Shown: positions 1 through 64,000 of the stretch, in pieces | How the letters are laid out: each line of letters opens with the position of its first letter | Position numbering within the stretch: the stretch's first letter is position 1 | Assembly: GCA_964407105.1 (NCBI GenBank) | Contig: CAYOUG010000001.1 | Coordinates: 164,273 to 228,272 of the forward strand | DNA: 64,000 nt | Direction of reading: 5' to 3' | Source of the DNA: an uncultured Candidatus Saccharibacteria bacterium | Lineage (GTDB): Bacteria > Patescibacteriota > Minisyncoccia > Phycocordibacterales > CALRHW01 | The notes under the pieces: generated by a model | Database searches by the model: none | Seen by the model: the letters and a program-made list of their open reading frames with translations, nothing else | What the model was told of the DNA's origin: nothing | Made by a program: the position numbers and the translations under genes

Positions 1-90
1 ACCAATTTTGGAAACATTGATGCTGGTGTAGAGGAGTTACAGTAAGGTAAGAGCGGTAAGAAAATCAAACAAAAAACATGTCTTTCGTAG

Positions 91-153
91 GGGGTCTCGA
101 GCGCGACGGCGCGAGAGCTTCAGGATTTTTTAAGCTTCAAAAAATCCGTACCC
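91..153 (+). repeat. family A GC-rich palindromic mini-element, copy A1 (63-bp core GGGGTCTCGAGCGCGACGGCGCGAGAGCTTCAGGATTTTTTAAGCTTCAAAAAATCCGTACCC)
   Basis: Near-identical 63-bp cores at 6125, 19496 and 25397 (reverse); lies in the loop of a local AT-rich inverted repeat (71-86 / 158-176); flanked by CGTAG direct repeats. Confidence 0.85.
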
Positions 154-217
154 GTAGAAAGACATGTTTTTTGTTTGGTTGAAAAGAGAAAATACCGAAA
201 ATGCATATTGAAAAATG

Positions 218-276
218 ACTCGCACAGGCACGACGGCGCCGAGCGGAGCAGAAAAACCAGCAGGCTTTTACGCATG
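218..276 (-). repeat. family B GC-rich element, copy B1 (reverse orientation)
   Basis: Core shares CGACGGCGCCGAGCGGAGCAG... with reverse complements of 16758-16831 and 61234-61306; sits between a 30-bp near-perfect inverted repeat (185-217 / 277-306). Confidence 0.7.
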
Positions 277-374
277 CATTTTTCAATATACATTTTCGGT
301 ATTTTCTATTTTATAAACCTTGCAAAATAGCCACATTTCCCCTACACTAAAAACCTATTTCATTTAAAAAACAT

Positions 375-1475
375 ATGGAAAAGGAAGATACAAAAAAGCA
401 TTATACAAACATAAAAATCTCTAAACTCGACAACTCAGAAATAGAAATTGAGGGAGAAATTCTTGCAGAGTATTTTGATGAACATCACAAAAACGCCCTA
501 AAAAAACTTCTAGCCAACGCAGAGGTGCCGGGTTTTCGAAAAGGCAATGCTCCAGAGAATGTTGTTCTTCAACACTACAGCGACGCCAAATTACTTGAGG
601 GCGCGGCGCAAGACGCACTCGACTCGCAATATTGGAATATTTTATCCGACAATTCCATTAAAGCTCTAGGAGAACCATCCGTAACAATCACCAAACTAGC
701 AAAAGGTAATCCTCTTGGATTTAAAATTAAAACGGCAGTGTTTCCAGAATTTACTTTGCCTGATTATAAAAAAATTGCGAAGAAAATTGCTGAAGAAAAA
801 GAAGAAGCGATAGAAGTCGAACAAAAAGAAGTCGACGAAATTTTAAAACAACTTCAACATTCAAAATTACACGAAAAAGAAGGTCGTGTTGAGCATAACC
901 ATTCATCAGACGATCATTTGGCCGACACAGAGCACAAGCATGATGAAAAGGACTTCCCTCCTCTAGATGACACTTTCGCACAATCTGTTGCTCCAGAATT
1001 TAAAACTCTCGCTGAACTTACAGAAAAAATCCGCGAAAACATGCTCGCTGAAAAAAAATATAAAGCAAAAGAAAAAAAACGTTTAAGTATTCTTGAAGCA
1101 CTTGTAGAAAAAACAGAAATTTCTGTTCCTGAAATTTTACTAGAAAGTGAACTTCAGAAAATGATCGCGCAATTTAAAGATGATGTTGCAAAAGCTGGCC
1201 TTACATACGAAACATACTTAGAACACGCCAAAAAAACTGAAGCGGATATTCGAAAAGAATGGCGAGAAAATGCAATGAAACGAGCAAAAACCCAACTCAT
1301 TTTAGGAAAAATTGGACGTGAAGAAAAAATTGAACTTGATGAAGCTGAAGTTACAAGAGAACTTGAACACATTATGTCTCATCACAAAGATGCAGATCGT
1401 TTTCGCGCACGAATGTTTATTGAAAACATGATGCAAAACGAAAAAGTACTAGAGTTTTTGGAAGGAGTAAAGTAA
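375..1475 (+). CDS. tig: trigger factor (ribosome-associated chaperone)
   Basis: N-terminal ribosome-binding motif PGFRKGNAP, typical TF length and domain order; has a His/Asp/Glu-rich low-complexity insertion. Confidence 0.85.
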   Translation: MEKEDTKKHYTNIKISKLDNSEIEIEGEILAEYFDEHHKNALKKLLANAEVPGFRKGNAPENVVLQHYSDAKLLEGAAQDALDSQYWNILSDNSIKALGEPSVTITKLAKGNPLGFKIKTAVFPEFTLPDYKKIAKKIAEEKEEAIEVEQKEVDEILKQLQHSKLHEKEGRVEHNHSSDDHLADTEHKHDEKDFPPLDDTFAQSVAPEFKTLAELTEKIRENMLAEKKYKAKEKKRLSILEALVEKTEISVPEILLESELQKMIAQFKDDVAKAGLTYETYLEHAKKTEADIRKEWRENAMKRAKTQLILGKIGREEKIELDEAEVTRELEHIMSHHKDADRFRARMFIENMMQNEKVLEFLEGVK

Positions 1476-1518
1476 GCAATACAAAAACATGCGTTTCTGA
1501 GCATCACCTAAATGAAAA

Positions 1519-1548
1519 GCCCCTAGTCGCGTGTGCGCGGCTAGGGGC
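1519..1548. terminator. GC-rich hairpin between convergent tig and the GC-rich ORF
   Basis: GCCCCTAGTCGCG-tgtg-CGCGGCTAGGGGC stem-loop; no clean U-tract. Confidence 0.4.
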
Positions 1549-1592
1549 TTGAGACCAAGTGATAGTGCTGTAGTGAAGCTAGAGCACGGAAC

Positions 1593-2297
1593 TCAGTCAG
1601 GATCGACTCGCGAGAGAAGGAATGCGAAGCTGTACAAACCGTGACCCGCTCGATTCCAATTATCCTCTGGCCAGACAACATCAAGTGTCTTTGCAGAATC
1701 TATAAAGCGTCTTTCAGAGACCGTTGGAGAATGATCGGCCTGGCGAATTCCGAGCCGAATCTGATTTTGATCCTCCACCTCGTGCATCATGGTCAGATTC
1801 CAAAGACCCATCTCCCTAACCTGGTTGTCCGTGAAAGCTTCACGAAGGAGGAAACATGCTTCTAAAGGAAGTGGCCGCAGACAACGTCTCGAAGCATCGG
1901 CGACGACCATATCGGTCGTCAAAAGCTGTCTGCTAGATGCAAGCCCACGCCCATCTATGATGGCGACAGTGTACTCCACACCGCTCGTCACTTCAAACTT
2001 GGACGATCGCACTGATTCAGACCACTGACTCCTCATGCCATTCCTCAACTCCATGCCCAGATGACGCTCCCAATCATTTTTCGTCATACCAGTCGAGGTG
2101 AGAGTAGTATAGACAACGTTACCGTTGCGACGCCACCTAACCTCCGGCTTCGTGATACGCCACTCGCTGGAGTTCACCAGCCGAATAGCTTCGTTGGGAT
2201 CTTCTGCGCCCGTCTGCCTCATAATGTTCTTCAACAAAGCATTGAGCTTCATGATCTCTGGGAGAACATTAACAATAACAAGTGGATTCTTTTCCAT
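1593..2297 (-). CDS. hypothetical protein, encoded in a GC-rich islet
   Basis: Longest ORF in a visibly GC-rich block (about 1560-2340) with GC-rich codon usage unlike its neighbours; no recognisable motif. Confidence 0.5.
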   Translation of the reverse strand: MEKNPLVIVNVLPEIMKLNALLKNIMRQTGAEDPNEAIRLVNSSEWRITKPEVRWRRNGNVVYTTLTSTGMTKNDWERHLGMELRNGMRSQWSESVRSSKFEVTSGVEYTVAIIDGRGLASSRQLLTTDMVVADASRRCLRPLPLEACFLLREAFTDNQVREMGLWNLTMMHEVEDQNQIRLGIRQADHSPTVSERRFIDSAKTLDVVWPEDNWNRAGHGLYSFAFLLSRVDPD

Positions 2298-2508
2298 GTC
2301 TGTCCTTCTGGGCTAAATCGCCCAAAGACTTTTTTCCTCTAATCCGAGGAAGGAGCACAGACCATTATGGTCATAGCCAGTAGGTGCCGATTCATTTCGG
2401 CCTCTTTTGGCTATGACCATCTCGCAATTTCTCAAAGAACGTTATGGAAATATTATACCTTTATTTATATATAACGTCAAGTACTTTGTACATCATATTA
2501 CACCCTTG

Positions 2509-3207
2509 TTAAGCCATCAAAAAGAGCGCACTAGACACAACAGCCGCCGTCTCTGCCCGTAAAATATATGTACCCAGCGTGCGAACCTCTGCGCTTCGTG
2601 TAGAAAAAAGTGCAAGTTCTGCATCACTCCACCCACCCTCAGGGCCAACAAAAAGACTCACGCTACCACTACCGTGTTTCTCTGTATCTTGTAGTGAAGT
2701 ACCAGACGGATCAAAAACAAAAACATGCGTTTCTGCGCATAGTGTAAGAGCATCTTCAGGCGACAAAGCCTTATGTATGTAAGGCAACGTTCCCCTTCCA
2801 GACTGTTCGCTTGCCTCAATTACAATTTTTTCTAAACGTTCAACATTTAAATCTTTTTTTTCTGAGCGCTCCGCGAGTATTGGAACAATGTGTGACACGC
2901 CAAGCTCGGTAGCTTTTTGCGCGACCCATTCAAAATTATCTTTTTTAATGAGCGCAACACACAGCCACACTTCGCGCGGTGGCGCTGGCACTTCTTTTGC
3001 ACCATCCACCGTCACCTCCGCTTTTTCTTTAGACAGCATTTCAATGATGCACTCATATTCTTTTCCTGATCCATCAAAAAGCACCACTTTGTTGCCCGCA
3101 CCAAGACGAAAAACTTTTTTCCATTGATGCAGTGTGTCGGGGTTGGTAATAGAAAGAGTAGAACGACTTCCTATTGTTTCATGTATAAAAAATCTATGTA
3201 ATCGCAT
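2509..3207 (-). CDS. rsmE: 16S rRNA (uracil1498-N3)-methyltransferase RsmE family
   Basis: C-terminal GPEGGWS and LRAETA motifs typical of RsmE; length 232 aa. Confidence 0.8.
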   Translation of the reverse strand: MRLHRFFIHETIGSRSTLSITNPDTLHQWKKVFRLGAGNKVVLFDGSGKEYECIIEMLSKEKAEVTVDGAKEVPAPPREVWLCVALIKKDNFEWVAQKATELGVSHIVPILAERSEKKDLNVERLEKIVIEASEQSGRGTLPYIHKALSPEDALTLCAETHVFVFDPSGTSLQDTEKHGSGSVSLFVGPEGGWSDAELALFSTRSAEVRTLGTYILRAETAAVVSSALFLMA

Positions 3208-3323
3208 GTCATTAGTGTAGACACGGCTGAGAAAAAAGCAATAGTTTCAGCGCGCAACATACCCGTTGCGTCGCGCGCCTCTTTGATATACTATTATTGA
3301 ACTTTATTATTAACCACAAAAAC

Positions 3324-3893
3324 ATGTTAATCCCAACAGTGATTGAAAAAACAAATTTTGGCGAGCGAGCATATGATATCTACTCTCGCCTACTTAAAGA
3401 GCGCATCATTTTTCTTGGTGGTCCAATTGATGATTACATGGCAAATATTGTGATTGCCCAACTTCTTTTTCTTGAATCAGAAGATCCAAAAAAGGATATT
3501 TCCTTGTATATCAATTCTCCAGGAGGATCTGTGACAGCAACTCTTGCAATGCTTGATACAATGAATCATGTAAAACCAGACGTTTCTACTGTGTGTGTTG
3601 GTATTGCAGCTTCGGGCGCAGCAATTCTTCTTGCTGGTGGAGCAAAAGGAAAACGACTTCTCCTTCCAAACGCTGAGGTGATGATTCATCAGCCGTGGGG
3701 TGGGGTGCAAGGACAAGCGACAGATATTGAAATCACCGCAAAACAAATTCTTAAAACCCGAGCAAAACTTAATAAAATTCTTGCGGACGCAACAGGTCAA
3801 TCACTTACACAAATAGAAAAAGATGTAGAACGTGATTATTTTATGGATGCCTCTGAAGCAAAAAAGTACGGGATTATTGATAAGGTGTTGTAA
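3324..3893 (+). CDS. clpP: ATP-dependent Clp protease proteolytic subunit
   Basis: [46 protein letters not shown]; start placed at the internal ATG 3324, the six-frame ORF begins at 3297. Confidence 0.9.
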
Positions 3894-3911
3894 AGATTAA
3901 AAAATCATATG

Positions 3912-3946
3912 AAAAAAGCGACCATCAAAAGATGGTCGCTTTTTTC
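3912..3946 (+). terminator. intrinsic terminator after clpP
   Basis: AGCGACCATC-aaaa-GATGGTCGCT hairpin followed by a T-run. Confidence 0.7.
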
Positions 3947-4183
3947 AATACTTTTTACAAACCTCGACAAAATGCCCTTTTTCTTATACTATGAAATTGT
4001 TCATTTTATTTGAAATTTTTTAATTTAGATATTGTCGCTTTAAATTTCTTGACCGTATGACTCTAGCCATTATTTCTCTACTTCCCTTCTTTCCGTTACA
4101 CAAGAAAACATAGTCGGATAAGCCTGCTATAGCGAGGCACTTCTATTCGTGCAGGAAGACAAAGCGTCGGTATTCGCACACAT

Positions 4184-5713
4184 ATGTCAATCAAAACAAT
4201 TCTGCTCTTTGCGGGGTTTATGACAATTTTGGGTGTTGCGTTCGGATATTTTTTACGTCTCATAATTTCTCTAGGTAGAAAAGGTTCCATGGAGCTTGAT
4301 ATCAAGCAAATGGAGCTTAAAAGCAGAGAACAAGCACAAAAAATAATTACTGAGGCAGAGGAAAAAGCCGAACACACCCTAAAAGAAGCCCGTATTGAAG
4401 TAAAAGAAAAAGAAGAAAAACTGAAAAAAGCTGAGGATCGCATCATTAAAAAAGAAGAGTTACTAGACAAACGACAAATAGATATCGATTCAGAAGTAGA
4501 ATATATAAAAAATCGAATTGAGGAAGTAAAATCTATAAAAGAGCGCGCTGATGGATTACTTTTGGAACGTGAACAAAATCTACAAAAAGTAGCTAATTTA
4601 AGCGTGGAAGCAGCAAAAGAAGAAGTTTTTGCGATTGTAGAAAAAAAACACGAGGAAGACATACTTGTACGTATGCAAAAACTTGAAATGCTCGGTGCAG
4701 AAAAGCTCGACCGTCGAGCAAAAGATATTTTAGCTACTTCTATTCAGCGTCTTGCTACGTCGGTGTCTTCTGAAATGCTTACTACTACAGTACAAATCCC
4801 AAGCGATGAAGTAAAAGGAAAAATTATTGGAAAAGAGGGTCGAAATATTAAGGCATTTGAGCGCGCGACCGGCGTAGAAATAATCGTCGACGACACGCCG
4901 GGGGCTATTACCATCTCGTCGTTTGATCCTGTGCGACGACAGGTCGCGCGCGTCGCACTCGAAGCACTCATTGCAGACGGCCGTATTCAGCCTGCAAAAA
5001 TCGAAGAAATGGTTGAGAAATCAAAAAACGATATCAATAAAATTATAAAAGATCAGGGTGAGGCGGCTGCATATGAGTGTGGGGTACTAAATCTAGATCC
5101 ACGCATCATCGCCATCCTTGGACGTCTACATTTTCGTACAAGTTACGGTCAAAATGTGCTTCAGCACTCTATAGAAATGACGCACATAGCAGGAATGCTT
5201 GCTGAAGAACTTGGCGCAAATGTGGCAGTAGCAAAAGCCGGCGCACTTCTTCACGACATCGGCAAAGCGCTCGATCACGAAGTAGCGGGTTCTCATGTAG
5301 AAATCGGACGCAGAATTTTGCAAAAATTTGGTGCTAGTGAAGAAATCGTTAAAGCAATGCAAGCACATCACGAAGAATACCCTTATGAAACAATCGAATC
5401 TATTATCGTACAGGTAGCTGATGCTATTTCAGGTGGTCGTCCGGGTGCACGACGTGACACAGTAGAAAATTATCTCAAACGTCTTGGTGATCTTGAAGCA
5501 ATCGCAACAGGTTTTAAGGGTGTAGAAAAATCATATGCCCTTCAAGCCGGAAGAGAAATTCGTGTGTTTGTTTTTCCTCAACAAGTGACAGAACTTGAAG
5601 CAAAAAATATGGCCCGAGATATCGCTCTAAAAATCGAAAATGATTTAAAATATCCAGGTGAAATTAAAGTAAATATTATTCGCGAATCTCGTTTCATAGA
5701 ATTCGCTAGATAA
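4184..5713 (+). CDS. rny: ribonuclease Y
   Basis: N-terminal TM helix, coiled coil, KH domain (GKEGRNIKAFERATGVEIIVDD) and HD domain (LLHDIGKA); contains a GC-rich codon patch at 4861-4951. Confidence 0.9.
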   Translation: MSIKTILLFAGFMTILGVAFGYFLRLIISLGRKGSMELDIKQMELKSREQAQKIITEAEEKAEHTLKEARIEVKEKEEKLKKAEDRIIKKEELLDKRQIDIDSEVEYIKNRIEEVKSIKERADGLLLEREQNLQKVANLSVEAAKEEVFAIVEKKHEEDILVRMQKLEMLGAEKLDRRAKDILATSIQRLATSVSSEMLTTTVQIPSDEVKGKIIGKEGRNIKAFERATGVEIIVDDTPGAITISSFDPVRRQVARVALEALIADGRIQPAKIEEMVEKSKNDINKIIKDQGEAAAYECGVLNLDPRIIAILGRLHFRTSYGQNVLQHSIEMTHIAGMLAEELGANVAVAKAGALLHDIGKALDHEVAGSHVEIGRRILQKFGASEEIVKAMQAHHEEYPYETIESIIVQVADAISGGRPGARRDTVENYLKRLGDLEAIATGFKGVEKSYALQAGREIRVFVFPQQVTELEAKNMARDIALKIENDLKYPGEIKVNIIRESRFIEFAR

Positions 5714-5817
5714 AAACACAAAAACAACTCTGTGTATAGTAGCTTGCGCTAAAAAAGCCTTATTATATAATGACAGAGTAATCAAAAAACGATTATTAAT
5801 AAGCCAATAGCAACACT

Positions 5818-6090
5818 ATGAACAAACAAGCAATTGCAGAAGCAGTGCATGTAAAATTGGGTGGAACAAAAGCTCAAGCAGAAGAATTGGTAGATATGAT
5901 AATTGATTCTATCGTTTCGACACTAAAAAAAGGAGACGAGGTTTCAATTGCTGGTCTTGGTATTTTTTCTACAAAAACACGAGCCGCACGACAAGCTCGA
6001 AATCCTCGCACAGGAGAATCTATTCAGGTTCCTGCGATGCGAGTTCCAAAGTTTCGCGCAGCTAAAGCACTCAAGGACGCGGTGAAATAG
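5818..6090 (+). CDS. hup: DNA-binding protein HU
   Basis: 90 aa; GxGxF..RxxRxGRNPxTGE..I HU signature. Confidence 0.9.
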   Translation: MNKQAIAEAVHVKLGGTKAQAEELVDMIIDSIVSTLKKGDEVSIAGLGIFSTKTRAARQARNPRTGESIQVPAMRVPKFRAAKALKDAVK

Positions 6091-6124
6091 TGTTTCGAGT
6101 CTAAAAAGAAAACAGCTTTCGTAG

Positions 6125-6187
6125 GGGGTCTCGAGCGCGACGGCGCGAGAGCTTCAGGAATTTTTAAGCTTCAAAAATTCCGTACCC
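6125..6187 (+). repeat. family A element copy A2, in the loop of the hup terminator hairpin
   Basis: 63-bp core flanked by CGTAG direct repeats and a 24-bp local inverted repeat (6097-6120 / 6188-6215); internal hairpin shows compensatory change GGAATTTTT/AAAAATTCC versus GGATTTTTT/AAAAAATCC in the other copies. Confidence 0.85.
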
Positions 6188-6344
6188 GTAGAAAGCTGTT
6201 TTCTTTTTTAGACTCTATTACTTTATACTAATCAACAAAAAACGGCCTCCTCGCTAACCCGCTCGAAGGCTGTTTTTTTATTGTTTTTTAATTGCTTTTA
6301 TTATTTAAATCATTAGTATAATCCTAGAGAAAGGAGTGTTTGCA

Positions 6345-6620
6345 ATGCCAAAAAACACTCAAGACACTGGCGTGAAATGTGTTATTCCAAATTGTGGTGG
6401 ATTTATTGTTGCAGAAATCGAACAAATAAAAACCGTGCCACTTGACCAAATACCATTTGGATCAAGTGGAATGAACTGCTTTGAAGTTGTAATTCACTTT
6501 CACTGCAGCAACCCACATTGCCAAGTAGCGTACCACTGCCCACCAGGAAAAGAAACACACGACAAAGATTGGTGGACTAAAGAAATAATGAAAAGGAGAC
6601 GAACACAAAACTTAGACTAG
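6345..6620 (+). CDS. small Cys/His-rich hypothetical protein (possible zinc-binding)
   Basis: AGGAG 8 nt upstream of the ATG at 6345; CxxxxC and HFHCSNPHC..HCPPG spacing. Confidence 0.5.
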   Translation: MPKNTQDTGVKCVIPNCGGFIVAEIEQIKTVPLDQIPFGSSGMNCFEVVIHFHCSNPHCQVAYHCPPGKETHDKDWWTKEIMKRRRTQNLD

Positions 6621-6663
6621 TGTTTTGTAAGTCATTGCAAAACACAATCCCCGCCCCGTAATA

Positions 6664-6695
6664 GGGGTGGTTTTTTATTCTAAAAAAACCACCCC
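6664..6695. terminator. bidirectional terminator hairpin
   Basis: GGGGTGGTTTTTT-attc-TAAAAAAACCACCCC between convergent genes. Confidence 0.5.
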
Positions 6696-6698
6696 ACC

Positions 6699-7403
6699 CT
6701 ACTCACTAAAAAATCCTGTTCCAATATTTTTTACAACAACAGAAGATGGTAAATCACCAGACTGATCAAGACGAAGTGTAAAAATATATGTACCCGGCTG
6801 AACAATATCAAACCCCATTATTTGTTTTTTAGATTCTGTTCCATAAAAACGTTCGTCCATATAACCCAAATCTTTTCCATCAAGAAATGCCGTAAATATT
6901 CCCTGCGCAACACTGTCACTCGTAAAATCCAAATCAAAATATAAATAATTGGAAGGTTTTGTGGTTGTTACGGCAAAAGAAACCCAGTTTGATCGTGCTT
7001 GAGAGGTAGATTTTATTGCAACAACACTACCAGACTGAACGGTTGCAAAAGAAAGATTATTTGATGTGTACTGAGAATTAAAAACATCCACCAATGGACC
7101 ATCAACCATTGTTTGTTGAATAGCTACAGCGGTAGCCTGAGTTTGATTTGAAACTGTAGCGGCAACATTTTTGGCAGAAGCAACGGCATTTGCTAGTGGA
7201 ATATTTTCATTTTGAGGTTTTTTTGTATTTAAATCATCCCAGCTAAGCTCATTTTTGTATGCCACAAATTCTTTACGCAAAAACAAAGATTTTATAAAAC
7301 TAATTAGTGTTTTGTCATTAATATAATTCCACCACGCTGCATGTGTTACGAGTGGAATAAAAAAAAGGCCACTCAATAAAATATAAAAAGTTATTTTCTT
7401 CAC
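6699..7403 (-). CDS. secreted or membrane-anchored hypothetical protein
   Basis: The six-frame ORF extends to 7568 but overlaps the tRNA-Gly; trimmed to a GTG at 7403 giving an N-terminal MKKITFYILLSGLFFIPLV signal/anchor; start uncertain. Confidence 0.5.
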   Translation of the reverse strand: MKKITFYILLSGLFFIPLVTHAAWWNYINDKTLISFIKSLFLRKEFVAYKNELSWDDLNTKKPQNENIPLANAVASAKNVAATVSNQTQATAVAIQQTMVDGPLVDVFNSQYTSNNLSFATVQSGSVVAIKSTSQARSNWVSFAVTTTKPSNYLYFDLDFTSDSVAQGIFTAFLDGKDLGYMDERFYGTESKKQIMGFDIVQPGTYIFTLRLDQSGDLPSSVVVKNIGTGFFSE

Positions 7404-7450
7404 AAATATATTATAGCGTAAACAAAACCAACCAGCGAGAAATATTTCTG

Positions 7451-7521
7451 TGCGGGATGGGAGAATCGAACTCCCAACCTCGGTTTGGAAAACCGATATT
7501 ATACCATTTAACCAATCCCGC
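7451..7521 (-). tRNA. tRNA-Gly (anticodon UCC)
   Basis: Cloverleaf folded by hand: acceptor GCGGGAT/ATCCCGC, anticodon loop TTTCCAA, T-loop GTTCGATTC. Confidence 0.85.
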
Positions 7522-7606
7522 TTGAGCGCCCGAGCACTATGTATTTCAAACGATCTCCAAACGAACAAGGGTTATACTAGCAAAAAAGTATATGCTAATC
7601 AATCTT

Positions 7607-7921
7607 TTACTGGTCGACTTTTTTCGTCTTCGCTATTTTAATAATCTCATCGAAATTATCTCTTGATGAAACCTTGTTTCTTTTGATCGCACCACATTTT
7701 TCACAAACAAAAACCAAATCATACTTCCCGACTATTCCCTCCACACCCACAGGCTTCATCATTCCCCCACAACCCGCTTCCCTGTCGCCAGGATGAATGT
7801 CCACATGCTTGCTCCACAAACATGTGGCGCAATGATTTGTAAAACCATTGCCGGCGTTTTCCGCATTACAGTGTTCGCATGTAAAATCTTCTTTACGTTT
7901 TTTAAATACTTCTGAGCTCAT
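7607..7921 (-). CDS. RNHCP-domain protein (zinc-ribbon-like)
   Basis: NHCATCLWSKHVD plus CEHC and CEKC pairs match the RNHCP domain signature. Confidence 0.65.
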   Translation of the reverse strand: MSSEVFKKRKEDFTCEHCNAENAGNGFTNHCATCLWSKHVDIHPGDREAGCGGMMKPVGVEGIVGKYDLVFVCEKCGAIKRNKVSSRDNFDEIIKIAKTKKVDQ

Positions 7922-7924
7922 ATG

Positions 7925-8548
7925 TTATCTCGGAGTTAAATTATACGTCCCTATCTGTACAGCAAACACAAGAAAAAGAAATACTACTGAAACATCGGTA
8001 AAAGACCACCACACTGCGCTTGTAGCCATTACACCAGCAAGATGAATATATTTCCACGGACATTTCATATGCAAAAGCACTGGAATAGTTTTCATTCCCT
8101 CTTCCCCGTCTTTTTTCACATCCCGCAGATCTCCAAGAAAATTTCTAATTAATGTAAGAGAAAACGCAAACAAAGAAAGCGGATTCAAATAACCAACAAT
8201 TCCAGCTGAAAGCACAAAATTTTGAGCTCCACGAAGAAAAGGACTAGCTACACCCCAATATGAATGTTTTTTCTTTGTATAAAGATAAGCCAAGAAAATA
8301 AAAAGAATTCCTTCTGTTTTTTTAAAGAGAAGCAAACCAGCCAAAAACAATACGTAATCAAGATATTTTGGTAATTTTGTCCTATAAGAATGCTTGTGTC
8401 CCAACTCCAAATGCGCCAAAAAACCAATCCATAAAAACAAAACACCCAAACCTTGAGCAAAAGTGGCTTGAGTAGCAAGCAAAAGCCACACAAGATCCAC
8501 AAGAGAATAAAGTCTTAATTGGCCTAAATAATTTAGAAAAACCTTCAT
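7925..8548 (-). CDS. UbiA-family prenyltransferase-like membrane protein, apparently lacking the N-terminal half
   Basis: Polytopic membrane protein carrying the second UbiA motif DLRDVKKDGEEGMKTIPV; start set at an internal Met because the longer ORF runs antisense through tRNA-Pro. Confidence 0.45.
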   Translation of the reverse strand: MKVFLNYLGQLRLYSLVDLVWLLLATQATFAQGLGVLFLWIGFLAHLELGHKHSYRTKLPKYLDYVLFLAGLLLFKKTEGILFIFLAYLYTKKKHSYWGVASPFLRGAQNFVLSAGIVGYLNPLSLFAFSLTLIRNFLGDLRDVKKDGEEGMKTIPVLLHMKCPWKYIHLAGVMATSAVWWSFTDVSVVFLFLVFAVQIGTYNLTPR

Positions 8549-8561
8549 ACCGTTAAAATAT

Positions 8562-8637
8562 TGGTCGGGGCGCCGGGATTCGAACCCGGAGTCACTTGTT
8601 CCCAAAACAAGCATGTTAGCCGTTACACCACGCCCCG
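8562..8637 (-). tRNA. tRNA-Pro (anticodon UGG), CCA encoded
   Basis: Hand fold: acceptor CGGGGCG, anticodon loop TTTGGGA, T-loop TTCGAAT, 3' CCA. Confidence 0.85.
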
Positions 8638-8729
8638 AAAATCGTTTTATAAAACAAAATCGCTAAAAACCAATGTAGGTTATACTAGCACACGAATTTA
8701 AAAATCGCTAACAAAAAATAATGAAAATA

Positions 8730-9209
8730 TTATACATTAATATTCTCTATAACAGACACTTTCGCTCGCCTAGTGGAAAAATCTAAAACAACTGTAATTC
8801 CGTCTATCTGAAGGGGTGTTTCATGTGGAACATGAAACTTAAGAAGATAGAGCTGAACTGTTTTTGAGAAACGTTCGAGTTTTCGAAAATGTATGTTTTC
8901 CTCTGCGCGATATGAGTTTTTCTTTGTTTGCTCATCGTCCCCCACCCTTTTTCTTTCACGTGAAACAGTTTTTACTTCAAAAAAGTGTAGGGTTTTGATA
9001 TTTTGACCATCTTTCGTGTGATTTTTTATAGCCATGATATCTATTTCTCCACATTTTTGCCTAAAATTTCTCCCAACAACCTGAAAACCTTGTTTCACAA
9101 GAAACTTACATGCGATTTCCTCTCCCAAGACACCAACCTTTAAATGATCTGGCTTTTTTGTTTCTATATCTGGTTTTTTTGTAATTTTTGCTCTTTTGTC
9201 ACGTTTCAT
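8730..9209 (-). CDS. yraN: YraN-family (UPF0102) endonuclease-like protein
   Basis: GEEIACKFLVKQGFQVVGRNFRQKCGEIDIMA matches the YraN N-terminal signature. Confidence 0.7.
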   Translation of the reverse strand: MKRDKRAKITKKPDIETKKPDHLKVGVLGEEIACKFLVKQGFQVVGRNFRQKCGEIDIMAIKNHTKDGQNIKTLHFFEVKTVSRERKRVGDDEQTKKNSYRAEENIHFRKLERFSKTVQLYLLKFHVPHETPLQIDGITVVLDFSTRRAKVSVIENINV

Positions 9210-9507
9210 GATTAACATTGTTTCACGTGAAACATATTTTGAGGTTATTTAATAAAAAATCCTTAATATAAGCCATATTTCAATGAAAGACAGTTTGTAA
9301 TAGACAGAAAAATACCTGTCTTTTATACACATGTCCCCAGAGTTATCCACAGTTTTAAGGGTTTTTACCCATCAATTGAGACAAAATAAAAGACTTAAAA
9401 CGTCACATCGAAAAAAGCGTCACGCGTATTTAGGACAAAACTAGGACAAAACATTATTTCAATAAAAAAACGTCGCTTAACCACCACACCAACACCGTCT
9501 ATAAAAA

Positions 9508-9581
9508 TGGTGCGGGCAGGGAGAATCGAACTCCCGTCTCGTCCTTGGCAAGGACGTGTTCTACCACTAAACCATGCCCGC
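9508..9581 (-). tRNA. tRNA-Gly (anticodon GCC), CCA encoded
   Basis: Hand fold: acceptor GCGGGCA, anticodon loop TTGCCAA, T-loop TTCGATTC. Confidence 0.85.
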
Positions 9582-9638
9582 AATGATGTAATTATAAAGA
9601 AAAGATAAAATATAATCTACCCATGTTAACAAATCTTG

Positions 9639-9710
9639 TGCTCTCGGAGGGATTCGAACCCCCAACAGCGGTTCCGAAGACCGACGTGATATCCATTTCA
9701 CCACGAGAGC
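9639..9710 (-). tRNA. tRNA-Arg (anticodon UCG)
   Basis: Hand fold: acceptor GCTCTCG, anticodon loop CTTCGGA (one mismatch in the anticodon stem), T-loop TTCGAAT. Confidence 0.8.
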
Positions 9711-9772
9711 AAGAACAAAAACCATCATACTCCACATTGGCTAAAAATCAAAGGATATAATACAATTTCTTT

Positions 9773-11275
9773 ATGAAAAAAAACTCCAAAGCCGTCGAAG
9801 GTTCAGTGGTTTTTGCCTTCGATATTCCAAAAGAGGTTTCACATGTAACAAAAACTCTCGAGAGTGGGGGATTTGAAGCATTTCTCGTAGGAGGTTGCGT
9901 TCGTGACCTTATTTTAGGCCTTATTCCTAAAGATTGGGACGTCACAACAAATGCTACACCAGAAGAAATTATTGCTCTTTTTCCAAAAACATTTTACGAA
10001 AATACTTATGGAACGGTTGGGGTAGTAAACGAAGAAACAGAAGAAGGATCATTAAAAGTTATCGAGGTCACTCCATATAGGCTTGAAACGTCTTATACGG
10101 ACCACAGACGTCCAGACAGCGTAACATTCAGTAAAACACTCACAGATGATTTAAAACGTCGTGATTTCACGATTAACGCGATTGCACTAAATTCAAAAGG
10201 GGAGATTGTCGATCCGCACGAAGGATTAAAAGACATTTTGTCTAAAACAATTCGTACCGTAGGAAATGCAAAAGAACGCTTCAATGAAGATGCTTTGAGA
10301 ATTATGCGTGCGGTGCGTCTTTTTGCAGAACTAGATTTTACTATCGAACAAAACACATATGAAGCAATTCAAAAACTTGCTTCTACATTAGAAAAAATTG
10401 CCAAAGAACGTATTCGTGATGAATTTATAAAAATAATAATATCATCACAACCAGCAAGGGGGATAGAAATGGCTCAAAAGCTTGGTATTTTACGTTACAT
10501 TGTACCAGAACTCGAAGAGGGACTTGGTGTTAAACAAAATCAGGCTCATGCTTTTGATGTTTGGACACACCTAATGAAGACGCTTCAACACTCCGCGGAT
10601 AAAGAGTGGCCTTTGTACATTCGTCTTGCCGCACTGTTTCACGACGTAGGAAAACCAGCTACTCGACGCTTTGATAAAGCAAAAAACGATCCGACCTTTT
10701 ATGGTCATGAGGTGGTTGGAGCAAGAATGACTGAAAAAATTATGCAAAATTTGCGTTTTTCAAAAGATCTAACAGAAAGAGTTGTGAAACTCGTACGTTG
10801 GCACATGTTTTTCTCTGATACAGAACAAATCACACTCTCTGCTGTCCGTCGACTCGTTGCAAAAGTAGGAAAGGATAATGTGTGGGATCTCATGAACGTC
10901 CGAGTTTGCGATCGTATAGGCACAGGACGACCAAAAGAAAATCCATATCGTCTACGAAAATATAAATCAATGATAGAAGAGGTAATGCGCGATCCTGTAT
11001 CTGTGGGCATGCTTGCTATAGATGGAAAAAGTGTAATGGAAGCTGCTAAAATACCAGCCGGACCCAAAATCGGACATATTTTACATGCTCTTTTGGAGGA
11101 AGTACTAGAAGATCCGACACTAAATACAAAAGAATACTTGGGTAAAAAAGCTAATGAACTAGCCAAACTTTCAGAAAAAGAACTCGAAGAAATAGGTAAA
11201 AAGGGAAAAGAAAAAAAAGAAGAAGAGGATGAAAAAGATTTAAAAGAGATACGAGACAAATATCACGTAGAGTAG
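9773..11275 (+). CDS. cca: CCA-adding tRNA nucleotidyltransferase with HD domain and a Lys/Glu-rich C-terminal tail
   Basis: GGCVRDLILG..DWDVTT polymerase-beta head motif; HD domain; ends in a KEKKEEEDEKDLKE tail. Confidence 0.85.
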   Translation: MKKNSKAVEGSVVFAFDIPKEVSHVTKTLESGGFEAFLVGGCVRDLILGLIPKDWDVTTNATPEEIIALFPKTFYENTYGTVGVVNEETEEGSLKVIEVTPYRLETSYTDHRRPDSVTFSKTLTDDLKRRDFTINAIALNSKGEIVDPHEGLKDILSKTIRTVGNAKERFNEDALRIMRAVRLFAELDFTIEQNTYEAIQKLASTLEKIAKERIRDEFIKIIISSQPARGIEMAQKLGILRYIVPELEEGLGVKQNQAHAFDVWTHLMKTLQHSADKEWPLYIRLAALFHDVGKPATRRFDKAKNDPTFYGHEVVGARMTEKIMQNLRFSKDLTERVVKLVRWHMFFSDTEQITLSAVRRLVAKVGKDNVWDLMNVRVCDRIGTGRPKENPYRLRKYKSMIEEVMRDPVSVGMLAIDGKSVMEAAKIPAGPKIGHILHALLEEVLEDPTLNTKEYLGKKANELAKLSEKELEEIGKKGKEKKEEEDEKDLKEIRDKYHVE

Positions 11276-11602
11276 AGTATAAAAAAACCGCCTGATGCAG
11301 TCCTCGTGAAAGCATAAGCGGTTTGAAGAATCCGCTCAGAATATCACAACAAGTAGAGGATCTATATCTCAAAATGTGGAGAAAAGTTGAAGATATATAT
11401 GTCCTATGTAACTCATGTGACCCAAGCGACCTTCGCGGGGTGGCCTACCCATTCTAGACAGAACGTGAGGGATTTGTCTTTTATTTTTTATGATTAGCAC
11501 AGATTCCTCCCCGATTCCTTCTAGAGTATATCATCACATAAAAGACATGCAAATATTTTGTGTGGATAACTTGTCTTTTATAAAAAAGTTGTCAAGTGTT
11601 TT

Positions 11603-12376
11603 TTATTTTTCTTTTAGATAAAGGACAATTGGACAATGATCTGAGCCGTATACTTGATCAAAGATATCCATTGATTGAACCTCAGAAATAATTTCTGAAG
11701 AAACAAAAAAATAATCTATACGCCAGCCCACATTGCGTTCACGCGCCGATGTTTTCATGTCCCAATACGTATAAGCATCTTTTTTTTCTGGATAAAAGTA
11801 TCTGAAAACATCTACAAATCCATTTTTTACAACGTCATCAATCCACGCACGTTCGATCGGTAAAAATCCTGTATTTTCTTCATTTTGCTTTGGTCGAGCA
11901 AGATCTATTTCTGTATGCGCAGTATTTATATCTCCGCAAAAAATAATATTGTGGCCTTTTTTGCGCAATTTATTGATGTATTTTAGAAATTCTTTATAAA
12001 ATTCAAGCTTATACTCAAGACGTACTGGCCCACCACCACCGTTGGGGAAGTATACGTTGATAAACACAAAATCTTTAAAATACACAGTCACAAGACGACC
12101 TTCGCGGTCGAGCACATCTACACCCATTTCGTATTCCACTTTCTCTGGCTTCACTTTTGAATAAATAGCGACACCACTGTATCCTTTTTTTTCCTTAGGA
12201 AAATCGAAAAATGAGTGGTATCCCGCTGGATTTCGTACTTCATCAGGTAGCTGATCTGGATTTGCCTTTGTCTCTTGTAAACAGAAAATGTCGGCCTTTT
12301 GCGTCAAAAGCCAATCCCATTGACCTTTTTTATGAAGCGCACGTATGCCGTTTACATTCCAAGAAATGAATTTCAT
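11603..12376 (-). CDS. xth: exodeoxyribonuclease III
   Basis: MKFISWNVNGIRA..LQETK..SDHCPI ExoIII/AP-endonuclease motifs. Confidence 0.9.
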   Translation of the reverse strand: MKFISWNVNGIRALHKKGQWDWLLTQKADIFCLQETKANPDQLPDEVRNPAGYHSFFDFPKEKKGYSGVAIYSKVKPEKVEYEMGVDVLDREGRLVTVYFKDFVFINVYFPNGGGGPVRLEYKLEFYKEFLKYINKLRKKGHNIIFCGDINTAHTEIDLARPKQNEENTGFLPIERAWIDDVVKNGFVDVFRYFYPEKKDAYTYWDMKTSARERNVGWRIDYFFVSSEIISEVQSMDIFDQVYGSDHCPIVLYLKEK

Positions 12377-12412
12377 GCACTTAATTGTAGACTACCAAGA
12401 AGCATTTTGCAC

Positions 12413-13402
12413 TTATTTCTTATTATGAAACTTTTTATGCACTTCGCGGAGGTGTTTGTCAGTAAGATGAGTATAAATCTGTGTCGTACCAATGTTTGCA
12501 TGACCCAAAAGCATCTGCACAGAACGAAGATCGGCTCCATTTTGAAGTAAATCCGTCGCAAATGAGTGACGAATGACGTGTGGCGTCACTTTTTTAGTAA
12601 TCCCAGCTTTTATAGCGTAATATTTTACCAAACGTTCCACCGAGCGGGGAGTAAGGCGTGTGTCGTCTTTGTTTCCAACGTTTTTACCAAATTGTACAAA
12701 AAGTGCATCGTCAACATCCGTCCTCTTTGCGAGATATTTTTTAAGAGAATTTTTGGCATTATCCGAAAGAAATACCACACGCACCTTTTCGCCCTTACCG
12801 CGCACAGAAAACTCTTCACTTTTTAAATCTAAATCGCGTGTGAGGGAACAAAGCTCTGAAACACGTAGTCCTGTAGAGAAAAGAAGCTCTAAGATAGCAG
12901 CATCACGTAGAGATTTTACATCCTCTCCCTTTGGAGCAGACATGAGGCGGTCGAGTTCATCACGAGAAATGAGATCTATAGAACGTTCGGCTACTTTTGC
13001 AAGCTCTATTTGGTCTGGGTGCAAAGAAACAACCCTTCGACGAGCTAAATATTTTAAAAATGAACGTAACGCAATAAGATAATAATTTTGAGTGCGTTTT
13101 TTAAGACTGTCTGCACCGCCCTGTACACCAGCTTCTTTTTTGCCGGATTTTTGACGATTGAGCCACAGGCGATACTCACGCAAGACAGAGTCGTTGATAT
13201 CAGATGGGTTTTTCACCTTTGAAAATTCGAAAAAACGATCCAAATAGTGTTCATAATTTTGCACCGTTTTTAAACTGCGACCTTTTTCAATCTCTATATA
13301 TTCGAGATATTGACGTTTAAGTTCGGTCAGTTCGCTTTTTTGCTGACTTTCAGTTTTTTCGACCGGTTTTTCATTTTTTTTTAAATTTTTCTCTTGAGGC
13401 AT
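12413..13402 (-). CDS. tyrosine site-specific recombinase, XerC/XerD-like
   Basis: C-terminal RHSFATDLL..LLGHANIGTTQIYTHL catalytic motifs (R..H..R..Y). Confidence 0.85.
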   Translation of the reverse strand: MPQEKNLKKNEKPVEKTESQQKSELTELKRQYLEYIEIEKGRSLKTVQNYEHYLDRFFEFSKVKNPSDINDSVLREYRLWLNRQKSGKKEAGVQGGADSLKKRTQNYYLIALRSFLKYLARRRVVSLHPDQIELAKVAERSIDLISRDELDRLMSAPKGEDVKSLRDAAILELLFSTGLRVSELCSLTRDLDLKSEEFSVRGKGEKVRVVFLSDNAKNSLKKYLAKRTDVDDALFVQFGKNVGNKDDTRLTPRSVERLVKYYAIKAGITKKVTPHVIRHSFATDLLQNGADLRSVQMLLGHANIGTTQIYTHLTDKHLREVHKKFHNKK

Positions 13403-13448
13403 AAAATATTTTGCGACACTACTTATAGTATCACCAATAACAATTAGT

Positions 13449-14831
13449 ATGCTAGAATATATTTTAATGATTTCTCAAGAGGTGATCGTTCTTATATTAT
13501 TTGTATTAAGCTGCGCACAACTTATCTTTCTCGTTCGAAAATTGAAGTGGTCAGTATTTAAACAAAATATGTCGTCATATTTAATGCCGACATTTTCGGT
13601 TGTAACTTTTTATCTCTCATTATTTGTGCTTTTTATCAGTATCATTGAAGGTGTTGTGTTTGTGTTGCTTCCATTGATTGGATATTCATTGTCAAGCCAT
13701 TTCTCTGTTATCCGTGGTAATGGTTGGGGTACTCTTCTATTTTTAATTTATATATTATACCCAACACTTATTCTGTACACTTTTTTTACAACACTTGGAT
13801 GTATAGGACTTTTTATACACAAAATCACATCAGGATCATGGAAACGTATGCCAATGTGGCTCGTTGCATTTCTTGTAAGTACAATTGCTCTTCTTTCGAT
13901 GTTTGGACTTGTGATTTTTGTTTCTGATTTTTTTGACAACGTCATACAACGTTGGATTTCAAAAACGCTTACCTTATTTTATCGTGAATACGATCATGCT
14001 CCGTCACCTTTCTCTATAGTTTTCATATATCTTATGTTTTTGATTCAGGCAATAATTTCAGTTGCATACGCTTTTCGTCTCCGGGGGAGAGCGTGGTTTT
14101 ATTGGTTTTTAGCATTAATACACTCCATCTCGTTTTTGATTAGTTTCGGTGTAAATTCTTTTTTTCCATATCTTTTTATCATTACTCCCGCTTCGATAAT
14201 TGCAGCAATCGTATACGCACTTCATGGTAGTATTCATCCAAAGAAAATTATTGTTACAGGACTTATTATGATTGGGGTGTGTGCAATTATTACAGGGACA
14301 ATGATTGGACCAAATATTGCATCGTTTATTCGATACGGTATTGCTGGAGAAATAACTCTGCATATTGATTGCCCAGAATGTGTTGGTGATTCTCAGGTGT
14401 ACAAAATGACTGAACTTATGTTGTGTTCAAAAAATACTCTTTCTCAGGTAATGGATGGTAAGTTATCTGATCCGACTGATTTTTACACGAGCACCAGACA
14501 AGAGTTTTCATTTCCTTTATGCAATGCTGGCGGTACATGCCTACCATTCACTTGTGCAGTAAACAAGCGAGGCAATACGGCGGTAATAGGACATGAATTT
14601 TATTCAAGACCAGAAGTATGCTCAACTATAAAAATCTTTGATTCGCGAACATGGACAGCAAAAAACTTTAATGAATTTAAAACTCCACAGAATTGCGAGC
14701 AAAAATGTAATTCTATTGTTACAGCAAATAATAACAATTTCTGTTTGGGGCGATCTTTTGAATCATACAGTTCTCCACACCCCTTTGTAGAAAAAGTGTA
14801 TACCTGCGGATGTGTTATTAATACTTTGTAA
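13449..14831 (+). CDS. polytopic membrane protein with a C-terminal Cys-rich extracytoplasmic domain
   Basis: About ten hydrophobic segments followed by a roughly 150-aa domain with more than ten Cys; no recognisable family. Confidence 0.5.
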   Translation: MLEYILMISQEVIVLILFVLSCAQLIFLVRKLKWSVFKQNMSSYLMPTFSVVTFYLSLFVLFISIIEGVVFVLLPLIGYSLSSHFSVIRGNGWGTLLFLIYILYPTLILYTFFTTLGCIGLFIHKITSGSWKRMPMWLVAFLVSTIALLSMFGLVIFVSDFFDNVIQRWISKTLTLFYREYDHAPSPFSIVFIYLMFLIQAIISVAYAFRLRGRAWFYWFLALIHSISFLISFGVNSFFPYLFIITPASIIAAIVYALHGSIHPKKIIVTGLIMIGVCAIITGTMIGPNIASFIRYGIAGEITLHIDCPECVGDSQVYKMTELMLCSKNTLSQVMDGKLSDPTDFYTSTRQEFSFPLCNAGGTCLPFTCAVNKRGNTAVIGHEFYSRPEVCSTIKIFDSRTWTAKNFNEFKTPQNCEQKCNSIVTANNNNFCLGRSFESYSSPHPFVEKVYTCGCVINTL

Positions 14832-14882
14832 TAACCAATAGATCTCCTAGACACAACACGAAATAAAGGCACTCACAAGAGG

Positions 14883-15821
14883 ATGCTTGTGCTAGAATAT
14901 AAACATATGAAAACAACAATCATTACGCTTGTCATTATTATTATCGCGGGTTTAGGTTTTTATTTCTTTAGCCAAAAAAATTCAAATCAACAAAATTTAG
15001 TAACAGAACAAAACACACCAGTTACAGTTGTACCGCCCGTAGCTACCACAACTGAAGTAAAAGAACTTGCAAACGGCGAAACATTCGTTCTTGGCACATC
15101 AGTAGAAAAACGAGACATCGTTGCATACAATTTTGGTAAAGGAGACAAAGAACTTATTTTCATTGGAGGCATTCATGGTGGATATGCATGGAACACAGCT
15201 CTCTTGGGATACGAAATGGTTGATTATTTAACCAAAAATCCAAACACGATACCAGAAGGCACAAAAATAACAGTCGTTCCAGTATTAAATCCAGACGGTC
15301 TTTTTAAAACAGTTGGTACCTCAACCCGTTTTTCAGCAAAAGATGTTCCATCTTCTACAAGTTTACAAACCGCTGGACGTTTTAACGCAAACACCGTTGA
15401 TCTCAACCGCAATTTTGATTGTGATTGGCAAGCTTCTAGTAAATGGCAAAACAAAACAGTAAGCGGTGGCACCAAAGCTTTCTCAGAACCAGAAACACTT
15501 GCTCTTAAAAATTATGTAGAAAAAAACAAACCCGCAGCAGTGGTAGCATACTATAGTGCTGCCGGAGGAGTATTTGCATCAAATTGTCACAATGGCGTAT
15601 CAACAGAAACACAAGCACTCACAAAAGCTTACTCTGATGCGTCTGAATACAAGGCATACCAAGATTTCGATTTCTACGAAACAACAGGCGACATGACCAA
15701 CTGGCTAGCAAAAATTAACATTCCTGCAATCAGCGTTCTTCTTACAAATCACACAGACACTGAGTGGACAAAAAACAAAGCGGGTATCGACGCATTGTTA
15801 AAATATTTCTCTAACAAATAG
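14883..15821 (+). CDS. M14-like zinc-carboxypeptidase superfamily protein, probable inactive paralog
   Basis: Signal anchor; NPDG and DLNRNFDC motifs of the M14/AstE-AspA fold; HGGYAWN replaces HGGYEWN and the second His is missing; alternative start 14907. Confidence 0.55.
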   Translation: MLVLEYKHMKTTIITLVIIIIAGLGFYFFSQKNSNQQNLVTEQNTPVTVVPPVATTTEVKELANGETFVLGTSVEKRDIVAYNFGKGDKELIFIGGIHGGYAWNTALLGYEMVDYLTKNPNTIPEGTKITVVPVLNPDGLFKTVGTSTRFSAKDVPSSTSLQTAGRFNANTVDLNRNFDCDWQASSKWQNKTVSGGTKAFSEPETLALKNYVEKNKPAAVVAYYSAAGGVFASNCHNGVSTETQALTKAYSDASEYKAYQDFDFYETTGDMTNWLAKINIPAISVLLTNHTDTEWTKNKAGIDALLKYFSNK

Positions 15822-15827
15822 CAAGTA

Positions 15828-16712
15828 ATGGGATCAATTTCAATCAAGAAGATTCTTATACTTCTTTGTGTTGTATTTGTATTAGGTATTGGTGCGGTTA
15901 CAACGTTAAACCGCAAAAACACACCCACAGTAATTCAGCCGACAGTTGAAAAAGTTTCTGTTACATATCCAATAGAAAAAGTGATCGGTAAGTCGGTGGA
16001 AGGAAGAAATATTTCTGCATATACTTACGGAAACGGACAAAAAAATCTCGTTTTTGTAGGCGGTATTCATGGTGGCTATGAGTGGAACAGTGTTTTGCTC
16101 GCTTATGAATTCATGGATTATTTAAAAGCAAACCCCGCAATAATTCCAGAAAAAATTAAGGTGACCGTCATTCCGTCCCTAAATCCTGATGCGGTTTTTA
16201 AGGTTGTGAACAAAGAAGGACATTTTGTTGCAACAGACGTATCAAAAAATGAAGAACTTCTCTCCTCTGCACGTTTTAACACTCACAACGTAGACCTCAA
16301 TCGCAATTTTGATTGCAATTGGGCATCAACGAGCATGTGGAAATCAAAAGTAGTAAGCGCGGGTACTGCGCCACATTCTGAACCAGAAGCAAAAGCTTTT
16401 GTGGATTTTGCTCTTGCAGAAAAACCAGCAATGGTTCTTTTCTGGCATAGTCAAGCTGGTGCAGTGTATGCCTCTTTCTGTGATGGGGAAATTTTGCCTG
16501 AAACAGACACACTGTATAAAGCATACTCAGCGACTTCTGGATACAAAGCCGAAAAAACATTCACAAATTATTCAATCTCTGGTGACGCGGGGGATTGGCT
16601 TGCAAAAATTGGTATTCCCGCTATTTCTGTAGAGCTCACCGACCACCAAAACACTGAGTTTGAGCGAAACTTAAAGGGAATATTGGCGTTATTTGAATAC
16701 TTTAAGAAATAG
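15828..16712 (+). CDS. M14-like zinc-carboxypeptidase superfamily protein (murein-peptide peptidase-like)
   Basis: GGIHGGYEW, NPDA, DLNRNFDCNW and WHSQ motifs consistent with His-Glu-His ligands; tandem paralog of the upstream gene. Confidence 0.6.
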   Translation: MGSISIKKILILLCVVFVLGIGAVTTLNRKNTPTVIQPTVEKVSVTYPIEKVIGKSVEGRNISAYTYGNGQKNLVFVGGIHGGYEWNSVLLAYEFMDYLKANPAIIPEKIKVTVIPSLNPDAVFKVVNKEGHFVATDVSKNEELLSSARFNTHNVDLNRNFDCNWASTSMWKSKVVSAGTAPHSEPEAKAFVDFALAEKPAMVLFWHSQAGAVYASFCDGEILPETDTLYKAYSATSGYKAEKTFTNYSISGDAGDWLAKIGIPAISVELTDHQNTEFERNLKGILALFEYFKK

Positions 16713-16757
16713 AGGCTGGCGTTTGAACATCGTAAGAAAAACCCCCTAAAATGTGTT

Positions 16758-16831
16758 TCGAAAACCACGCATAAATCGCTGCTGCGATTTTGCTACGCTC
16801 GGCGCCGTTGCGCCTGCGCGATGCTTTTCTC
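16758..16831 (+). repeat. family B GC-rich element, copy B2
   Basis: Core ATCGCTGCTGCGATTTTGCT..CGCTCGGCGCCGTTGCGCCTGCGCGA shared with 61234-61306; embedded between a 20-bp inverted repeat (16737-16757 / 16832-16851). Confidence 0.75.
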
Positions 16832-16890
16832 AACATATTTTAGGGGGTTTTCTTGCATTTATATGGCATTTATGCTATTCTCATCACACA

Positions 16891-17163
16891 ATGCTTACGA
16901 AAACAAAGAAACAAAAGGTTATTGCGGTGGCAAAAATCCACGATGTGGATACGGGCTCACCGGAAGTTCAAATCGCCCTCCTTTCTAAAAGAATCGAGGA
17001 TTTAGCGGCTCATTTAAAGAAAAACACCAAAGATACTCATTCTCGACGTGGACTTCTTCAAATGGTGGCAGATCGCCAAAAGCACATGAAATATTTGCAG
17101 AAAAAGAGCACTAAACGCTTCAATGCAATCATGAAAAAGCTTGAACTCAAGAAAAAAGCCTAA
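16891..17163 (+). CDS. rpsO: 30S ribosomal protein S15
   Basis: 90-aa S15 (..HSRRGLLQMV..RQKHMKYL); the six-frame ORF starting at 16753 is an artefactual extension through element B2. Confidence 0.9.
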   Translation: MLTKTKKQKVIAVAKIHDVDTGSPEVQIALLSKRIEDLAAHLKKNTKDTHSRRGLLQMVADRQKHMKYLQKKSTKRFNAIMKKLELKKKA

Positions 17164-17181
17164 GTCAACTAATCAGTTTTC

Positions 17182-17208
17182 AAAAAAGCAACCACGAGGT
17201 GCTTTTTT
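17182..17208 (+). terminator. terminator-like hairpin after rpsO
   Basis: AAAAAGCAACC-acgag-GTGCTTTTTT. Confidence 0.5.
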
Positions 17209-17361
17209 GTTTGATATACTAAAGTAGCGCGGGTCGATATTTCGCGCCGATCTTTGAAAAATTATTTTCATACGTATTTCATAAGCATTCGCCGACAACG
17301 GCACATTTTAAAACTTAAAACCTTTTAAAATATTTAAAAAAATAAAACACCATTTAAAAAA

Positions 17362-17979
17362 ATGACAGTTATAAAACACAAAAATCAACGAGTAGGAATT
17401 TTTATCGATACTCAAAATCTTTATCATAGTGCAAAAAATTTATACAAAGCACGCGTCAACTTTGGACAAGTAGTAAAAGATGCATTGGCAGGCAGATCAC
17501 TCATCCGCGCAGTAGCGTATGTGATTACCACAGAATCAGGAGAAGAAAAAAACTTTTTTGAAGCTCTTGGAAAAGTGGGAATTGAAACAAAAACAAAAAA
17601 TCTTCAAATATTTGCTGGTGGAGCAAAAAAAGCAGACTGGGATGTAGGCCTTGCTGTAGACGCAATTTCACTTGCGCCAAAACTCGACACAGTTATTATC
17701 GTATCGGGCGACGGAGACTTTGTGCCACTTGTAGAATATTTAAAAATTAACGAGGGGTGCCAGGTAGAAGCGGTTGCGTTTGGAAAATCTTCATCAGCAA
17801 AACTTATTGAAGCGGCAGACGACTTTATTGATCTCGACAACAATCCAAGAAAATATTTAATGAATTTTGGACGCACACCAATACAACACGACACACGTCG
17901 AAGACAGGGAAGAGGAGACGCAACACAAGACGAAACGTATAACGAAACGTTTGAAGAATCCGCAACAGAAACCCAATAA
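17362..17979 (+). CDS. NYN (LabA-like) domain protein, putative RNase, with a disordered acidic C-terminal tail
   Basis: VGIFIDTQNLY and IIVSGDGDF PIN-like NYN motifs. Confidence 0.65.
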   Translation: MTVIKHKNQRVGIFIDTQNLYHSAKNLYKARVNFGQVVKDALAGRSLIRAVAYVITTESGEEKNFFEALGKVGIETKTKNLQIFAGGAKKADWDVGLAVDAISLAPKLDTVIIVSGDGDFVPLVEYLKINEGCQVEAVAFGKSSSAKLIEAADDFIDLDNNPRKYLMNFGRTPIQHDTRRRQGRGDATQDETYNETFEESATETQ

Positions 17980-17990
17980 AAAATATATCA

Positions 17991-18021
17991 AAAACACACC
18001 CAAGACATCAGGTGTGTTTTT
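17991..18021 (+). terminator. intrinsic terminator
   Basis: AAAAACACACC-caagacatca-GGTGTGTTTTT. Confidence 0.6.
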
Positions 18022-18029
18022 GATATATA

Positions 18030-19025
18030 ATGGAAAAAACAATATATCGTATGGAACCAGATTTACTCAAACCAATAGATACAAAAACAACCACCAACGC
18101 TTCTACACCTGTACAAAAAAGTGATATTCTAAAACCTTTGCGCACATACGAACGCGACATTGCTGATTTGGTACGAGCACATCAAGTGTCAACAGTACAA
18201 ATAAATATTGCCGAACAAAAAAAAGTAGAAAAACTTCCTGAACCAGAAAAAAAACAAATACAAAAAGAGCGACAAGAAGAACGTAAAGAGTTACTTCAAA
18301 AAACAGAAGTGGTGACACGCAATTCCATTTTTTCTATACTCAGCATAATACTCATCATTATTGGCGCGTCAGTTTTTGTTTTATTTTTCATCAACAAACC
18401 AAACAGCATCACAACGAATACAACAAACCCAGAATTAATAACATCTATTCCGAGTGATTTGGAATACGGCATTGTACTTGATATTTCAACACAACCACAA
18501 CTCGCAAAACAATTTTCAGATTTAGTACAATCAACAAAAGATAATTCTTTAACTCATGTAAAATTTTTGGTGGGCACTATTAATAATGTAAAAGAGGCGA
18601 GCCCAGAAACATTTTTTAGAGCAACAGCACCAAATATTCCAGCCTCACTTACACGCGCACTTAACACAACAATGTTTGCTGGAATTTATGCAAACAATGA
18701 TAAACATCCGTTTTTTATTATAAGTGTTGATACTTTTGATAAAGCTTTTGAGGGAATGCTGGAGTGGGAAAAAAACATGTATCAAGATTTTGGAATATTT
18801 GTGCGCACAAACAAAACAAATTCTTCTGTCGCTTTTGGCACACCACCTTTTGTATTTGAAGATGAAATTATACAAAACAAAGATACTCGCATATTAAAAA
18901 ATAATCAGGGTGAAGTGGTAATGATTTACTCATTCATTGATGAACAAACGCTTTTTATTGTTGACAATGAAGAAACTTTTAAAGAAATTCTAAATCGATT
19001 TTCTTCAGCAAAATTTGTGCGATAA
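18030..19025 (+). CDS. single-pass membrane hypothetical protein
   Basis: Charged N-terminal region, one TM helix (IFSILSIILIIIGASVFVLFFI), roughly 200-aa extracytoplasmic domain. Confidence 0.5.
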   Translation: MEKTIYRMEPDLLKPIDTKTTTNASTPVQKSDILKPLRTYERDIADLVRAHQVSTVQINIAEQKKVEKLPEPEKKQIQKERQEERKELLQKTEVVTRNSIFSILSIILIIIGASVFVLFFINKPNSITTNTTNPELITSIPSDLEYGIVLDISTQPQLAKQFSDLVQSTKDNSLTHVKFLVGTINNVKEASPETFFRATAPNIPASLTRALNTTMFAGIYANNDKHPFFIISVDTFDKAFEGMLEWEKNMYQDFGIFVRTNKTNSSVAFGTPPFVFEDEIIQNKDTRILKNNQGEVVMIYSFIDEQTLFIVDNEETFKEILNRFSSAKFVR

Positions 19026-19081
19026 TTTTTTCTCTAGCGTATTTGTGTGTGGGTTGCGAGGGTTATGTATTCTGCTATGAT

Positions 19082-19453
19082 ATGGAACATATGACAGAAA
19101 TAAATACAACACATTTCAAAGAAAAACTTGAAACAGAATTAGCAAAAGTGAAAGCTGAACTTAAAACGGTTGGTATAGAAGATCCAGCAAGTCATGATTG
19201 GCAAGCATCACCACCAAGCACAGATGACACTTCTTCAGCAGATGAAAATGAGATGGCTGATCGAATAGAAGAGTATGAAGATAACGCTGGAATTTTAAAA
19301 GAACTAGAAATTCAATATAACGAAATTGTAGTAGCACTTAAAAAAATTGAAGCTGGTACTTATGGTATTTGTGAAATAGACGGTGGACAAATAGAGCACG
19401 AAAGACTTGAGGCAAATCCAGGAGCAACAACGTGCATGAAACACATGAAGTAG
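19082..19453 (+). CDS. DksA/TraR-family protein with a degenerate (C-D-C-H) zinc finger
   Basis: Coiled-coil N-terminus; C-terminal ICEIDGGQIEHERLEANPGATTCMKH aligns to DksA CxxC..RLEAxP..CxxC with Cys-to-Asp and Cys-to-His replacements. Confidence 0.55.
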   Translation: MEHMTEINTTHFKEKLETELAKVKAELKTVGIEDPASHDWQASPPSTDDTSSADENEMADRIEEYEDNAGILKELEIQYNEIVVALKKIEAGTYGICEIDGGQIEHERLEANPGATTCMKHMK

Positions 19454-19495
19454 GTTGCTGGTGTTTTGAAACAAAAAGAAAAAGTGGTGTTTAGG

Positions 19496-19558
19496 GGGGT
19501 CTCGAGCGCGACGGCGCGAGAGCTTCAGGATTTTTTAAGCTTCAAAAAATCCGTACCC
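19496..19558 (+). repeat. family A element copy A3
   Basis: 63-bp core identical to A1; in the loop of a local inverted repeat (GTGGTGTTTAGG / CCTAAACACCAC) just after the DksA-like gene. Confidence 0.85.
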
Positions 19559-19690
19559 CTAAACACCACTTTTTCTTTTTGTTTCACACTCACGTTATCC
19601 ACAGTGATATCGTTTTCTTTAACATTTCTTTAGGGAAACTTTATCTCCGCTTTGATGTAATACAGACATTAGCAACAGTTTCACTGTTAT

Positions 19691-21238
19691 ATGGGTTTTT
19701 CAAAAATTCACAGCGCACAAGTTTCATTACTTCAACCACACATCATAGATATAGAGGTCGATATATCAAACGGATTACATTCATTTACTATCGTTGGTTT
19801 GCCAAGCAAAGCTGTAGAAGAATCCAAAGATCGTGTTTCCGCTGCTATTAAAAATTCAGGGCTCACATCGCCCAAACAAAAAAATCAAAAAGTTGTTATA
19901 TCACTTGCACCAGCAGATTTAAAAAAGGACGGGCCGGTTTTTGATCTGCCTATAGCACTCGCTTATCTTTTGGCATCTGGAGATGTGTCTTTTGATCCTG
20001 CGCAAAAAATATTTTTAGGTGAACTTTCACTCGACGGGGAACTGCGTTCGATGCGCGGTGTTTTACCACTTGTGCAAGAAGCAGAACGTTGTGGATTTAC
20101 AAAAATTTATGTACCGAAAGAAAACGCAAAAGAAGCGGCGATTATAAACAACGTCACAGTATTTGGTGTAAATTCTTTTTCTGATTTACTCGCACACCTT
20201 GATCCTAAATATGTGTGTGAGAAAAAAATAACAACATTAACACCGCAACCCAAAACACAAATTCAACATACACAAAAAATAAATTCTCAAACATTTGCAG
20301 ATATACGTGGACAAGATGGAGCGAAGCGCGGACTTGAAATTGCGGCGGCAGGAGGACACAGTATTGCAATGAGTGGACCACCTGGTACCGGCAAAACAAT
20401 GTTGGCCAACGCATTTTGCGAACTTCTACCACCACTTTCATTTGATGAAATTCTTGAAGTTACTTCTATACATTCGGTGGCTGGTAAACTCGAAAATACA
20501 CTCATAACACACCCACCTTTTCGAGCGCCACATCACAGTGCTTCTCATAGCGCACTTGTGGGTGGAGGAGGAATTCCAAAACCCGGAGAAATAACTCTCG
20601 CACACCGTGGTGTTTTATTTCTTGATGAATTTCCAGAATTCGATCGACAAGTTATAGATTCGTTACGTCAACCACTTGAAAATAAAAAAATTAATATCTC
20701 CAGAGCAAAAGGTTCAGCCCTTTTTCCTGCAGATTTTATTTTGATTGCTGCAATGAATCCGTGCCCATGTGGATTTCGTGGTGTGAAAGGCCGAGAATGT
20801 GTATGCTCGGCTGTAAATATAAATTCATATCGTCGCAAAATTTCTGGACCAATTATTGATCGTATTGATTTGTGGGTAAATGTAGAAAAAATTGAATATA
20901 AAAACTTCGGTGAAAAAAACACACAAGAAAACACAAATATTATTAAAGAAAAAATTGAAAATGCGCGAAAAATACAGAAAAAAAGATTCGAAAAACATCA
21001 AATTAATATCAAAACAAATGCAGAACTCGGGAGTGAGAAATTAATAAGTATCACGCCACTATCTTCTGACGTACAACAGCTTTTAAACACATCAGCAAAA
21101 AAACTTGATCTTTCTGCGCGCGCATATCATCGAGTTTGGAAAGTAGCGCGCACCATTGCCGATCTCGCAAACCACGAAAATATAGAAACACCCGACATGC
21201 TCGAAGCCTTGCAATATAGATCGAAAAATATTTTCTAA
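19691..21238 (+). CDS. comM: YifB/ComM Mg-chelatase-family AAA+ ATPase
   Basis: N-terminal Lon-like domain; Walker A GPPGTGKTM; Walker B/arginine-finger region FLDEFPEF; C-terminal helical domain. Confidence 0.85.
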   Translation: MGFSKIHSAQVSLLQPHIIDIEVDISNGLHSFTIVGLPSKAVEESKDRVSAAIKNSGLTSPKQKNQKVVISLAPADLKKDGPVFDLPIALAYLLASGDVSFDPAQKIFLGELSLDGELRSMRGVLPLVQEAERCGFTKIYVPKENAKEAAIINNVTVFGVNSFSDLLAHLDPKYVCEKKITTLTPQPKTQIQHTQKINSQTFADIRGQDGAKRGLEIAAAGGHSIAMSGPPGTGKTMLANAFCELLPPLSFDEILEVTSIHSVAGKLENTLITHPPFRAPHHSASHSALVGGGGIPKPGEITLAHRGVLFLDEFPEFDRQVIDSLRQPLENKKINISRAKGSALFPADFILIAAMNPCPCGFRGVKGRECVCSAVNINSYRRKISGPIIDRIDLWVNVEKIEYKNFGEKNTQENTNIIKEKIENARKIQKKRFEKHQINIKTNAELGSEKLISITPLSSDVQQLLNTSAKKLDLSARAYHRVWKVARTIADLANHENIETPDMLEALQYRSKNIF

Positions 21239-22314
21239 AATGGATTCTTTGCTCCTCTAATTTCAAAATGTACGTGTGGACCAGTAGATTTTCCGCTTGA
21301 TCCAACATTTCCAATAACCTGACCCTGAACAACTCTTGTGCCCACAGAAACAATAATATTAGACATGTGCGCATAAAGTGTTTGTGTGCCATTATCATGA
21401 GCGATTACAACATACATTCCATAACCTCCATTCCATCCAGAACTCTTACTGATAATCACGGTGCCTCCAGCAGAAGCTAGAAGTGGTGTACCTATTGGAG
21501 CGCCAATATCAATTCCGTTGTATCCATGAATTCCTTGTGTTTTTGTTCCACCAACAACGGGTCGAATATAATATCCTGCTGGTACAGCACGTATTGGGAG
21601 GGGATTTTTGGGTGCACCAAAAGATTTTGATGGTACGGTTCTTGAATAAACACTGTCTTTCGAAGAGGGTTGTGTGGAAACTGGAGTCAATTCTCCGTCC
21701 GGTACAATAACAACATCTCCCACAGCAAGTTTTGCGCCAATAGATAAGTCATTAAATTGACGAATTTCTTCTGCATTACTTTTATACTTTTTTGCAATAG
21801 TCTCAACGGTATCTCCAGATTTTACTATGTGTTGTACGCCAGTAATAGGGAGAATAACAAGGGTTTGACCCTCTGAAATTGTTCCTCCAGAAAGATTGTT
21901 ACCCCAAAGAATGGTGTTTACAGAAACATTAAACATTTTAGCGATCTGTGAAAGAGAATCGCCTTTTCGCACAACATACAAACTAATTTGTCCAGCAGAA
22001 AGACTTGTGTCTTCACCAATACTTCCAACAGCATTAAGTTCTGGCATAATAGCGTTTTCATCCACGATGGTAACCTCGCCACCACCCACAGACATACTGA
22101 TATTTAGTGGTGCTTGAAGCAGGGGAATGTTCTGAGAATTGTGATCATTGACAGAAAATTCTTCTGTTGTCCCTCCAAACATCGCTGAAACAACATTAAA
22201 AAAACCAGCGTGAGCTACTGGAACATTGAGAAAAGAGAAAAAAGCTAAAAAAAGCGTTGTCATCGACAAACCCCTAATAACTGTTTTTATGGCTCCAAAT
22301 CTAGCTTTTTTCAC
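21235..22314 (-). CDS. LysM-domain M23 peptidoglycan endopeptidase
   Basis: Signal peptide; two LysM repeats; C-terminal HxxxD..HxH M23 motifs (GIDIGAPIGTP..HVHFEIR). Confidence 0.85.
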   Translation of the reverse strand: MKKARFGAIKTVIRGLSMTTLFLAFFSFLNVPVAHAGFFNVVSAMFGGTTEEFSVNDHNSQNIPLLQAPLNISMSVGGGEVTIVDENAIMPELNAVGSIGEDTSLSAGQISLYVVRKGDSLSQIAKMFNVSVNTILWGNNLSGGTISEGQTLVILPITGVQHIVKSGDTVETIAKKYKSNAEEIRQFNDLSIGAKLAVGDVVIVPDGELTPVSTQPSSKDSVYSRTVPSKSFGAPKNPLPIRAVPAGYYIRPVVGGTKTQGIHGYNGIDIGAPIGTPLLASAGGTVIISKSSGWNGGYGMYVVIAHDNGTQTLYAHMSNIIVSVGTRVVQGQVIGNVGSSGKSTGPHVHFEIRGAKNPF

Positions 22315-22537
22315 AGCGCCCCCAACACAGCAAGATGTGGATTTATTGAACTGAGTTAAAATAAGCCTAAGATTAATGATAATTTCGTCCTGAATCGGTA
22401 AATGTGGCTTTGTTGAGCCACATTATAATATCGGGCGATCTTTCTGGGTATCTTTTTATTATACAAAGTGAACATCTCTCGTCAATCATTTCACGCACCT
22501 CTGTGGATATTGTGCTCTGTGATATAGTTTATTTCTA

Positions 22538-24511
22538 ATGTCACAAAATACGGAAAAAAATTATCTTGACGCACTAAATCCAGCACAAAAAGAAGCGGTG
22601 ATCGCAACAGAAGGTCCACTACTCATTGTAGCGGGGGCAGGGGCGGGAAAAACAAAAACGATTACACATCGAATTCTTCATCTCATTAAAAAAGGTGTGC
22701 CTCCACAAGAAATTTTGGCAATTACTTTTACAAACAAAGCGGCCAGAGAAATGAAAGATCGTGTTCTACATTTTGTAACCAACGATAAAGAAACACGCGA
22801 CACAATCACTCGTTTTGGAATGCCTTTTGTTAGCACATTTCATTCACTTGGCGTGTTTATTTTAAAAGAACACGGTCATCACCTTGGACTTTCAAAATAT
22901 TTCACGATTTGCGACAAAAATGATAGTAAAAGAATTATTAAAGAAGCAATGACTGAATCTGGTTATGATCCAAAACAATTTGATCCAGCAAAAGTAATGG
23001 GGGCTATTTCTAGAGCAAAAGGAGAGGGAATGACTGTAAGTGTTTATCAAGAAAAAGTTTCAAATCAGTATTTTGAAAGTGTTGTGCTTGCTATTTGGAA
23101 ACGTTACGAAACAATTCTTTCAAAAGAGAGCGCCCTTGATTTTGATGATCTTCTTTTAAAAACCTTGGTGCTTTTAGAAAAATTTGAAAGTGTACGCACC
23201 GTATGTCAAAATCGATGGAAATATATCCATATTGATGAATACCAAGACACGAACAAAGTACAAGACAGAATAGCAGAAATTATTTCTTCAACACATCGCA
23301 ATATTTGTGTAGTAGGAGACACAGACCAAAACATCTATAGCTGGCGTGGAGCAAATATTCAAAACATGCTCACTTTTGAAAAAAAATATCCTGATGTAAA
23401 AATTGTTCGTCTAGAAGAAAATTATCGATCAAGCAAAACCATTTTGGGTGTTGCAAACAACGTTATCATAAAAAACAAATATCGCATTGAGAAAAATCTT
23501 TTTACCAACAACCCAGTAGGAGAAAAAATAGGTCTTATTGATAATTATGATGAAAACCAAGAAGCATATACTGTGGCGGGAAAAATTCGAGATCTCATTA
23601 CTAGTGGTGTGTCTCCAGAAGAAATTGCAGTACTTTATCGTGCCAACTTTCAATCGCGCATTCTAGAAGAAGCCTGCGTGTCACTTTCAGTACCTTACCA
23701 AATGATTGGTGTGCGTTTTTTTGAAAGAAAAGAAATAAAAGATACTCTTTCATATATTCGTGCATCACTAAACCCAAACAGTGTTTCAGACATTAAACGG
23801 ATCATAAACGTACCAGCGAGAGGAATTGGAAAAGTAACTATCGACAAAGTATTAGAGAAAAAAGAAAACGAGCTATCTGCTGGAGCACAAATAAAAGTAA
23901 CCAATTTCCGAAATATTTTGTCACACATAAAAGAAGAATCAAAAAAATTAACACCATCCTTACTCATTAAATATACAATCAAAATTTCCGGCATCGAAGC
24001 TGAGTTAGAAAAAGGTAAAAGTGAAGAAGATACCGAACGGCTTGAAAATATAAAAGAACTTGTAACACTAGCACTTTCTTATGACGGATACGGCGCAGAA
24101 GAGGGAATAGACAGACTTCTCACTGACGTAGCGCTTGCAACAGATGAAGAGGGTGATGAAAAAAAAGAGCCCGCAATAAGACTTATGACAGTACACGCCG
24201 CAAAGGGTCTTGAATTTGATTATGTGTTTATCACCGGACTTGAAGAAAATCTTTTTCCACACCAACGTAGAGAAGCTGGCGGAAAAGCAGAAGACAATGA
24301 AGAAGAGCGTAGGCTTTTTTATGTAGCTGTCACTCGTGCACGTAAAAAACTTTTTCTTTCGTATGCACAAACGCGCACTATTTTCGGCTCCAGACAAGTC
24401 AACGTCCCCTCAGAATTTCTTTTTGATGTAGAAGAAGATCAGGTCGACAGAGAATCTGGTACTACCGCAGACATGCCTAGCCGAAAACCACTCTTTAAGA
24501 TAGATTTCTAG
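22538..24511 (+). CDS. pcrA: UvrD/PcrA-family DNA helicase
   Basis: GAGAGKT Walker A, TFTNKAAREM motif Ia, DEYQDTN motif II and the remaining SF1 helicase motifs. Confidence 0.9.
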   Translation: MSQNTEKNYLDALNPAQKEAVIATEGPLLIVAGAGAGKTKTITHRILHLIKKGVPPQEILAITFTNKAAREMKDRVLHFVTNDKETRDTITRFGMPFVSTFHSLGVFILKEHGHHLGLSKYFTICDKNDSKRIIKEAMTESGYDPKQFDPAKVMGAISRAKGEGMTVSVYQEKVSNQYFESVVLAIWKRYETILSKESALDFDDLLLKTLVLLEKFESVRTVCQNRWKYIHIDEYQDTNKVQDRIAEIISSTHRNICVVGDTDQNIYSWRGANIQNMLTFEKKYPDVKIVRLEENYRSSKTILGVANNVIIKNKYRIEKNLFTNNPVGEKIGLIDNYDENQEAYTVAGKIRDLITSGVSPEEIAVLYRANFQSRILEEACVSLSVPYQMIGVRFFERKEIKDTLSYIRASLNPNSVSDIKRIINVPARGIGKVTIDKVLEKKENELSAGAQIKVTNFRNILSHIKEESKKLTPSLLIKYTIKISGIEAELEKGKSEEDTERLENIKELVTLALSYDGYGAEEGIDRLLTDVALATDEEGDEKKEPAIRLMTVHAAKGLEFDYVFITGLEENLFPHQRREAGGKAEDNEEERRLFYVAVTRARKKLFLSYAQTRTIFGSRQVNVPSEFLFDVEEDQVDRESGTTADMPSRKPLFKIDF

Positions 24512-24512
24512 T

Positions 24513-25370
24513 ATGAAAGCTAAAAAATCACTCGGACAAAATTTTTTAAAATCAAAACACGCACTACGTGTGATTGTTGAATCTGCAAATATTGCGCCCA
24601 CTGATACCGTGCTTGAAATAGGGCCGGGAAAGGGGGCGCTTACCGCCGGACTTTTAGAAAAAGCGGGACACGTCATAGCGATAGAAAAAGACGATGAACT
24701 TGTGCCTTTTTTGCAAGAAATGTTTGCCGCAGATATTGCGACAAAAAAACTTACACTTATTCATGGAGATATTATGGAAATGACGATTGAGGAAATTTTT
24801 GCACAAGCACGAAATGCTGGCGCAAGCGATGTAACGGCAGAATCATACAAACTCGTTGCAAATATTCCATACTATATTACAGGTGCACTCATTCGAATGT
24901 TTTTGGAGACGGCGCGCCAGCCACGCCTCATGGTGCTCATGCTCCAAAAAGAGGTGGCGCGCCGCATCACCGCAACCGACAAAAAAGAAAGCTTACTCTC
25001 ACTTTCAGTAAAAGCATACGGCACACCTAAATATATAGAGACCGTCAAAGCAATGTTTTTTTCACCACGCCCAAACGTAGACTCCGCAATTTTACTTATT
25101 AAAGATATTTCAAAAGCATTTTTCAAACGGGACACAGATACAAAAGAAACATCTGGCATCCAACCAACCACACACGCCGAAGAAACTTTTTTCAAAATTA
25201 TCAAAGCCGGCTTTGCACACAAAAGAAAACTTTTGGTGCGCAATCTTGAAAGCGATTTTTCAAAAGAAAAAATTTCTACAACTTTTGCTTCGTGCAACCT
25301 TTCTCTAAAGGCGCGTCCAGAAGATCTTTCTCTTGATCAGTGGAAGTGTGTAACAACACAAATAAAATAA
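24513..25370 (+). CDS. rsmA: 16S rRNA (adenine1518/1519-N6)-dimethyltransferase
   Basis: SLGQNFL start and GPGKGALT SAM motif. Confidence 0.9.
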   Translation: MKAKKSLGQNFLKSKHALRVIVESANIAPTDTVLEIGPGKGALTAGLLEKAGHVIAIEKDDELVPFLQEMFAADIATKKLTLIHGDIMEMTIEEIFAQARNAGASDVTAESYKLVANIPYYITGALIRMFLETARQPRLMVLMLQKEVARRITATDKKESLLSLSVKAYGTPKYIETVKAMFFSPRPNVDSAILLIKDISKAFFKRDTDTKETSGIQPTTHAEETFFKIIKAGFAHKRKLLVRNLESDFSKEKISTTFASCNLSLKARPEDLSLDQWKCVTTQIK

Positions 25371-25396
25371 AACAAAAAACTTTTATATCTTTCTTC

Positions 25397-25459
25397 GGGT
25401 ACGGATTTTTTGAAGCTTAAAAAATCCTGAAGCTCTCGCACCGTCGCGCTCGAGACCCC
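25397..25459 (-). repeat. family A element copy A4 (reverse orientation)
   Basis: Reverse complement is a 63-bp core with one mismatch to A1; within a local inverted repeat (AAAACTTTTATATCTTTC / GAAAGATATAAAAGTTTT) between convergent rsmA and the 25506 gene. Confidence 0.85.
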
Positions 25460-25505
25460 CTACGAAAGATATAAAAGTTTTTTATTTTATTTTTTTGTTT
25501 AAACT

Positions 25506-25859
25506 CTATGACGTACCCACTATTGTCATAATACCTTGTGCTGGCCACTGATCTAAACATTCACCCTCATCCCACGTACCGCAAGATGTTGGTACTCCAG
25601 AATGAAGCCCCAAAACCCAATTTCCGGGAGTAAAAATATTTCCATTCGCAAAAAGTGTAGATAATCCTGGAAAAAACAAAAATGCACCACCAACCGGAGG
25701 AGAAACCTGAATCCACAACGCACCAGGACACGTGCATACTCGCACATAAGTAATCATTCCACCAAATGGCAAAAAAGCTTCCGCTTTTTTATACACAAAC
25801 ATACTACTACTCAAAATAACCAAAACGAAAACCATAAAAGCTAAAATTTTTCTCTTCAT
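25506..25859 (-). CDS. small secreted hypothetical protein
   Basis: Signal anchor MKRKILAFMVFVLVIL; Cys-containing mature part. Confidence 0.4.
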   Translation of the reverse strand: MKRKILAFMVFVLVILSSSMFVYKKAEAFLPFGGMITYVRVCTCPGALWIQVSPPVGGAFLFFPGLSTLFANGNIFTPGNWVLGLHSGVPTSCGTWDEGECLDQWPAQGIMTIVGTS

Positions 25860-25860
25860 A

Positions 25861-26949
25861 TTAGATGACGTTAAGTATAGCAGGTGAATTTTTATCACTC
25901 ACACCATTGATGTTAACAACATAAATAAAGATTTTTAATCCACTCACACCATTACCACCATTATCTTTAAAAATATCACCCAGATTTGGAAGGTTCGATG
26001 GGGCTTCTAAAGTAAAAGTGAGGGTTTTTCCATCAGAAGAAGAAAGATTTGAAAAATTACCAAAAGAAGTATGAACACTATTTCCTGTTGGTGTAAAATT
26101 TTCACCTAAAATAGTAATTTGAGAACCGATAGACGCAGAGATAGGGGAGATAGAAATAATCTTTGGAACAAAACCGCTATTGGCCGTAACTACAAAATAT
26201 GAGTTACTTTCACTTTTTCCTTTTGAATTACTTACCTCAATATCATAAATACCAACCGGAATTGTTTGTGGAATTGTAAAAACAATGTTGTTTGCATTTA
26301 CTGAAGAAACGTTGCTCACAATATGTGGTCCAAAATGGATACTATTGCCTGTCGACAAAAATCCCGTACCAGTAAGAGAAAGGGTACTGCCATAACCTCC
26401 ACTGTTTGCAGACATAAATGCAAGCTGAACTTTTGAATTATCTGCTTCTGTAAACAAACTAAATAAATCAAATTGATTTAAGCTTTGTGTGGGTTGTGTT
26501 GGTTGTGTAGATTCCTGAACCGGCAAAACATTTTCGTAAGCTGTTCCGGATTGTGCTGGTGCAGTTTTTGGAAAACCATCATTTGTGCTTATTGAAGAGG
26601 GTGAATTAAGCACTGCGCGAGTCGATGGTCCAACAAAACCGGTACCAACACCCAAACCAAGGGGGGTTAAAATTTGATCTGCATGTTCATTTTGAAAAGC
26701 AATTACAGCCTGTTTTGTGGCTGGACCAAAATACATTGTTTCATTACCCAAAGAACCCGAACCGCTTTGCGCTACAACAGTTTTTTCATTTGTGTTTAAT
26801 GTTTTTTGAAGCTCCAAAACATCAGGGCCCACATCTCCAAAAGATAAATTACGAACAAAAGTATAAGCAAAAGATGTTTTTGGTAAAAACGAAAACACAG
26901 AAAAAATAAAAATGAGTGTGTAAACAGAAATACAAAAATATCGATACAT
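25861..26949 (-). CDS. secreted protein with a peptidoglycan-binding (PG_binding_1-like) domain and IPT/TIG-like repeats
   Basis: Signal peptide; FGDVGPDVLELQKTLN..YFGPATKQAVIAFQ matches the PG-binding pattern; two Ig-like repeats with GTGF..GNS.HFG. Confidence 0.55.
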   Translation of the reverse strand: MYRYFCISVYTLIFIFSVFSFLPKTSFAYTFVRNLSFGDVGPDVLELQKTLNTNEKTVVAQSGSGSLGNETMYFGPATKQAVIAFQNEHADQILTPLGLGVGTGFVGPSTRAVLNSPSSISTNDGFPKTAPAQSGTAYENVLPVQESTQPTQPTQSLNQFDLFSLFTEADNSKVQLAFMSANSGGYGSTLSLTGTGFLSTGNSIHFGPHIVSNVSSVNANNIVFTIPQTIPVGIYDIEVSNSKGKSESNSYFVVTANSGFVPKIISISPISASIGSQITILGENFTPTGNSVHTSFGNFSNLSSSDGKTLTFTLEAPSNLPNLGDIFKDNGGNGVSGLKIFIYVVNINGVSDKNSPAILNVI

Positions 26950-27039
26950 ACAGACATTGTACGGCAAAAAATACGCCTTCACAATCAATACATTTCGGTC
27001 ACACAATCTGATATACTAAAGAAAATTTCCATTAAAATC

Positions 27040-28035
27040 ATGAAATTACCAAGCATTAAAATAATACTCGTTGCGATCACATGTGTTGCGGTAGTAAGTG
27101 CCATTTATGTTTTAATACAAAAAAATAATAAAACAGAAATAAATAGTGTAACCACAAACACACTTTCTCCAGAATTAGTAAGTTCAAGCGTAAAGGGTTC
27201 AGCTTACATCGACAGCGACAAAGACGGTTTGTACGATTGGGAAGAAATAATCTGGAAAACCGACCCGCTGAACCCAGATACAGATCAAGATGGCATTCTC
27301 GATGGGGAAGATGTAAAAAAAACACCATCATTTGATACCGCGACACAAAAACTTACAAAAACAGATGGTGTAAATGATATAAACACACAAACAGACTCAC
27401 CACAAAACCTAACCCTCACAGACAAAATCGCCCAAGCAGCATTTACACAGTACGCACTTTTAAAACAAAGTGGTAAAAAAATTACTGCAGATCAAGCGCA
27501 AGAAATTGCACACAACATTATTGCAAATCAACCGTTGGTGGAGGGCTTGAAAAAATTTACTGAATTAAATATTCCAAACAAAGTAGAAAATTCTTCGGAC
27601 AATATTTATACATACGGCAACGAGGTGTGGGATATTATGGTAAAAGACACGCCAAAAAATGTAAAACTTGAAAATGAATACACTATTCTACTTACCGCAC
27701 TTCAAAAAGAAGATGAGAAATATCTTGAAAAACTTGATCCAATTATTTTGGGTTATCAAAACACAATAAAAGATTTGCTTTCAATGAAGGTGCCCGCAGG
27801 CGCAGTTTCTGCTCATTTAAATTTTGTAAACAATATGAATGGCGTTCTTGCTTTCATTGAAGACATGCGCGCGTATTATAAAGATACTGCACGTGGTTTG
27901 GGTGCTGTAACGTACTATGGTGGGCAGGTGATAGAACTTCGTGCATCGCTTACACAATTAGTAGAATACTTTTCATCACAGGGTGTAGAATATGTGGAGG
28001 GCGAGAGTGGCTACCTACTAACGCATAGTATATAA
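27040..28035 (+). CDS. membrane-anchored protein with DxDxDG calcium-binding-like repeats
   Basis: N-terminal TM helix; DSDKDGLYDWEE and DPLNPDTDQDGILDGED thrombospondin-type-3-like motifs; first gene of a tight operon. Confidence 0.5.
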   Translation: MKLPSIKIILVAITCVAVVSAIYVLIQKNNKTEINSVTTNTLSPELVSSSVKGSAYIDSDKDGLYDWEEIIWKTDPLNPDTDQDGILDGEDVKKTPSFDTATQKLTKTDGVNDINTQTDSPQNLTLTDKIAQAAFTQYALLKQSGKKITADQAQEIAHNIIANQPLVEGLKKFTELNIPNKVENSSDNIYTYGNEVWDIMVKDTPKNVKLENEYTILLTALQKEDEKYLEKLDPIILGYQNTIKDLLSMKVPAGAVSAHLNFVNNMNGVLAFIEDMRAYYKDTARGLGAVTYYGGQVIELRASLTQLVEYFSSQGVEYVEGESGYLLTHSI

Positions 28036-28038
28036 TTA

Positions 28039-29013
28039 ATGGCAAAAGACATTACTGTGTCATCAATTTATTCTAAAAAATTATTTTTTACTGTTTTCTC
28101 TCTCGCTCTGTCTATCGGCTTTTTCATTCCTTTACATGTAAAGGCGCAAGTTGCTGTGCCTGTTGTTGAGCTTGTAGGATCTCCACTCCTAACCAATACG
28201 ATATTTATAATGGCAAGCACCGACGATATCGCTTGGAACACAGCGTATCTTGCTGCAAAAGAAACAGGAGTTGCAAAATATAAAAATATACCAATTACCG
28301 GAGTGCAAGTCGCTGCCGGAAGTACACTGAGCGCTGATTCAATTGCGACTACATTCCTCAAGCCACTCATCCGCAACATGACCAACTCGCTTGTACAATG
28401 GATAAACAGCGGTTTTCAAGGATCACCACTTTTTGTAAGCGATCCAGCAAAGTTTTTTATTGGTGTTGCAGATAGAATAGCGGGAAGTTTTATAGAGGGT
28501 TCAGATCTCGCATTTCTCTGTTCGCCTTTTTCTTTAAAAATAAGACTCGCGCTCAATTTAAATTATTCAGCACGTTTTCGTGATGAAATTGGTTGTACAC
28601 TTACAGATGTAGTAGAAAATATAGATAATTTTCAAAAAGATTTTACTCAGGGTGGATGGGATGCGTGGTTTAGCATGACACAAAATCCACAAAACAACGC
28701 ACAAGGTGCATATCTTTCTTCTCAAAGTCAGCTTGATATCCGTCTTGCAAGTGCGCTTGGTATAGAAGTGGCTCAGCTTGACTGGGGTCAAGGTTTTCTA
28801 TCTTTCAGAGACTGTGAAATTTATGATCAGACTGGAAAATGTATAAAATACGGCCCCACAAAAACACCCGGAACTGTTATCAATGGTCAGTTACAAGACG
28901 CACTAGGTACAGATCTTTCACAGCTCGAGCTTGCCGATGAATTTGATGAAATTGTAGCGGCGCTAGTAGGTCAGCTATTTAGCAAAATCCAACAGGGTTT
29001 GATCAACTCATAA
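28039..29013 (+). CDS. secreted hypothetical protein (operon member)
   Basis: Signal peptide ..IPLHVKAQVAV; start is 4 nt after the previous stop. Confidence 0.5.
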   Translation: MAKDITVSSIYSKKLFFTVFSLALSIGFFIPLHVKAQVAVPVVELVGSPLLTNTIFIMASTDDIAWNTAYLAAKETGVAKYKNIPITGVQVAAGSTLSADSIATTFLKPLIRNMTNSLVQWINSGFQGSPLFVSDPAKFFIGVADRIAGSFIEGSDLAFLCSPFSLKIRLALNLNYSARFRDEIGCTLTDVVENIDNFQKDFTQGGWDAWFSMTQNPQNNAQGAYLSSQSQLDIRLASALGIEVAQLDWGQGFLSFRDCEIYDQTGKCIKYGPTKTPGTVINGQLQDALGTDLSQLELADEFDEIVAALVGQLFSKIQQGLINS

Positions 29014-29014
29014 T

Positions 29015-31114
29015 ATGAAACGATTTTTTAGAAACAAAAAAACACGCTTCATCTTTGCAACACTTGTTGTGGCATTTTTCATATGTATTCCTCTAGTTAC
29101 TTTCGCAGAGGTCACTTCACCTTCATCACCAGCACCGGGGTGGTTTGGAACCGAAATTCTTGCTGCAGTAACTGGAGTTTTTAATAGACTCCTAGCCCTT
29201 GCTGGCGCATTTGCCATGATGCTCACAAGTTGGATTTTGTGGGCTTCCGGATCACTTCTTACTGAAGTATTGAAATACACCGTTCTGAACATGTCACAAA
29301 ATATTAATTCTATTAGCGCTATAAATGTTGCGTGGACAGTATTCAGAGATCTCGCAAACATGTTTTTCATTTTTATACTTCTTTATGCGGCCATCGGCAC
29401 CATTTTAGGTTTAAGCGGCGTCAATGCAAAAAAAATGGTCGTCAATATAGTTATTATTGCGCTTCTTATAAATTTCAGCTTATTTTTCACAAAAATAATT
29501 ATCGACGCATCAAACATCGTTACTATTGGTTTTTACAATAGAATAACCTCATCTATAGGAGAAAATGGTGGTCTTGCCACACCTTTTATGAACAAAATGG
29601 GGATAGTGGGTATGTTTAGTATTGATGGAATAATGTCTGATAGTGGTGCCTTATCATCAAACAAAACCCTCACAGAAATAGCGCTCACTGGAATAATGGG
29701 CTCCATATTTATTCTTGTAACCGCTTTCGTCTTTTTTGCTGCCAACATTATGTTTATTGGCCGATTTGTGATTTTGATATTTTTAATGATACTTTCTCCG
29801 CTTGCTTTTGCTGCAATGGCATTACCGAAAGATAAATATTCATCTGATTGGTGGAAGTCCTTACTTGATCAAGCGCTTTTTGCACCAGCCTTTTTAGCGA
29901 TGATGTATGCCACCTTACTCATTGTAGAGGGCTTAAATATACCAAATGCTGGTTTTGCAAAAGTATTTGTCCCTGGAGAAGATGGTAAGGCACCAGATCT
30001 TGCTATGGTACAGGTTCTTATGAATTACATAATTATCATAGTAATGATAATAGCCTGTCTTATTATTGCTAAAAAATTTGGCGCACACGGATCAGGTGAA
30101 ATGATCAAGCGTGGCCAAAAACTCCGTGGTTGGGCACAAGGTAAGGTAGGGAGGGGGGCTTTGCGAGGAACGGGTCTTGCTGCCCTTGATAGAAAATTTG
30201 CAGATTCAGATTTTGCAAAAACACGAACAGGTAACATTTTTCGCAGTATGACAACCGGCGCAATTACCAATGCAAAATTTGGCTCTGATACTTCAATACA
30301 AAAAGTAGATAAGGCAAACAAAGATCTTGATAAAAAATACAATGAGGGTGTAATGAAAGGTGTGGAGAAAAAATTTGAAAAAAGTTTGCCAGAACAACGA
30401 AAAAACTATATTGGCGATTTAAACAAAAAAATTGATGAATCTGGTACAAAAAAGTTTGAGACCGAAGCACAACTTATGACAAAACGAGAAGAGCTCGAAG
30501 ATGCTATCGCAAATGGAAAAGCAGTACGACCAGAAAGAGAACTACCTAAACTAGAACGAGAAATAACCGAAAGAGAAGGGCAGTTGCGTCGAGCTTCATC
30601 GGGCGGGCTAGCCATTCCTAAGAGTGAAATTGATCGTGTCAATACAGAAATTGCAGAAAGAAGAGAGAAGGTAAGAGTTACAAAAGAAATACAAAAACAA
30701 ATTGAAAATTTAAAAAAAGAGTCAGACACCACACAAAAAGAAATTAGTAGTTTTGAACAAGAAAAGAAAACTACTCAATCTAATATGGATGGTGGCTTTG
30801 TCGCTACAAAAAGCGAAAAGGGTCGTTGGTTAAATCAGGCATACGAAGAAAAAGCTAAAAGTCTCGAATCCTTGGGACCAACACTAGAAGCTGGTAAGAA
30901 AATGTTCCCCGGAACATCAAGAGTTATCGGTGCTCTTGGTAAACTTCGTCCAACATATCTAGATTTTGAAATGGGTCTAACAGCAAAAAAAGATGTCGTA
31001 AAAGAGTTGCGCAAAAAAACACAAGGTGGCGGTAAAGAAAAGGATATAATAAATCAACTTAAAGAATCTCTAAAAAATGCAGGTGAATTGGAAGATGGGG
31101 GAGAAAAAAAATAA
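29015..31114 (+). CDS. VirB6/TrbL-like polytopic membrane protein with a long charged coiled-coil C-terminus
   Basis: About 360-aa N-terminal region with six to eight TM helices then a roughly 340-aa K/E-rich coiled coil; topology and position upstream of PrgI-like/VirB4 genes. Confidence 0.5.
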   Translation: MKRFFRNKKTRFIFATLVVAFFICIPLVTFAEVTSPSSPAPGWFGTEILAAVTGVFNRLLALAGAFAMMLTSWILWASGSLLTEVLKYTVLNMSQNINSISAINVAWTVFRDLANMFFIFILLYAAIGTILGLSGVNAKKMVVNIVIIALLINFSLFFTKIIIDASNIVTIGFYNRITSSIGENGGLATPFMNKMGIVGMFSIDGIMSDSGALSSNKTLTEIALTGIMGSIFILVTAFVFFAANIMFIGRFVILIFLMILSPLAFAAMALPKDKYSSDWWKSLLDQALFAPAFLAMMYATLLIVEGLNIPNAGFAKVFVPGEDGKAPDLAMVQVLMNYIIIIVMIIACLIIAKKFGAHGSGEMIKRGQKLRGWAQGKVGRGALRGTGLAALDRKFADSDFAKTRTGNIFRSMTTGAITNAKFGSDTSIQKVDKANKDLDKKYNEGVMKGVEKKFEKSLPEQRKNYIGDLNKKIDESGTKKFETEAQLMTKREELEDAIANGKAVRPERELPKLEREITEREGQLRRASSGGLAIPKSEIDRVNTEIAERREKVRVTKEIQKQIENLKKESDTTQKEISSFEQEKKTTQSNMDGGFVATKSEKGRWLNQAYEEKAKSLESLGPTLEAGKKMFPGTSRVIGALGKLRPTYLDFEMGLTAKKDVVKELRKKTQGGGKEKDIINQLKESLKNAGELEDGGEKK

Positions 31115-31120
31115 AAAACA

Positions 31121-31870
31121 ATGGATGACTTTCAAATAAAAAAAATAATACAAGAACAGTGGGGTATACTTCCTGAAAACATTCAAAAACTTATTCTGTC
31201 CTCGGAATTTGATTCAAAAATCGAACAAATTTCTAGAAAATACAATCTTCTTGGAAATCAAACTGTTAACCTAAAAAATGAGATTGTTTTTGTGCTTCTT
31301 GGTCTTGTTCATCTTATGGATTTTACCCAAAATCTAGAGCATGAACTTGCAATTCCAAAAGAACAGGCACGCTTACTAGCTCAAGAGGTTGGCGCACAGA
31401 TATTTGCCAATGTAAAAGAATCTCTCAGGGAACTTGGCAAAACACTCGAATTGGAAAATGCTCAAGATTCTCAGAATTCATTGGGTACAGACCAGCAAAA
31501 ACCAACAAATCAAAACGTTCCACCCCCAATCGCAACGGTACAAGGAGTACACATGCAAAAAGAATCGCTCACCCCAGAAACACAAGACAGTATAATTACT
31601 GCTAGCGCGAATGTAGAAAAGGAAGAGGGGAACGTGCAAACAGGTATTGTAGAAGACGTTGCATCATTAAACAAAGAAACCTTACTTAAAGAAATAGAAT
31701 CTCCAGCTCTCATTACCGCCCACGCATCAACCCCAGAATACGAACCAACAATAATAGATAAAAAACTTAGTGGCATAATGAAAGTGCCACGCGAAGAGGT
31801 GCGTGTAAATGTAGATGCAAACACACCAAGCTATAAAGGTACCGATCCATACCGTGAACCTTTAGAATAA
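31121..31870 (+). CDS. soluble acidic hypothetical protein (operon member)
   Basis: No TM helix; lies between the VirB6-like and PrgI-like genes. Confidence 0.45.
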   Translation: MDDFQIKKIIQEQWGILPENIQKLILSSEFDSKIEQISRKYNLLGNQTVNLKNEIVFVLLGLVHLMDFTQNLEHELAIPKEQARLLAQEVGAQIFANVKESLRELGKTLELENAQDSQNSLGTDQQKPTNQNVPPPIATVQGVHMQKESLTPETQDSIITASANVEKEEGNVQTGIVEDVASLNKETLLKEIESPALITAHASTPEYEPTIIDKKLSGIMKVPREEVRVNVDANTPSYKGTDPYREPLE

Positions 31871-31874
31871 AATT

Positions 31875-32300
31875 ATGAGATTTCAAGTCCCACAATTTAC
31901 TGACGTTGAAGATAAAATTTTTGGCGCACTCACTTTTAAGCAGTTTATATATCTTGCTGGAAGCGCTGGAGCATGCGTCATTTTGTACTACATCATTCCG
32001 TTCAAAATTATTTCTTTCATGTTTATGTTTCCGATAATCGCTTTCGGCCTTGCTTTAGCATTTTACAAAGTAAACAATAAACCTTTTATTCGTGTAGTAG
32101 AAGCATTTTTTAAATATTCAGTCACAAGCAAACTATATATTTGGAAACATGAACCCAAAAAAATAACGGCAATGTCTACTCCAAAAGAATTTTCGTCATC
32201 TTTTTTACCAAAACTTTCAGAAAGTAAGCTAAAAGATCTCACCTGGACACTTGACGTTACAGAAAATATAAACAAAAAGGTTCCTTCTGATTTTAAATAA
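31875..32300 (+). CDS. PrgI/VirB3-like small membrane protein
   Basis: 141 aa with two central TM helices; immediately precedes VirB4 as in Gram-positive-type T4SS. Confidence 0.5.
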   Translation: MRFQVPQFTDVEDKIFGALTFKQFIYLAGSAGACVILYYIIPFKIISFMFMFPIIAFGLALAFYKVNNKPFIRVVEAFFKYSVTSKLYIWKHEPKKITAMSTPKEFSSSFLPKLSESKLKDLTWTLDVTENINKKVPSDFK

Positions 32301-32327
32301 AAGGAATATAGGATATAATTTCTAAAT

Positions 32328-32972
32328 ATGGCAACCAATGCACGAGCTTCTCAAGAATTTGTGCCGATTAATGACATTCAAAATGGCATTGTCACTTTAA
32401 AAGACGGCTCATTACGTGCTGTACTTATGGCATCTTCTGTAAATTTTTCTCTTAAATCAGAAGAAGAGCGTGCAGCCATCATGTTTCAATTTCAAGATTT
32501 TTTAAACTCTCTTGATTTCACTGTACAAATTTTTATTCAATCACGACGTCTAGACATTCGTCCATACATTAATCTTCTTGAAGAACGCAAGAAAGCGCAA
32601 GTAAACGATCTCATGAAAATTCAGGTGGAAGAATATATTGGTTTTATCAAAAACTTTACCGACAACACCAATATTATGACTAAACATTTTTTCATAATCG
32701 TGCCGTATTCTCCTGCAATTCTTCAAAAGGGTGGCAATAATCCCGTCACTGGTTTATTTAAAAATAAAAAAAATGATGAAGAGATAAAAATTAATACACA
32801 AGAGGCATTCGAGGAACGACGCACTCAGCTAGAACAACGTTTGGCGGTGGTGGAGCAGGGGCTTGTCCGCTCAGGAGTACGTGTAGTACAGCTTGGAACA
32901 GAAGAAATCGTCGAACTTTTTTACAAAATTTTCAATCCCGGCGAAGCAGAGAAACCAATTCACATTCAATAA
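32328..32972 (+). CDS. VirB4-family N-terminal domain (separate ORF)
   Basis: EFVPINDIQNGIVTLKDGSLRAVLMASSVNFSLKSEEER resembles the VirB4/TrsE/TcpF N-terminus; its stop is 1 nt before the ATG of the ATPase ORF, which is in a different frame. Confidence 0.6.
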   Translation: MATNARASQEFVPINDIQNGIVTLKDGSLRAVLMASSVNFSLKSEEERAAIMFQFQDFLNSLDFTVQIFIQSRRLDIRPYINLLEERKKAQVNDLMKIQVEEYIGFIKNFTDNTNIMTKHFFIIVPYSPAILQKGGNNPVTGLFKNKKNDEEIKINTQEAFEERRTQLEQRLAVVEQGLVRSGVRVVQLGTEEIVELFYKIFNPGEAEKPIHIQ

Positions 32973-32973
32973 T

Positions 32974-34788
32974 ATGAGCTTTTTAGAAAATATATTTGGT
33001 GGTAAAAAGAAAGAGGAAACAGTAGGAATGCTTCCTCAGGAAATTTATCAAGCGCAAACACTTGAATTAAAAGATATTATCGCACCAAGCGCCCTAAAAA
33101 TTGCTCCAAAAGAACTAAATTTAGGAGATAAAATTGTACGAACATTTTTTGTTATTTCATACCCGCGTTTTCTTGGTGAAAGTTGGTTTGCGCCAATTAT
33201 TAATCTTGACCGTGTTTTTGATGTCTCTATTTTTATACATCCAGTAGACACAGTGAAAGTTTTGAGACAATTTCAAAAAAAGGTGGCTGAGGTGCAAAGT
33301 CAGATTCATGAACGAGAAGACAAGGGAATGGTGCGTGACCCAATGCTTGATACCGCATATCAAGATCTCGAAAATCTTCGTGATAGTTTACAGCAAGCAC
33401 AAGAAAAACTTTTTGATGTTGGTTTGTACATTTCCATTTATGCAGAAAGTGATGCTGAACTCGATAAAATCGAATCAGAAATACGATCCATTCTTGAATC
33501 AAAGCTTGTTTACGTAAAACCCGCACTTTTCCAACAAGAACAAGGCTATAAAAGCGTGCTTCCTATTGGTACGGACATTCTTGAGGTGCATTCAAAGCTC
33601 AATTCTTCACCGCTTTCAAGTCTTTTTCCTTTTATTTCTTTTGATCTTACGTCTGATAAAGGAATTTTGTATGGTATCAATCGCCACAATTCAAGTCTTG
33701 TACTTTTTGATCGTTTCTCACTTGAAAATTACAACTCTATTACTTTCGCAAAGTCTGGTTCTGGAAAATCTTACGCAACAAAGCTAGAAATTTTGCGTAC
33801 CCTTATGTTTGATACCGAAGTTATAGTTATTGACCCTGAACGAGAATATGAATATATGGCTGAGGCTGTTGGTGGAAGATACTTTAAAATTTCCCTCAAC
33901 TCCGAACACCACATTAATCCATTTGATCTACCCCTTCCAGGAGAGGGTGAGTCTGGAGAAAGCGTGCTTAGAAGTAATATTATCAATCTTGTGGGTCTTT
34001 TTAGGCTTATGCTTGGTGGTATTAGTGCAGAAGAAGACGCAATTATCGACAGAGCAATTACAGAAACATACGCATTAAAAGACATCACGGCCCAGTCTAA
34101 TTTTGCAAATATAGATCCACCACTAATGTCTGATTTCGAGCTTGTGTTGGGGGGAATGGAGGGTGGGGAATCACTAGCGCAACGTCTTACTAAATACACG
34201 AGAGGTACGTGGGCTGGGTTTATCAATCGTCCTACAAATATTGATATTAATAAAAAGTTTATTGTGTTTTCGTTGCGCGACATGGAAGACGAGCTCAAAC
34301 CTATCGCCATGTACATTGTGATGCACTATATTTGGAGTGCAATTCGCAAAGAACTTAAAAAACGCCTCTTGGTAATAGACGAGGCGTGGTGGATGATGAA
34401 ATCCGAAGACACGGCCTCGTTTCTCCTCTCACTCGCTAAACGCGGCCGAAAATATTACCTCGGCCTAGCCACCATCACCCAAGACGTTGACGATTTCCTC
34501 AAGTCTCCATACGGAATGCCGATTATCACCAACTCCTCAATTCAAATTTTACTCAAACAATCTCCAACATCTATAGACAAGCTCCAACAAACATTCAACC
34601 TCACCGACGAAGAAAAATATTTACTCCTTGAAAGCTCGGTAGGAGAGGGAATTTTCTTTGCTGGCCTAAAACACGTCGCAATAAAAATTATTGCATCGTA
34701 TACCGAAGATCAAATCATTACATCCGACCCATCTCAAGTGCTTTCTATTCAACAAGCAAAACGCGATCTGGAACAGTCTCAACAATAA
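32974..34788 (+). CDS. VirB4/TrbE-family T4SS ATPase (ATPase domain)
   Basis: Walker A GSGKSYAT, Walker B LLVIDEAWWMM and the conserved C-terminal region. Confidence 0.8.
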   Translation: MSFLENIFGGKKKEETVGMLPQEIYQAQTLELKDIIAPSALKIAPKELNLGDKIVRTFFVISYPRFLGESWFAPIINLDRVFDVSIFIHPVDTVKVLRQFQKKVAEVQSQIHEREDKGMVRDPMLDTAYQDLENLRDSLQQAQEKLFDVGLYISIYAESDAELDKIESEIRSILESKLVYVKPALFQQEQGYKSVLPIGTDILEVHSKLNSSPLSSLFPFISFDLTSDKGILYGINRHNSSLVLFDRFSLENYNSITFAKSGSGKSYATKLEILRTLMFDTEVIVIDPEREYEYMAEAVGGRYFKISLNSEHHINPFDLPLPGEGESGESVLRSNIINLVGLFRLMLGGISAEEDAIIDRAITETYALKDITAQSNFANIDPPLMSDFELVLGGMEGGESLAQRLTKYTRGTWAGFINRPTNIDINKKFIVFSLRDMEDELKPIAMYIVMHYIWSAIRKELKKRLLVIDEAWWMMKSEDTASFLLSLAKRGRKYYLGLATITQDVDDFLKSPYGMPIITNSSIQILLKQSPTSIDKLQQTFNLTDEEKYLLLESSVGEGIFFAGLKHVAIKIIASYTEDQIITSDPSQVLSIQQAKRDLEQSQQ

Positions 34789-34795
34789 AAACTTT

Positions 34796-35224
34796 ATGGA
34801 ATCAAAACTCACCACCCTAACAGCCGGACTAATGATCACAGTAGCTGTGATTTTTGATATTATTCAAGCACTTCTTGATTTGCTTCACTTTATACCGCTT
34901 GTGGGAAACATATTTGCAATTATTTCCACCTCACTGCTTTCTGTTTTCGCGTGGCTCACATTCTATTTGTGGATGAAAATAAAAGGAATAGATTTTGCAA
35001 GCCCAAAACGCTCGCTTAGTCTTGGTGGTGGTTTTATTTTTGAACTTATTCCAATATTAAATGCTCTTCCGGGATGGACACTTGCTGTAATACTTATTAT
35101 TGGAAGTATGCGTGCTGAAGAATTGATTGCAAAAACCACAGGTATAAACGTAAATATTTCTTCTGGAGTATCGCCGATACCAAATCCAACACAAGCTATT
35201 AAAAACACACCATTGAACAAATAG
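34796..35224 (+). CDS. small polytopic membrane protein (operon member)
   Basis: Three to four TM helices; 8 nt after the VirB4 stop. Confidence 0.45.
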   Translation: MESKLTTLTAGLMITVAVIFDIIQALLDLLHFIPLVGNIFAIISTSLLSVFAWLTFYLWMKIKGIDFASPKRSLSLGGGFIFELIPILNALPGWTLAVILIIGSMRAEELIAKTTGINVNISSGVSPIPNPTQAIKNTPLNK

Positions 35225-35241
35225 TGTATCGTGCTAAAATT

Positions 35242-36264
35242 ATGAAGTACTCTTTGTATATGCTCCATTCTTCTATAAAAATAATATGTGTGACACTTGT
35301 TTTGTTTTTTGCATGCACACTAAGTGCGTCCGCTCAATTGGGCAATCCATCAGCAGAAAGCGTGCAGTTTTTTATTACACCAGAAAATCCTGGATCAAAT
35401 GAACTTGTAAAAATCAGGGTGGAAAGTTTTACATCAGACCTAAATTCAAAAGAAATTACTTGGTCACTAAATGATAAAATCCAAAAAAAAGCGGTGGGCG
35501 ACAAAAATTTTGAGTTTACTACCGGCCCACTTGGAAGTGTCTCTAAAATAACCTTTTCTACAAACACAATAACTAAAAGTGTAACCCTACGCCCAGTAGA
35601 TCTTTTTATAACTTGGCAAACCAACACCTACACACCACCTTTTTATAAAGGAAAAGCAGTGTACACCAACCAAAGCTCAATACAGTTTGTGGCACTTCCT
35701 ATGTTTGTTGGATCAAATGGAAAAACAATAGATCCAAAAAATTTAATATATAAATGGACAAGAGACGACTCCGTACTCAACAACGAATCTGGCTATGGAA
35801 AACAGGTCCTTTCTACTAGCGGTGGAACACTCGCAAAACCAATATTAATTAATCTTGAGGTTACGAGTGCCGACGGACTACTTAAAGCGAAAAGAGAAAT
35901 CGAGGTTGAAGGAAATCTTCCAAGAATTATATTTTACGAAAATCATCCACTCTACGGAATCACGTATCGCAATGCATTACCAGACATCTTTACACTCACA
36001 AGTAAAGAAATAAGTCTTGTCGCCGCACCTTATTTTTTTGATATAAGTGGAAAATTAGACTCAAATCTTTCATATGTATGGAAAATGAATGGGGAAGTCA
36101 TAGAAAATCAAGAAAATCCATCAACACTTACACTTCGAAGACCTGAGGGTTCTGCTGGTGGCAAAGCAAATATATCTCTTATGACTTCTCACCTTGCAAA
36201 AATTATTCAATTTACAAACAAATCTTTAGATATTAATTTTGAAGCTCTAAATATTTCCGATTAA
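35242..36264 (+). CDS. secreted protein with three Ig-like beta-rich repeats
   Basis: Signal peptide; three roughly 100-aa repeats. Confidence 0.5.
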   Translation: MKYSLYMLHSSIKIICVTLVLFFACTLSASAQLGNPSAESVQFFITPENPGSNELVKIRVESFTSDLNSKEITWSLNDKIQKKAVGDKNFEFTTGPLGSVSKITFSTNTITKSVTLRPVDLFITWQTNTYTPPFYKGKAVYTNQSSIQFVALPMFVGSNGKTIDPKNLIYKWTRDDSVLNNESGYGKQVLSTSGGTLAKPILINLEVTSADGLLKAKREIEVEGNLPRIIFYENHPLYGITYRNALPDIFTLTSKEISLVAAPYFFDISGKLDSNLSYVWKMNGEVIENQENPSTLTLRRPEGSAGGKANISLMTSHLAKIIQFTNKSLDINFEALNISD

Positions 36265-36269
36265 AATAT

Positions 36270-37115
36270 ATGATAAAAAACGCAAAAAAATATCTTGGTT
36301 TTATAATAATTTTGATAACTATTTTAAGTATACATGGTGCTTTTTTAACAAAAACGACTTTTGCAGAGCTTGAATCTGGTGGCACCACAGGAGGTTTTAC
36401 AAATTACAAACCCCTTATTCCACTTCCAATTGGACCAAACGGTAGCAACGAAACACCTACAGAACTTTCAAAATACCTACCTGCAATGTTTCAATTTTTT
36501 ATAGGTATTGCTGGAGTACTTGCTGTGGTAATGATCGTAATTGGTGGAATACAATATATGTCTACTGATGCGGTCTATGGTAAAAGTGCTGGAAAAGAAA
36601 AAATCGCTCAAGCACTTGGTGGACTTTTGCTCGCTATTGTTGCTTGGCTTATTCTTTATTCCATCAACCCAAATCTTTTAAATACAGTTCTTGGTGGGCC
36701 AAATACACAAATGGCCAGTTCAACACCAACAAACCCAATACCACACACAGCAAGAGTAACGTATCACGTACAAAACACATATGGACCACCAACAACCGAG
36801 TGTAAAAGTACATATCCATCACCACAAGCATGTGCACAATCACTTACACAACTAGAAGCATCATATCCAACGCCACCATATGCCAACGTATCTGTTGGTT
36901 GTGATGTTGAGTGCAATCCAACACCTCCACCCCCACCATATTCACTTATGGTTACCTATCATGTACAGGGCATACCAGGACCACCAAAAGTAGCCTGTTA
37001 CCCTTATACTGGTCCCGTAGAATGTCAAACAGCATCTGAAAACTTTGATCAATCAGACCAACCAACATGGATTATTCACAACGAAATTTGTACTCAAGAG
37101 TGTACAGAACAATAA
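36270..37115 (+). CDS. VirB2/TrbC-like pilin candidate with a C-terminal tandem Cys-containing repeat
   Basis: Long signal peptide then two hydrophobic helices separated by a short loop (LPAMFQFFIGIAGVLAVVMIVIGG / KIAQALGGLLLAIVAWLILY); C-terminal repeats RVTYHVQNTYGPPTTEC and MVTYHVQGIPGPPKVAC. Confidence 0.5.
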   Translation: MIKNAKKYLGFIIILITILSIHGAFLTKTTFAELESGGTTGGFTNYKPLIPLPIGPNGSNETPTELSKYLPAMFQFFIGIAGVLAVVMIVIGGIQYMSTDAVYGKSAGKEKIAQALGGLLLAIVAWLILYSINPNLLNTVLGGPNTQMASSTPTNPIPHTARVTYHVQNTYGPPTTECKSTYPSPQACAQSLTQLEASYPTPPYANVSVGCDVECNPTPPPPPYSLMVTYHVQGIPGPPKVACYPYTGPVECQTASENFDQSDQPTWIIHNEICTQECTEQ

Positions 37116-37118
37116 ACC

Positions 37119-38357
37119 ATGCTTAAAAAAATTATTATCGTCATAGCTATTATTATCTTACTCGCTTTAGGCGCATTTACTTATCTTTATTTCACATCAC
37201 CAGAAAGCCTTAACTCAATCACAAGCAATGTGGGAATAAACGTGTCAGACTTTTTTCCTTTTGGACAAGAGCCCACAACACCAACAAACACCACAAACAA
37301 TTCTTCGGGAGACACCCCTCCAAACACAACGCCGGCCCAATTACGACAAATATATTCTTCTCCTGTATCTGGTGGGCAGTTTTTCAATATAAACAACAAC
37401 ACCGCTGTGCGTTTTGTGGAACAGTCAACAGGCAACGTATATGAAGCGAATACAGAAAATACGGCCATAGAACGCATCACCAACACCACAATTCCAAAAG
37501 TAACAGAAGCTACTTTTGTAACAAAAGATAGTGTGCTTTTGCGATTTTTACGAGACGATAGTGATCTTATTGAAACTGTATACGGCACAATAAGCACAAC
37601 AACATCTACAAGCACGGTGCAAAGTGAGTTTGCAGACCTTCAAACAACATTTCTCTTTCCAAACATCAAAGACCTTGTTGTTTCTCCTAAAAAAGATAAG
37701 GTTTTTTACATAAATCAATTTTCGATTGGCGCTCTAGGTACCATTGCAAGTCCTAATGGTTCAAATAAGACTGTGGCGTTTGAATCTCCAATTCGTGAGT
37801 GGAACACGCAGTGGCCGACCACCACCACACTAGCACTCACCACAGCGCCAAGTGCACAGGTATCAGGATATTTATATTTCGTAAACACCACCACAGGCAC
37901 GCAACAAAAAATATTAGCAAATATTCCAGGACTAACCACTCTCACAAACACAAACACTTCGAGCGTGCTCTACACAAAAAATAATCTCAAAGGAAGTTTT
38001 TCCCTAAATTTACTTAACACAAAAACAGGAACATCAACCCTTCTTTCTTTTGGTCAAACATTACCAGAAAAATGTGTGTGGAGTAAAAAAAATGTAAACG
38101 TAATGTATTGTGCGGTGCCAAAAGTTATACCAAAAGGGGAATATCCTGATATTTGGTATATGGGTCTTGTTTCTTTTAGTGACAAACTCTGGCGTATCAA
38201 CACAGAAACCAACGAAACAGATATGCTTGTCGATCTTGAAAGTGTGTCTGGACGAACACTCGATGCTATAAAACTTTCTTTGGATACAAATGAAAACTAT
38301 ATTCTGTTTACAAACAAAGCTGACTCAACCTTGTGGAGTTTCGCACTAAATAAATAA
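37119..38357 (+). CDS. membrane-anchored Thr/Asn-rich extracytoplasmic protein (last gene of the operon)
   Basis: N-terminal TM helix, low-complexity TPTNTTNNSSGDTPPNTTP linker, beta-rich C-terminal domain. Confidence 0.5.
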   Translation: MLKKIIIVIAIIILLALGAFTYLYFTSPESLNSITSNVGINVSDFFPFGQEPTTPTNTTNNSSGDTPPNTTPAQLRQIYSSPVSGGQFFNINNNTAVRFVEQSTGNVYEANTENTAIERITNTTIPKVTEATFVTKDSVLLRFLRDDSDLIETVYGTISTTTSTSTVQSEFADLQTTFLFPNIKDLVVSPKKDKVFYINQFSIGALGTIASPNGSNKTVAFESPIREWNTQWPTTTTLALTTAPSAQVSGYLYFVNTTTGTQQKILANIPGLTTLTNTNTSSVLYTKNNLKGSFSLNLLNTKTGTSTLLSFGQTLPEKCVWSKKNVNVMYCAVPKVIPKGEYPDIWYMGLVSFSDKLWRINTETNETDMLVDLESVSGRTLDAIKLSLDTNENYILFTNKADSTLWSFALNK

Positions 38358-38401
38358 AACAAAAAGATTTTCTCCGCTTTATATTTTATTTTTGAGGTTT
38401 A

Positions 38402-39181
38402 TTATTTCTTAATGTTTCTTTTGAGTACCAATTCTTGTCCGATAGTAAATAAATTACTCGTAATCCAATAAAGTGCGATTGCTGCGGATATTCCATAAGA
38501 GATGAATCCGGCGATAATCGGGAATACATAGATCATTTGTACGCGCATACTACGTGCAAGATCGTGTTTAAATGAATCTGTATTGGTTTTGCCCTGTGTC
38601 TCAGTTTTTTGCTGTGTTTTTGGAGCCATTAATTTTGCTTGAAAAAACGTAGAAATAGCCACAAGCACAGCAAGCACAATACTTTTTGAAGAAATATCTA
38701 TAAGTCCCAAAAACATCATATTAATATAATTGGGAATACCCACAAAACCATATAAAAGTTCTTTGTTTACTGTTGGTAAACCTGAATGCCAAAATATTCT
38801 ATAAAGGGCAAAAATTATTGGTAATTGAATAAATATAAGCAAAATACTCATAAAAGGCCGCACACCTCTTTCTTTGTAAAGTTGCATCGTCTTTCGAGCT
38901 TGTTCTTGTTTATCATCCTTAAACTGTTCACGAATTATTTGAAGCTCTGGTTCTATTTGCTTCATCTGAATCTGTGTTGTGACGGCTTTTTTGGAAAGAG
39001 GGAATAGAATAAGTTTGATTATGATTGTAAACAAAATTACCGCAATTCCAGCATCCACCCAAGGAATTAGATTAATCAACAAAATAAGTCCGTTATAAAG
39101 AGGCTGGTAAACAATTGTGTGGTATATATTTGATATCATCAGGTTATTGTAACTTACGGTGGAAGCATTTTCAAACCACAC
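38402..39181 (-). CDS. yidC: membrane protein insertase YidC/Oxa1 family (short form)
   Basis: Five TM helices and the conserved ..KQIEPELQIIREQFKDDKQE..MQLYKERGVRPF.. region. Confidence 0.85.
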   Translation of the reverse strand: MWFENASTVSYNNLMISNIYHTIVYQPLYNGLILLINLIPWVDAGIAVILFTIIIKLILFPLSKKAVTTQIQMKQIEPELQIIREQFKDDKQEQARKTMQLYKERGVRPFMSILLIFIQLPIIFALYRIFWHSGLPTVNKELLYGFVGIPNYINMMFLGLIDISSKSIVLAVLVAISTFFQAKLMAPKTQQKTETQGKTNTDSFKHDLARSMRVQMIYVFPIIAGFISYGISAAIALYWITSNLFTIGQELVLKRNIKK

Positions 39182-39510
39182 TACATAAGACGAGCTTTGT
39201 GAAAAAGTTCCTCTATTTCAGACTGTAAAACAGCGAAGGTTATTTTATTAGCTCCTTGTTTTGCAGAAATAACAGTATGTGATGTTTTTTTTATTTGTGG
39301 CAATAGCACACGTATTACCGCATACACACGTCTACGCACTCTGTTTCTGTCTACAGCGCTCTGTGCAACCTTTTTTGAAACAAGAGCGGCATAACCCTCT
39401 TTGGAGGCCGAGATTGTTCGTAATAAGAAGTGGGGGGAATTTTGCAATAAACCCAAAGAAAGAATGCGTCCAAAAGAATCTCTAGGGATCCTTTTTTGTT
39501 TAGGTAGCAT
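39181..39510 (-). CDS. rnpA: ribonuclease P protein component
   Basis: 109 aa, basic; RNR motif region AVDRNRVRRRVYAV; located between rpmH and yidC. Confidence 0.8.
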   Translation of the reverse strand: MLPKQKRIPRDSFGRILSLGLLQNSPHFLLRTISASKEGYAALVSKKVAQSAVDRNRVRRRVYAVIRVLLPQIKKTSHTVISAKQGANKITFAVLQSEIEELFHKARLM

Positions 39511-39538
39511 ATATAAAAGGAGATTATGCTCTCAGGCC

Positions 39539-39673
39539 TTAAACCGTGAGTCTAGCTCGACCTTTTGCTCGTCTTCGATTGACGGTTTTTTTACCACCAG
39601 CCGTTCGTTTTCGCTTAAGAAAACCGTGTGATTTAGCGCGTTTTCGTTTTTTAGGATTATATGTAAAAGACAT
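39539..39673 (-). CDS. rpmH: 50S ribosomal protein L34
   Basis: Hand translation MSFTYNPKKRKRAKSHGFLKRKRTAGGKKTVNRRRAKGRARLTV (44 aa); not in the ORF table because it is shorter than 60 aa. Confidence 0.9.
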   Translation of the reverse strand: MSFTYNPKKRKRAKSHGFLKRKRTAGGKKTVNRRRAKGRARLTV

Positions 39674-39817
39674 ATGACAGGAGTATATAGGAGAAATTAT
39701 ATTTATTCAAGTAAAAGTCTATTTTTTTGTTATACACAAGATATGCACAGTGTATCAACATATTTGTACCTTAAATACAAGTACGAAGTGTTTACCTATC
39801 ATATATAATAGTTCGAT

Positions 39818-41173
39818 ATGGATAGTAAAAAAATCTGGGAGAGTGTACTTGTGGATATAGAAATTAATGTTTCTAAGGCAAATTTCAATACTTGGTTCAA
39901 AGATACTTATATATATAAATTTGAAGATGGGGTGGTGTATTTGAGTGTGCCAAATAATTTTGTAAAGGAGTGGCTTCTTAAAAAATTTCACTCATATATA
40001 TTAAAGGCTTTGCGCGGACTATCAGAAAACGTTCGGTCGCTTGACTATATAGTAAGTAGGGGAGATATAAAGAAAAAAGAACCTGATCACATAAAAGGAT
40101 TAAACACTTTAGCTGAAAGCACAAACGAACTACCTTTAAATGAATTTTATATCAACAAAGACGATAATTTGAATCCAAAATACACCTTTGATTCTTTTAT
40201 TATCGGCCCATTCAACGAACTTGCTCACGCAGCAGCGCAAGCGATTATTAAAAAACCAGGAATTGTTTATAATCCACTTTTTGTTTACGGCAACACCGGA
40301 CACGGAAAAACCCACCTTATACAAGCAATAGGTAACCACATGAAACATACTTATCCTGAACGTAAGATACATTACCTTACATCAGAAAAATTTGCTGTTG
40401 ATTATATAAATTCAGTTCAAAATCAAAAAGTAAACAATTTCAAAGAAAAATATAGAAAATATGACGTTCTTATAATGGACGATATTCAATTTCTTTCAAA
40501 TAAAGAGAGGACTCAGGAAGAATTATTCCATTTGTTTAATTTTCTCTACGACAACAATAAGCAAATTATTTTTTCTTCAGACAAACATCCAAACTATATT
40601 CCACAACTCGAGGAACGTCTTAAATCGCGCTTTGGTGCTGGTATGATAGTAGACATTCCTCCTCCAGACGAAGAATCACGCGCAGCTATTTTGACTGCAA
40701 AACTAAAACAACACAACCTAGAACTACCAAAAGAGGTGCTTGCTTATCTTGCACAAACACTTTCTACAAACATTAGAGAGCTTGAGGGTGCTTTAAATGG
40801 GGTAATGATGCAAATGCAACTAAAACAAAAAGAAGTTACTCTTAATGATGTAAAAAACCTTCTTAAAAACAACACAAAACCAAAGAAAAATCTTTCACCA
40901 AAAGAAATAATAAAAATAATCGCTGATTTTTATAATATCAATGAAGAAAGTATTTATGAAAAAACAAGAAAAAAGGAAATAATAAAACCACGCCAAATTA
41001 CTATGTATATTTTACGAGAAGATTTTAATATCTCTTACCCATCAATAGGGGAGAAAATGGGAGGGCGAGACCACACTACAGTTATTCATTCGTGTGAAAA
41101 AATAAAAAACGACCTTAAATTAAATACTGACTTGGCGCAGGAGATAAATCAGATTAGATCAATGTTTGTTTGA
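39818..41173 (+). CDS. dnaA: chromosomal replication initiator protein DnaA
   Basis: AAA+ Walker A GNTGHGKTHL, Walker B LIMDDIQF, sensor motifs and C-terminal DNA-binding domain. Confidence 0.95.
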   Translation: MDSKKIWESVLVDIEINVSKANFNTWFKDTYIYKFEDGVVYLSVPNNFVKEWLLKKFHSYILKALRGLSENVRSLDYIVSRGDIKKKEPDHIKGLNTLAESTNELPLNEFYINKDDNLNPKYTFDSFIIGPFNELAHAAAQAIIKKPGIVYNPLFVYGNTGHGKTHLIQAIGNHMKHTYPERKIHYLTSEKFAVDYINSVQNQKVNNFKEKYRKYDVLIMDDIQFLSNKERTQEELFHLFNFLYDNNKQIIFSSDKHPNYIPQLEERLKSRFGAGMIVDIPPPDEESRAAILTAKLKQHNLELPKEVLAYLAQTLSTNIRELEGALNGVMMQMQLKQKEVTLNDVKNLLKNNTKPKKNLSPKEIIKIIADFYNINEESIYEKTRKKEIIKPRQITMYILREDFNISYPSIGEKMGGRDHTTVIHSCEKIKNDLKLNTDLAQEINQIRSMFV

Positions 41174-41402
41174 TGTGTAAAACCTTGTGTATATAGTGTG
41201 GATAGGGATGAATAAGTGTGGATAAAAAAACAAATTATTTTTCAAAAACTACTTTATGAACAACCTATTAAAAACAATCCACAGTTCAATAATTGAAAAT
41301 AAAAAAAATACGGCTAATTATCGAGGTTTAAAAAGTTATCCAGATATCCACATCCCGTATAATAGTAATAGTATTTATATATAATATATACATACAACAT
41401 AT
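41174..41402. promoter_or_regulatory. candidate oriC: DnaA-box cluster plus an AT-rich unwinding element between dnaA and dnaN
   Basis: TGTGGATAG (41197), TGTGGATAA (41217), CAATCCACA (41275), TTATCCAGA (41336), ATATCCACA (41345), then a pure A/T tract at 41366-41400. Confidence 0.7.
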
Positions 41403-42503
41403 ATGAAAATAGAATGTCTTATCGAAAAATTAAATAAACATATAATGCAGGCTGAGCGTATTGCAGGTAAAAATCATTCACTACCAATTATTAATTGTAT
41501 TTTATTGGAAGCAACAAAAAACTCACTTCGTATTAGATCTACAAATCTTGATTTAGGTATAGAAATTACTGTGCCAGTAAAAGTATTAGAAGAGGGAAGT
41601 GTTGCTGTACCCGCTGGTATATTAGGTATGTTTTTATCGAGTTTACATACAGATAAAGCAGTAACACTAGAAACAAAAGATAATACTTTATTTGTTTTTT
41701 CTCAAAAAAATTCAACACAAATAAAAACCCAGTCAGTAGAAGATTTTCCAACATTACCAATGGTTTCAAATGAAAAACTATTTAAAATTAATCCACAAGA
41801 TTTTATAAATGGTTTAAAGTCGGTATGGTACAGCTCTTCAGTTTCAAGTATGAAATCTGAACTCTCAAGTGTTTATATTTACAGTGATGATGATAGTCTT
41901 GTTTTTGTTGCCACTGACTCATTTAGGCTTGCTGAGAAAAAAATAAAAAACCAGAAAATAAAAGAATTTAATCATCTTCTTATTCCTTTTAAAAACATTC
42001 CAGAAATAATTCGAGTACTTGAAAATACTTCAAATGAAGTGGAAATTTGTGTAGAAAAAAACCAAATATCTTTTACATACGAATACATATACCTTACTTC
42101 ACGTGTTATTGATGGTGTTTTTCCTGATTACAAACAAATTATCCCTAAAAATTTTACTACCGAAGTGGTAATGTTAAAACAAGATTTTGTAAATTCTCTT
42201 AAGACAGCAAATATTTTCTCAAACAAACTTAATCAGATAAACATAAAAGCATTACCGTCTAAAAAGATATTTGAACTTCAAACAAAAAATTCAGATATTG
42301 GAGAAAACACAAATAGTATTGATGCTGTTTTTATAGGTGAAGATATAGATATTAATTTTAATTATAAATATGTTGTTGATTGTCTCCAATCCATTGATTC
42401 AGAAAGTATTTCTTTAAATTTTACAGGAATGAATAAACCAATGGTGATATTTGGTGTTTCAGATAAATCATTTCTTTATCTTGTGATGCCTATGAATAGG
42501 TAG
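41403..42503 (+). CDS. dnaN: DNA polymerase III beta sliding clamp
   Basis: 366 aa with three-domain clamp architecture; conserved N-terminus MKIECLIEKL.. Confidence 0.9.
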   Translation: MKIECLIEKLNKHIMQAERIAGKNHSLPIINCILLEATKNSLRIRSTNLDLGIEITVPVKVLEEGSVAVPAGILGMFLSSLHTDKAVTLETKDNTLFVFSQKNSTQIKTQSVEDFPTLPMVSNEKLFKINPQDFINGLKSVWYSSSVSSMKSELSSVYIYSDDDSLVFVATDSFRLAEKKIKNQKIKEFNHLLIPFKNIPEIIRVLENTSNEVEICVEKNQISFTYEYIYLTSRVIDGVFPDYKQIIPKNFTTEVVMLKQDFVNSLKTANIFSNKLNQINIKALPSKKIFELQTKNSDIGENTNSIDAVFIGEDIDINFNYKYVVDCLQSIDSESISLNFTGMNKPMVIFGVSDKSFLYLVMPMNR

Positions 42504-42508
42504 ATTTT

Positions 42509-42763
42509 ATGGAAAATATCACTTCTTTTTTACAAAAATTCAAAAAAATACTTTCTTCTCAAGGTGCTCACGCGTATGTATTTATTGAAATTGTAAAAGA
42601 CGAGCTTGGTATTAAGTTACAAAAAAAAGATGTGAGTGTTCGAGGTAATGTGATTTATGTTCGTGTTTCTCCAGCATCAAAAAATACAATATTTTTAAAA
42701 AAGAAGAAAATACTCGATCTACTCACAGAACAGGCTGGTCGCCACGTCACCGATATTCGCTAA
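42509..42763 (+). CDS. small conserved protein after dnaN, possibly DciA/DUF721-like
   Basis: 84 aa; context only (genes of this size after dnaN are often DUF721). Confidence 0.3.
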   Translation: MENITSFLQKFKKILSSQGAHAYVFIEIVKDELGIKLQKKDVSVRGNVIYVRVSPASKNTIFLKKKKILDLLTEQAGRHVTDIR

Positions 42764-42765
42764 GG

Positions 42766-45255
42766 CTACTTGTTTATTTCAAATACGACAAAATCTTCAT
42801 CTTTATTAAACACTTCGTCGTACACCACTATTTTGAGCTCATTGTTTCCGTTTTTAATAAAATCAAGATCGTTGGGAACAAAAGAAATAGTAAAAGGAGA
42901 TTTTGTGTTTACACCAACCACGTTTCCGTTTATATAATATTCTATTTTTTGAATAGGGAATTCTCCGGAATATTCTATTGATGTGTTTATTTTTTTATCA
43001 CTATCATATTTTTTGTTTTTTTGAGGAGTTTCAATTGAAATGTTCGGCATATTTTCTGGAGTGTGCACATCGTCATATTTTGTTGGTTTTGATACGTCTG
43101 ATTCATTGATATTGTTTTCTTCAACCCATTTACGAACACCATACTCCCAGTTTTTAAATTGAGGATCGTCGTCCGGGTTGCTTGGTATTGGTCCGCGAGG
43201 ATTATTTTTGTCTACCCAATAAAGAATAGAGTGAACAGTACCAGTAACCACCTCTTTTTGTGTTTCTGGTGGAGTGTATTCTGTTGCGAGTTTTCCAGAT
43301 ACGGTATCAATCGAATATGTTTCGCCACCCTGCCATTTGTCACGAAGAATTGGTTTTTGATCACTTAAATCCTCAACAAAAGGCGCTTCAAATTTTTCAT
43401 TCGGATAATTCTCAAGAGCTTTACTCATTATTTTGTTCCAATATGGAGCAATAATGTAACCAGCCACCTTTTTGTCCATCGGAGTGTTATTGTTGTTACC
43501 AACCCACCCGCCAATAACCAAACTTGGTGTGTAACCAACAATCCAAGCATCTTTGTAGTCATTGGTAGTACCTGTTTTTACAGCCACATCACGATTTGGA
43601 ATATACAGAGATGAGTGTGCTCCAAAAATTGGTGCACGCGCTTCATCGTCTGAAAGAATATTAGAAATTTGTAACGCTACATTTTTGTCTAATACATTTG
43701 TTGGGGTTTGTTCAGTTTTTGTGATAACACCAGTGTCTTTGTCTGTAATTTCAAGAATTGTTTTATATGGATAACGCACCCCATTGTTTGCAAAAACACC
43801 ATAAGCGCTTGTCATATCTACAAGCGACACCTCACCACCTCCAAGCACAAGAGTGAGCCCGTATTGATCTATGTTTCCAAGAGTGCTGATACCCATATCT
43901 TTTGCAAAACGAAGAGTATCGCGCATACCAGCAAGATAAAGTGTTTTTATGGCTGGAATGTTTATCGATTGGGCAAGAGCGTTGCGCATTGTCATTGGTC
44001 CGCGAAAATTACCAGTATAATTTATTGGCGCATAACATCCGTCACCGTTTTTCATATCATCTGGTTTGCAGGTTGTTGAAAATTGAGTTTTAACATCAAA
44101 AAGCACAGTGCTTGGAGTGAATCCTTTTGTAAATGCTGTTGCGTATGCAAATGGTTTGAAGGCAGATCCAGGTTGTCTTTTAGCTAGTGCAATATTAAAA
44201 TTACCGTCTATTGTGGTGTCAAAGTAGTCTCTAGAGCCTACCATTGCTAAGACATCTCCATTTTTAGGGTCGATTGCTACAGTCGCAATATTTTCAGCTT
44301 GGTGTGTTTTTGCGTTTGCAAGCGCATACTCTTTTGCCTCTTTTTCTATCATTTCTTGAAGTTTGTAGTCGAGTGTGGTGATTACTTTAAGTCCACCTTG
44401 TTCTAAAACCTCTTTCCCGTATTGTTTTTCAAGTAAATCTTTTACAAACATCACAAAATGCGGTGCTTTTATTCCCGACTCCTCTTGAGTTTTAAAAACA
44501 ACAACTTCGTTTTTTGCTTGATTAAATTCTGTTTCGTTTATATAACCCTGATTTTTCATTTCTTCAAGGACAACATTTTTTCTTTCATCTAAGGCGGTGC
44601 GATTTTTGTATGGAGAATAGTATGATGGAGCTTTTGGAAGGGAAGCGAGGTATGCCGCTTCTGCTATGGTTATATCTTTTGATTTTTTGCCAAAAAACGC
44701 ACTACTTGCTTCTTCGACACCATAAATACTACCGCCGTAAGGAATTTCATTTAGATACATTGCCAGTATTTCGTCTTTTGTGAGAATTTTTTCAAGTTTA
44801 ATAGCAAGCACCCACTCTTTTATTTTTCGTGAAATACTTTTTTCACCAGTGAGTAAGGAATTTTTTACTACTTGTTGTGTAATGGTTGATCCACCCTGAC
44901 TAAATTGAAGTGTTTTTAGGTTTGCAAATATTGCACGAATAAAAGAAGAAGGTTTTACACCATGATGTGTATAAAATTCTTTATCTTCAATTGCAATTGA
45001 AGCGTGTTTTATGTGGTCTGAAATTTGGTCAAGAGGCACCACCGTGCGACGAATATTTTGATATACATCATAAAGAAGTACTTCGCCTGTGCGATCATAA
45101 ATTTTTGTTGATTGAGAAACTTTACGCTCTTGAAAAGAGTCTAGGGTGGGTAGTTTGAATGTTGAAATCCAAAGTAAAAAAATGGAGATGAAAATGATAA
45201 ATGCGCCAGATCCTAAAAATACAATATTTTTAATTAGACGAGTTTTCTTTTTCAT
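42766..45255 (-). CDS. class A penicillin-binding protein (transglycosylase/transpeptidase) with a C-terminal extension
   Basis: N-terminal TM helix; GT51 motifs (EDKEFYTHHG, GGSTITQQ) and transpeptidase SxxK/SxN/KTG (KTGTT) motifs. Confidence 0.85.
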   Translation of the reverse strand: MKKKTRLIKNIVFLGSGAFIIFISIFLLWISTFKLPTLDSFQERKVSQSTKIYDRTGEVLLYDVYQNIRRTVVPLDQISDHIKHASIAIEDKEFYTHHGVKPSSFIRAIFANLKTLQFSQGGSTITQQVVKNSLLTGEKSISRKIKEWVLAIKLEKILTKDEILAMYLNEIPYGGSIYGVEEASSAFFGKKSKDITIAEAAYLASLPKAPSYYSPYKNRTALDERKNVVLEEMKNQGYINETEFNQAKNEVVVFKTQEESGIKAPHFVMFVKDLLEKQYGKEVLEQGGLKVITTLDYKLQEMIEKEAKEYALANAKTHQAENIATVAIDPKNGDVLAMVGSRDYFDTTIDGNFNIALAKRQPGSAFKPFAYATAFTKGFTPSTVLFDVKTQFSTTCKPDDMKNGDGCYAPINYTGNFRGPMTMRNALAQSINIPAIKTLYLAGMRDTLRFAKDMGISTLGNIDQYGLTLVLGGGEVSLVDMTSAYGVFANNGVRYPYKTILEITDKDTGVITKTEQTPTNVLDKNVALQISNILSDDEARAPIFGAHSSLYIPNRDVAVKTGTTNDYKDAWIVGYTPSLVIGGWVGNNNNTPMDKKVAGYIIAPYWNKIMSKALENYPNEKFEAPFVEDLSDQKPILRDKWQGGETYSIDTVSGKLATEYTPPETQKEVVTGTVHSILYWVDKNNPRGPIPSNPDDDPQFKNWEYGVRKWVEENNINESDVSKPTKYDDVHTPENMPNISIETPQKNKKYDSDKKINTSIEYSGEFPIQKIEYYINGNVVGVNTKSPFTISFVPNDLDFIKNGNNELKIVVYDEVFNKDEDFVVFEINK

Positions 45256-45331
45256 TTGTTTATTTTATCATAACGGACACAAGAGTATATGGATTCCAAA
45301 AACAACGCAAATATGATACATTTACGTCATT

Positions 45332-46549
45332 ATGAAACTGTTTGGTGCTAGAAAAGTTAATACAGACAAAGACGCTATTCGTGAGCTACTTACTCGTGGT
45401 GTAGAAGAGATTTTTGTAAAAGAAAGTTTGGAAAAAAAGCTTTTTTCAGGCAAACCCCTTAGAATAAAACTCGGCTTTGATCCTACTGGCTCGAATATTC
45501 ATATCGGTCGTGCTGTGGTGCTTCGAAAACTTCGTGAGTTTCAAAATCTTGGACACACCATCGTTTTTATTATTGGTGATTTTACCGCGCAAATAGGCGA
45601 CCCATCAGACAAACTTTCAAAACGTCCGATGCTTTCTAGTGCTGAGATTAAAAAAAATCTAAATCAATATAAAGCACAGGTTGGTAAAATTATCGATCTT
45701 TCTCGAGTGGAGTTTCATTACAACAGTAAATGGCTTTCAAAACTTACTTTTCAGGAGATAAGTAGTTTGGCAGAAAGTTTTTCTGTACAACAGATGTCGA
45801 ATCGTAGAAATTTTAAAGAGCGTCTTGATCGTGGAGAAGAGGTTTCTTTGCGAGAGTTTTTATACCCACTTATGCAGGGTTATGATTCGGTGATGGTAAA
45901 AGCAGATGTTGAAATAGGTGGTTTTGACCAACTTTTTAATCTTAAAGCTGGAAGAACTATTCAAAAACACTACAACATGCCTGAGCAGGATGTGCTCATT
46001 ACCAAAATGCTTGAGGGCACTGATGGGAGAAAAATGTCTACAAGCTGGGGTAATGTAATTAATGTTGTTGATGACGCCAAAAATATGTTTGGAAAAATTA
46101 TGTCGATACGCGACAATCTTATTACGCAATATTTTCTACTTTGTACAGATGTACCAGAAGGTGAAATTGGAGCGATAGAAAAAAGTTTTGAATTTGGAGC
46201 AAATCCACGCGATATAAAAATGAAGCTCGCCACACAAATTGTAACCATTTATCATGGTTCGGCCTCAGCCCAAAAAGCAAAAGAAGATTTTATCAATACA
46301 TTTCAGAAAGGTGCAATTCCTGACGATATTCAGGAACTGTCTTTAGCACCAAATACACCTTTGGTAGATGCGCTACTTGTTGCTGGGGTAGTAAAATCAA
46401 AATCAGATTGGCGACGACTTGTAAAAGAAGGTGCAGTGCAAACAATGGACGATAAAACGATTATTTTAGACCCGGCTTTTACTGTATGGAAAGATGTTGT
46501 AATAAAAATAGGGAAGTTGCGTTTCGTTAAAATAAAAATTATTTCATAA
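45332..46549 (+). CDS. tyrS: tyrosine--tRNA ligase
   Basis: HIGH-type motif GSNIHIGR, KMSKS-type motif KMSTS, C-terminal S4 domain. Confidence 0.85.
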   Translation: MKLFGARKVNTDKDAIRELLTRGVEEIFVKESLEKKLFSGKPLRIKLGFDPTGSNIHIGRAVVLRKLREFQNLGHTIVFIIGDFTAQIGDPSDKLSKRPMLSSAEIKKNLNQYKAQVGKIIDLSRVEFHYNSKWLSKLTFQEISSLAESFSVQQMSNRRNFKERLDRGEEVSLREFLYPLMQGYDSVMVKADVEIGGFDQLFNLKAGRTIQKHYNMPEQDVLITKMLEGTDGRKMSTSWGNVINVVDDAKNMFGKIMSIRDNLITQYFLLCTDVPEGEIGAIEKSFEFGANPRDIKMKLATQIVTIYHGSASAQKAKEDFINTFQKGAIPDDIQELSLAPNTPLVDALLVAGVVKSKSDWRRLVKEGAVQTMDDKTIILDPAFTVWKDVVIKIGKLRFVKIKIIS

Positions 46550-46560
46550 TTTTTGGGTTA

Positions 46561-46597
46561 CAAACAAAAAAGAGCCGAAAGGCCCTTTTTTGTTTGT
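46561..46597. terminator. bidirectional intrinsic terminator after tyrS
   Basis: CAAACAAAAAAGAGCC-gaaa-GGCCCTTTTTTTGTTTG. Confidence 0.75.
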
Positions 46598-46843
46598 TTA
46601 TATTGCTTCATCAATTCCCAAACCACCCACTTCTTCTTCCTCTTCTTCCAAATCGACTTCTTCTTCCACTTCCTCATCATCAACTTCCATAGGGTCTTTT
46701 TCGTCTTCCATATTTTAAAAAATTATTTATAAAAACCCACGTTGTTTCTATTTATTTCTCGTGGACCCCCTATTTGTATCAAATCTCGAATTTTTTGCAA
46801 ATTTTTTCTTTAGAATATGTGGATAATAATTAGAAAATATAAT

Positions 46844-47350
46844 TTATCTTGATAAAAATTGTTTGGATGCTATGTGTGTAAGCCCCACCGCAATAGCGTC
46901 GAATTCATCATCAACTGTTTTTTTCTGTTTTATTTCTATAAGCTTTTTTACCATAAGAGTCACCTGATCTTTTGTGCTTCTTCCGTAGCCAGTTACTGCC
47001 ACTTTTATTTCCAGTGGAGTGTATTCATATATTTCAAGATCAGCTTGCGCCGCTTCATAAATTATTACACCGCGAGCCTCCGCTACTTTTATTACTGTTG
47101 TTTGGTTTGAATTAAAAAAAAGCTGTTCTATTGCCATGTCGGTGGGGGAATATTTGTTTATAACACGTCGAATTTCTTTACCAAGAAGAGCGAGGCGTTT
47201 GTCGTGACTGAGTTTTGCTGATGTATTAAAACATTCAGAAAAAATTAAACAATCTTTTGATTGTAAATTTTTTTCTAGAACAGCAATACCTGTGCGTTCA
47301 TAACCCGGATCTATTGAAATGACACAATATTTTTTTTGTTTACTCGGCAT
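46844..47350 (-). CDS. ruvC: crossover junction endodeoxyribonuclease RuvC
   Basis: ISIDPGYERTGIAV start and RNase-H-like fold motifs. Confidence 0.85.
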   Translation of the reverse strand: MPSKQKKYCVISIDPGYERTGIAVLEKNLQSKDCLIFSECFNTSAKLSHDKRLALLGKEIRRVINKYSPTDMAIEQLFFNSNQTTVIKVAEARGVIIYEAAQADLEIYEYTPLEIKVAVTGYGRSTKDQVTLMVKKLIEIKQKKTVDDEFDAIAVGLTHIASKQFLSR

Positions 47351-47867
47351 TTGTATATACAGCCTGCACCTCGTCGTTGTCTTCGAGTTCGGTAATCAAT
47401 GTATCAAGTGTTTTCGCTTCTTCTTCTGAAATCGGTGTGGTGTTTTTTGGAATCCAAACACCCGCTGTTTTTTCAAAAGCCCACGTGGCCGAACCTATAC
47501 CTGCGAGTGTACAACCATGATTTGAAAGAATGTGTTTTATTTCCTGTGTTGCTTTGTTGTGGTTGTCAGTAAGGGCTTCAATAACAAGCGCACAACCTCC
47601 CGGGCCATAACTTTCATATACAACATGATCTAAATCTACAGCTTGGCTTGTTGCTTTTTTAATAGCGCGTTCGATATTTTCACTTGGCATGTTTTCGGCA
47701 CGAGCGCGTTCGATAATGGTTTTTAGTGTTGGTGAATTAATATTGCCATTACTTTTTTTTGCTTCCTGAGTAATGAGTTTTGCAAATTTAGCAAAAACTT
47801 TACTTTTCTGTCCGTCAGTTTTCTCTTTCTGTCTTTTTATTTGTGACCATTTATTATGTCCTGACAT
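47340..47867 (-). CDS. yebC: YebC/PmpR-family transcriptional regulator (short form)
   Basis: MSGHNKWSQIKRQK YebC N-terminal signature; sits between ruvC and ruvB. Confidence 0.8.
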   Translation of the reverse strand: MSGHNKWSQIKRQKEKTDGQKSKVFAKFAKLITQEAKKSNGNINSPTLKTIIERARAENMPSENIERAIKKATSQAVDLDHVVYESYGPGGCALVIEALTDNHNKATQEIKHILSNHGCTLAGIGSATWAFEKTAGVWIPKNTTPISEEEAKTLDTLITELEDNDEVQAVYTNAE

Positions 47868-47876
47868 GGTATTTTT

Positions 47877-48953
47877 TTATAATAATTTTTTAGTTTTTCC
47901 ATCTTTTGGTAATACACCAATGTGTTCATATCCAGCATCTGTCACCACTCTACCACGCGGTGTGCGCTCTAGAAAACCCACCTGAAGAAGGTATGGCTCA
48001 TTAAATTCTTCTATCGTAGCCTGCTCTTCGGAGAGAGAGGCGGCGAGAGTATTTAAACCCACAGGACCCCCTTTAAATTTTTCGGCAATTGTTTGAAGAA
48101 TCGTGCGATCAGATGGTGAAAGACCTACGTGGTCGATACCAAGAAGCACAAGAGCCTGATCAACAATATCTTTTGTAAGTGACCGTTTGTGGACTTGTGC
48201 AAAATCTCGACAGCGTTTCAAAAAATAATTGGCGGTGCGTGGTGTAAAACGACTTCGTTTTGCGATCTCCGTAACCGCTGTTTTTTCTGCTTCTATGCCA
48301 AGAATTTTTGCTGAACGCTGTATAATTTCTTCAATTTCACTTTGGGTGTAATATTCAAGTCTAAAAATACCACCAGAAAAACGTGAGCGAAGAGGAGAGG
48401 AAATGAGAGCTACGCGAGTGGTTGCGGCAATAAGTGTGAAAAGTGGAAGTTCTAGCTGAACGGTGCGTGCTGAAGGACCTTTACCGATAATAATGTCGAG
48501 TACACCGGATTCCATCGCTGGATAAAGCACTTCTTCAATAGCTTTGTTGAGTCGATGAATTTCATCGATAAATAATATGTCGCCAACAGAAAGATTTGTG
48601 AGAATTGAAGCAAGATCACCCACTTTTTCAATGGCAGGACCAGACGTGATTTTTATTTGCGCACCAGTTTCTTTTGCAATGAGATGGGCGAGGGTTGTTT
48701 TGCCGAGTCCAGGTGGACCGTAAAAAAGAATATGTTCCGGTGGATGGTTTCGTTCACGAGCTGCGGTAAGAAGGATGTGGAGATTATCTTTTATGTTTTT
48801 CTGTCCAATATATTCATGCCATTTTGACGGTCGGAGAGTATGATCTAGAGAGGAGGCATCTTTTTCTGTATCCATTAATCCGGTGTCATCGAGCGGTTTT
48901 GCTGTTTTTGATGATAGCTTCTTCATGAAATCATTATATACAAAAACCCCCAC
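47877..48953 (-). CDS. ruvB: Holliday junction branch migration helicase RuvB
   Basis: LRPSKWHEYIGQ.., GPPGLGKTTLA Walker A, sensor motifs; alternative start at 48926. Confidence 0.9.
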   Translation of the reverse strand: MGVFVYNDFMKKLSSKTAKPLDDTGLMDTEKDASSLDHTLRPSKWHEYIGQKNIKDNLHILLTAARERNHPPEHILFYGPPGLGKTTLAHLIAKETGAQIKITSGPAIEKVGDLASILTNLSVGDILFIDEIHRLNKAIEEVLYPAMESGVLDIIIGKGPSARTVQLELPLFTLIAATTRVALISSPLRSRFSGGIFRLEYYTQSEIEEIIQRSAKILGIEAEKTAVTEIAKRSRFTPRTANYFLKRCRDFAQVHKRSLTKDIVDQALVLLGIDHVGLSPSDRTILQTIAEKFKGGPVGLNTLAASLSEEQATIEEFNEPYLLQVGFLERTPRGRVVTDAGYEHIGVLPKDGKTKKLL

Positions 48954-49058
48954 GCTAGACAGCTGTTATGCATTACGCTAATGATGTATTGACAAATACA
49001 TCAAATTATGCTATACTCTACGTTAGAAATACCTTGAAATTAAATGTGTGTTGAGATG

Positions 49059-49110
49059 TTTGCCACAACGGAAAATGGCTTGAAAATAAGCTATTTTCCG
49101 TTGTGGCAAA
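49059..49110. promoter_or_regulatory. 52-bp palindrome (perfect 18-bp arms) upstream of the GC-rich ORF; candidate operator
   Basis: TTTGCCACAACGGAAAAT-ggcttgaaaataagct-ATTTTCCGTTGTGGCAAA, about 50 nt upstream of the ATG at 49158. Confidence 0.4.
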
Positions 49111-49157
49111 CCAATGTGGTTAAGCCAACAAACAGCACTTCAGAAAGGAAAAGTCAC

Positions 49158-49718
49158 ATGGCACGTTCAAAGTCTGAAAAACTCATGAACCCGGCGACAG
49201 AATTGGAAATCGGAGAGGTGGAAGCAGTGGACACTTTTGTTTTGAAAGGAGACTCTTTCATTACGATCAGAGAGGGAAAACAGACCTCGACGATGGTGGC
49301 TTCCATCGACCCCTTTTTTATGAGTCGATTTTTTACGAAGACCCCAAATGCGGATCATGCCATGGTGGTTGTCAAACCACCAACATTGAAACGAAGGTTT
49401 CAGTGCACCGGCTTGAAGCGATACGACCATGGAAGGTACGTGGTTGCGAGCGAGGTGATTCGCGAGTTGGGTGGGGAAGCAAAGGTCGCAATAACTCCAG
49501 CGGAGTTTTGTCACTTTCTGGCGTCCCAATCCGATGATTTTAGGTTCAAGAATCGCGTTTGTTTTATGAGGGACACAAGTGGTGTTCTTCAGGAGGTTTA
49601 TGTGAGTTACTACCAACATGGTTCTCTAGCTGGTCTTCATATCAGCGCCAACCTCATCAATTGCGGTCGATGGTCTGAGGGAACACGTTTGGTTTTCCCT
49701 CGTGCCAAAGGAAAGTGA
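49158..49718 (+). CDS. hypothetical protein in a GC-rich islet
   Basis: GAAAGGAAAAG ribosome-binding site; GC-rich codon usage unlike the flanking ruvB and pilB; no recognisable motif. Confidence 0.5.
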   Translation: MARSKSEKLMNPATELEIGEVEAVDTFVLKGDSFITIREGKQTSTMVASIDPFFMSRFFTKTPNADHAMVVVKPPTLKRRFQCTGLKRYDHGRYVVASEVIRELGGEAKVAITPAEFCHFLASQSDDFRFKNRVCFMRDTSGVLQEVYVSYYQHGSLAGLHISANLINCGRWSEGTRLVFPRAKGK

Positions 49719-49750
49719 TTCAATACACGAGATCCCTGATCGTTCTCTAT

Positions 49751-49790
49751 GGTCCTCGTTTGCTTAGGCAGACCGAGGACCATTTTTTTT
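49751..49790 (+). terminator. GC-rich intrinsic terminator
   Basis: GGTCCTCG-tttgcttaggcagac-CGAGGACC followed by TTTTTTTT. Confidence 0.75.
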
Positions 49791-50204
49791 ATTTAATTAT
49801 TTCACTTGACATTTTAGACAATGTATGATACATTTATGGGGAACTTGAAATATGGCGGTGTCAAACGATCAAAGACAGACAGTCCTTGATTTTTTTCTCG
49901 CCTTGGGTAATATATGAGACTCCCACTTTATGGGGTACTCCTTTGTCAATCCAAGATATAAATCTCTAAGCAACGAGGCCTTACGGCCTAGTAAGATTTC
50001 TTCAGAGGACATTCTGGTTACCACCTTGTGTGGTTTGCTGGGGTTATCCTATGTGAAATGTTTAACTTTTGGTACGAATATTAAAAGTGTTGCTTAGAGA
50101 TTTATGTCTTTGATTGTTTTAAAAACAATTCATCTCTACTAGTCTAATTATTCATAGGAAAAGAGTTTCTGCAATCTTGTAAAACAAAAAATCTGTTTCT
50201 TAAT

Positions 50205-50236
50205 ACAAAAAACACTCGAGCTTGAGTGTTTTTTGT
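50205..50236. terminator. terminator hairpin downstream of pilB
   Basis: AAAAAACACTCGAG-ct-TGAGTGTTTTTTG. Confidence 0.6.
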
Positions 50237-50237
50237 A

Positions 50238-51914
50238 TTATTTATCTTCTTCTAGATCTACAACACGCTGTAATTCTTCAATAGAAGTGATTCCCTGTAA
50301 TACTTTTATAATTCCATCTTGTTGCATGTCTAAAAGGTGCTGTGGAGCGGCTGCTTTTTTGATTTCTCTTTCACTTGGATTGTATTGCACCACTTTTTCT
50401 ATTTCCTCATCTGTTTTTATTGCCTCATAAACACCAATACGTCCACGATAACCAGTAAAATTACATTTATTGCATCCTTTTGCTTCCCAAATCATACTCA
50501 AATCAATACCATCAAGATACGTTTTGTCTTCTATACCTCCAATAATTTTTTCTAATATTTCTTTTTCTTTACCCTCGAGTTTTTTTTGCGCTTTGCAATC
50601 AACGCAAAGTTTTCTTACTAAGCGTTGAGCCATACAGATACTAATTGCTGATGTAATCACTTTTGGATTTACACCAAGATCGATGAGGCGAGGGAATGCT
50701 CCAGCTGCGTTGTTGGTGTGAAGTGTGGAAAACACCAAATGTCCGGTAAGCGCCGCGTTTACTGCTATTTCTGCGGTTTCGTTGTCGCGAATTTCTCCCA
50801 CCATTATGACGTCTGGGTCTTGGCGAAGCGCTGAACGCAGGCCCTCGAGAAATGTGTAGTCTTCGGTGGTTTGTGTTTGCACAATTCCCGGCAAATGATA
50901 TTCAATCGGATTTTCAATTGTAATAATTTTAATATCTGATGAATGAATTTTTTTCAGAAATGCGTAGAGTGTGGTGGTTTTTCCGGAGCCGGTTGGACCT
51001 GTGTTTAAAATCATACCGTTTGGTTTGCTGATTTCATTTTGTAATACAGAAAGAAGTCGTGGATGAATACCAAGCTCTTCTAGGGGAACAGAAATTGCTT
51101 TTGGATTAAGCACGCGCAAAACAATTGAGTCGTTATATGCGCCCGGTAAAAGGGAAGTACGAATTTCAATTTCATCTCCTTCGAGTTTGATACTAAAACG
51201 TCCATCTTGTGCTTTTCCTTTTATATTTAGTTTTAAGTTTGAAAGCAGTTTTATACGAGACAAAATGAGATTGTAGGTGTCTGTATCAAATCGAATAATA
51301 TCGGTAAGCACACCGTCGAGACGATAACGCAAACGCACATATGCTTCTTCTGGCTCAACGTGTATGTCTGAGGCTTTTTGGGCCAGTGCTCCAGCAAGAA
51401 TTGTTTCAAGAATGCGAGAAATACGGTATGCTTTTTTTTCTGCAAGACCCTCCTCTAAAAGTTTTTGAAGTTCGTCGAGCGTTGTTACTTTTTCAAGTAA
51501 GGCAATAATACCTTCGTTTGAAAGATCAAGTGCTCCACCTTTTGTTTCCATTGACATTGAAAGATCTTTGTAACGATCCCACACTTTTTTTAGACTTTCT
51601 GGTGACACAAGATAGATTATTGGGATGTATCCTTTTTCTGTGAGTGCGGCGATAGCGTTTTTTGTTTGTTCTGTACTTGGAGAAAGTACACCAACGTGAA
51701 GTTTTTTGTCTACAATATTAAAAACTGCTATTTGTGCGGCGATAGCATCTTCTTCTTTTAGAACACGAAGAGCGTCTATGTTTACTGGCACAAGCGCAAG
51801 ATCAAGATAAGGGAGTTCATATTTTTCTGAAAGTACTTCGGTGAGATTTTCTGCTTCGTGACGCTTAAGTTCTTCTAGTCGTTCGTTTTGTTTTTCTTCA
51901 TTAAATTGAACCAT
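50238..51914 (-). CDS. pilB: type IV pilus assembly / type II secretion ATPase PilB/GspE family
   Basis: N-terminal GSPII domain, Walker A GPTGSGKTTT, Asp/His boxes, C-terminal CxxC..CxxC zinc site (CVDC..CNKC). Confidence 0.85.
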   Translation of the reverse strand: MVQFNEEKQNERLEELKRHEAENLTEVLSEKYELPYLDLALVPVNIDALRVLKEEDAIAAQIAVFNIVDKKLHVGVLSPSTEQTKNAIAALTEKGYIPIIYLVSPESLKKVWDRYKDLSMSMETKGGALDLSNEGIIALLEKVTTLDELQKLLEEGLAEKKAYRISRILETILAGALAQKASDIHVEPEEAYVRLRYRLDGVLTDIIRFDTDTYNLILSRIKLLSNLKLNIKGKAQDGRFSIKLEGDEIEIRTSLLPGAYNDSIVLRVLNPKAISVPLEELGIHPRLLSVLQNEISKPNGMILNTGPTGSGKTTTLYAFLKKIHSSDIKIITIENPIEYHLPGIVQTQTTEDYTFLEGLRSALRQDPDVIMVGEIRDNETAEIAVNAALTGHLVFSTLHTNNAAGAFPRLIDLGVNPKVITSAISICMAQRLVRKLCVDCKAQKKLEGKEKEILEKIIGGIEDKTYLDGIDLSMIWEAKGCNKCNFTGYRGRIGVYEAIKTDEEIEKVVQYNPSEREIKKAAAPQHLLDMQQDGIIKVLQGITSIEELQRVVDLEEDK

Positions 51915-52002
51915 GGTGTATTTATACTAACATTTTCGGTGAGTGTTACACACGTGTGGTGTGGAAAGGTTTTGCTTTTAAGGTAGTATTTATTAGCTAG
52001 TA

Positions 52003-52031
52003 TTGACTTTTATTCTTCATTGTGCTATAAT
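52003..52031 (+). promoter_or_regulatory. sigma70-like promoter for the GC-rich lipoprotein gene
   Basis: TTGACT, 17-nt spacer, TATAAT, about 65 nt upstream of the ATG; AAAGGAGGG ribosome-binding site. Confidence 0.55.
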
Positions 52032-52097
52032 AGAAAAGGATGAAGTGAGGAATGTTTCCTGCTTCAAATACAGAAATTCCGCCCAAAGGAGGGCATC

Positions 52098-52430
52098 ATG
52101 ACAACTCGATCGAACATTATCAAACTCGCAGTTCTCACCTTCGTCGCGATGCTCCTCGGTGGAGCGTTTGGCGGATGTGGTCCTCAACGGACCACGTCGA
52201 TTGAGACTGTGGTTAACCCCGACGGTTCAACCACGGTCCACAAGTACAAGACGGTTGTCGAGGGAGGGAGCGGAATGTTCGCCCCCGTCCACATCAACCG
52301 ATACTCGTCCCCCGGATATGTTCGGGGGCGATACGTGGAATGGGGTACGGAGAATCGCGGGGTTGCTTATCACAGCTTCGGGCTCAACGAGCCCCACAAG
52401 CACGTGTATGGCAACAACTGCAACAAGTGA
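52098..52430 (+). CDS. small putative lipoprotein in a GC-rich islet
   Basis: Signal peptide ending ..LLGGAFGGC (lipobox-like); GC-rich codons; own promoter and terminator. Confidence 0.55.
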   Translation: MTTRSNIIKLAVLTFVAMLLGGAFGGCGPQRTTSIETVVNPDGSTTVHKYKTVVEGGSGMFAPVHINRYSSPGYVRGRYVEWGTENRGVAYHSFGLNEPHKHVYGNNCNK

Positions 52431-52627
52431 ATGATGAAGTGTATACCACAACATCATCACAACGCGCGCTTAACCTTTCGAGGTTTGGCGCGTTTTTTCT
52501 TGTGTGTATACGTATTTTTTTTAATAATTTAAATATTGACTGTCGATATAATTTATGTTAGTATTGTGGAAGATTAAACAGCAGAAATTTTTTCAGCTGT
52601 TTCCGCAAAGCCAACAGAAAGGAAGTT

Positions 52628-53020
52628 ATGAAGCTCTTTGGAATTGTTGCTGCGGCGATGGTTGCAGCTGTGTCATGTGGTGCGTTGGCTGAGACGATTA
52701 CGCGTACCGAGTACGCTGGTGGGCCGGTCATGACGTACACCAACGGTGTGCTCACGCATGTCAACGGTATGAGTGTGCCACCACCCGCACCTCCGCCAGC
52801 CCCCGTTGTGCAGACGCAGGTTGTGGTGGTGCAACAGTATGCCCCGCCTCCGCAGGTGGTGTGTGTCGAACGGCCACGCGTGGTCTTTCGGTACTACCAC
52901 CAGCCGACGTACTGCGCACCGGTGGTGCATGTGCGTTCGTGTGAATCACGGGTGAATGTTGGCCTTTCAGTCGGCATTCGTTTCGGTGGTGGACACGATC
53001 ACTTTCACCCTTGCCGCTAG
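52628..53020 (+). CDS. small secreted Pro-rich, Cys/His-containing protein in a GC-rich islet
   Basis: Signal peptide (..CGALA/ETI), PPPAPPPAP linker, four Cys and GGGHDHFHPC at the C-terminus; own promoter-like TTGACT..TAGTAT and AAAGGAAG ribosome-binding site. Confidence 0.55.
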   Translation: MKLFGIVAAAMVAAVSCGALAETITRTEYAGGPVMTYTNGVLTHVNGMSVPPPAPPPAPVVQTQVVVVQQYAPPPQVVCVERPRVVFRYYHQPTYCAPVVHVRSCESRVNVGLSVGIRFGGGHDHFHPCR

Positions 53021-53085
53021 ACGTTTGCATCTCTCTTGGGGTGCGCACGCGTCAGATCTTTATGGTCTGACGCGTTTTCTTTTAC

Positions 53086-53158
53086 AAAATTTGTTGTAAC
53101 CCCCCACCCAACACTCTCTCACTAAAGCGCTTCGCTAACCCGTTCGAGAGTGTTGGGT
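53086..53158. repeat. exceptionally long perfect hairpin (23-bp GC-rich stem, 27-nt loop) upstream of tsaE
   Basis: GTAACCCCCCACCCAACACTCTC ... GAGAGTGTTGGGTGGGGGGTTAC; loop contains TCGCTAACCCGTTCGAG, similar to the loop at 6251-6268. Confidence 0.7.
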
Positions 53159-53172
53159 GGGGGGTTACACCC

Positions 53173-53703
53173 TTGATGAAAGATTGTTTTGTGTGGGTTT
53201 TAGGCGACCAGCTGTGCTACTATAGTCGCATGATTACTACCACAAGTCTGACAGAAACATACGTGGTTGCGGCGGATTTTGTACAAAAAATTATCAAAAT
53301 TCCCCAACAAATTTCTGATAATAATTCTTTATCTAATGCTATTGTTGTTGGTTTTTATGGAGATTTAGGTGCAGGAAAAACAGCTTTCATACAAGGTATA
53401 GCAAAAGCGTTGGGTGTAGAATCTCAGGTGGTGAGTCCTACGTTTGTGTTAGAAAAAATATATAAACTTAATGCGAGTATGCAGGAAAGATTTACACACC
53501 TTGTGCACATTGATGCGTATCGTATGGATGATCCAAAAGAACTTGTGCATATTGGCTGGCACGATCTTCTTAAAGATTCGCGAAACCTTATTTGTATTGA
53601 ATGGCCAGAACGTGTTGCATCAGAAATGCCACAAAATCATATTCACATCACTTGTGGTTTCGTTGACGACACAACTCATACTTACGATATTCAATTATCA
53701 TGA
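53173..53703 (+). CDS. tsaE: tRNA threonylcarbamoyladenosine biosynthesis protein TsaE
   Basis: P-loop GDLGAGKTAF and TsaE-like length; alternative start 53230. Confidence 0.8.
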   Translation: MMKDCFVWVLGDQLCYYSRMITTTSLTETYVVAADFVQKIIKIPQQISDNNSLSNAIVVGFYGDLGAGKTAFIQGIAKALGVESQVVSPTFVLEKIYKLNASMQERFTHLVHIDAYRMDDPKELVHIGWHDLLKDSRNLICIEWPERVASEMPQNHIHITCGFVDDTTHTYDIQLS

Positions 53704-56240
53704 CTTCTGCTATACAAAAAGAAAAAACGAAAACCCGCATCAGTGGTGAACAAAAAAAAGTTGTACTACTCGATGTGCATGCAATAATTCATCGCGCTTA
53801 TCATGCGTTGCCTGATTTTTCATCTGCGAAAGGTGAGCCCACTGGTGCGCTTTATGGTTTGTGCACAATGCTTCTAAAAATCGCAGGTGAACTTTCTCCA
53901 GATTATGTAGTGGCGTGTTATGATCTTCCAGAAAAAACACATCGACACGAAGTGTACGAAGCGTACAAAGGTACACGTAAGAAAATTGACGATGCGCTTA
54001 TTGCGCAGATTATACGTTCTCGAGATATTTTTACAGCGTTTAATATTCCTATCTATGCATGTCCGGGTTTTGAAGCAGATGATGTGCTTGGTACTATTGC
54101 AGAACATTTAAAAAAGGGGGACGCAACGGTGGGTGATGATAAAAAAGTTGATGTTAATGTAAGTGTGATTATTGCTTCTGGTGATATGGATACGCTTCAG
54201 CTTGTTGATGATAAAAAAGTGCAAGTTTACACTTTGCGAAAAGGAATTAAAGACACGGTGCTTTATGACGAAGAGGCGGTGTGTGAGCGTTTTGGTTTTG
54301 CGCCAATACTTTTGCCAGATTTTAAAGGACTTCGTGGAGACCCCTCAGATAATATTATTGGCATCAAAGGTATTGGAGAAAAAACCGCGACAACACTTAT
54401 TACAACATTTGGCTCGATAGAAAAAATGTATGAGGCGCTTGCTAAAGGTGATGCGTCATTTAAAGAAGCTGGAATTACTCCGAGAATTATTGATTTGTTG
54501 CGAGCAGGAAAAGAAGAGGCGATGTTTTCAAAAACACTTGCAACGATTCGTCGTGATGCACCGATAGATTTTTCTTTGCCAGAACAAACATGGAAAGAAT
54601 CGCTCTCGCAAAATGGCTCACATATTGCGATACTCAGTGCTCTTTTTGCAGAACTAGATTTTCGTTCAATGATGGGTCGTGTGGAAGAAGTGTTGCTTGG
54701 GAAAAAGCCTCTCAAGCAGAGCAGTTTGCTTGGTGTGGACAATGAGAGTGGATTGGGTGCGGCGGGAGCGGCAGAGGGCGTGGGCGTAAGCGCGGGCACG
54801 GTAGCGCTCCCGCCGCATGAACAAAAGCTTCTTTCTCTTGCCCTGTGGATTATTGATTCAAATATTTCAAATCCCACAACAGAAGATATTTTGCGCTTTG
54901 CACACACCGACTCACTCGTTGTCGCACAAAAAATGATTTTCTCCGAACTTGAAAAACGCGGTCTTTTGAAAGTATTTAAAGAAATTGAAGAGCCGCTCAT
55001 TGCCGTGATAGATGGAATGCAAACTCGAGGGATAAAAGTAGATACGAAATATTTAAAAACACTTTCGCAGGAGTATCATGCACGTCTCAAAGATCTTGAG
55101 AAAAATATTTACAAAGAAGCGGGAGGGGAGTTTAATATCAACTCACCAAAACAAATGGGCGAGATTCTTTTCGATAAACTCGGCCTCTCTGTGAAAGGAC
55201 AAAAGAAAACTGCGGGCGGTGCAAAATCTACGCGCGAAAGTGAGCTTGAAAAAATGATTGATATTCATCCAATCATCAAACACATTCTCACATATCGGAT
55301 GCTTCAAAAACTCGTTTCTACATACATCGACACGTTACCCACAATGCTTGCGGAAGACGGACGCCTACACACCACCTTTGAACAAACAGGCACCACCACC
55401 GGCCGTATGTCTTCCAACAATCCCAACCTTCAAAATATTCCTATCAAAACAGAAGAAGGTCGTCGCATCCGAAATGCTTTTGTAAGCGAGCGAGGTTTCA
55501 AACTCGTCACCTTCGACTATTCTCAAATCGAACTTCGCATCGCAGCATTTCTTTCTGGCGATCAAAAACTAATTGAAATTTTTACATCCGGCGGAGACAT
55601 TCATGAAGCGGTGGCGTCGCAAGTGTTTGGTGTACCGCGCGAAAAAGTGGATAGGGAAATGCGCCGCAGGGCGAAAGTTATCAACTTCGGCATTCTTTAT
55701 GGTATGGGAGTAAATGCTTTGCGTGCAAATTTAAGTGAAGGCGTAGCAAAGGGTTCTGAAGTTTCCCGCGAAGAAGCGCAGCGTTTTTTTGACGAATATT
55801 TTAATACATTCACCGGTCTCGCACAGTATTTAGAAAATGTAAAAGCGAGCGCAAAAAAGACCGGCTACACAGAAACATTTTTCGGTCGTCGTAGATATTT
55901 TCCGCAGATAAAATCTAAGCTTCCATACATTGTGGCGGCAAATGAGCGCATGGCTATCAACGCTCCGATACAAGGCACAGCAGCGGATGTGATCAAGCTT
56001 TCTATGATTCACATTCACGACTACATTAAAAAAGAAGGTTTGGAGAACGATGTGTTTCTCTTGCTTCAGGTGCACGATGAACTTGTGTTTGAAATTCGTG
56101 AAGATGCTGTGAAAAAAGTGTTGCCGGAGCTTGAGCGTATTATGCAAAGCGTGCTTACTCCTACGCAAATGCGTGGCGTGCCTTTAAAAGTAAATGGTAA
56201 ATTGGGGGACAATTGGGGCGAGACTGAAGAGATCAAATAA
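53700..56240 (+). CDS. polA: DNA polymerase I (5'-3' exonuclease plus polymerase domains)
   Basis: FEN motifs in the N-terminal domain; motif A DYSQIELR, motif B RRAKVINFGILYG, motif C LLQVHDELVFE; contains an in-frame GC-rich palindromic insertion in the inter-domain linker. Confidence 0.9.
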   Translation: MTSAIQKEKTKTRISGEQKKVVLLDVHAIIHRAYHALPDFSSAKGEPTGALYGLCTMLLKIAGELSPDYVVACYDLPEKTHRHEVYEAYKGTRKKIDDALIAQIIRSRDIFTAFNIPIYACPGFEADDVLGTIAEHLKKGDATVGDDKKVDVNVSVIIASGDMDTLQLVDDKKVQVYTLRKGIKDTVLYDEEAVCERFGFAPILLPDFKGLRGDPSDNIIGIKGIGEKTATTLITTFGSIEKMYEALAKGDASFKEAGITPRIIDLLRAGKEEAMFSKTLATIRRDAPIDFSLPEQTWKESLSQNGSHIAILSALFAELDFRSMMGRVEEVLLGKKPLKQSSLLGVDNESGLGAAGAAEGVGVSAGTVALPPHEQKLLSLALWIIDSNISNPTTEDILRFAHTDSLVVAQKMIFSELEKRGLLKVFKEIEEPLIAVIDGMQTRGIKVDTKYLKTLSQEYHARLKDLEKNIYKEAGGEFNINSPKQMGEILFDKLGLSVKGQKKTAGGAKSTRESELEKMIDIHPIIKHILTYRMLQKLVSTYIDTLPTMLAEDGRLHTTFEQTGTTTGRMSSNNPNLQNIPIKTEEGRRIRNAFVSERGFKLVTFDYSQIELRIAAFLSGDQKLIEIFTSGGDIHEAVASQVFGVPREKVDREMRRRAKVINFGILYGMGVNALRANLSEGVAKGSEVSREEAQRFFDEYFNTFTGLAQYLENVKASAKKTGYTETFFGRRRYFPQIKSKLPYIVAANERMAINAPIQGTAADVIKLSMIHIHDYIKKEGLENDVFLLLQVHDELVFEIREDAVKKVLPELERIMQSVLTPTQMRGVPLKVNGKLGDNWGETEEIK
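54759..54815 (+). repeat. in-frame GC-rich palindromic insertion within polA (57 bp, 19 codons; encodes AAGAAEGVGVSAGTVALPP)
   Basis: 11-bp terminal inverted repeat GCGGCGGGAGC / GCTCCCGCCGC; codon usage foreign to the rest of polA. Confidence 0.6.
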
Positions 56241-56256
56241 TTTTTACACAATATTT

Positions 56257-56976
56257 ATGCTCTACTTTCTCTACGGCACAGATTCAAAAAAAGCTCGCAA
56301 CAAACTTCACGAGCTGCTCGAAACGCTTCAAAAGAAAAAACCGGATGCGAGCGTTTTTCGTATAGAAGCAGAGCAGTGGAACGCGGCACAATTTGAAGAA
56401 TTGCTCAGCGGACAAGGACTTTTTTCAAACAAATATATTGTGGTACTTGATCGCGTGTTTGAAAATACGGAAGCAAAAGAATATATTGTAGACTCTCTAA
56501 AAAAAGTTGCGGAGTCTGACAATGTTTTTATTTTTATTGAAGGTAAGATAGACGTCGCGACGCTCAAGAAGATCGAAAAGCATGCACAGAAAACGCAGGA
56601 ATTTGAAGAGAAAAAAAATGCGCCAGCCGCGCAAGCATTTAATATGTTTTCTCTCACCGATGCGTTTGGTACGCGCGATAAAAAAAAGTTGTGGGTGCTT
56701 TATCAGCAGGCAATTGCTTCGGGTGCACAGCCAGAAGAAATTCACGGCATTTTATTTTGGCAACTCAAAAGTATGATCGTGGCATCGGAAGCGGGGAGTG
56801 CTGAAGCTGCGGGCCTGAAGCCCTTTGTGTATCAAAAGTCGCGCGGGTTTGCTGCAAAATTTTCTCCTGCCGAACTACGCTCTATGTCCAGTGCTTTCAT
56901 CGACATCTACCACAACGCTCGCCGCGGAATATGTGACATGGACATTGCGCTTGAGAAGTTTGTGTTGGGGTTATAG
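56257..56976 (+). CDS. holA: DNA polymerase III delta subunit-like protein
   Basis: N-terminal LYFLYGTD and overall HolA-like pattern; the longer ORF from 56194 overlaps polA. Confidence 0.6.
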   Translation: MLYFLYGTDSKKARNKLHELLETLQKKKPDASVFRIEAEQWNAAQFEELLSGQGLFSNKYIVVLDRVFENTEAKEYIVDSLKKVAESDNVFIFIEGKIDVATLKKIEKHAQKTQEFEEKKNAPAAQAFNMFSLTDAFGTRDKKKLWVLYQQAIASGAQPEEIHGILFWQLKSMIVASEAGSAEAAGLKPFVYQKSRGFAAKFSPAELRSMSSAFIDIYHNARRGICDMDIALEKFVLGL

Positions 56977-57082
56977 GACAATTTGAAATTACGTATTGTT
57001 GACTTATTTCTACCTCATGTTACCATCTTTGCTTGACGTGTTTTTGTGTTCGGGGGTTCATTTAACATCTTGGGAGTCTAGA

Positions 57083-57400
57083 ATGCTTAGCTTGGTGATC
57101 GAAGTGAGTCATGAATTGTTTCTTCGCGTCGAGGAACTGACGAATGCTGTGGTGAGGGCGGTCGTTGAGGCAACCGGAATCAACGCCGCCGATCTGTGGT
57201 TTTTTGTGAAGGGACCACCTGAACAAGATCTGGCTCCAAATGGGGTCATGATCAAGACGAGCGGTTGGTCGCAACAAACAGATTGGCTACAACAGCTTGA
57301 AAGAGCTGTCACGAACGCAATCAGCGGGATGGGCTTTCAACCGCAAAGGGTTGCGATGTGTCATTCGGTGGCATTGCGAAGCACGCTTTTTTCCCACTGA
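57083..57400 (+). CDS. small hypothetical protein in a GC-rich islet
   Basis: GGAG ribosome-binding site; GC-rich codons; followed by the GC-rich terminator CCGCCCG..CGGGCGG at 57432-57470. Confidence 0.45.
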   Translation: MLSLVIEVSHELFLRVEELTNAVVRAVVEATGINAADLWFFVKGPPEQDLAPNGVMIKTSGWSQQTDWLQQLERAVTNAISGMGFQPQRVAMCHSVALRSTLFSH

Positions 57401-57511
57401 ATCGATCCGATGATCAAAAAACAAAAAACGTCCCGCCCGCAGAAGTCGCACGACTCTCGGGCGGCTTTTGTTTTGTAAATTAAAAAACTGCTAAAAGCAG
57501 TTTTTTTCTAG

Positions 57512-57584
57512 TCCGCCCACCAGGACTCGAACCTGGGACCAAGTGCTTAAAAGGCACCTGCTCTACCAACTGAGCTATAGGCGG
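57512..57584 (-). tRNA. tRNA-Lys (anticodon UUU)
   Basis: Hand fold: D-arm GCTCAGTTGGTAGAGC, anticodon loop CTTTTAA, T-loop GGTTCGAGTCC; unusual 5' C1 paired to G72. Confidence 0.85.
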
Positions 57585-57626
57585 ATATCAAGAAAATATA
57601 CCAGAATTGGGTTAAAAGTCTATATC

Positions 57627-57992
57627 TTACAGAGGAATATCCATTGCAAAACCACCAGCGCCAGAAAAAAGAAGAGAGCAAGCAATAATTATTGTAAAAA
57701 TCGCAAGCCATTTTTCGTCGACACTGAGCGTGTCTTTGTGTGTTATTTTTTGCCACAACATGAATACCGTTAATACCATAACAACAAGCGACGCTATTTG
57801 TGTGTAAAATCCAACAATTATCATTATTCCGACAATTACAAAAATCCCAGCAATTGCGCGTTGTTTTTTGTTGTCTGTTTTTTTATATACAAACTGATAT
57901 GTGTTTATTAAAAAAATACCAAGTATTACGCGCAACAAAAGAGGGGACAAAAAGGCGCCGAGAAAAAATAGGTCTGGAAATGGATTAAGCAT
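57627..57992 (-). CDS. DoxX-like small membrane protein
   Basis: Four TM helices; LLLRVILGIFLI pattern. Confidence 0.45.
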   Translation of the reverse strand: MLNPFPDLFFLGAFLSPLLLRVILGIFLINTYQFVYKKTDNKKQRAIAGIFVIVGIMIIVGFYTQIASLVVMVLTVFMLWQKITHKDTLSVDEKWLAIFTIIIACSLLFSGAGGFAMDIPL

Positions 57993-58545
57993 GCACGTAG
58001 TATATCAGCCTGTGAAAATTATGAAAATAGTGTATGGTGTGAGCATGAAAAAAACAGTGAAAAATAAAACGCCAGTATATGTAATTCTCCACAATATTCG
58101 CAGTATCCATAATGTCGGTTCTGTTTTTCGCACAGCTGATGCGGCAGGAGTTTTAAAAATATTTCTTACAGGATATACACCTACACCACATGATCGTTTT
58201 GGTCGTATCAGAAAAGATCTTGCAAAAGTGGCTCTTGGTGCAGAAAATTCTGTGGAATGGGAATATGTGAAAAATCCAACAACACTTTTAAAGCGACTTA
58301 AGAAAGAAAAAATTCAGATTATTGCCGTGGAACAAAGTTCGCATGCAATAAATTACAAAAAAGTAAAAATAGATAATGGCGCCGGCGCGACCGCGTTTTT
58401 GTATGGAAACGAGGTCTCCGGTGTCGTGCCGGCGCTCCTCTCTCTGTGTGACACAATTGCCGAAATTCCAATGTTGGGCAAAAAAGAATCGCTTAATGTT
58501 TCTGTTGCAGTTGGTGTTACACTTTTTGGAATACTAGATCTTTAG
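57991..58545 (+). CDS. SpoU/TrmH-family RNA 2'-O-methyltransferase
   Basis: Motifs VILHNIRSIHNVGSVFRTADAAG, YGNEVSGV and IPMLGKKESLNVSVAVGV; start uncertain (57991 or 58045). Confidence 0.75.
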   Translation: MHVVYQPVKIMKIVYGVSMKKTVKNKTPVYVILHNIRSIHNVGSVFRTADAAGVLKIFLTGYTPTPHDRFGRIRKDLAKVALGAENSVEWEYVKNPTTLLKRLKKEKIQIIAVEQSSHAINYKKVKIDNGAGATAFLYGNEVSGVVPALLSLCDTIAEIPMLGKKESLNVSVAVGVTLFGILDL

Positions 58546-58547
58546 TT

Positions 58548-59378
58548 TTAAAAATCGTAACTATACACATCTACAAGTCGGCCTTGAGCATCCCAAAGAC
58601 GAAGTGTGTCTTTTTCTTTATACCAATACGGGAATTTACTATTTAGAAACAAACGCCACTCTGGTTTATAAAAATCTTTATCTTCAACATGCAGTCCGAC
58701 ACAAGCTCCGTACGACATTGTTTTTTCAATATATGCTTTGCAGTATGATGGCAAATTCGGTAATTTTTTTGGTGGAAGTTCACATCTAGAAAATGAATGA
58801 AGGTAGTCCATGCACTCATCGTTATCCTCTACTTTTTTTGGTAAAAAATCTTCATTTTCTGGAAGTGGACACTGAAGCGGAAGAGTGGGTGTAAAAAGAT
58901 ATTTTTCCTCATAATAACCCGTGCATAGATTTGTTCGAAAAGAAAAACTCATCGGTGATTTTCCTGATGAAAGAATAACTTTGTCACCCTTTTTTAAAAT
59001 CATTGTTTGTACTGGTAAAATTTCAGGAAAAGGGGATGCAGTACCAATAACTGCTTTATTTCCGGTTGTATCACTTGTAATAGTCCAACCCGTAAACACA
59101 ATCGGATCTCTAAAAGATGATTTGATTGTTATGTATTCTGATCCGGCAAACGTTCCGGGGTTTTTTATTCCAATAATTCCTACATAATTTTTATATGGTG
59201 AGACAGCGCCAAAATTTGTTGTTTGTGCACCCAACACTTCTCCTTTTGTGCTTTGTGAACTGGATGTTTTTGAGTTAGTTTTTTTTGTAGACGTAAAGAG
59301 CTTACCGTCTTGATAGAGTGTCATGATTATTGCAATAGCAATAATTGTTGTGAGTATAAATGGTCCACCGTTTTTCAT
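58548..59378 (-). CDS. membrane-anchored protein with a lamin-tail-domain-like region and a Cys-rich C-terminal domain
   Basis: N-terminal TM helix; SEYITIKSS..IVFTGWTITSD..KGDKVIL matches the lamin-tail-domain pattern. Confidence 0.4.
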   Translation of the reverse strand: MKNGGPFILTTIIAIAIIMTLYQDGKLFTSTKKTNSKTSSSQSTKGEVLGAQTTNFGAVSPYKNYVGIIGIKNPGTFAGSEYITIKSSFRDPIVFTGWTITSDTTGNKAVIGTASPFPEILPVQTMILKKGDKVILSSGKSPMSFSFRTNLCTGYYEEKYLFTPTLPLQCPLPENEDFLPKKVEDNDECMDYLHSFSRCELPPKKLPNLPSYCKAYIEKTMSYGACVGLHVEDKDFYKPEWRLFLNSKFPYWYKEKDTLRLWDAQGRLVDVYSYDF

Positions 59379-60292
59379 ATTGTATATTTTTTTTGATGTG
59401 TATCGCAGAAATGTGCACTTCGACCGCCAACTATTTTGCGCTCTATTTTGCCTGTACAACCACGCTTACGACACAGTTCGTTTTTCCGTCGATATACGTT
59501 GTGTTCATTTTGAAATTTTCCCATTTCTCCATGAATATTTCGATAATCAGACATTGAGTCGCCACCGAAATCGATGCCTTTGGCGAGCACTTTTTGAGTA
59601 AAACGATGCATTATCCTAAGAGCCTGGTCGGGAATAGCCTTGACGAATGTTTCTGGATGAACACCACTATACCACAATATTTCATCTGAGTAAATATTAC
59701 CAATACCAGAAATTAGTGTTTGGTCCATAAGAACTGTCTTTATTTTTCCTTTAGGTTTTTTGTATAAACGATTTTTGAAAATGGAAAATGTAAATTTTTT
59801 GTCGGTAGGTTCGGGTCCAAGTTCACGAAGGTCAACAGACTGCGCAAGCGTGTCGGTGGAAAGTAGTGTTACCTTTGCAAATTTACGTGTGTCAGAAAGA
59901 GCAACGTGTTTTTTGTTTGAGAGAATAATTACAAAATGTACTCGTGCATTAAATGGGTCGTCGCGCAGTGGCCCAGCGTGTTTAGCAATCCAAGTTTTTT
60001 CATTTTTTTCATACTGTCCAAAAAGTAGGTGGCCGGTCATTTTCATATGCACTAAAATGGTGTGATTTCCTTCCAGATGTATGAGTACGTTTTTACCACG
60101 TCTTCCAACAGATAAGATTTTTTTACCACACACCGCTTTTCGAAAACTTTTAAAAAAAGTTGGATTTTTTATATTTTTTTTACCAATATAAAAACTACTA
60201 TTGTAGTCTGTCCAAACATCTACAATTTTTAGATTGGGCAAGACATTTTGCAAGCCTGTGGCAGTGGTGTGTACTTCTGGTAGTTCTGGCAT
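59375..60292 (-). CDS. mutM: formamidopyrimidine-DNA glycosylase
   Basis: MPELPEV N-terminus and C-terminal zinc finger CxxC..CxxC. Confidence 0.9.
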   Translation of the reverse strand: MPELPEVHTTATGLQNVLPNLKIVDVWTDYNSSFYIGKKNIKNPTFFKSFRKAVCGKKILSVGRRGKNVLIHLEGNHTILVHMKMTGHLLFGQYEKNEKTWIAKHAGPLRDDPFNARVHFVIILSNKKHVALSDTRKFAKVTLLSTDTLAQSVDLRELGPEPTDKKFTFSIFKNRLYKKPKGKIKTVLMDQTLISGIGNIYSDEILWYSGVHPETFVKAIPDQALRIMHRFTQKVLAKGIDFGGDSMSDYRNIHGEMGKFQNEHNVYRRKNELCRKRGCTGKIERKIVGGRSAHFCDTHQKKYTI

Positions 60293-60331
60293 AGTGAGGA
60301 TTATATCCTACCGCATGTTATACTTTTTGCC

Positions 60332-61180
60332 ATGAAACGTACCATTTTTCTGATTATCGCTCTTTCTTTGTTTGGTTTTATGATATACACCGGCAAAGCT
60401 GATGCTCCAGTGCTCGACGCAAAAATACAACAAACACAACAAGAAAAAATTAAAGTTCTTATTGTGGTGGGACATGACAATGTGGTGTGGGGTGCGAAGT
60501 TTGGAGCGCTTAAAGAGGTTGTCCTCAATAGAATTTTAGGGCAATATCTTTTTGAACTTCTTTCTTCAGATCCTCTTTTTGAACCCACAATTACTCAGCG
60601 TGATGGTAAATATATTCCGGAGCTTGCAGATTTCTTTGATACACAAGAAGAAAAAATACATAAATATCGTGCAGAGCTTAAGCAAACATTTATTAAAAAA
60701 GAAGAGCCGGGCGACGTTGATGATATCAAACACAACAAAGTGACTGAGGGTGTGGCTCAGGTACTTTACGGTACCAATATGTGGGCACAAGAAAAAAATT
60801 TTGATCTCATCTTGCACGTACATTTTAATGATTATCCTGGTCGACCACGTACAAGTGCAGGAAAATATTTTGGCTTCGCTGTGTATGTACCAGATCACAC
60901 GTTGCAAAATGCGCAGAAAAGTATTGAGCTTGGAAAAGTACTTCACAAAACTCTTGCAGAATATCAACCAGAAAGTAATTTATTTATTGAAAAAGTGGGT
61001 GTGATAGAAAGTGAAGATTTGATCGCACTCGGCGCAAAAAATAGTTTGAGTATTCCAGCGGTACTTATTGAGTATGCGTATATTGCTGAATCACGACTTA
61101 ATGATGAGCGACGAGAAGGGGAGTTGCGCGCGATGGCAAAGCAAACTTATGATGGGCTGAAGGAGTTTTATCAGAAGTAG
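60332..61180 (+). CDS. secreted N-acetylmuramoyl-L-alanine amidase-like (Amidase_3-like) protein
   Basis: Signal peptide; candidate metal-binding pattern IVVGHDN, LHVHFND, LIEYAYI. Confidence 0.45.
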   Translation: MKRTIFLIIALSLFGFMIYTGKADAPVLDAKIQQTQQEKIKVLIVVGHDNVVWGAKFGALKEVVLNRILGQYLFELLSSDPLFEPTITQRDGKYIPELADFFDTQEEKIHKYRAELKQTFIKKEEPGDVDDIKHNKVTEGVAQVLYGTNMWAQEKNFDLILHVHFNDYPGRPRTSAGKYFGFAVYVPDHTLQNAQKSIELGKVLHKTLAEYQPESNLFIEKVGVIESEDLIALGAKNSLSIPAVLIEYAYIAESRLNDERREGELRAMAKQTYDGLKEFYQK

Positions 61181-61233
61181 GACAAAAAACCAAAACATGT
61201 GTTGAGAAGAGAAAAATAAAAACAGTGGTGTGT

Positions 61234-61306
61234 CTCGCGATACGCGTCAATCGCTGCTGCGATTGCTGCTCCGCTCGGCGCCGTCGCGCCTGCGCGAGTT
61301 CGCTTA
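61234..61306 (+). repeat. family B GC-rich element, copy B3
   Basis: Core ..ATCGCTGCTGCGATTGCTGCTCCGCTCGGCGCCGTCGCGCCTGCGCGAG.. within a 20-bp perfect inverted repeat (61214-61233 / 61307-61326) between convergent genes. Confidence 0.75.
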
Positions 61307-61320
61307 ACACACCACTGTTT

Positions 61321-62589
61321 TTATTTTTCTAACATCTTTCGCAACTCCTCTTCTGCTACTGCGCGATCACTCCACGGTTCTTTTGTTCCACCTGCGCGCA
61401 TGATATATGGATCAGTTCCTTTTCCAGTAATAAGTATAGCGTCACCGGCGCGCGCTTTGGAAATAGCTTTTGCAATAGCTTGTCTGCGATCCATAATGAT
61501 TTCACAGGGTTTTTCAACAATTGCCTTTTTCATTTCCTCCACAATGCTTAAAGGATCATCATCGTAAGGATCTTCGTCGGTAAGAATAATTTCATCACAA
61601 TATGAGTCGGCGATTTGTGCCATTTCTGGTCTTTTCCAAGTATCACGTCCACCACCGGTATTACCAAGTACACATATTTTTCGTTGAGTAGGAAATGCTT
61701 GGTAAAGCTTTTCAAGAGAGTCTGCGGTGTGTGCATAGTCGACAATAACATCAAAATTTTGTCCCATCTCGACACGTTCAACACGCCCTTTGATTGGCGC
61801 AATATGTGAAAGTGCACGGGCGATTGTTTCAACAGGAATTCCCATTGCGTGTGTTACTGTTGCTGCAGCAAGAGCATTGTATATATTAAAAAGTCCCGTG
61901 AGCGGCATGAAAATTTTTGTACCATGAAATGTGAATGTAACAGAATGTTGATTTTCTTTGTTATCAAGCGTATACGGTTTTGCGTCATTAATTGAAAATG
62001 GAACAGTGTGTTTTATTTTTGGTAAAGAAAGATAAAATGTGGATTCGCTATCGTCAAGATTTGCTACCATCCACGTTTCTTTATGCGAACGAGTAAGTGC
62101 TAAAGCGATAGACCTTTTTGCGTCACGGTATTTTTCAAACGAACCATGTGACTCAATATGTTCTGGCGAAAGATTATTGAATATAAGTGCATTAAGTTCT
62201 ATGCCGTGATGACGATATTGTCTCGCACCCTCAGAGGTTATTTCTATTACTGCATGAGTACACTGAGCATTTACTGCTTCCCGTAAAAAATTTTGCATAA
62301 AAAAGCGTCCCGGCATCGACATTTTATACATATTCGGACGACTTTTTTCGGCAATTTTAAAACGAATAGTATTTGAAAGCGCAGTTTTTTTGCCCGCTTC
62401 TTCTAGTATTGCGTTGATAAGTTCTGTCGTACTAGATTTTCCTTTTGTGCCCGTAACACCTATTACTATAAGTTTTTTTGAAGGAAAGCCGTTGAGTATT
62501 GTGCCTGTGTATGCAAGAAGTATGTGATATGCAGGTTGAAAAAAATTAAACATTGGTTTAGGAATAATTTTTTTAAGAAATGAAAACAT
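61321..62589 (-). CDS. Mur ligase family protein (MurE/MurF-like central and C-terminal domains, short N-terminus)
   Basis: GVTGTKGKSST P-loop; C-terminal DYAHTADSLEKL, GGGRD..KRP and TDEDP motifs. Confidence 0.7.
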   Translation of the reverse strand: MFSFLKKIIPKPMFNFFQPAYHILLAYTGTILNGFPSKKLIVIGVTGTKGKSSTTELINAILEEAGKKTALSNTIRFKIAEKSRPNMYKMSMPGRFFMQNFLREAVNAQCTHAVIEITSEGARQYRHHGIELNALIFNNLSPEHIESHGSFEKYRDAKRSIALALTRSHKETWMVANLDDSESTFYLSLPKIKHTVPFSINDAKPYTLDNKENQHSVTFTFHGTKIFMPLTGLFNIYNALAAATVTHAMGIPVETIARALSHIAPIKGRVERVEMGQNFDVIVDYAHTADSLEKLYQAFPTQRKICVLGNTGGGRDTWKRPEMAQIADSYCDEIILTDEDPYDDDPLSIVEEMKKAIVEKPCEIIMDRRQAIAKAISKARAGDAILITGKGTDPYIMRAGGTKEPWSDRAVAEEELRKMLEK

Positions 62590-62600
62590 TGTGGTTTTTA

Positions 62601-63182
62601 TTACATTTTTGAACCCAAAATTTTTAATGCCTCTTTTACTCGTGCGCCAGTATTTTTAATTTCTTTAGAAACTTTTTGCAAAGTTTCCCTCGCTTCATTT
62701 TGTGAATACCCAAGAGATTTAAGTGCTTCTATTACGTCTGAATCTTTTTTAAAATTTTCTGCACCGGCACCGGTTGCATCCATTCCCTCAAATTTTCCTC
62801 TAAGTTCACGCACAATTTTTTCAGCTATTTTTTTACCGACACCGGAAACTTTTGTAAGGTAGGCGGTTTCTCCTGAAGATATTGCCATACGCACAGTTTC
62901 AGGAAGCACCACCGCAAGTACACCGATAGCTGTTTTTGGTCCAATACCAGAGACAGTAATTAGCATCTCAAAAAGATCGAGATCTTCTTTGCTCTCAAAA
63001 CCATATAAATCAAGGGCGTTTTCTCTTACAGCAAGATGAGTCCAAAGAGTAATTTTATTACCTTCCCGCGCATTATCGAGTATCGACGGGGTGGTGGCTA
63101 CTTTATATCCCACACCAGCCACATTTACCACAATATGACGTATATCTTTGTATAACACCACCCCTCGAATTTGAGAAATCAT
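62601..63182 (-). CDS. ruvA: Holliday junction DNA helicase RuvA
   Basis: MISQIRGVV..GVGYKV OB-fold start and HhH motifs GIGPKTA / GVGKKIAEKI. Confidence 0.85.
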   Translation of the reverse strand: MISQIRGVVLYKDIRHIVVNVAGVGYKVATTPSILDNAREGNKITLWTHLAVRENALDLYGFESKEDLDLFEMLITVSGIGPKTAIGVLAVVLPETVRMAISSGETAYLTKVSGVGKKIAEKIVRELRGKFEGMDATGAGAENFKKDSDVIEALKSLGYSQNEARETLQKVSKEIKNTGARVKEALKILGSKM

Positions 63183-63253
63183 GGCTGTATGATAACAGAA
63201 TTTGCCTTTTTGAGCGATATTTGCTACGATGCTTTGACATACAAAATACATTT

Positions 63254-63517
63254 ATGCCAATTACATCATCAGCAAAAAAGGCACTTCGAAATTCTGCGCG
63301 TAAGCGAGTTTTTAATACACGCAAAAAAGACTCTCTTCAGAGTGCTCTTAAAAAACTTCGCAAGCTTGTTTTAGAAAAAAACAAAACAGAAGCGCAGAAA
63401 CAAATGATTTTAATTCAAAAAACCTTAGATAAATCTGCAAAAACAGGTTTAATCAAAAAGAATACCGCCTCAAGAAAAAAATCTCGTTTGGTTGCGATGA
63501 TCAAGAAAATAGCATAG
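63254..63517 (+). CDS. rpsT: 30S ribosomal protein S20
   Basis: MPITSSAKKALRNSARKRVFN.. basic helical S20. Confidence 0.85.
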   Translation: MPITSSAKKALRNSARKRVFNTRKKDSLQSALKKLRKLVLEKNKTEAQKQMILIQKTLDKSAKTGLIKKNTASRKKSRLVAMIKKIA

Positions 63518-63524
63518 ATTGTCA

Positions 63525-63558
63525 CAAAAAATCCCACACTGTTGTGTGGGATTTTTTG
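63525..63558. terminator. bidirectional intrinsic terminator after rpsT
   Basis: AAAAAATCCCACAC-tgttg-TGTGGGATTTTTT. Confidence 0.7.
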
Positions 63559-63789
63559 TTATAGTTTTTGGATTTCTTTTAGATCGTGATCTGGGGCGTA
63601 GAGAATTACCAATCCTATAATTATTCCACCAAGTCCTGTTAAAAAATGTGAACCTCCGAAAAACCAAATATCGATAGAATCAAGAACGTGCCACACACCT
63701 CTCCAAATGAGCACAAGACCCAAAATAATACTTAAATTTTTTGCTAAATACACCAACGTCAACTTTTTTTGATACCCCATATTATTCAT
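63559..63789 (-). CDS. small two-TM membrane hypothetical protein
   Basis: 76 aa with two hydrophobic helices. Confidence 0.4.
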   Translation of the reverse strand: MNNMGYQKKLTLVYLAKNLSIILGLVLIWRGVWHVLDSIDIWFFGGSHFLTGLGGIIIGLVILYAPDHDLKEIQKL

Positions 63790-63840
63790 ATGTTTAAAAT
63801 CCTATCATAATACAAAAACCTAAGCCACCACCCCAAAAAG

Positions 63841-63911
63841 TGCTCTCAGTAGGAATCGGACCTACATCGCAAGCTCCGCAAGCTCGCATTCTATCCATTG
63901 AACTATGAGAG
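63841..63911 (-). tRNA. tRNA-Arg (anticodon read as GCG; atypical T-loop)
   Basis: Hand fold: acceptor GCTCTCA, anticodon stem CGAGC/GCTTG with a G-U pair, loop TTGCGGA, T-loop TCCGATT (C at position 55). Confidence 0.65.
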
Positions 63912-64000
63912 CAAAAATATGTTCACGTTTTATCTATAGGAACACAAGCAGGGTATCACGAAAAAGTTAAAAACCCAAATACTCCATGAGTTTTTGTAGG

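Follow-up and report, generated by a model that had tools for sequence, protein, structure and literature searches.

A degenerate M14 carboxypeptidase paralog encoded directly upstream of its active-type copy across Parcubacteria-type Patescibacteria

Two neighboring genes in the window, by which we mean the whole 64-kb stretch of DNA analyzed here, encode related carboxypeptidases, one of which appears to have lost residues needed for catalysis. What is such a degenerate copy kept for, and does it act with its neighbor? A preliminary description had read the two as tandem M14-like paralogs forming an enzyme/pseudoenzyme pair. Both open reading frames are present on the forward strand, copy 1 at 14883..15821 (312 amino acids [aa], counted from the first ATG) and copy 2 at 15828..16712 (294 aa), separated by a junction (15819..15830, + strand) that consists of the TAG stop codon of copy 1, the 6-nucleotide (nt) spacer CAAGTA, and the ATG of copy 2. 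Translation of copy 1 probably starts at M9 (ATG at 14907), because orthologs begin there.

The two proteins are 45% identical over approximately 300 residues (BLASTP, E value 2e-93) and share the motifs GGIHGGY.WN, NPDG/NPDA, and DLNRNFDC, as had been noted from their translations. They belong to the M14 family with its carboxypeptidase alpha/beta fold, scoring 76.6 bits (copy 1) and 77.2 bits (copy 2) against Pfam Peptidase_M14 (PF00246; gathering cutoff, 21.6). Neither copy reaches the cutoff of the AstE/AspA deacylase family (PF24827; 13.0 and 13.5 bits against a gathering cutoff of 25) or of the MpaA equivalog model (NCBIfam NF007897; 40.9 and 32.5 bits against 157, with the match confined to the C-terminal half). 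No propeptide family corresponding to an M14A-type N-terminal activation pro-domain was matched in either copy, the N terminus consisting instead of a hydrophobic helix and a short linker. The closest structural neighbors of the pair are the digestive-type enzymes CPB, CPA, and CPT, of which CPB and CPT match best.

Residue equivalences in CPA numbering were obtained by profile alignment with solved M14 structures (PDB), in which H81, E85, H207, and E269 of copy 2 correspond to H69, E72, H196, and E270. The stretch H81-G-G-Y-E85 (16068..16082, +) would thus provide the zinc ligands H69 and E72 with an H-x3-E spacing, H207 (16446..16448, +) the third zinc ligand, and E269 (16632..16634, +) the catalytic general base. 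With this full set of zinc and catalytic residues, copy 2 is predicted to be an active-type M14 metallocarboxypeptidase, and the H/E/H/E signature is found in 121/121 orthologs of the active clade to which it belongs. Canonical HxxE spacing is absent from both copies and from most subfamily representatives, which show HxxxE instead (H-G-G-Y-E/x; HGGYEW is common across the subfamily), and the HMMER alignment places a one-residue gap at this site against “H-AREW” of CPB.

Copy 1 presents H98, A102, Y224, and L286 at the same four positions and thus lacks the active M14 set. Within H98-G-G-Y-A102 (15174..15188, +) the first ligand His is retained and the E72 equivalent is replaced by Ala, a position occupied by Glu in 50, Ser in 22, and Ala in 6 of 80 orthologs of the degenerate clade. 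Y224 (15552..15554, +) stands in place of the third zinc ligand, with Tyr in 75 and Phe in 5 of the 80 orthologs compared to His in 76/76 sequences of the active clade. Finally, L286 (15738..15740, +), aligned to the “ITMEL”/“TFEM” motif of CPB/CPT, takes the place of general base E270, so that SVELT in copy 2 reads SVLLT in copy 1; here the degenerate clade has Leu (78) or Ile (2) and the active clade Glu (76/76). Overall, the signature H, E/S/A, Y/F, L/I holds in 121/121 degenerate sequences. There is also a second degenerate lineage, in which H196 is replaced by Glu or Gly and E270 by Leu. With Leu in place of the general base and Tyr or Phe in place of the third zinc ligand, the upstream protein is, as judged from its residues, incapable of canonical M14 Zn/Glu270 hydrolysis. 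The label “M14 family zinc carboxypeptidase/metallopeptidase,” given to both clades in public annotation, is wrong for the upstream clade. The preliminary description had deduced His-Glu-His zinc ligation from HGGYEW and WHSQ in the downstream copy and the loss of Glu and the second His from HGGYAW and YYSA in the upstream copy. The alignment bears out these assignments rather than other residues conserved in both copies; the exchange of the catalytic Glu for L286 had been overlooked.

In M14 enzymes, N144, R145, and Y248 grip the C-terminal carboxylate of the substrate. Equivalents of all three are present in copy 2 (N158, R159, and Y248) and in copy 1 (N175, R176, and Y265), R145 and Y248 being invariant in both clades. 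The pair N175-R176 of copy 1 (15405..15410, +) is kept throughout the degenerate clade, with R145 in 80/80 and N144 in 74/80 orthologs. Y265...D270 (15675..15692, +), which corresponds to positions 248 to 253 and preserves the wall of the S1' pocket, is followed by the clade-specific residues M271, T272, and N273; the Y248 and D253 equivalents are invariant in all 80 degenerate orthologs. Across 19 binding positions, placed in CPA numbering by sequence offsets and not by superposed coordinates, the mean entropy of the degenerate clade is 0.54 bits against a domain mean of 0.96 bits (permutation P of ~0.01). Though constrained, this pocket differs in composition from that of the active clade. 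Position 255 of the active clade is acidic (Glu in 65 and Asp in 8 of 76), as in the basic-specific CPB, and the pocket of the pseudoenzyme is hydrophobic (Val255, Phe247, and Met254), with a clade-specific His (H236) nearby in 64/80 orthologs.

To place the pair among its relatives, we sampled the best 80 of at least 591 matches and the best 80 of at least 477 matches. The degenerate gene lies immediately upstream of the active gene in 148/148 informative loci of Parcubacteria-type Patescibacteria, comprising 77/77 informative genome loci (80 different species) and 71/71 informative metagenome loci, the latter retrieved with active-clade seeds. An active gene standing alone was not seen in the sampled loci wherever 700 nt or more of upstream sequence was present. 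Among 77 measured junctions of genome loci, 42 show the stop/start overlap TAATG and 66 a distance of 12 nt or less. We thus observe adjacent, co-oriented, and co-inherited active and degenerate paralogs, as in Csd1-Csd2 (see below), in an order that is always degenerate, then active: two genes conserved as a module in Parcubacteria-type Patescibacteria, not a product of decay. Together with the residue mapping, this supports the original reading of an enzyme/pseudoenzyme pair.

From synteny and translational coupling we infer that the two proteins probably interact physically. The best overall explanation, which we hold to be somewhat better than an even bet, is an anchored pair in which the pseudoenzyme is a noncatalytic partner of the enzyme, with the peptidoglycan stem peptide as substrate. 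Alternatively, the two could serve the same pathway without forming a complex, the pseudoenzyme being a stand-alone tethered receptor or sensor (of a peptidoglycan fragment or a peptide C terminus) or a shield that keeps some stems from being trimmed, co-expressed for dosage only. That the clamp is kept while the pocket is conserved yet differently lined suggests a ligand other than the substrate of the enzyme, and none of 150 representatives is a fusion of a degenerate with an active domain; the proteins P0327 and P0342, considered as Rosetta-stone fusions, each carry two M14 domains, both of the active type. However, genes that adjoin without exception (148/148 loci) and often overlap at stop and start are the usual mark of subunits made in a constant ratio, and dosage by itself seldom keeps gene order intact at such divergence when all other neighbors are shuffled. 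We consider action without a complex unlikely, at roughly one chance in five.

The partner reading places both proteins outside the cytoplasm. Each carries a single hydrophobic helix at its N terminus and two Cys residues that are invariant. The anchor of copy 1 comprises residues 11 to 29 (TTIITLVIIIIAGLGFYFF; 14913..14969, +; Kyte-Doolittle 19-residue mean, 2.36) and that of copy 2 residues 9 to 27 (ILILLCVVFVLGIGAVTTL; 15852..15908, +; mean, 2.85), each being the sole such segment of its protein; the structural models show them as helices 7 to 35 and 6 to 30, respectively. In copy 1, residues 35 to 59 form a disordered Thr/Pro/Val-rich linker (pLDDT of <50 in the model). Membrane-anchored, extracytoplasmic proteins are the best reading of this layout.

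Peptidoglycan is the likely substrate of the pair, since close active relatives carry LysM and VanY genes flank the pair. Of 10 longer active relatives (40 to 48% identical), 6 carry LysM and one is an M23-LysM-M14 fusion, and VanY (PF02557, 114.9 bits), a D-Ala-D-Ala carboxypeptidase, is encoded in the fetched flanks of 33/160 loci (18/80 plus 15/80), mostly abutting the pair directly. One JGI annotation and several source annotations also call relatives g-D-glutamyl-meso-diaminopimelate peptidase, by annotation only. These same observations speak against substrates other than the wall, according to which the pair would salvage amino acids from peptides of environmental or host origin, or process the C termini of surface proteins, with the degenerate copy as a peptide-binding partner. 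Such a role would fit structural neighbors that are digestive carboxypeptidases, with no known peptidoglycan peptidase among them, the missed MpaA equivalog threshold, and the finding of neither LysM nor any other wall-binding domain in either window protein; for scavenging in particular, the bacteria concerned are auxotrophs. On balance, we regard non-wall substrates as improbable, with odds no better than those of a single die roll.

A third alternative, which we judge very unlikely, is that copy 1 is still an enzyme with a noncanonical apparatus, for example, another metal site (H98, Y224, and the clade-specific H236) or other chemistry. H69 is invariant, Tyr is able to ligate metals, and H236 lies near a strongly conserved pocket. 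However, the general base is always aliphatic, the E72 equivalent is Ser, Ala, or Gly in 30/80 orthologs, Phe (incapable of metal ligation) occupies position 196 in 5/80, and H236 is not invariant. Because of the aliphatic base, the free E72 position, Phe196, and the variable H236, the metal site of the degenerate clade appears relaxed.

The conservation of the degenerate protein does not stop at its pocket. Mean identity is 68.1% within the degenerate clade and 65.0% within the active clade, the degenerate clade showing the higher conservation in 75% of species pairs, a comparison made on proteins with synonymous sites saturated at a protein divergence of at least 28%. Purifying selection on the upstream protein is thus no weaker than on its partner. 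Identity between the clades is 52.2% within the same genome and 51.8% across genomes, which points toward one ancient duplication, predating the species radiation, without gene conversion. A mirror-tree-style comparison of the distances within each clade, made without a control gene, gives only a moderate correlation (r = 0.41). Although tandem paralogs often originate in this way, a decaying duplicate or nascent pseudogene, left adjacent by a recent tandem duplication, is refuted by reading frames intact in 80/80 genome loci and in every complete metagenome copy, by the higher conservation of the degenerate clade, and by the age of the duplication.

The partner reading can be put as a mechanism. 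Two extracytoplasmic proteins of the M14 fold, each tethered by one N-terminal helix, would be made in a constant ratio by coupled translation and would cooperate, most probably within one complex. The active subunit would take the C-terminal diamino acid (Lys or DAP) off the tripeptide stem, acting like a gamma-D-Glu-diamino-acid DL-carboxypeptidase, with Glu or Asp at position 255 as in CPB; this acidic residue is the only indirect support for gamma-D-Glu-(L)-diamino acid cleavage by the active clade. The pseudoenzyme would be a noncatalytic ligand-binding or regulatory subunit that targets, gates, or stabilizes the active carboxypeptidase, and its hydrophobic pocket (Val255, Phe247, and Met254) could bind a different stem terminus. 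In a more specific and tentative version, to which we give perhaps three chances in ten, the pseudoenzyme is an obligate-subunit “reader” of one stem state (e.g., D-Ala terminated) that targets or gates its coupled twin, which trims tripeptides. Such a reader would have preserved the carboxylate clamp and acquired a hydrophobic S1' pocket of its own for recognizing that state. If so, the reader would in effect substitute for the LysM targeting domain of related enzymes.

Degenerate paralogs that control cell wall hydrolases are an established theme, represented by the LytM factors EnvC and NlpD and by Csd2. In the Csd1-Csd2 system of Helicobacter pylori, an M23B/LytM peptidoglycan peptidase is likewise partnered by a degenerate paralog; that pair has another fold, belongs to the LytM/M23 family instead of M14, and comes from another phylum, and its heterodimer has been demonstrated by crystallography, whereas the M14 interaction is deduced from synteny and translational coupling. 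The M14 family had stood outside this theme. Peptidoglycan-trimming M14 enzymes do exist, namely, MpaA (a murein tripeptide amidase), Csd4/Pgp1 (DL-carboxypeptidases), and the LysM-bearing M14C type, from which the window pair differs by its low MpaA scores (32 to 41 bits versus 157), its lack of LysM, and its H-x3-E spacing; in addition, the pair is predicted to be membrane anchored and MpaA is cytoplasmic. We know of no dedicated degenerate partner for any of these enzymes.

The M14 pseudopeptidases cataloged in a 2024 review are all eukaryotic, with no bacterial member named (PMC11266112). AEBP1/ACLP, CPXM1, CPXM2, CPD domain III, and yeast Ecm14 have lost zinc ligands and/or E270 while keeping the fold, and all five have also lost R145 (replaced by E, H, N, T, and H, respectively) (PMC11266112). 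In contrast, R145 and Y248 persist in the degenerate clade described here, as N144 nearly always does, and the eukaryotic proteins show no operon pairing with an active paralog, their roles being collagen binding or unknown. A prokaryotic arrangement of this kind is seen in the two-gene M16B alpha/beta operons (MPP-like), which encode an active metallopeptidase and an inactive homologous subunit that helps to bind the substrate (PMC11266112). That pair has an unrelated fold and chemistry, forms a clamshell heterodimer, and acts on peptides in the cytoplasm or periplasm, with no link to the wall. Searches of the open-access literature for a bacterial M14 pseudoenzyme, for pseudopeptidases with peptidoglycan, and for Parcubacteria carboxypeptidases returned nothing relevant, absence there being no proof.

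What sets this degenerate M14 protein apart is that it keeps the Arg145 anchor, is more conserved than its active partner, and is inseparable from it in at least several hundred Paceibacteria-type species (148/148 informative loci in the two samples of 80 best matches described above). Paceibacteria-type Patescibacteria have very small genomes with little redundancy, which makes a dispensable function unlikely for an inseparable pair. The pair therefore offers a concrete handle on wall remodeling in an uncultured phylum. Should the proposed role hold, the degenerate copy would be the first M14 pseudopeptidase of bacterial origin, kept as an obligate subunit and not as a relic. Being universal in a major lineage of minimal-genome Patescibacteria, it would also be a core, previously unrecognized element of wall remodeling in these ultrasmall bacteria.

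The surroundings of the pair are far less constant. In the window it follows, as the preliminary description had stated, a 10-TM protein with a Cys-rich ectodomain (460 aa; approximately 10 hydrophobic segments; 12 Cys within the C-terminal 155 residues). This protein was considered as a further partner and set aside, as it has no BLASTP match in the open reading frames of 80 related loci; the same search found no match for the neighbors XerC, Xth, CCA, rpsO, orf331, DksA-like, and ComM, and only two for the NYN neighbor, both nonadjacent to the pair. None of the flanking genes of the window is thus conserved beside the pair in relatives. All-versus-all clustering of flanking open reading frames revealed no universally conserved third gene, its second-largest cluster consisting of antisense shadow open reading frames of the M14 genes. 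VanY is the only recurrent true neighbor (18/80 loci in the clustering set), with none encoded in the 64-kb window. Promoter-like matches were no more common than in shuffles (10 versus 13.0). Finally, a terminator-like hairpin at 16806..16823 (+; consensus scan only), between the stop of copy 2 (16712) and the probable rpsO start (16891), may perhaps mark the end of the transcription unit.

The M14 pair consists of two co-oriented open reading frames, copy 1 (14883..15821, 312 aa) and copy 2 (15828..16712, 294 aa), with a TAG stop and 6 bases between them. The two proteins are 45% identical over their full length (BLASTP, E 2e-93). Both pass the gathering score of Pfam Peptidase_M14 (76.6 and 77.2 bits, cutoff 21.6), and both remain below threshold for the AstE/AspA family (13 bits, cutoff 25) and for the NCBIfam MpaA equivalog (41 and 33 bits, cutoff 157). 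Neither a further M14 gene nor a VanY gene was found in the 64-kb window. The longest copy 1 ORF opens at ATG 14883, but ortholog alignments begin at M9 (ATG 14907, MKTTII...), which is probably where translation starts and would give a protein of 304 aa. The genome is low in GC (about 38%), and both proteins recur without any difference in a metagenome run and on an NCBI contig of 284 kb. Near homologs belong to Paceibacterota, Zambryskibacteria, Kaiserbacteria, Adlerbacteria, Nomurabacteria, and similar Parcubacteria-type Patescibacteria, within a subfamily of 279 clusters (50% identity, E <= 1e-30). Orthologs of copy 1 (here, the dead clade) and of copy 2 (the live clade) share one public annotation name, "M14 family zinc carboxypeptidase/metallopeptidase."

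A profile built from 56 sequences of the copy 2 clade aligns along almost the entire domain with CPB and CPT chains of known structure. GGIHGGYEW aligns with GIHA-REW (H69 and E72 in CPA numbering, with one additional residue between them), DLNRNFD with DGNRNFD (N144 and R145), WHSQ with LHSY (H196), Y..GD..W with Y..GG..W (Y248), and ITVEL with ITMEL (E270). By this alignment, copy 2 carries H81, E85, and H207 at the zinc ligands H69, E72, and H196, and E269 at the general base E270; copy 1 has H98, A102, Y224, and L286. The zinc ligands are thus those named in the preliminary description, and the M14 alignment revealed no different ligands common to both copies. The ligand losses listed there for copy 1 stand, but the list was incomplete, as the general base is lost too. 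The first two ligand positions are spaced H-x3-E (HGGYEW; window positions 16068-16082 and 15174-15188) as opposed to the canonical M14 HxxE. Most of the subfamily representatives (P0241-P0390), including LysM-fused relatives, have this spacing, which is therefore a subfamily hallmark and no local oddity.

Copy 1 shares 58-72% identity with its best 120 database homologs, more than with copy 2. All of them have Tyr/Phe at position 196 and Leu/Ile at position 270, while position 72 varies freely (E 82, S 27, A 12). For copy 2, the best 120 homologs show H/E/H/E without exception. In 76 species that yielded both genes, catalytic domains of the dead clade are on average 68.1% identical to one another in pairwise comparison and those of the live clade 65.0%; in 75% of species pairs, conservation is higher for the dead clade. 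Dead-live paralog identity is the same within (52.2%) and between (51.8%) genomes, pointing to a single duplication before the species' radiation and excluding gene conversion. The Y/F-L group is monophyletic in a neighbor-joining (NJ) tree of 50%-identity representatives. Judged from the clade-wide residue pattern, conservation, old duplication, and monophyly, the upstream gene is a long-maintained pseudoenzyme rather than a decaying copy.

A scan for the dead-clade motif across one genome per GTDB species gave at least 591 coding matches, of which the best 80 loci, from 80 species, were examined. The live gene follows immediately on the same strand in 77, and the remaining three contigs stop within 350 nt past the dead gene. 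In the reciprocal scan of metagenome contigs with a live-clade seed, a degenerate gene lies directly upstream of the live gene in 71 of 71 informative loci, among which no solo live gene was seen; the upstream copy of one (L115) keeps H196 and has E72->A and E270->L. Left out of the 71 were eight loci with <700 nt of upstream sequence and one match that proved to be a dead copy, at the end of its contig. The pair is conserved in relatives at every informative locus, genomic or metagenomic. Of the 77 genomic junctions, 42 have a stop codon that overlaps the start codon (TAATG), 5 more abut, and 66 are spaced by <=12 nt (the window's gap is 6 nt); the two genes are usually translationally coupled. 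None of nine neighboring window genes (including a 10-TM Cys-rich protein, XerC/D, Xth, rpsO, and NYN) travels with the pair elsewhere, and clustering of all flanking ORFs yielded no other universal neighbor. With tight junctions and unconserved neighbors, the pair is an autonomous two-gene unit, mobile within the genome.

Each protein has one strongly hydrophobic segment, at the N terminus (KD 2.36 in copy 1, 2.85 in copy 2), which structure models predict as a long helix followed by a low-confidence Thr/Pro/Val-rich linker. Two Cys per protein are invariant in both clades. From sequence and models we infer that both proteins are type-II anchored in the membrane and keep their catalytic-fold domains on the extracellular side. 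The dead clade retains invariant equivalents of R145 and Y248, and N144 in 74/80. No variation was seen either at Asp253 or at an Arg particular to the family (R166 in copy 1, R149 in copy 2). Across 19 noncatalytic pocket positions, placed by motif offsets from CPA numbering, mean entropy is 0.54 bits versus 0.96 for the domain in the dead clade (permutation P about 0.011) and 0.65 versus 1.09 bits in the live clade (P about 0.017). By this measure, the dead-clade pocket is constrained at least as much as that of the live clade. By sequence alignment, the clades differ at CPA positions 208 (dead mostly His, live Glu/Lys), 247 (Phe, Ala/Ser), 254 (Met, Ala), 255 (Val/Thr, Glu/Asp), and 256 (Asn, Gly/Asp). 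The preference of CPB for basic C-terminal residues comes from an acidic residue at 255. Position 255, acidic in the live clade and Val/Thr in the dead clade, fits a live enzyme acting on C-terminal Lys or diaminopimelate and a dead copy binding a different, less polar terminus.

At the sequence level, then, a live M14 enzyme is co-inherited at all informative loci with a dead paralog that keeps a constrained pocket. The functional core, comprising complex formation and substrate, we infer as follows. The two proteins would act together, most likely as a heteromer, in which the live subunit would trim the stem peptide and the dead subunit would bind a stem-peptide terminus and target, gate, or stabilize its partner. 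The dead subunit may functionally stand in for the LysM module of related enzymes. A rival reading takes the dead copy as a stand-alone receptor that forms no complex with the live copy.

The link of the pair to peptidoglycan is indirect and comes from three sources. First, LysM lies directly N-terminal to M14 in 6 of 10 longer active-type representatives (40-48% identity), and one such representative is an M23-LysM-M14 fusion. Second, a VanY-type D-Ala-D-Ala carboxypeptidase gene (PF02557, 114.9 bits) occurs within the fetched flanks of 18/80 genome and 15/80 metagenome loci (including L004, L009, L017, L023, L031, L034, L048, L051, L053, L064, L072, and L077, and further L086, L096, L107, L118, and L129). 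It abuts the pair directly in most of these 33 of 160 loci, upstream or downstream and usually on the same strand, and this VanY/M15-type neighbor carries an N-terminal anchor and a coiled-coil region. Third, structural neighbors include MpaA and Csd4, which are peptidoglycan tripeptide peptidases. Against a wall link, and in keeping with the rival that the pair acts on a non-wall substrate, the top structural neighbors are digestive-type enzymes, and a wall-binding domain was not found in either window protein.

That copy 1 is a cryptic enzyme with an alternative catalytic mechanism is disfavored, as position 270 is aliphatic in every ortholog, position 196 is Phe in some, and position 72 varies freely. 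Simple decay of copy 1 is refuted by the greater conservation of the dead clade and a duplication older than the species' radiation.

The closest precedent in logic for a live-dead heteromer is Helicobacter pylori Csd1-Csd2, a LytM peptidase and its metal-less paralog (PMC5053510); there the heterodimer was seen by crystallography, whereas here the heteromer is a proposed one. M16B alpha/beta operons provide a further precedent (PMC11266112). That a wall hydrolase can have a dead paralog as its partner is thus already known. The five M14 pseudopeptidases given in a 2024 review of pseudoenzymes among metallopeptidases (PMC11266112) are all from eukaryotes and all lack R145, which the dead clade keeps; the review makes no mention of a bacterial one. 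Full-text literature searches found no report of a bacterial M14 pseudoenzyme or of such pairing in Patescibacteria. An M14 instance with a kept substrate clamp and obligate operon coupling, in a major uncultured lineage, appears to be undescribed.

A second degenerate lineage exists outside the window (representatives P0361, P0369, P0376, P0377, P0380, and P0384), with H196->Glu/Gly, E72->Ala/Val, and E270->Leu, and with N144/R145 kept. It is separately monophyletic in the NJ tree and nearest to long LysM-type actives, away from the copy 1 clade, and its loss of catalysis is therefore probably independent and convergent. In two other representatives, P0327 (636 aa) and P0342 (739 aa), one polypeptide chain contains two M14 domains in tandem. 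Each domain has a complete H/E/H/E set, with HGGYE in the first and the canonical HGDE in the second, and the sequence at the end of P0327 looks LysM-like by eye. These proteins suggest that side-by-side M14 modules acting on the wall are a recurring arrangement.

Upstream of the pair, 13449-14831 (+) encodes a 460-aa protein with ~10 hydrophobic segments and 12 Cys in its C-terminal ~155 residues, without a Pfam or NCBIfam match. As none of 80 related genomes has it beside the M14 pair, the adjacency in the window is incidental. Downstream, a 136-aa GTG ORF at 16753-17163 (+) is an over-extended call; the part encoding ribosomal protein S15 (rpsO), recognized by eye, most likely begins at ATG 16891, with a promoter-like site (16723-16752) and a terminator-like hairpin (16806-16823) 5' of the start. 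Four clustered tRNA genes (7451-9710, minus strand) lie just upstream of the CCA-adding enzyme gene (9773-11275), and two more tRNAs are located at 57512-57584 and 63841-63912.

Follow-up and report, generated by a model that had tools for sequence, protein, structure and literature searches.

The closest described systems are the type IV secretion systems (T4SSs) of Patescibacteria. The main text of Quinonero-Coronel et al. (2025, Microb Genom; PMC12102498) presents a T4SS made up of VirB4, TrsD, PrgI/VirB3, VirB6 and a VirB2-like pilin (PF18895), without a relaxase and located near dnaA, dnaN, rnpA, ksgA and rpmH, and ranks the combination of a TrsD-like protein with VirB4 first in abundance among the T4SS components of Patescibacteria. 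Epibiotic growth of Saccharibacteria requires a homologous cluster, with its pilins, in which neither coupling nor relaxase proteins can be recognised (Wang et al. 2023, Cell; PMC10633639), and a pilus conduit has been proposed (PMC12857230). According to published phylogeny, the Patescibacteria T4SS is inherited vertically at class level and rarely transferred.

The operon analysed here lies in a 64-kb window (the whole stretch of DNA under analysis, 64,000 nucleotides) and is a copy of this relaxase-less, pilin-bearing T4SS, already published between 2020 and 2025. Component set, separate TrsD-like protein and taxon are those of the Paceibacteria arrangement in the main text of PMC12102498; both systems lack a relaxase or an adjacent coupling protein, both sit beside ksgA, rnpA, rpmH, dnaA and dnaN, and we found no essential difference from what is reported there. 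The composition, which the preliminary description took to be undescribed, is not: component set, pilins, relaxase absence and dnaA-side position have all been published, and the window copy is therefore ordinary. The sole aspects that are possibly under-described are six family-less accessory proteins and a hypervariable C-terminal extension of the pilin, since the accessory proteins and the Paceibacteria pilin extension are absent from the main text of PMC12102498. The operon comprises the following genes.

g01, 27040..28035, plus strand: N-terminally membrane-anchored surface protein, 331 aa
g02, 28039..29013, plus strand: secreted or N-terminally anchored protein, mostly helical, 324 aa
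g03, 29015..31114, plus strand: VirB6/TrbL-like polytopic membrane protein ('extended VirB6'), 699 aa
g04, 31121..31870, plus strand: acidic, soluble, fast-evolving protein, 249 aa
g05, 31875..32300, plus strand: PrgI/VirB3-type small membrane protein with two TM segments, 141 aa
g06, 32328..32972, plus strand: TrsD/TraC-like protein, a separate gene homologous to the VirB4 N-terminal domain, 214 aa
g07, 32974..34788, plus strand: VirB4-family ATPase of monoderm (CD1110 / MPF-FATA-like) type, 604 aa
g08, 34796..35224, plus strand: small polytopic membrane protein with 3–4 TM segments, 142 aa
g09, 35224..36264, plus strand: secreted or anchored beta-rich protein, 346 aa (340 aa from ATG 35242)
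g10, 36270..37115, plus strand: VirB2-like T4SS pilin, 281 aa
g11, 37119..38357, plus strand: N-terminally anchored Thr-rich surface protein, 412 aa

As first described, eleven co-directional ORFs occupy 27040–38357 of the plus strand. The gaps between them (3, 1, 6, 4, 27, 1, 7, −1 or 17, 5 and 3 nt) range from −1 to 27, in agreement with the earlier figure of −1 to 28 nt. A second gene caller, on another assembly (L081) of identical sequence, returned 331, 324, 699, 249, 141 and 214 aa, followed by VirB4. The eleven genes form one operon, for which co-transcription is predicted from spacing and synteny.

The minimal T4SS-like apparatus proposed in the preliminary description was borne out: PrgI/VirB3, VirB4, VirB6 and a VirB2-like pilin were all identified, and in profile searches PrgI, VirB4 (CD1110) and T4SS_pilin each exceeded the curated cut-off. 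The PrgI/VirB3-like protein g05 matched Pfam PrgI (PF12666) at 40.4 bits (cut-off 27), a match also precomputed on the L081 copy. Its orthologues occur in 45/45 loci with a median identity of 53%, and by analogy it may anchor VirB4 to the membrane. The ATPase g07 matched NCBIfam conju_CD1110 at 377.7 bits (cut-off 325) and Pfam P-loop_TraG at 3.9e-28, in addition to AAA_10, and its Walker A (AKSGSGKS) and Walker B (LLVIDE) motifs, read from the translation, are intact. The refined start, ATG 32974, lies 1 nt past the stop of the 214-aa ORF, and the resulting 604-aa product exactly matches an NCBI protein. Upstream of it, g06 matched N-terminal model positions of NCBIfam VirB4_plasma (2.4e-9), the CD1110 family (2.6e-6) and TrsD/TraD NF041427 (2.8e-5), all under the curated cut-offs, and carries a precomputed Pfam TraC-like domain (PF26593). 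The earlier notion of a VirB4 ATPase split into two ORFs stood as to the two ORFs and fell as to the split: a homologue of g06 (median identity 62%) is a separate ORF in 77/80 related loci, with variable gaps, indicating a conserved TrsD-like plus VirB4 arrangement and not a broken gene. A frameshifted piece of a broken VirB4 was ruled out on the same count.

The VirB6/TrbL-like protein g03 consists of a polytopic part (residues 1–357) and, as first described at about 340 aa, a charged, coiled-coil-like C-terminal tail, which measures 342 aa, is 38% K/E/R/D and gave weak matches to coiled-coil proteins only. Large hydrophilic extensions characterise an established category of VirB6 proteins ('extended VirB6'). 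In Pfam profile searches g03 itself did not match TrbL, and 4 of its 46 orthologues did; several homologues are named 'type IV secretion system protein' at NCBI and have precomputed PF04610/PF19590 matches. An AF2 model of residues 1–400 (pLDDT 82) found its best PDB folds in R388 TrwI/VirB6 (chains 8rtd_L, 8rt9_F and 7o3v_F; prob 1.0, E 3e-3), with a modest TM of 0.34/0.45 and no other family near it. The structure search thus placed this membrane protein nearest R388 TrwI/VirB6 and not in an unrelated family, and g03 is VirB6-like as judged from the modelled fold together with the TrbL matches among its relatives.

The pilin g10 comprises a signal peptide, a two-TM core (residues ~70–130), a Pro/Thr linker and two Cys-rich C-terminal repeats of ~57 aa each (residues 161–217 and 225–281). 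Both halves of the initial assignment, a VirB2-like pilin and a C-terminal tandem repeat, held: Pfam T4SS_pilin (PF18895) scored 28.9 bits (cut-off 26.6), with a weak TrbC/VirB2 match and NCBIfam Mbov_0395 pilin-like at 2.2e-6, and the repeats align with each other at a BLASTP E of 5e-6. The core is conserved in 44/45 loci. The C-terminal extensions are hypervariable, differing in every species (total length 140–591 aa), and no homologue of the window's repeat was detectable. Such an outward-facing, hypervariable extension is expected of a host-specificity determinant, and it favours an organelle for adhesion only, in which a VirB2–VirB3–VirB4–VirB6 filament would attach to the host and carry no cargo. 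The parts present correspond to the Gram-negative pilus-biogenesis set VirB2, VirB3, VirB4 and VirB6, the substrate-recruiting VirD4, VirB11 and relaxase are absent, and g02 orthologues bear adhesin-type domains. However, type IV pili already serve adhesion and motility in Patescibacteria, with a PilB ATPase encoded in the same window; it would have to be explained why a second adhesion organelle is essential, and the filament itself is a prediction. We consider this reading quite unlikely.

The six conserved accessory proteins (g01, g02, g04, g08, g09 and g11) have no assignable family. The Ca-binding-repeat anchor of the preliminary description, g01, does have one N-terminal TM segment, two TSP3-like DxDxDG (calcium-binding type) repeats at residues 58–90 and then a helical domain; Pfam TSP3_bac was weak (E 0.0026, 18 bits, under the 25-bit cut-off) and the NCBIfam CglD repeat region gave 5.6e-5. 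It occurs at the same position in 34/45 related loci (23–46% identity). The protein g02 has conserved Cys, Trp and Gly positions and belongs to the core of a very large family without a Pfam model, whose members often carry variable C-terminal adhesin-type domains. The protein g04 is acidic and soluble, as initially stated (39 D/E against 24 K/R and no TM segment), and had no family match in Pfam or NCBIfam profile searches; an ORF occupies its position in 61/61 loci (median 219 aa), with sequence similarity detectable in only 18/45. For g08, whose start is most likely ATG 34796, an alignment of 34 orthologues revealed an invariant Asp21 and conserved Pro86 and Pro92, and an ORF occupies its position in 56/68 loci; it matched nothing in Pfam, NCBIfam or PDB. 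A relationship of g08 to the pilin as its paralogue was rejected (hhalign probability against the pilin core, 1%). The protein g09, present in 45/45 loci, has one N-terminal TM or signal segment and is probably built of repeated Ig-like beta-sandwich domains, to judge from weak matches among its orthologues (BiPBP_C 13/41, Ig_3 7/41 and also PKD_3) and from the match of its family profile to the Ig-like phage protein Hoc in PDB (E 0.0036). The surface protein g11, likewise in 45/45 loci, is Thr-rich as described (14.8% Thr) with an N-terminal TM segment, and its beta-rich C-terminal domain is possibly a beta-propeller; it had no PDB sequence match, and its orthologues gave weak matches only (DPPIV_N 3/40, PD40 2/40 and PG_binding_1 2/40).

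N-terminal signal or anchor segments are present on 5/11 operon products, which favours a variant in which protein effectors, possibly some of the co-encoded secreted proteins, would be delivered onto or into the host cell. It would resemble the coupling-protein-less Bordetella Ptl system, which exports Sec-delivered toxin subunits: McLean et al. drew this analogy for Saccharibacteria, Wang et al. (PMC10633639) wrote that the system 'may instead export proteins', and Ptl and Brucella VirB are T4SSs that work without a coupling protein. However, the Sec-dependent arrays of Saccharibacteria have since been re-interpreted as VirB2-like pilins, searches of g01, g02, g09 and g11 gave no toxin or enzyme domain, and these four are kept at fixed positions like structural parts, unlike varying effectors. 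Export in this form seems unlikely to us.

A scan of all ORFs of at least 200 aa in the 64-kb window found no relaxase, VirD4 or VirB11, and no VirB8-like, VirB5-like or VirB1-like part was identified in the operon. The reported lack of VirB11 and of a relaxase thus stood for these ORFs; the lack of a coupling protein holds for the window, and a VirD4-like gene may lie elsewhere in the genome. In published surveys, the majority of Patescibacteria genomes have such genes, at a distance from virB4. That neither a relaxase nor a coupling protein is encoded nearby also speaks for an importer, which by analogy with H. pylori ComB or archaeal Ced would take up DNA or other host macromolecules as a source of nucleotides and building blocks beyond the biosynthetic capacity of the reduced genome. 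The authors of PMC12102498 and PMC11665869 prefer an import of DNA or macromolecules, because in S. epibionticum ComEC-based competence is dispensable and the T4SS essential. In addition, g07 shows weak NCBIfam similarity to the archaeal DNA importers CedB (1.8e-8) and CedD, limited to the generic ATPase core and far under cut-offs, and a ComM-like gene lies upstream. However, the operon has no recognisable DNA-binding or nuclease component, and none of its features indicates the direction of transport. On this evidence import is a doubtful proposition. The host-contact or uptake role first suggested for such episymbiotic ultra-small bacteria agrees with proposals in the literature.

The housekeeping, oriC-adjacent setting of the preliminary description was evident. 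Upstream of the operon lie uvrD and ksgA, the latter flanking it; on the other side are yidC, rnpA and rpmH (39539–39673, minus strand), then dnaA and dnaN, and the cumulative GC-skew minimum falls at ~37–41 kb of the window. The window also contains a ComM-like gene 6 kb upstream of the operon, a PilB ATPase gene and, 14 kb upstream, a tyrosine recombinase gene of Xer-like appearance with housekeeping genes between it and the operon. Gene-order comparison in relatives, limited to species loci with full flanks, found the order uvrD–ksgA–...–g01..g11–yidC–rnpA–dnaA–dnaN in 45/45 Paceibacteria species, a recurrence far beyond chance. The window VirB4 shares 79–93% identity with its counterparts in 80 Paceibacteria/Parcubacteria species genomes, and in the same genomes median identity was higher for VirB4 (82%) than for DnaA (63%), UvrD (54%) and DnaN (53%), with the surface parts evolving fast (27–40%).

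These data bear on whether the locus is an integrative conjugative element, remnant or functional, inserted by chance near the origin, and hence mobile DNA and not a host-adapted organelle. The nearest curated VirB4 model, CD1110, represents a family of Clostridioides conjugative transposons, PrgI and TrsD are families of conjugation systems, and the tyrosine recombinase is not far away. However, the identical chromosomal position and gene order in all 45 species largely refute this reading, the stronger conservation of VirB4 than of DnaA and the published vertical inheritance oppose it, operon G+C (0.36–0.39) is the same as in the flanks, the operon is not bordered by a relaxase, coupling protein, integrase or repeats, and the recombinase is Xer-like and separated by housekeeping genes. 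We regard it as extremely improbable.

The Ca. Southlakia epibionticum T4SS (SEML1_0006–0019; PMC10633639) is the only version with functional data, being essential in Tn-seq. Like the present operon it is origin-proximal, at the chromosome start, it resembles Gram-positive conjugative T4SSs, and it has predicted pilins but neither a coupling protein nor a relaxase that can be recognised. It comes from another class, Saccharimonadia, encodes six short divergent pilins in an array whereas the window operon has one with a long C-terminal extension, and carries peptidase and lysozyme genes directly downstream of virB4, which the window operon lacks. With monoderm MPF-FATA systems (pGO1/pSK41 Trs, pCF10 Prg, pIP501 Tra and C. 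difficile CTn2) the operon shares a CD1110-type VirB4, a PrgI-type VirB3, a VirB6-like protein and the lack of an outer-membrane core complex, and, as in pGO1, a separate TrsD-like protein. Those systems reside on mobile elements with a relaxase, oriT, coupling protein, VirB1-type hydrolase and VirB8-like proteins and lack VirB2 pilins; the window operon is chromosomal, fixed in position, pilin-bearing and devoid of DNA-processing parts in the window. Relatives of VirB2, VirB3, VirB4 and VirB6 are common to it and the VirB2-B3-B4-B5-B6 pilus-biogenesis sub-assembly of R388, pKM101 and Agrobacterium VirB (MPF-T), and the best PDB match of the g03 model is the R388 TrwI/VirB6 stalk subunit. It differs from MPF-T in its monoderm envelope, in the VirB6 relative's 342-aa charged tail and the pilin's large C-terminal domain, and in that no VirB5, B7, B8, B9, B10 or B11 was detected.

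Gene content, the five core family assignments, synteny and the missing relaxase, VirD4 and VirB11 in the window are observed here, and very probably reflect a T4SS derived from monoderm conjugation machinery whose DNA-processing part was lost or never present. For assembly order, pilus formation, accessory roles and substrate we drew on other T4SSs. VirB4 (g07) and the TrsD-like g06 would be held at the membrane by PrgI/VirB3 (g05), positioned under the VirB6-like platform g03. The pilin g10 would enter the membrane by the Sec/YidC route and lose its signal peptide; VirB4 would then extract it and assemble the subunits on VirB6 into a polymeric VirB2-type tube that crosses the cell wall and displays the variable C-terminal domain on its exterior. 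VirB2-like polymerisation might fail for a pilin with a ~150-aa C-terminal globular extension. The proteins g01, g02, g09 and g11 would act as wall-spanning or adhesive parts contacting the host cell. We suggest that this T4SS would act in the interaction with the host by transferring proteins or other macromolecules between host and epibiont, and not in conjugation.

Translation of the window recovered eleven plus-strand ORFs (g01 to g11, in order) at the positions of the preliminary description, 27040 to 38357, with intergenic gaps, after refinement of starts, of 3, 1, 6, 4, 27, 1, 7, -1 (or 17), 5 and 3 nt. The body of the VirB4 ATPase (g07) starts at ATG 32974, 1 nt past the stop of the 214-aa g06 ORF, and g08, encoding a small membrane protein, most likely starts at ATG 34796. 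The 604-aa VirB4 and the 281-aa pilin (g10) are identical to NCBI proteins encoded on a 284,280-bp contig; a second assembly of this sequence (L081), annotated by an independent gene caller, has the same ORFs. Promoter and terminator scans for a single transcript returned the same counts as shuffled sequence. Simple composition checks supported the descriptive labels: g01, g02, g09 and g11 each carry a single N-terminal hydrophobic segment, and g11 is 14.8% Thr; g03 is polytopic and ends in a 342-aa tail in which K/E/R/D make up 38% of residues; g04 is acidic and has no transmembrane segment; g05 has two transmembrane segments; and g10 has a signal peptide and two transmembrane segments.

Family searches upheld the assignment of a PrgI/VirB3-like protein and a VirB4 ATPase. 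The gene for g05, directly 5′ of g06, encodes a protein matching Pfam PrgI (PF12666) at 40.4 bits against a cut-off of 27, and g07 matched the NCBIfam model 'VirB4-like conjugal transfer ATPase, CD1110 family' (conju_CD1110) at 377.7 bits against a cut-off of 325, with intact Walker A (AKSGSGKS) and Walker B (LLVIDE) motifs. Membership of g07 in the Patescibacteria VirB4 clade was judged by near-identity to clade members, not by phylogeny. The g06 product aligned with several VirB4 models and with TrsD/TraD NF041427 (2.8e-5) at their N-terminal positions only, in each case below the curated NCBIfam cut-off, and has a precomputed match to Pfam TraC-like PF26593. Scanning one genome per GTDB species with g07 found more than 564 relatives; the best 80, used here as comparison loci, all come from Paceibacteria/Parcubacteria metagenome-assembled genomes (Zambryskibacteria, Taylorbacteria, Campbellbacteria and others) with VirB4 proteins of 79–93% identity. 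The preliminary description had read g06 and g07 as one VirB4 split in two. Both ORFs exist, but they are separate in 77 of the 80 loci with gaps of varying length, and the supposed split is thus a genuine two-gene arrangement. The same evidence, with which the independent gene call concurs, ruled out a frameshifted VirB4 pseudogene.

The VirB6/TrbL-like reading of g03 drew its support from fold and from relatives. The gene lies inside the operon, and its product has at least six hydrophobic segments after a signal-like segment. No match to Pfam TrbL (PF04610) was found for g03 itself at E <= 0.1; 4 of 46 orthologues match that model (best 1.6e-4), and several homologues of 38–42% identity, named 'type IV secretion system protein' by NCBI, have PF04610/PF19590 assignments. 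For residues 1–400 AlphaFold2 gave an all-helical membrane bundle (pLDDT 82) whose best Foldseek matches in the whole PDB are chains of the R388 TrwI/VirB6 stalk subunit (probability 1.0, E 3e-3 to 1e-1), with modest TM scores of 0.34/0.45. Legionella DotA ranked third, and no unrelated family scored comparably. Homology of g03 to VirB6 is judged well supported, although not proven at the sequence level for g03 itself.

The pilin call also held: g10 matched Pfam T4SS_pilin (PF18895) at 28.9 bits against a cut-off of 26.6, and nine of its orthologues match this model too. The conserved core consists of the signal peptide, 'Y.PL.PLP', the first transmembrane segment, 'GGIQYMSTDA..GK', the second transmembrane segment and 'INP.LL'. 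The C-terminal extension that follows is different in every species, and the total length of the orthologues in the 80 loci ranges from 140 to 591 aa (examples: L007:13436-14401, L009:12286-13128, L057:13885-15303 and L035:12841-14136). Among relatives, the extensions comprise Cys-rich repeats, a coiled coil, a second pilin in tandem (L057) and, in others, domains that end in 'HWHVCF'. This motif and 'AESESSFN', also in relatives' extensions, resemble what we take to be signatures of LAS-type (Zn) peptidases and lytic transglycosylases. When these extensions were searched for cell-wall hydrolase or other enzyme domains with Pfam, NCBIfam and PDB sequences, only the pilin core was recovered. 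In g10 itself, the tandem repeat proposed for the C terminus was recovered as two Cys-rich repeats that match each other at E 5e-6. As a widespread domain the repeat was rejected, with no homologue in 60 orthologues or in a large protein database. The word-indexed protein search with the repeats (36732–37112) returned zero matches, missing even their own protein, which the collection contains, and this database negative is weaker than it looks, probably owing to the word filter or to biased composition.

Gene order around the operon proved to be fixed. Every one of the 45 loci whose 10-kb flanks are complete keeps the arrangement uvrD-ksgA-...-g01 to g11-yidC-rnpA-dnaA-dnaN. In these loci g02, g03, g05, g06, g07, g09 and g11 were detected every time, the pilin in 44, g01 in 34, g08 in 22 and g04 in 18. 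Low detection of g04 and g08 reflects divergence more than loss, because an ORF still occupies the g04 position in 61 of 61 loci and the g08 position in 56 of 68. Median identity to the window was 82% for VirB4 (an absolute value inflated by the choice of loci on VirB4 similarity), 62% for g06, 53% for PrgI and 27–40% for the surface and membrane parts; in the same genomes it was 63% for DnaA, 53% for DnaN, 54% for UvrD and 50% for YidC. Within-genome comparison of these identities indicates that constraint on VirB4 is no weaker than that on the replication initiator DnaA. The cytoplasmic and membrane core is conserved and every surface-exposed part evolves fast, as would be expected of an organelle that contacts a host.

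The housekeeping, origin-near setting first proposed was confirmed, with ksgA on one side and yidC, rnpA, rpmH, dnaA and dnaN on the other. On the 5′ side, a ComM-like ATPase, a LysM-M23 peptidase and uvrD accompany ksgA. More distant genes, on either side, include those for PBP1, tyrS, ruvB, polA, trigger factor, RNase Y, a PilB-type ATPase and a Xer-like recombinase. The features considered here are the following.

12413-13402, minus strand: tyrosine recombinase, probably XerC/D-like (Phage_integrase 6.9e-45, N-terminal SAM-like domain)
13449-14831: 460-aa ORF without a Pfam match, preceding the M14 pair
14883-16712: tandem paralogous M14 zinc-carboxypeptidase genes (312 and 294 aa)
19691-21238: ComM/YifB-like Mg-chelatase-family ATPase, 6 kb upstream of the operon; such ATPases are competence-associated in other bacteria
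21235-22314, minus strand: LysM and peptidase M23 protein, 5 kb upstream, with uvrD and ksgA in between
24513: ksgA, matching the published site of the Patescibacteria-clade type IV secretion system (T4SS)
25506-27006, minus strand: two secreted-protein genes, divergent from and immediately upstream of the operon
38402-39673, minus strand: yidC, rnpA and rpmH, downstream of the operon
39818-41173: dnaA, downstream of yidC, rnpA and rpmH
41403: dnaN, after dnaA
50238-51914, minus strand: PilB/GspE-type ATPase (Pfam T2SSE 5.8e-116) with an MshEN domain

The minimum of cumulative GC skew falls at about 37–41 kb of the window, consistent with a replication origin there. The lowest G+C in the window (0.287, at 41001–43000) covers dnaN and the region beyond, not the spacer upstream of dnaA. 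The PilB/GspE-type gene, for an ATPase of type IV pili or type II secretion, sits 12 kb from the T4SS, likewise near the origin.

This setting bears on whether the operon could be the remnant of an integrative conjugative element or a mobile conjugative T4SS. As the preliminary description had noted, relaxase, VirD4 and VirB11 are absent: none of them turned up in the ORFs that were scanned over the 64 kb. No integrase lies next to the operon, and the only recombinase is 14 kb off, does not adjoin the T4SS and has housekeeping genes on either side. Operon G+C (0.36–0.39) is no different from that of the flanks, and in all 45 species the operon keeps its place beside dnaA. A remnant of an integrative conjugative element was rejected on synteny and composition, and synteny essentially excludes it.

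Conserved proteins without a family assignment make up much of the rest of the operon. A profile of g02 gathered 6,435 clusters (50% identity) at E <= 1e-3, and 3,448 when the limit was set to E <= 1e-30; the family spans 235–1170 aa in length and has no Pfam model. Some orthologues add C-terminal Ig-like, discoidin, fn3 or InlB-repeat domains; among the large members scanned, there were only one GH5 and one TIG match. The idea that g02 is a VirB5 homologue was prompted by its place upstream of VirB6 and by one orthologue matching DUF4141; g02 itself gave no fold or sequence match, and its model is poor (pLDDT 67). The g02 family appears to be a candidate for a novel domain family associated with the T4SS of Patescibacteria. 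The g09 protein is probably built of Ig-like sandwiches, to judge from weak BiPBP_C and Ig_3 matches of its orthologues and a profile match in the PDB to phage Hoc (E 0.0036). Orthologues of g11 gave only weak beta-propeller-type matches, and the TSP3-like DxDxDG repeats of g01 match weakly. The g08 product, a small membrane protein with several transmembrane segments, has an invariant Asp; its candidacy as a second, divergent pilin was rejected (hhalign probability 1%). Pfam, NCBIfam and PDB sequence searches of the operon products, of which g02 and g03 were also modelled, found no VirB8-like (PrgL/TraM/TcpC) protein or VirB1-like hydrolase.

Two sets of neighbouring genes may contribute. The divergent pair upstream of the operon encodes a 381-aa protein with TIG and peptidoglycan-binding domains and a 130-aa protein without a family match; of the 45 related loci, only 20 have the first and 13 the second in this place. 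They may be lineage-specific T4SS accessories or unrelated surface proteins. The LysM-M23 protein could be the cell-wall-opening enzyme, by analogy with VirB1-like proteins near virB4 that carry M23/LysM domains, as noted in the available text of a 2025 survey (PMC12102498).

That survey, by Quinonero-Coronel et al. 2025, covered 3,035 Patescibacteria genomes and reports VirB4 in 2,417, as a clade nested in the monoderm MPF-FATA class (PMC12102498). Of the components found with VirB4 it names TrsD as the most abundant, and it also describes PrgI/VirB3, VirB6 and VirB2-like pilins, PF18895 among them; relaxases almost absent and VirD4-like genes usually far from virB4; and, in Paceibacteria and Microgenomatia, a cluster beside dnaA, dnaN, rnpA, ksgA and rpmH (PMC12102498). 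The window locus agrees with this text on every point: it has the VirB4 type, a separate TrsD-like protein, PrgI/VirB3, the pilin and the location, and no relaxase or coupling protein adjoins virB4 within the 64 kb. A conjugative MPF-FATA system, by contrast, would have a relaxase and VirD4/TcpA and lie on a plasmid or integrative element, with a variable position, an integrase and attachment repeats; the operon has neither those proteins within the 64 kb nor that kind of location. Before that, McLean et al. 2020 had reported VirB4, VirB6 and VirB2 across the CPR, and Wang et al. 2023 (PMC10633639) describe a Saccharibacteria cluster, including pilins, that is essential by Tn-seq and lacks coupling and relaxase proteins, its requirement for growth as an epibiont being shown in S. 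epibionticum only. A 2025 review classes the system as a new type of T4SS that may form pili and describes 'extended VirB6' proteins; function is still termed 'completely unknown'. The earlier suggestion that the composition is undescribed found no support: the locus is a typical member of the published system (PMC12102498). Compared with the portions of those publications available to us, the six family-less conserved accessory proteins and the hypervariable extension of the single pilin may go beyond the published text; we do not claim them as new.

The nameable parts, VirB2, VirB3, VirB4 (with TrsD) and VirB6, correspond to the pilus-biogenesis and inner-membrane sub-assembly of well-studied T4SSs, and the substrate-recruiting and DNA-processing parts are missing from the window. 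This combination suggests that the operon would build a VirB4-powered, VirB6-based channel or pilus across a monoderm envelope, with the Sec-dependent surface proteins as putative wall-spanning or adhesive parts and the variable pilin extension presumably displayed outside. The mechanism as a whole is mostly inferred, and the original functional reading, a T4SS-like contact or uptake machine, is largely right. Sequence cannot decide which cargo passes or which way it travels. Taken singly, a machine for import seems unlikely and one for export of effectors equally so, a pure adhesion organelle seems quite improbable, and the remaining weight goes to an undecided or mixed role. A doubtful but possible elaboration of the channel-or-pilus reading is that in Paceibacteria the eleven genes form a self-contained pilus-building T4SS in which g01, g02, g04, g08, g09 and g11 replace VirB5, VirB8 and VirB1, and the hypervariable C-terminal 'head' of the single pilin, repeated along the filament, sets host specificity. 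If true, this would be a pilin-adhesin fusion of a kind not described for any VirB2-type pilus.

No new kind of system emerges from the window, which is of value as a clean and complete example from Paceibacteria, with a gene order fixed across at least 45 species. In a huge radiation of mostly uncultivated bacteria, the Patescibacteria T4SS is one of few envelope machines that are conserved, and, being essential in the one species tested, it is important in itself. Its six conserved partners without a family assignment are concrete targets for structure prediction of the complex and for genetics.

Follow-up and report, generated by a model that had tools for sequence, protein, structure and literature searches.

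Described TrsD and VirB4 systems

Among the components of the type IV secretion systems (T4SS) of Patescibacteria, the most abundant one is TrsD, which is remotely homologous to the N-terminus of VirB4 (PMC12102498, Microb Genom 2025). A search with the use of the CONJScan/MacSyFinder TrsD profile (MPF_FATA) resulted in the identification of 2,272 homologues of this protein, of which 1,664 are encoded next to virB4. The T4SS genes of Patescibacteria are located near dnaA, dnaN, and ksgA, in an origin-proximal position, and most of their clusters are without a relaxase gene. In Ca. Southlakia epibionticum ML1, trsD belongs to the essential genes, and published transposon data show that a cultivated relative requires the T4SS operon for its epibiotic lifestyle. 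VirB3 is an interaction partner of VirB4 that tethers it to the inner membrane; fusions of these two proteins occur in some conjugative systems, but none were found in Patescibacteria (PMC12102498). In Guglielmini et al. 2014 (PMC4027160), TrsD does not occur in the main text, and therefore the above statement on the relation of TrsD to VirB4 rests on PMC12102498.

A similar organization of genes is known beyond Patescibacteria. TrsD and TrsE/TraE of pGO1 and pSK41 (MPF_FATA, pGO1 subclass) are encoded, like their counterparts described below, by a TrsD gene of about 200-230 codons and, directly downstream, a separate gene of about 600-670 codons for a VirB4-like ATPase (DUF87). In the Staphylococcus aureus conjugative plasmid pSK41, trsD (25886-26569, 227 aa) is separated by a 14-nt gap from the ATPase gene (26584-28602, 672 aa).

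The T4SS operon of the window

The T4SS operon of the window (the whole analysed stretch of DNA, 64,000 nucleotides) lies between ksgA and dnaA-dnaN. The relevant features are as follows:

31875..32300, + strand: prgI, encoding a VirB3-like small membrane protein (PF12666 PrgI, E 4.3e-10, 40.4 bits vs. a cutoff of 27)
32328..32972, + strand: trsD-like gene (PF26593 'TraC-like'), 214 aa, here ORF1, assigned by NCBIfam, PF26593, and AF2 structure matches
32917..32922, + strand: T6 run, the sole homopolymer of at least 5 bases within the overlap of the two open frames (32887-32972)
32970..32976, + strand: junction TAA-T-ATG, comprising the ORF1 stop, one spacer base (T, 32973), and the ORF2 start in the +1 frame
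32974..34788, + strand: virB4 ATPase gene, 604 aa, here ORF2, N-terminally short as compared to canonical VirB4, assigned by NCBIfam, Pfam, and PDB matches
36270..37115, + strand: T4SS pilin-like gene of the same operon (PF18895 T4SS_pilin, E 1.2e-6, 28.9 bits vs. a cutoff of 26.6)
39818..42503, + strand: dnaA (39818-41173) and dnaN (41403-42503) (Pfam Bac_DnaA, DnaA_N, Bac_DnaA_C, DNA_pol3_beta_1-3)

Results of our analysis indicate, with a probability that we put at about 95%, that ORF1 and ORF2 are two separate, intact, and co-oriented cistrons of a chromosomal T4SS operon of a Parcubacteria/Paceibacteria bacterium, which encode a TrsD-like protein and a VirB4 ATPase, respectively. The immediate upstream neighbour of ORF1 is prgI, which is a separate gene in the window and holds the same place in Colwellbacteria and in the plasmids pJFP838A of Clostridium perfringens and pGspE55-1 of Geobacillus. 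The set of VirB4, TrsD, PrgI/VirB3, and VirB2-like pilin is the same as in the Patescibacteria systems of PMC12102498, including that of Ca. Southlakia epibionticum ML1; the dnaA/dnaN/ksgA location and the usual adjacency of trsD and virB4 match as well, and there is no substantive difference. Unlike the plasmid-borne system of pSK41, that of the window is chromosomal and is located next to dnaA.

The pair of a trsD-like gene and virB4 is thus already known, and the window is a textbook example of the description given in PMC12102498. Three points are not taken up in the main text of that paper, namely, the way in which the two proteins complement each other in covering VirB4, the split point shared with pSK41, and the fused form of Colwellbacteria. 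These are the small additions of the present work, and the three of them lead to a testable hypothesis that TrsD is a detachable first subdomain of VirB4. As regards annotation, it would be wrong to mark the pair as a virB4 gene with a frameshift or as a virB4 pseudogene, since the pair represents the standard arrangement in the T4SS operon of Patescibacteria.

The junction between ORF1 and ORF2

The original prediction, which read this region as a VirB4 encoded by two ORFs, gave the coordinates of ORF1 (32328-32972, 214 aa, TAA at 32970-32972) and of the 604-aa ORF2 (ATG at 32974, end at 34788, +1 frame relative to ORF1) correctly, and its total of 818 aa is the sum of 214 and 604. The statement that the ORF2 frame stays open back to 32893 has to be corrected: the frame is bounded upstream by TAG at 32884-32886 and is open from 32887, while 32893 is the position of the first possible start codon, TTG. 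Three explanations of the arrangement had been offered, namely, a genuine split, a programmed +1 frameshift, and a sequencing indel or pseudogenisation.

The last of these assumes that an error of sequencing or assembly, or a recent mutation, broke a single virB4 gene. Single-gene, full-length VirB4 does exist, also in the related Colwellbacteria, and metagenome assemblies do carry artefacts, such as a run of 100 N within a fused gene that creates a false 600-aa split protein (P0289, see below). The assembled sequence of 32900-32990 contains the T6 run and CAATAATATG. The T6 run encodes L197 and F198 of ORF1 and the first base of Y199, and on its 3' side ORF1 retains Y199, K200, F202, N203, P204, G205, K209, P210, and I211, all of which are invariant in an alignment of 18 sequences (71 invariant columns in ORF1 as a whole). 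An indel at T6 would destroy these nine residues, because they lie downstream of the run, and their presence in the ORF1 frame indicates that the assembled frame is the selected one. ORF1 keeps the conserved frame to residue 211 of 214, and the 12 bases preceding its stop in the window contain no homopolymer and no repeat. Over 4380 nt, the junction included, an independent assembly (Logan, SRR12487045) does not differ from the window, and gene calling on its contig again gives two genes that are one base apart.

ORF2, in turn, begins with the N-terminal peptide of its family and has intact Walker A (AKSGSGKS, A259-S266) and Walker B (LLVIDEAW, D469-E470) motifs, whereas the artefactual P0289 starts in the middle of a domain. 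The break is located exactly at the stop/start position found in 79 other species (see below), and since this position is a gene boundary common to the whole family, a random indel does not account for the split. A non-conserved break, lost residues or motifs, and disagreement between assemblies, which would characterize a pseudogene or an artefact, are all absent from this locus. We regard the damage of a single virB4 gene as practically negligible among the explanations of the arrangement.

Related loci in Patescibacteria

Our scan of orthologous loci, in which each species was represented by one genome, yielded at least 567 relatives; 80 loci were kept, 79 of them with both genes. The comparison with orthologues suggested in the original prediction thus revealed the same two-gene arrangement in all 79 loci, which come from different species. 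The ORF1 homologue invariably ends in a stop codon after 207-221 codons (TAA in 51 loci, TAG in 19, and TGA in 9), and the ATPase gene invariably opens with ATG and the conserved sequence M-[SG]-[ILF]-F-[DSG]-x-[LF]-x-x-K-K-K. The N-terminal peptide of ORF2, MSFLENIFGGKKK, is conserved in these 79 loci and can be aligned to the beginning of the pSK41 ATPase. The distance between the genes is variable and ranges from -4 nt (ATGA overlap) to 481 nt; it amounts to 1 nt, as in the window, in 10 loci and to 4 nt in 14. The frame of the ATPase gene relative to that of the ORF1 homologue is 0, +1, or +2 in 18, 36, and 25 loci, respectively.

These differences bear on the possibility that programmed +1 ribosomal frameshifting yields an 818-aa VirB4, either alone or beside the two separate products. 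The +1 position of ORF2, the openness of both frames over 32887-32972, and the presence of a U6 run (32917-32922) within this overlap would be consistent with it. Against it, the orthologues make use of all three frames and of gaps of -4 to 481 nt, some of which accommodate an inserted gene, and therefore neither a recoding event nor a recoding signal is conserved among them. The slippery or shifty motif that had been proposed as a sign of such an event is absent at the ORF1 stop, where the sequence CAA-TAA-T offers no +1 re-pairing, the CAA codon being unable to re-pair in the +1 frame (AAU), and a stimulatory Shine-Dalgarno-like element is lacking as well. A shift at U6 would replace the nine invariant residues of ORF1, and ORF2 carries an ATG of its own where the conserved N-terminal sequence of the family begins. 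The conserved shifty site and the conserved frame relationship among orthologues that characterize frameshifting of the prfB type are thus not seen here, and we consider the production of VirB4 by frameshifting to be very improbable.

A Shine-Dalgarno motif was found in only 1 of 28 genes of the window and in 1-3 of 78 related genes. We also considered whether the lack of a Shine-Dalgarno site argues for translational coupling of the two genes, and rejected this argument as uninformative, since almost no gene of this genome has such a site.

Relatives on plasmids

Finished plasmids of Firmicutes from cultured hosts carry prgI, a hypothetical gene of the TrsD-like type, and a gene of a DUF87 ATPase, all of them separate. 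The latter two are divided by a gap of 130 nt in C. perfringens pJFP838A and overlap by 14 nt in Geobacillus pGspE55-1. In a haloarchaeal plasmid, the TrsD-like domain is located C-terminally in a 1075-aa protein encoded directly upstream of a DUF87 ATPase. The alignment of ORF2 with the pSK41 ATPase (E 3e-30) extends from residue 1 (MSFLENIFGGKKKEE vs. MAFLKKKKQEQ) to residue 572; as it includes the N-termini of both proteins, the split point is homologous and common to both systems. Together with the 79 loci of Patescibacteria, the Firmicutes plasmids and pSK41 strongly support a genuine split, the first of the explanations that had been offered.

The products of ORF1 and ORF2

ORF2 has the features of a VirB4 ATPase. 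The NCBIfam profile conju_CD1110 (NF045971) matches it with 377.5 bits (E 1.2e-112, positions 178-733 of 752), above the curated cutoff of 325 bits, which places it in the CD1110 family. It is also matched by Pfam P-loop_TraG, AAA_10, and DUF87, as well as by two structures from PDB, the closest among the solved ones, namely, the C-terminal domain of Thermoanaerobacter VirB4 (4AG5, E 5e-39) and TrwK (5e-8).

The coverage of full-length VirB4 profiles by ORF1 and ORF2 is complementary in the case of three NCBIfam profiles. In CD1110, positions 3-119 correspond to ORF1 residues 10-124 and the positions given above to ORF2. In VirB4_plasma, positions 101-233 are matched by ORF1 residues 5-125 and positions 285-893 by ORF2. 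In TIGR00929 (VirB4_CagE), positions 3-167 are matched by ORF1 residues 3-176 and positions 283-725 by ORF2, with a stop codon between them, so that neither product is a single-chain VirB4 as defined by this profile. ORF1 is thus homologous, as a separate protein, to the initial ~170-230 positions of full-length VirB4. The original prediction of an N-terminal VirB4 domain in ORF1 holds in part: ORF1 corresponds to about the first half of the canonical domain, the rest of which is formed by residues 1 to ~227 of ORF2. ORF2 is a VirB4 ATPase without the first N-terminal subdomain, which keeps the rest of this domain and the complete P-loop motor.

As a gene of about 200 codons that stands alone directly upstream of a virB4-type ATPase gene, with a 1-nt gap, ORF1 has the genomic position expected of trsD. 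The match to PF26593 'TraC-like' is precomputed for a protein identical to the ORF1 product (P0001) and for all of its best 120 homologues; our search of Pfam profiles, in a library copy that predates PF26593, gave no match. All the best 120 homologues are 210-227 aa long, are 62-100% identical to ORF1, and come from Patescibacteria/Parcubacteria. The TrsD/TraD profile NF041427 matches ORF1 residues 9-125 at positions 16-142 of 201, with 24 bits (E 2.8e-5), which is below the curated cutoff of 200 bits. ORF1 is a remote relative of NF041427 TrsD/TraD and lies outside the curated subfamily. The similarity to pSK41 TrsD is likewise only remote; the comparison of the ORF1 family with this protein by hhalign was weak (E 0.025, probability 1.9%), and we do not assign ORF1 as TrsD proper.

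The AF2 model of ORF1 is of moderate confidence (pLDDT 67.7, pTM 0.52). The top 14 PDB matches of this model are all TrwK/VirB4 of R388 (E 6e-4 to 7e-3), and the next ones are unrelated proteins with E > 0.15. A search of PDB sequences with the ORF1-family profile did not find VirB4 and gave a chance match only (E 1.6); the relation of ORF1 to TrwK is visible only at the level of fold.

Single-chain VirB4 and the fused form of Colwellbacteria

Among the best 150 representatives of 50%-identity clusters of the ORF1 family, 149 are of at most 478 aa, and one, P0204, is of 797 aa. The latter is colinear with the two products of the window: its residues 1-214 correspond to ORF1 (43% identity) and residues 230-793 to ORF2 (56% identity). 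A search with P0204 as a query indicated that 118 of the 120 best matches are proteins of 775-807 aa, 59-100% identical to the query, with PF26593 and ATPase domains, and hence there are at least 118 distinct fused proteins. Where a source is named, the label is mostly Candidatus Colwellbacteria. The fused gene occupies the same position of the operon, after prgI and near dnaA. In the alignment with the fused forms, the site corresponding to the split in the window belongs to a variable linker between the conserved motifs YNPxxxEK and [IV]xAP, and the fused proteins are without the N-terminal peptide of the split ATPases (M-S/G-I/F-F-..-KKK). Two proteins among the best 120 matches of P0204, P0289 and P0385, are of 600 aa. 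We considered P0289 as a recent split within the fused lineage and rejected it as an artefact of the 100-N run mentioned above, as its gene call begins in the middle of a domain.

Single-polypeptide VirB4 proteins, such as those of Colwellbacteria (about 790 aa), the CD1110 family, and R388 TrwK, have the same order of domains as ORF1 followed by ORF2 and are colinear with them. Unlike these proteins, the genes of the window have a stop and a new start in the variable linker that follows the first N-terminal subdomain. The VirB3-VirB4 fusion proteins illustrate the evolutionary plasticity of the borders that separate VirB3, the VirB4 N-terminus, and the ATPase, but they go the opposite way to the window, i.e., to fusion instead of a split. 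For a fused protein, the AF2 model (pLDDT 65.3, pTM 0.47) aligns over its whole length to TrwK (E 8e-25, TM 0.42) and supports colinearity with canonical VirB4. Both AF2 models, judging by their pLDDT and pTM values, are too uncertain to indicate the packing of domains.

Possible role of the TrsD-like protein

Both proteins would be translated from one operon mRNA, with termination and re-initiation perhaps helped by the 1-nt spacing, as such short spacing may favour coupled translation. The products of ORF1 and ORF2 could then assemble non-covalently in trans and rebuild a VirB4-like N-terminal domain. In solved T4SS structures, this domain is in contact with VirB3 and keeps the ATPase at the membrane; the rebuilt domain would contact the VirB3-like PrgI, which is the candidate partner in the window. 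We tentatively propose that the trsD-like protein and the short ATPase provide, in trans, the complementary parts of one VirB4 N-terminal domain, that the split may be ancestral to the pSK41-type plasmids and Patescibacteria, and that Colwellbacteria may have re-fused the two parts. Separate cistrons might permit independent dosage of the two proteins or regulated docking onto PrgI, and might, in some species, leave room for an inserted intervening-sequence-like cassette, with possible cleavage of the operon mRNA.

Alternatively, ORF1 may be an independent accessory protein, only anciently related to the VirB4 N-terminus, which plays another role in secretion without assembling with the ATPase. 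PMC12102498 gives TrsD no function and reports that trsD of Gracilibacteria is mostly located away from virB4. Some members of the family have extra C-terminal regions (280-478 aa in total, and 312-318 aa in the Firmicutes plasmids), and the location of the domain at the end of the 1075-aa haloarchaeal protein would be compatible with such independence too. Opposed to it are the fused proteins, in which precisely these parts follow one another in unchanged order, connected by a short variable linker, the VirB4 profile coverage, which is complementary and not duplicated, and the near-universal adjacency of the trsD-like gene and virB4 in the lineage of the window. An independent accessory role is therefore unlikely in our opinion.

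Intervening-sequence-like cassettes

In 5 of the 79 loci, a gene encoding a 114-134-aa protein of the PF05635 family (23S rRNA-intervening sequence protein) is located between trsD and virB4; the PF05635 matches of the two inserted ORFs that were tested had E values of 1e-35 and 1e-39. No cassette of this intervening-sequence-like type is present in the window, and the nearest relatives of each cassette carrier are without the insert. Long-range inverted repeats of 15-34 nt flank each PF05635 gene in the five loci. Folding of two cassettes showed that the repeats pair into a terminal stem enclosing the entire insert (z about -2.85, with 0 of 100 shuffled sequences as stable). Further copies are located at other positions, upstream of trsD, in 13 more loci.

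Intervening-sequence-like cassettes at the trsD/virB4 junction

In five related Patescibacteria species, the gap between trsD and virB4 precisely holds an intervening-sequence-like cassette, none of which is present in the window. The gene carried by this cassette encodes a 114-134-aa protein belonging to PF05635, 23S_rRNA_IVP (E-values 1e-35 and 1e-39 for the two of the five that were tested). Long-range inverted repeats, 15-34 nt in length and 76-93% complementary, flank the gene. In the two cassettes that were folded, these repeats form a terminal stem that encloses the entire insert (z -2.86 and -2.83), the folding of which was matched by 0 of 100 shuffles. Since the insert is missing from each carrier's closest relatives, which share 85-95% VirB4 identity with it, the gains or losses of the cassette across carriers look independent.

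Additional PF05635-like genes are found 5' of trsD in 13 loci, in the region occupied by the T4SS operon in the window. Two of these loci (L026 and L043) have the cassette as well and thus contain two copies each, while the window has no PF05635-like gene.

PF05635-like elements in loci of related species (locus:positions)
Cassette between trsD and virB4
L007:4649-5112
L010:4640-5060
L026:4640-5105
L028:1498-1978
L043:4315-4756
PF05635-like gene upstream of trsD
L004:3068-3382
L005:3028-3408
L022:3074-3421
L025:2254-2595
L026:3114-3473
L043:2620-2976
L046:3605-3916
L047:3144-3506
L052:3610-3939
L055:3168-3512
L061:3680-3967
L063:3134-3496
L064:3192-3563

Fused and extended forms of TrsD-like proteins

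In one lineage of Patescibacteria, the TrsD-like part and the ATPase form a single protein of about 790 aa, and therefore the split and the fused architectures exist side by side in this phylum. The fused architecture is represented by at least 118 distinct clusters of 59-100% identity among proteins P0204 and P0271-P0389, and the fused gene occupies the same place in the operon as the split form, namely after prgI. A 600-aa ATPase of this lineage that had been called as split (P0289) was rejected as artefactual: it results from a stretch of 100 Ns in the sequence, and the part encoding residues 1-89 of the fused form lies upstream of these Ns in a different frame.

A part of the TrsD-like family contains extra regions. 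They occur in metagenomic proteins of 280-478 aa (P0142, P0144, P0158, P0162, P0184, P0186, P0214, P0257, and P0267) and in the plasmid-encoded proteins listed below. In the three plasmid loci whose context was checked, the extended TrsD-like gene is followed downstream by a separate DUF87 ATPase gene.

Fused and extended genes (locus:positions)
L087:3453-5852, fused gene, Candidatus Colwellbacteria, GCA_030700125.1
L086:1213-1667, P0289 artefact region, GCA_964368705.1
L082:3881-4819 and L083:3887-4843, TrsD-like, 312-318 aa, Firmicutes megaplasmids
L084:1559-4786, haloarchaeal 1075-aa protein, TrsD-like domain C-terminal

N-terminal peptide of split-type ATPases

ATPases of the split type begin with a common short peptide, M-[SG]-[ILF]-F-[DSG]-x-[LF]-x-x-K-K-K (window 32974-33030; ATPase N-termini of L001-L080), which is recognisable in the ATPase of plasmid pSK41 as MAFLKKKKQEQ (L085:26584-26620) and is absent from the fused Colwellbacteria proteins. 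This peptide might serve for docking or for binding to the membrane.

Translation initiation and operon location

Shine-Dalgarno-like motifs (GGAG, GAGG or AGGA at -20 to -4) were sought in the 22 nt upstream of gene starts. They precede one of the 28 window genes sampled and, in 78 related loci, three trsD starts and one virB4 start. Translation initiation in this genome and its relatives seems to proceed mostly without reliance on such sites.

The T4SS operon is flanked in the window by ksgA and dnaA-dnaN.

24513-25370, ksgA (RrnaAD)
27040-38357, T4SS operon
39818-42503, dnaA-dnaN

Four operon genes gave no Pfam matches, three of them (27040-28035, 28039-29013, and 37119-38357) at E <= 0.001 and one (35224-36264) at E <= 0.01. 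The operon adjoins the probable replication origin; an origin-proximal placement has likewise been reported for the T4SS of Paceibacteria (PMC12102498).
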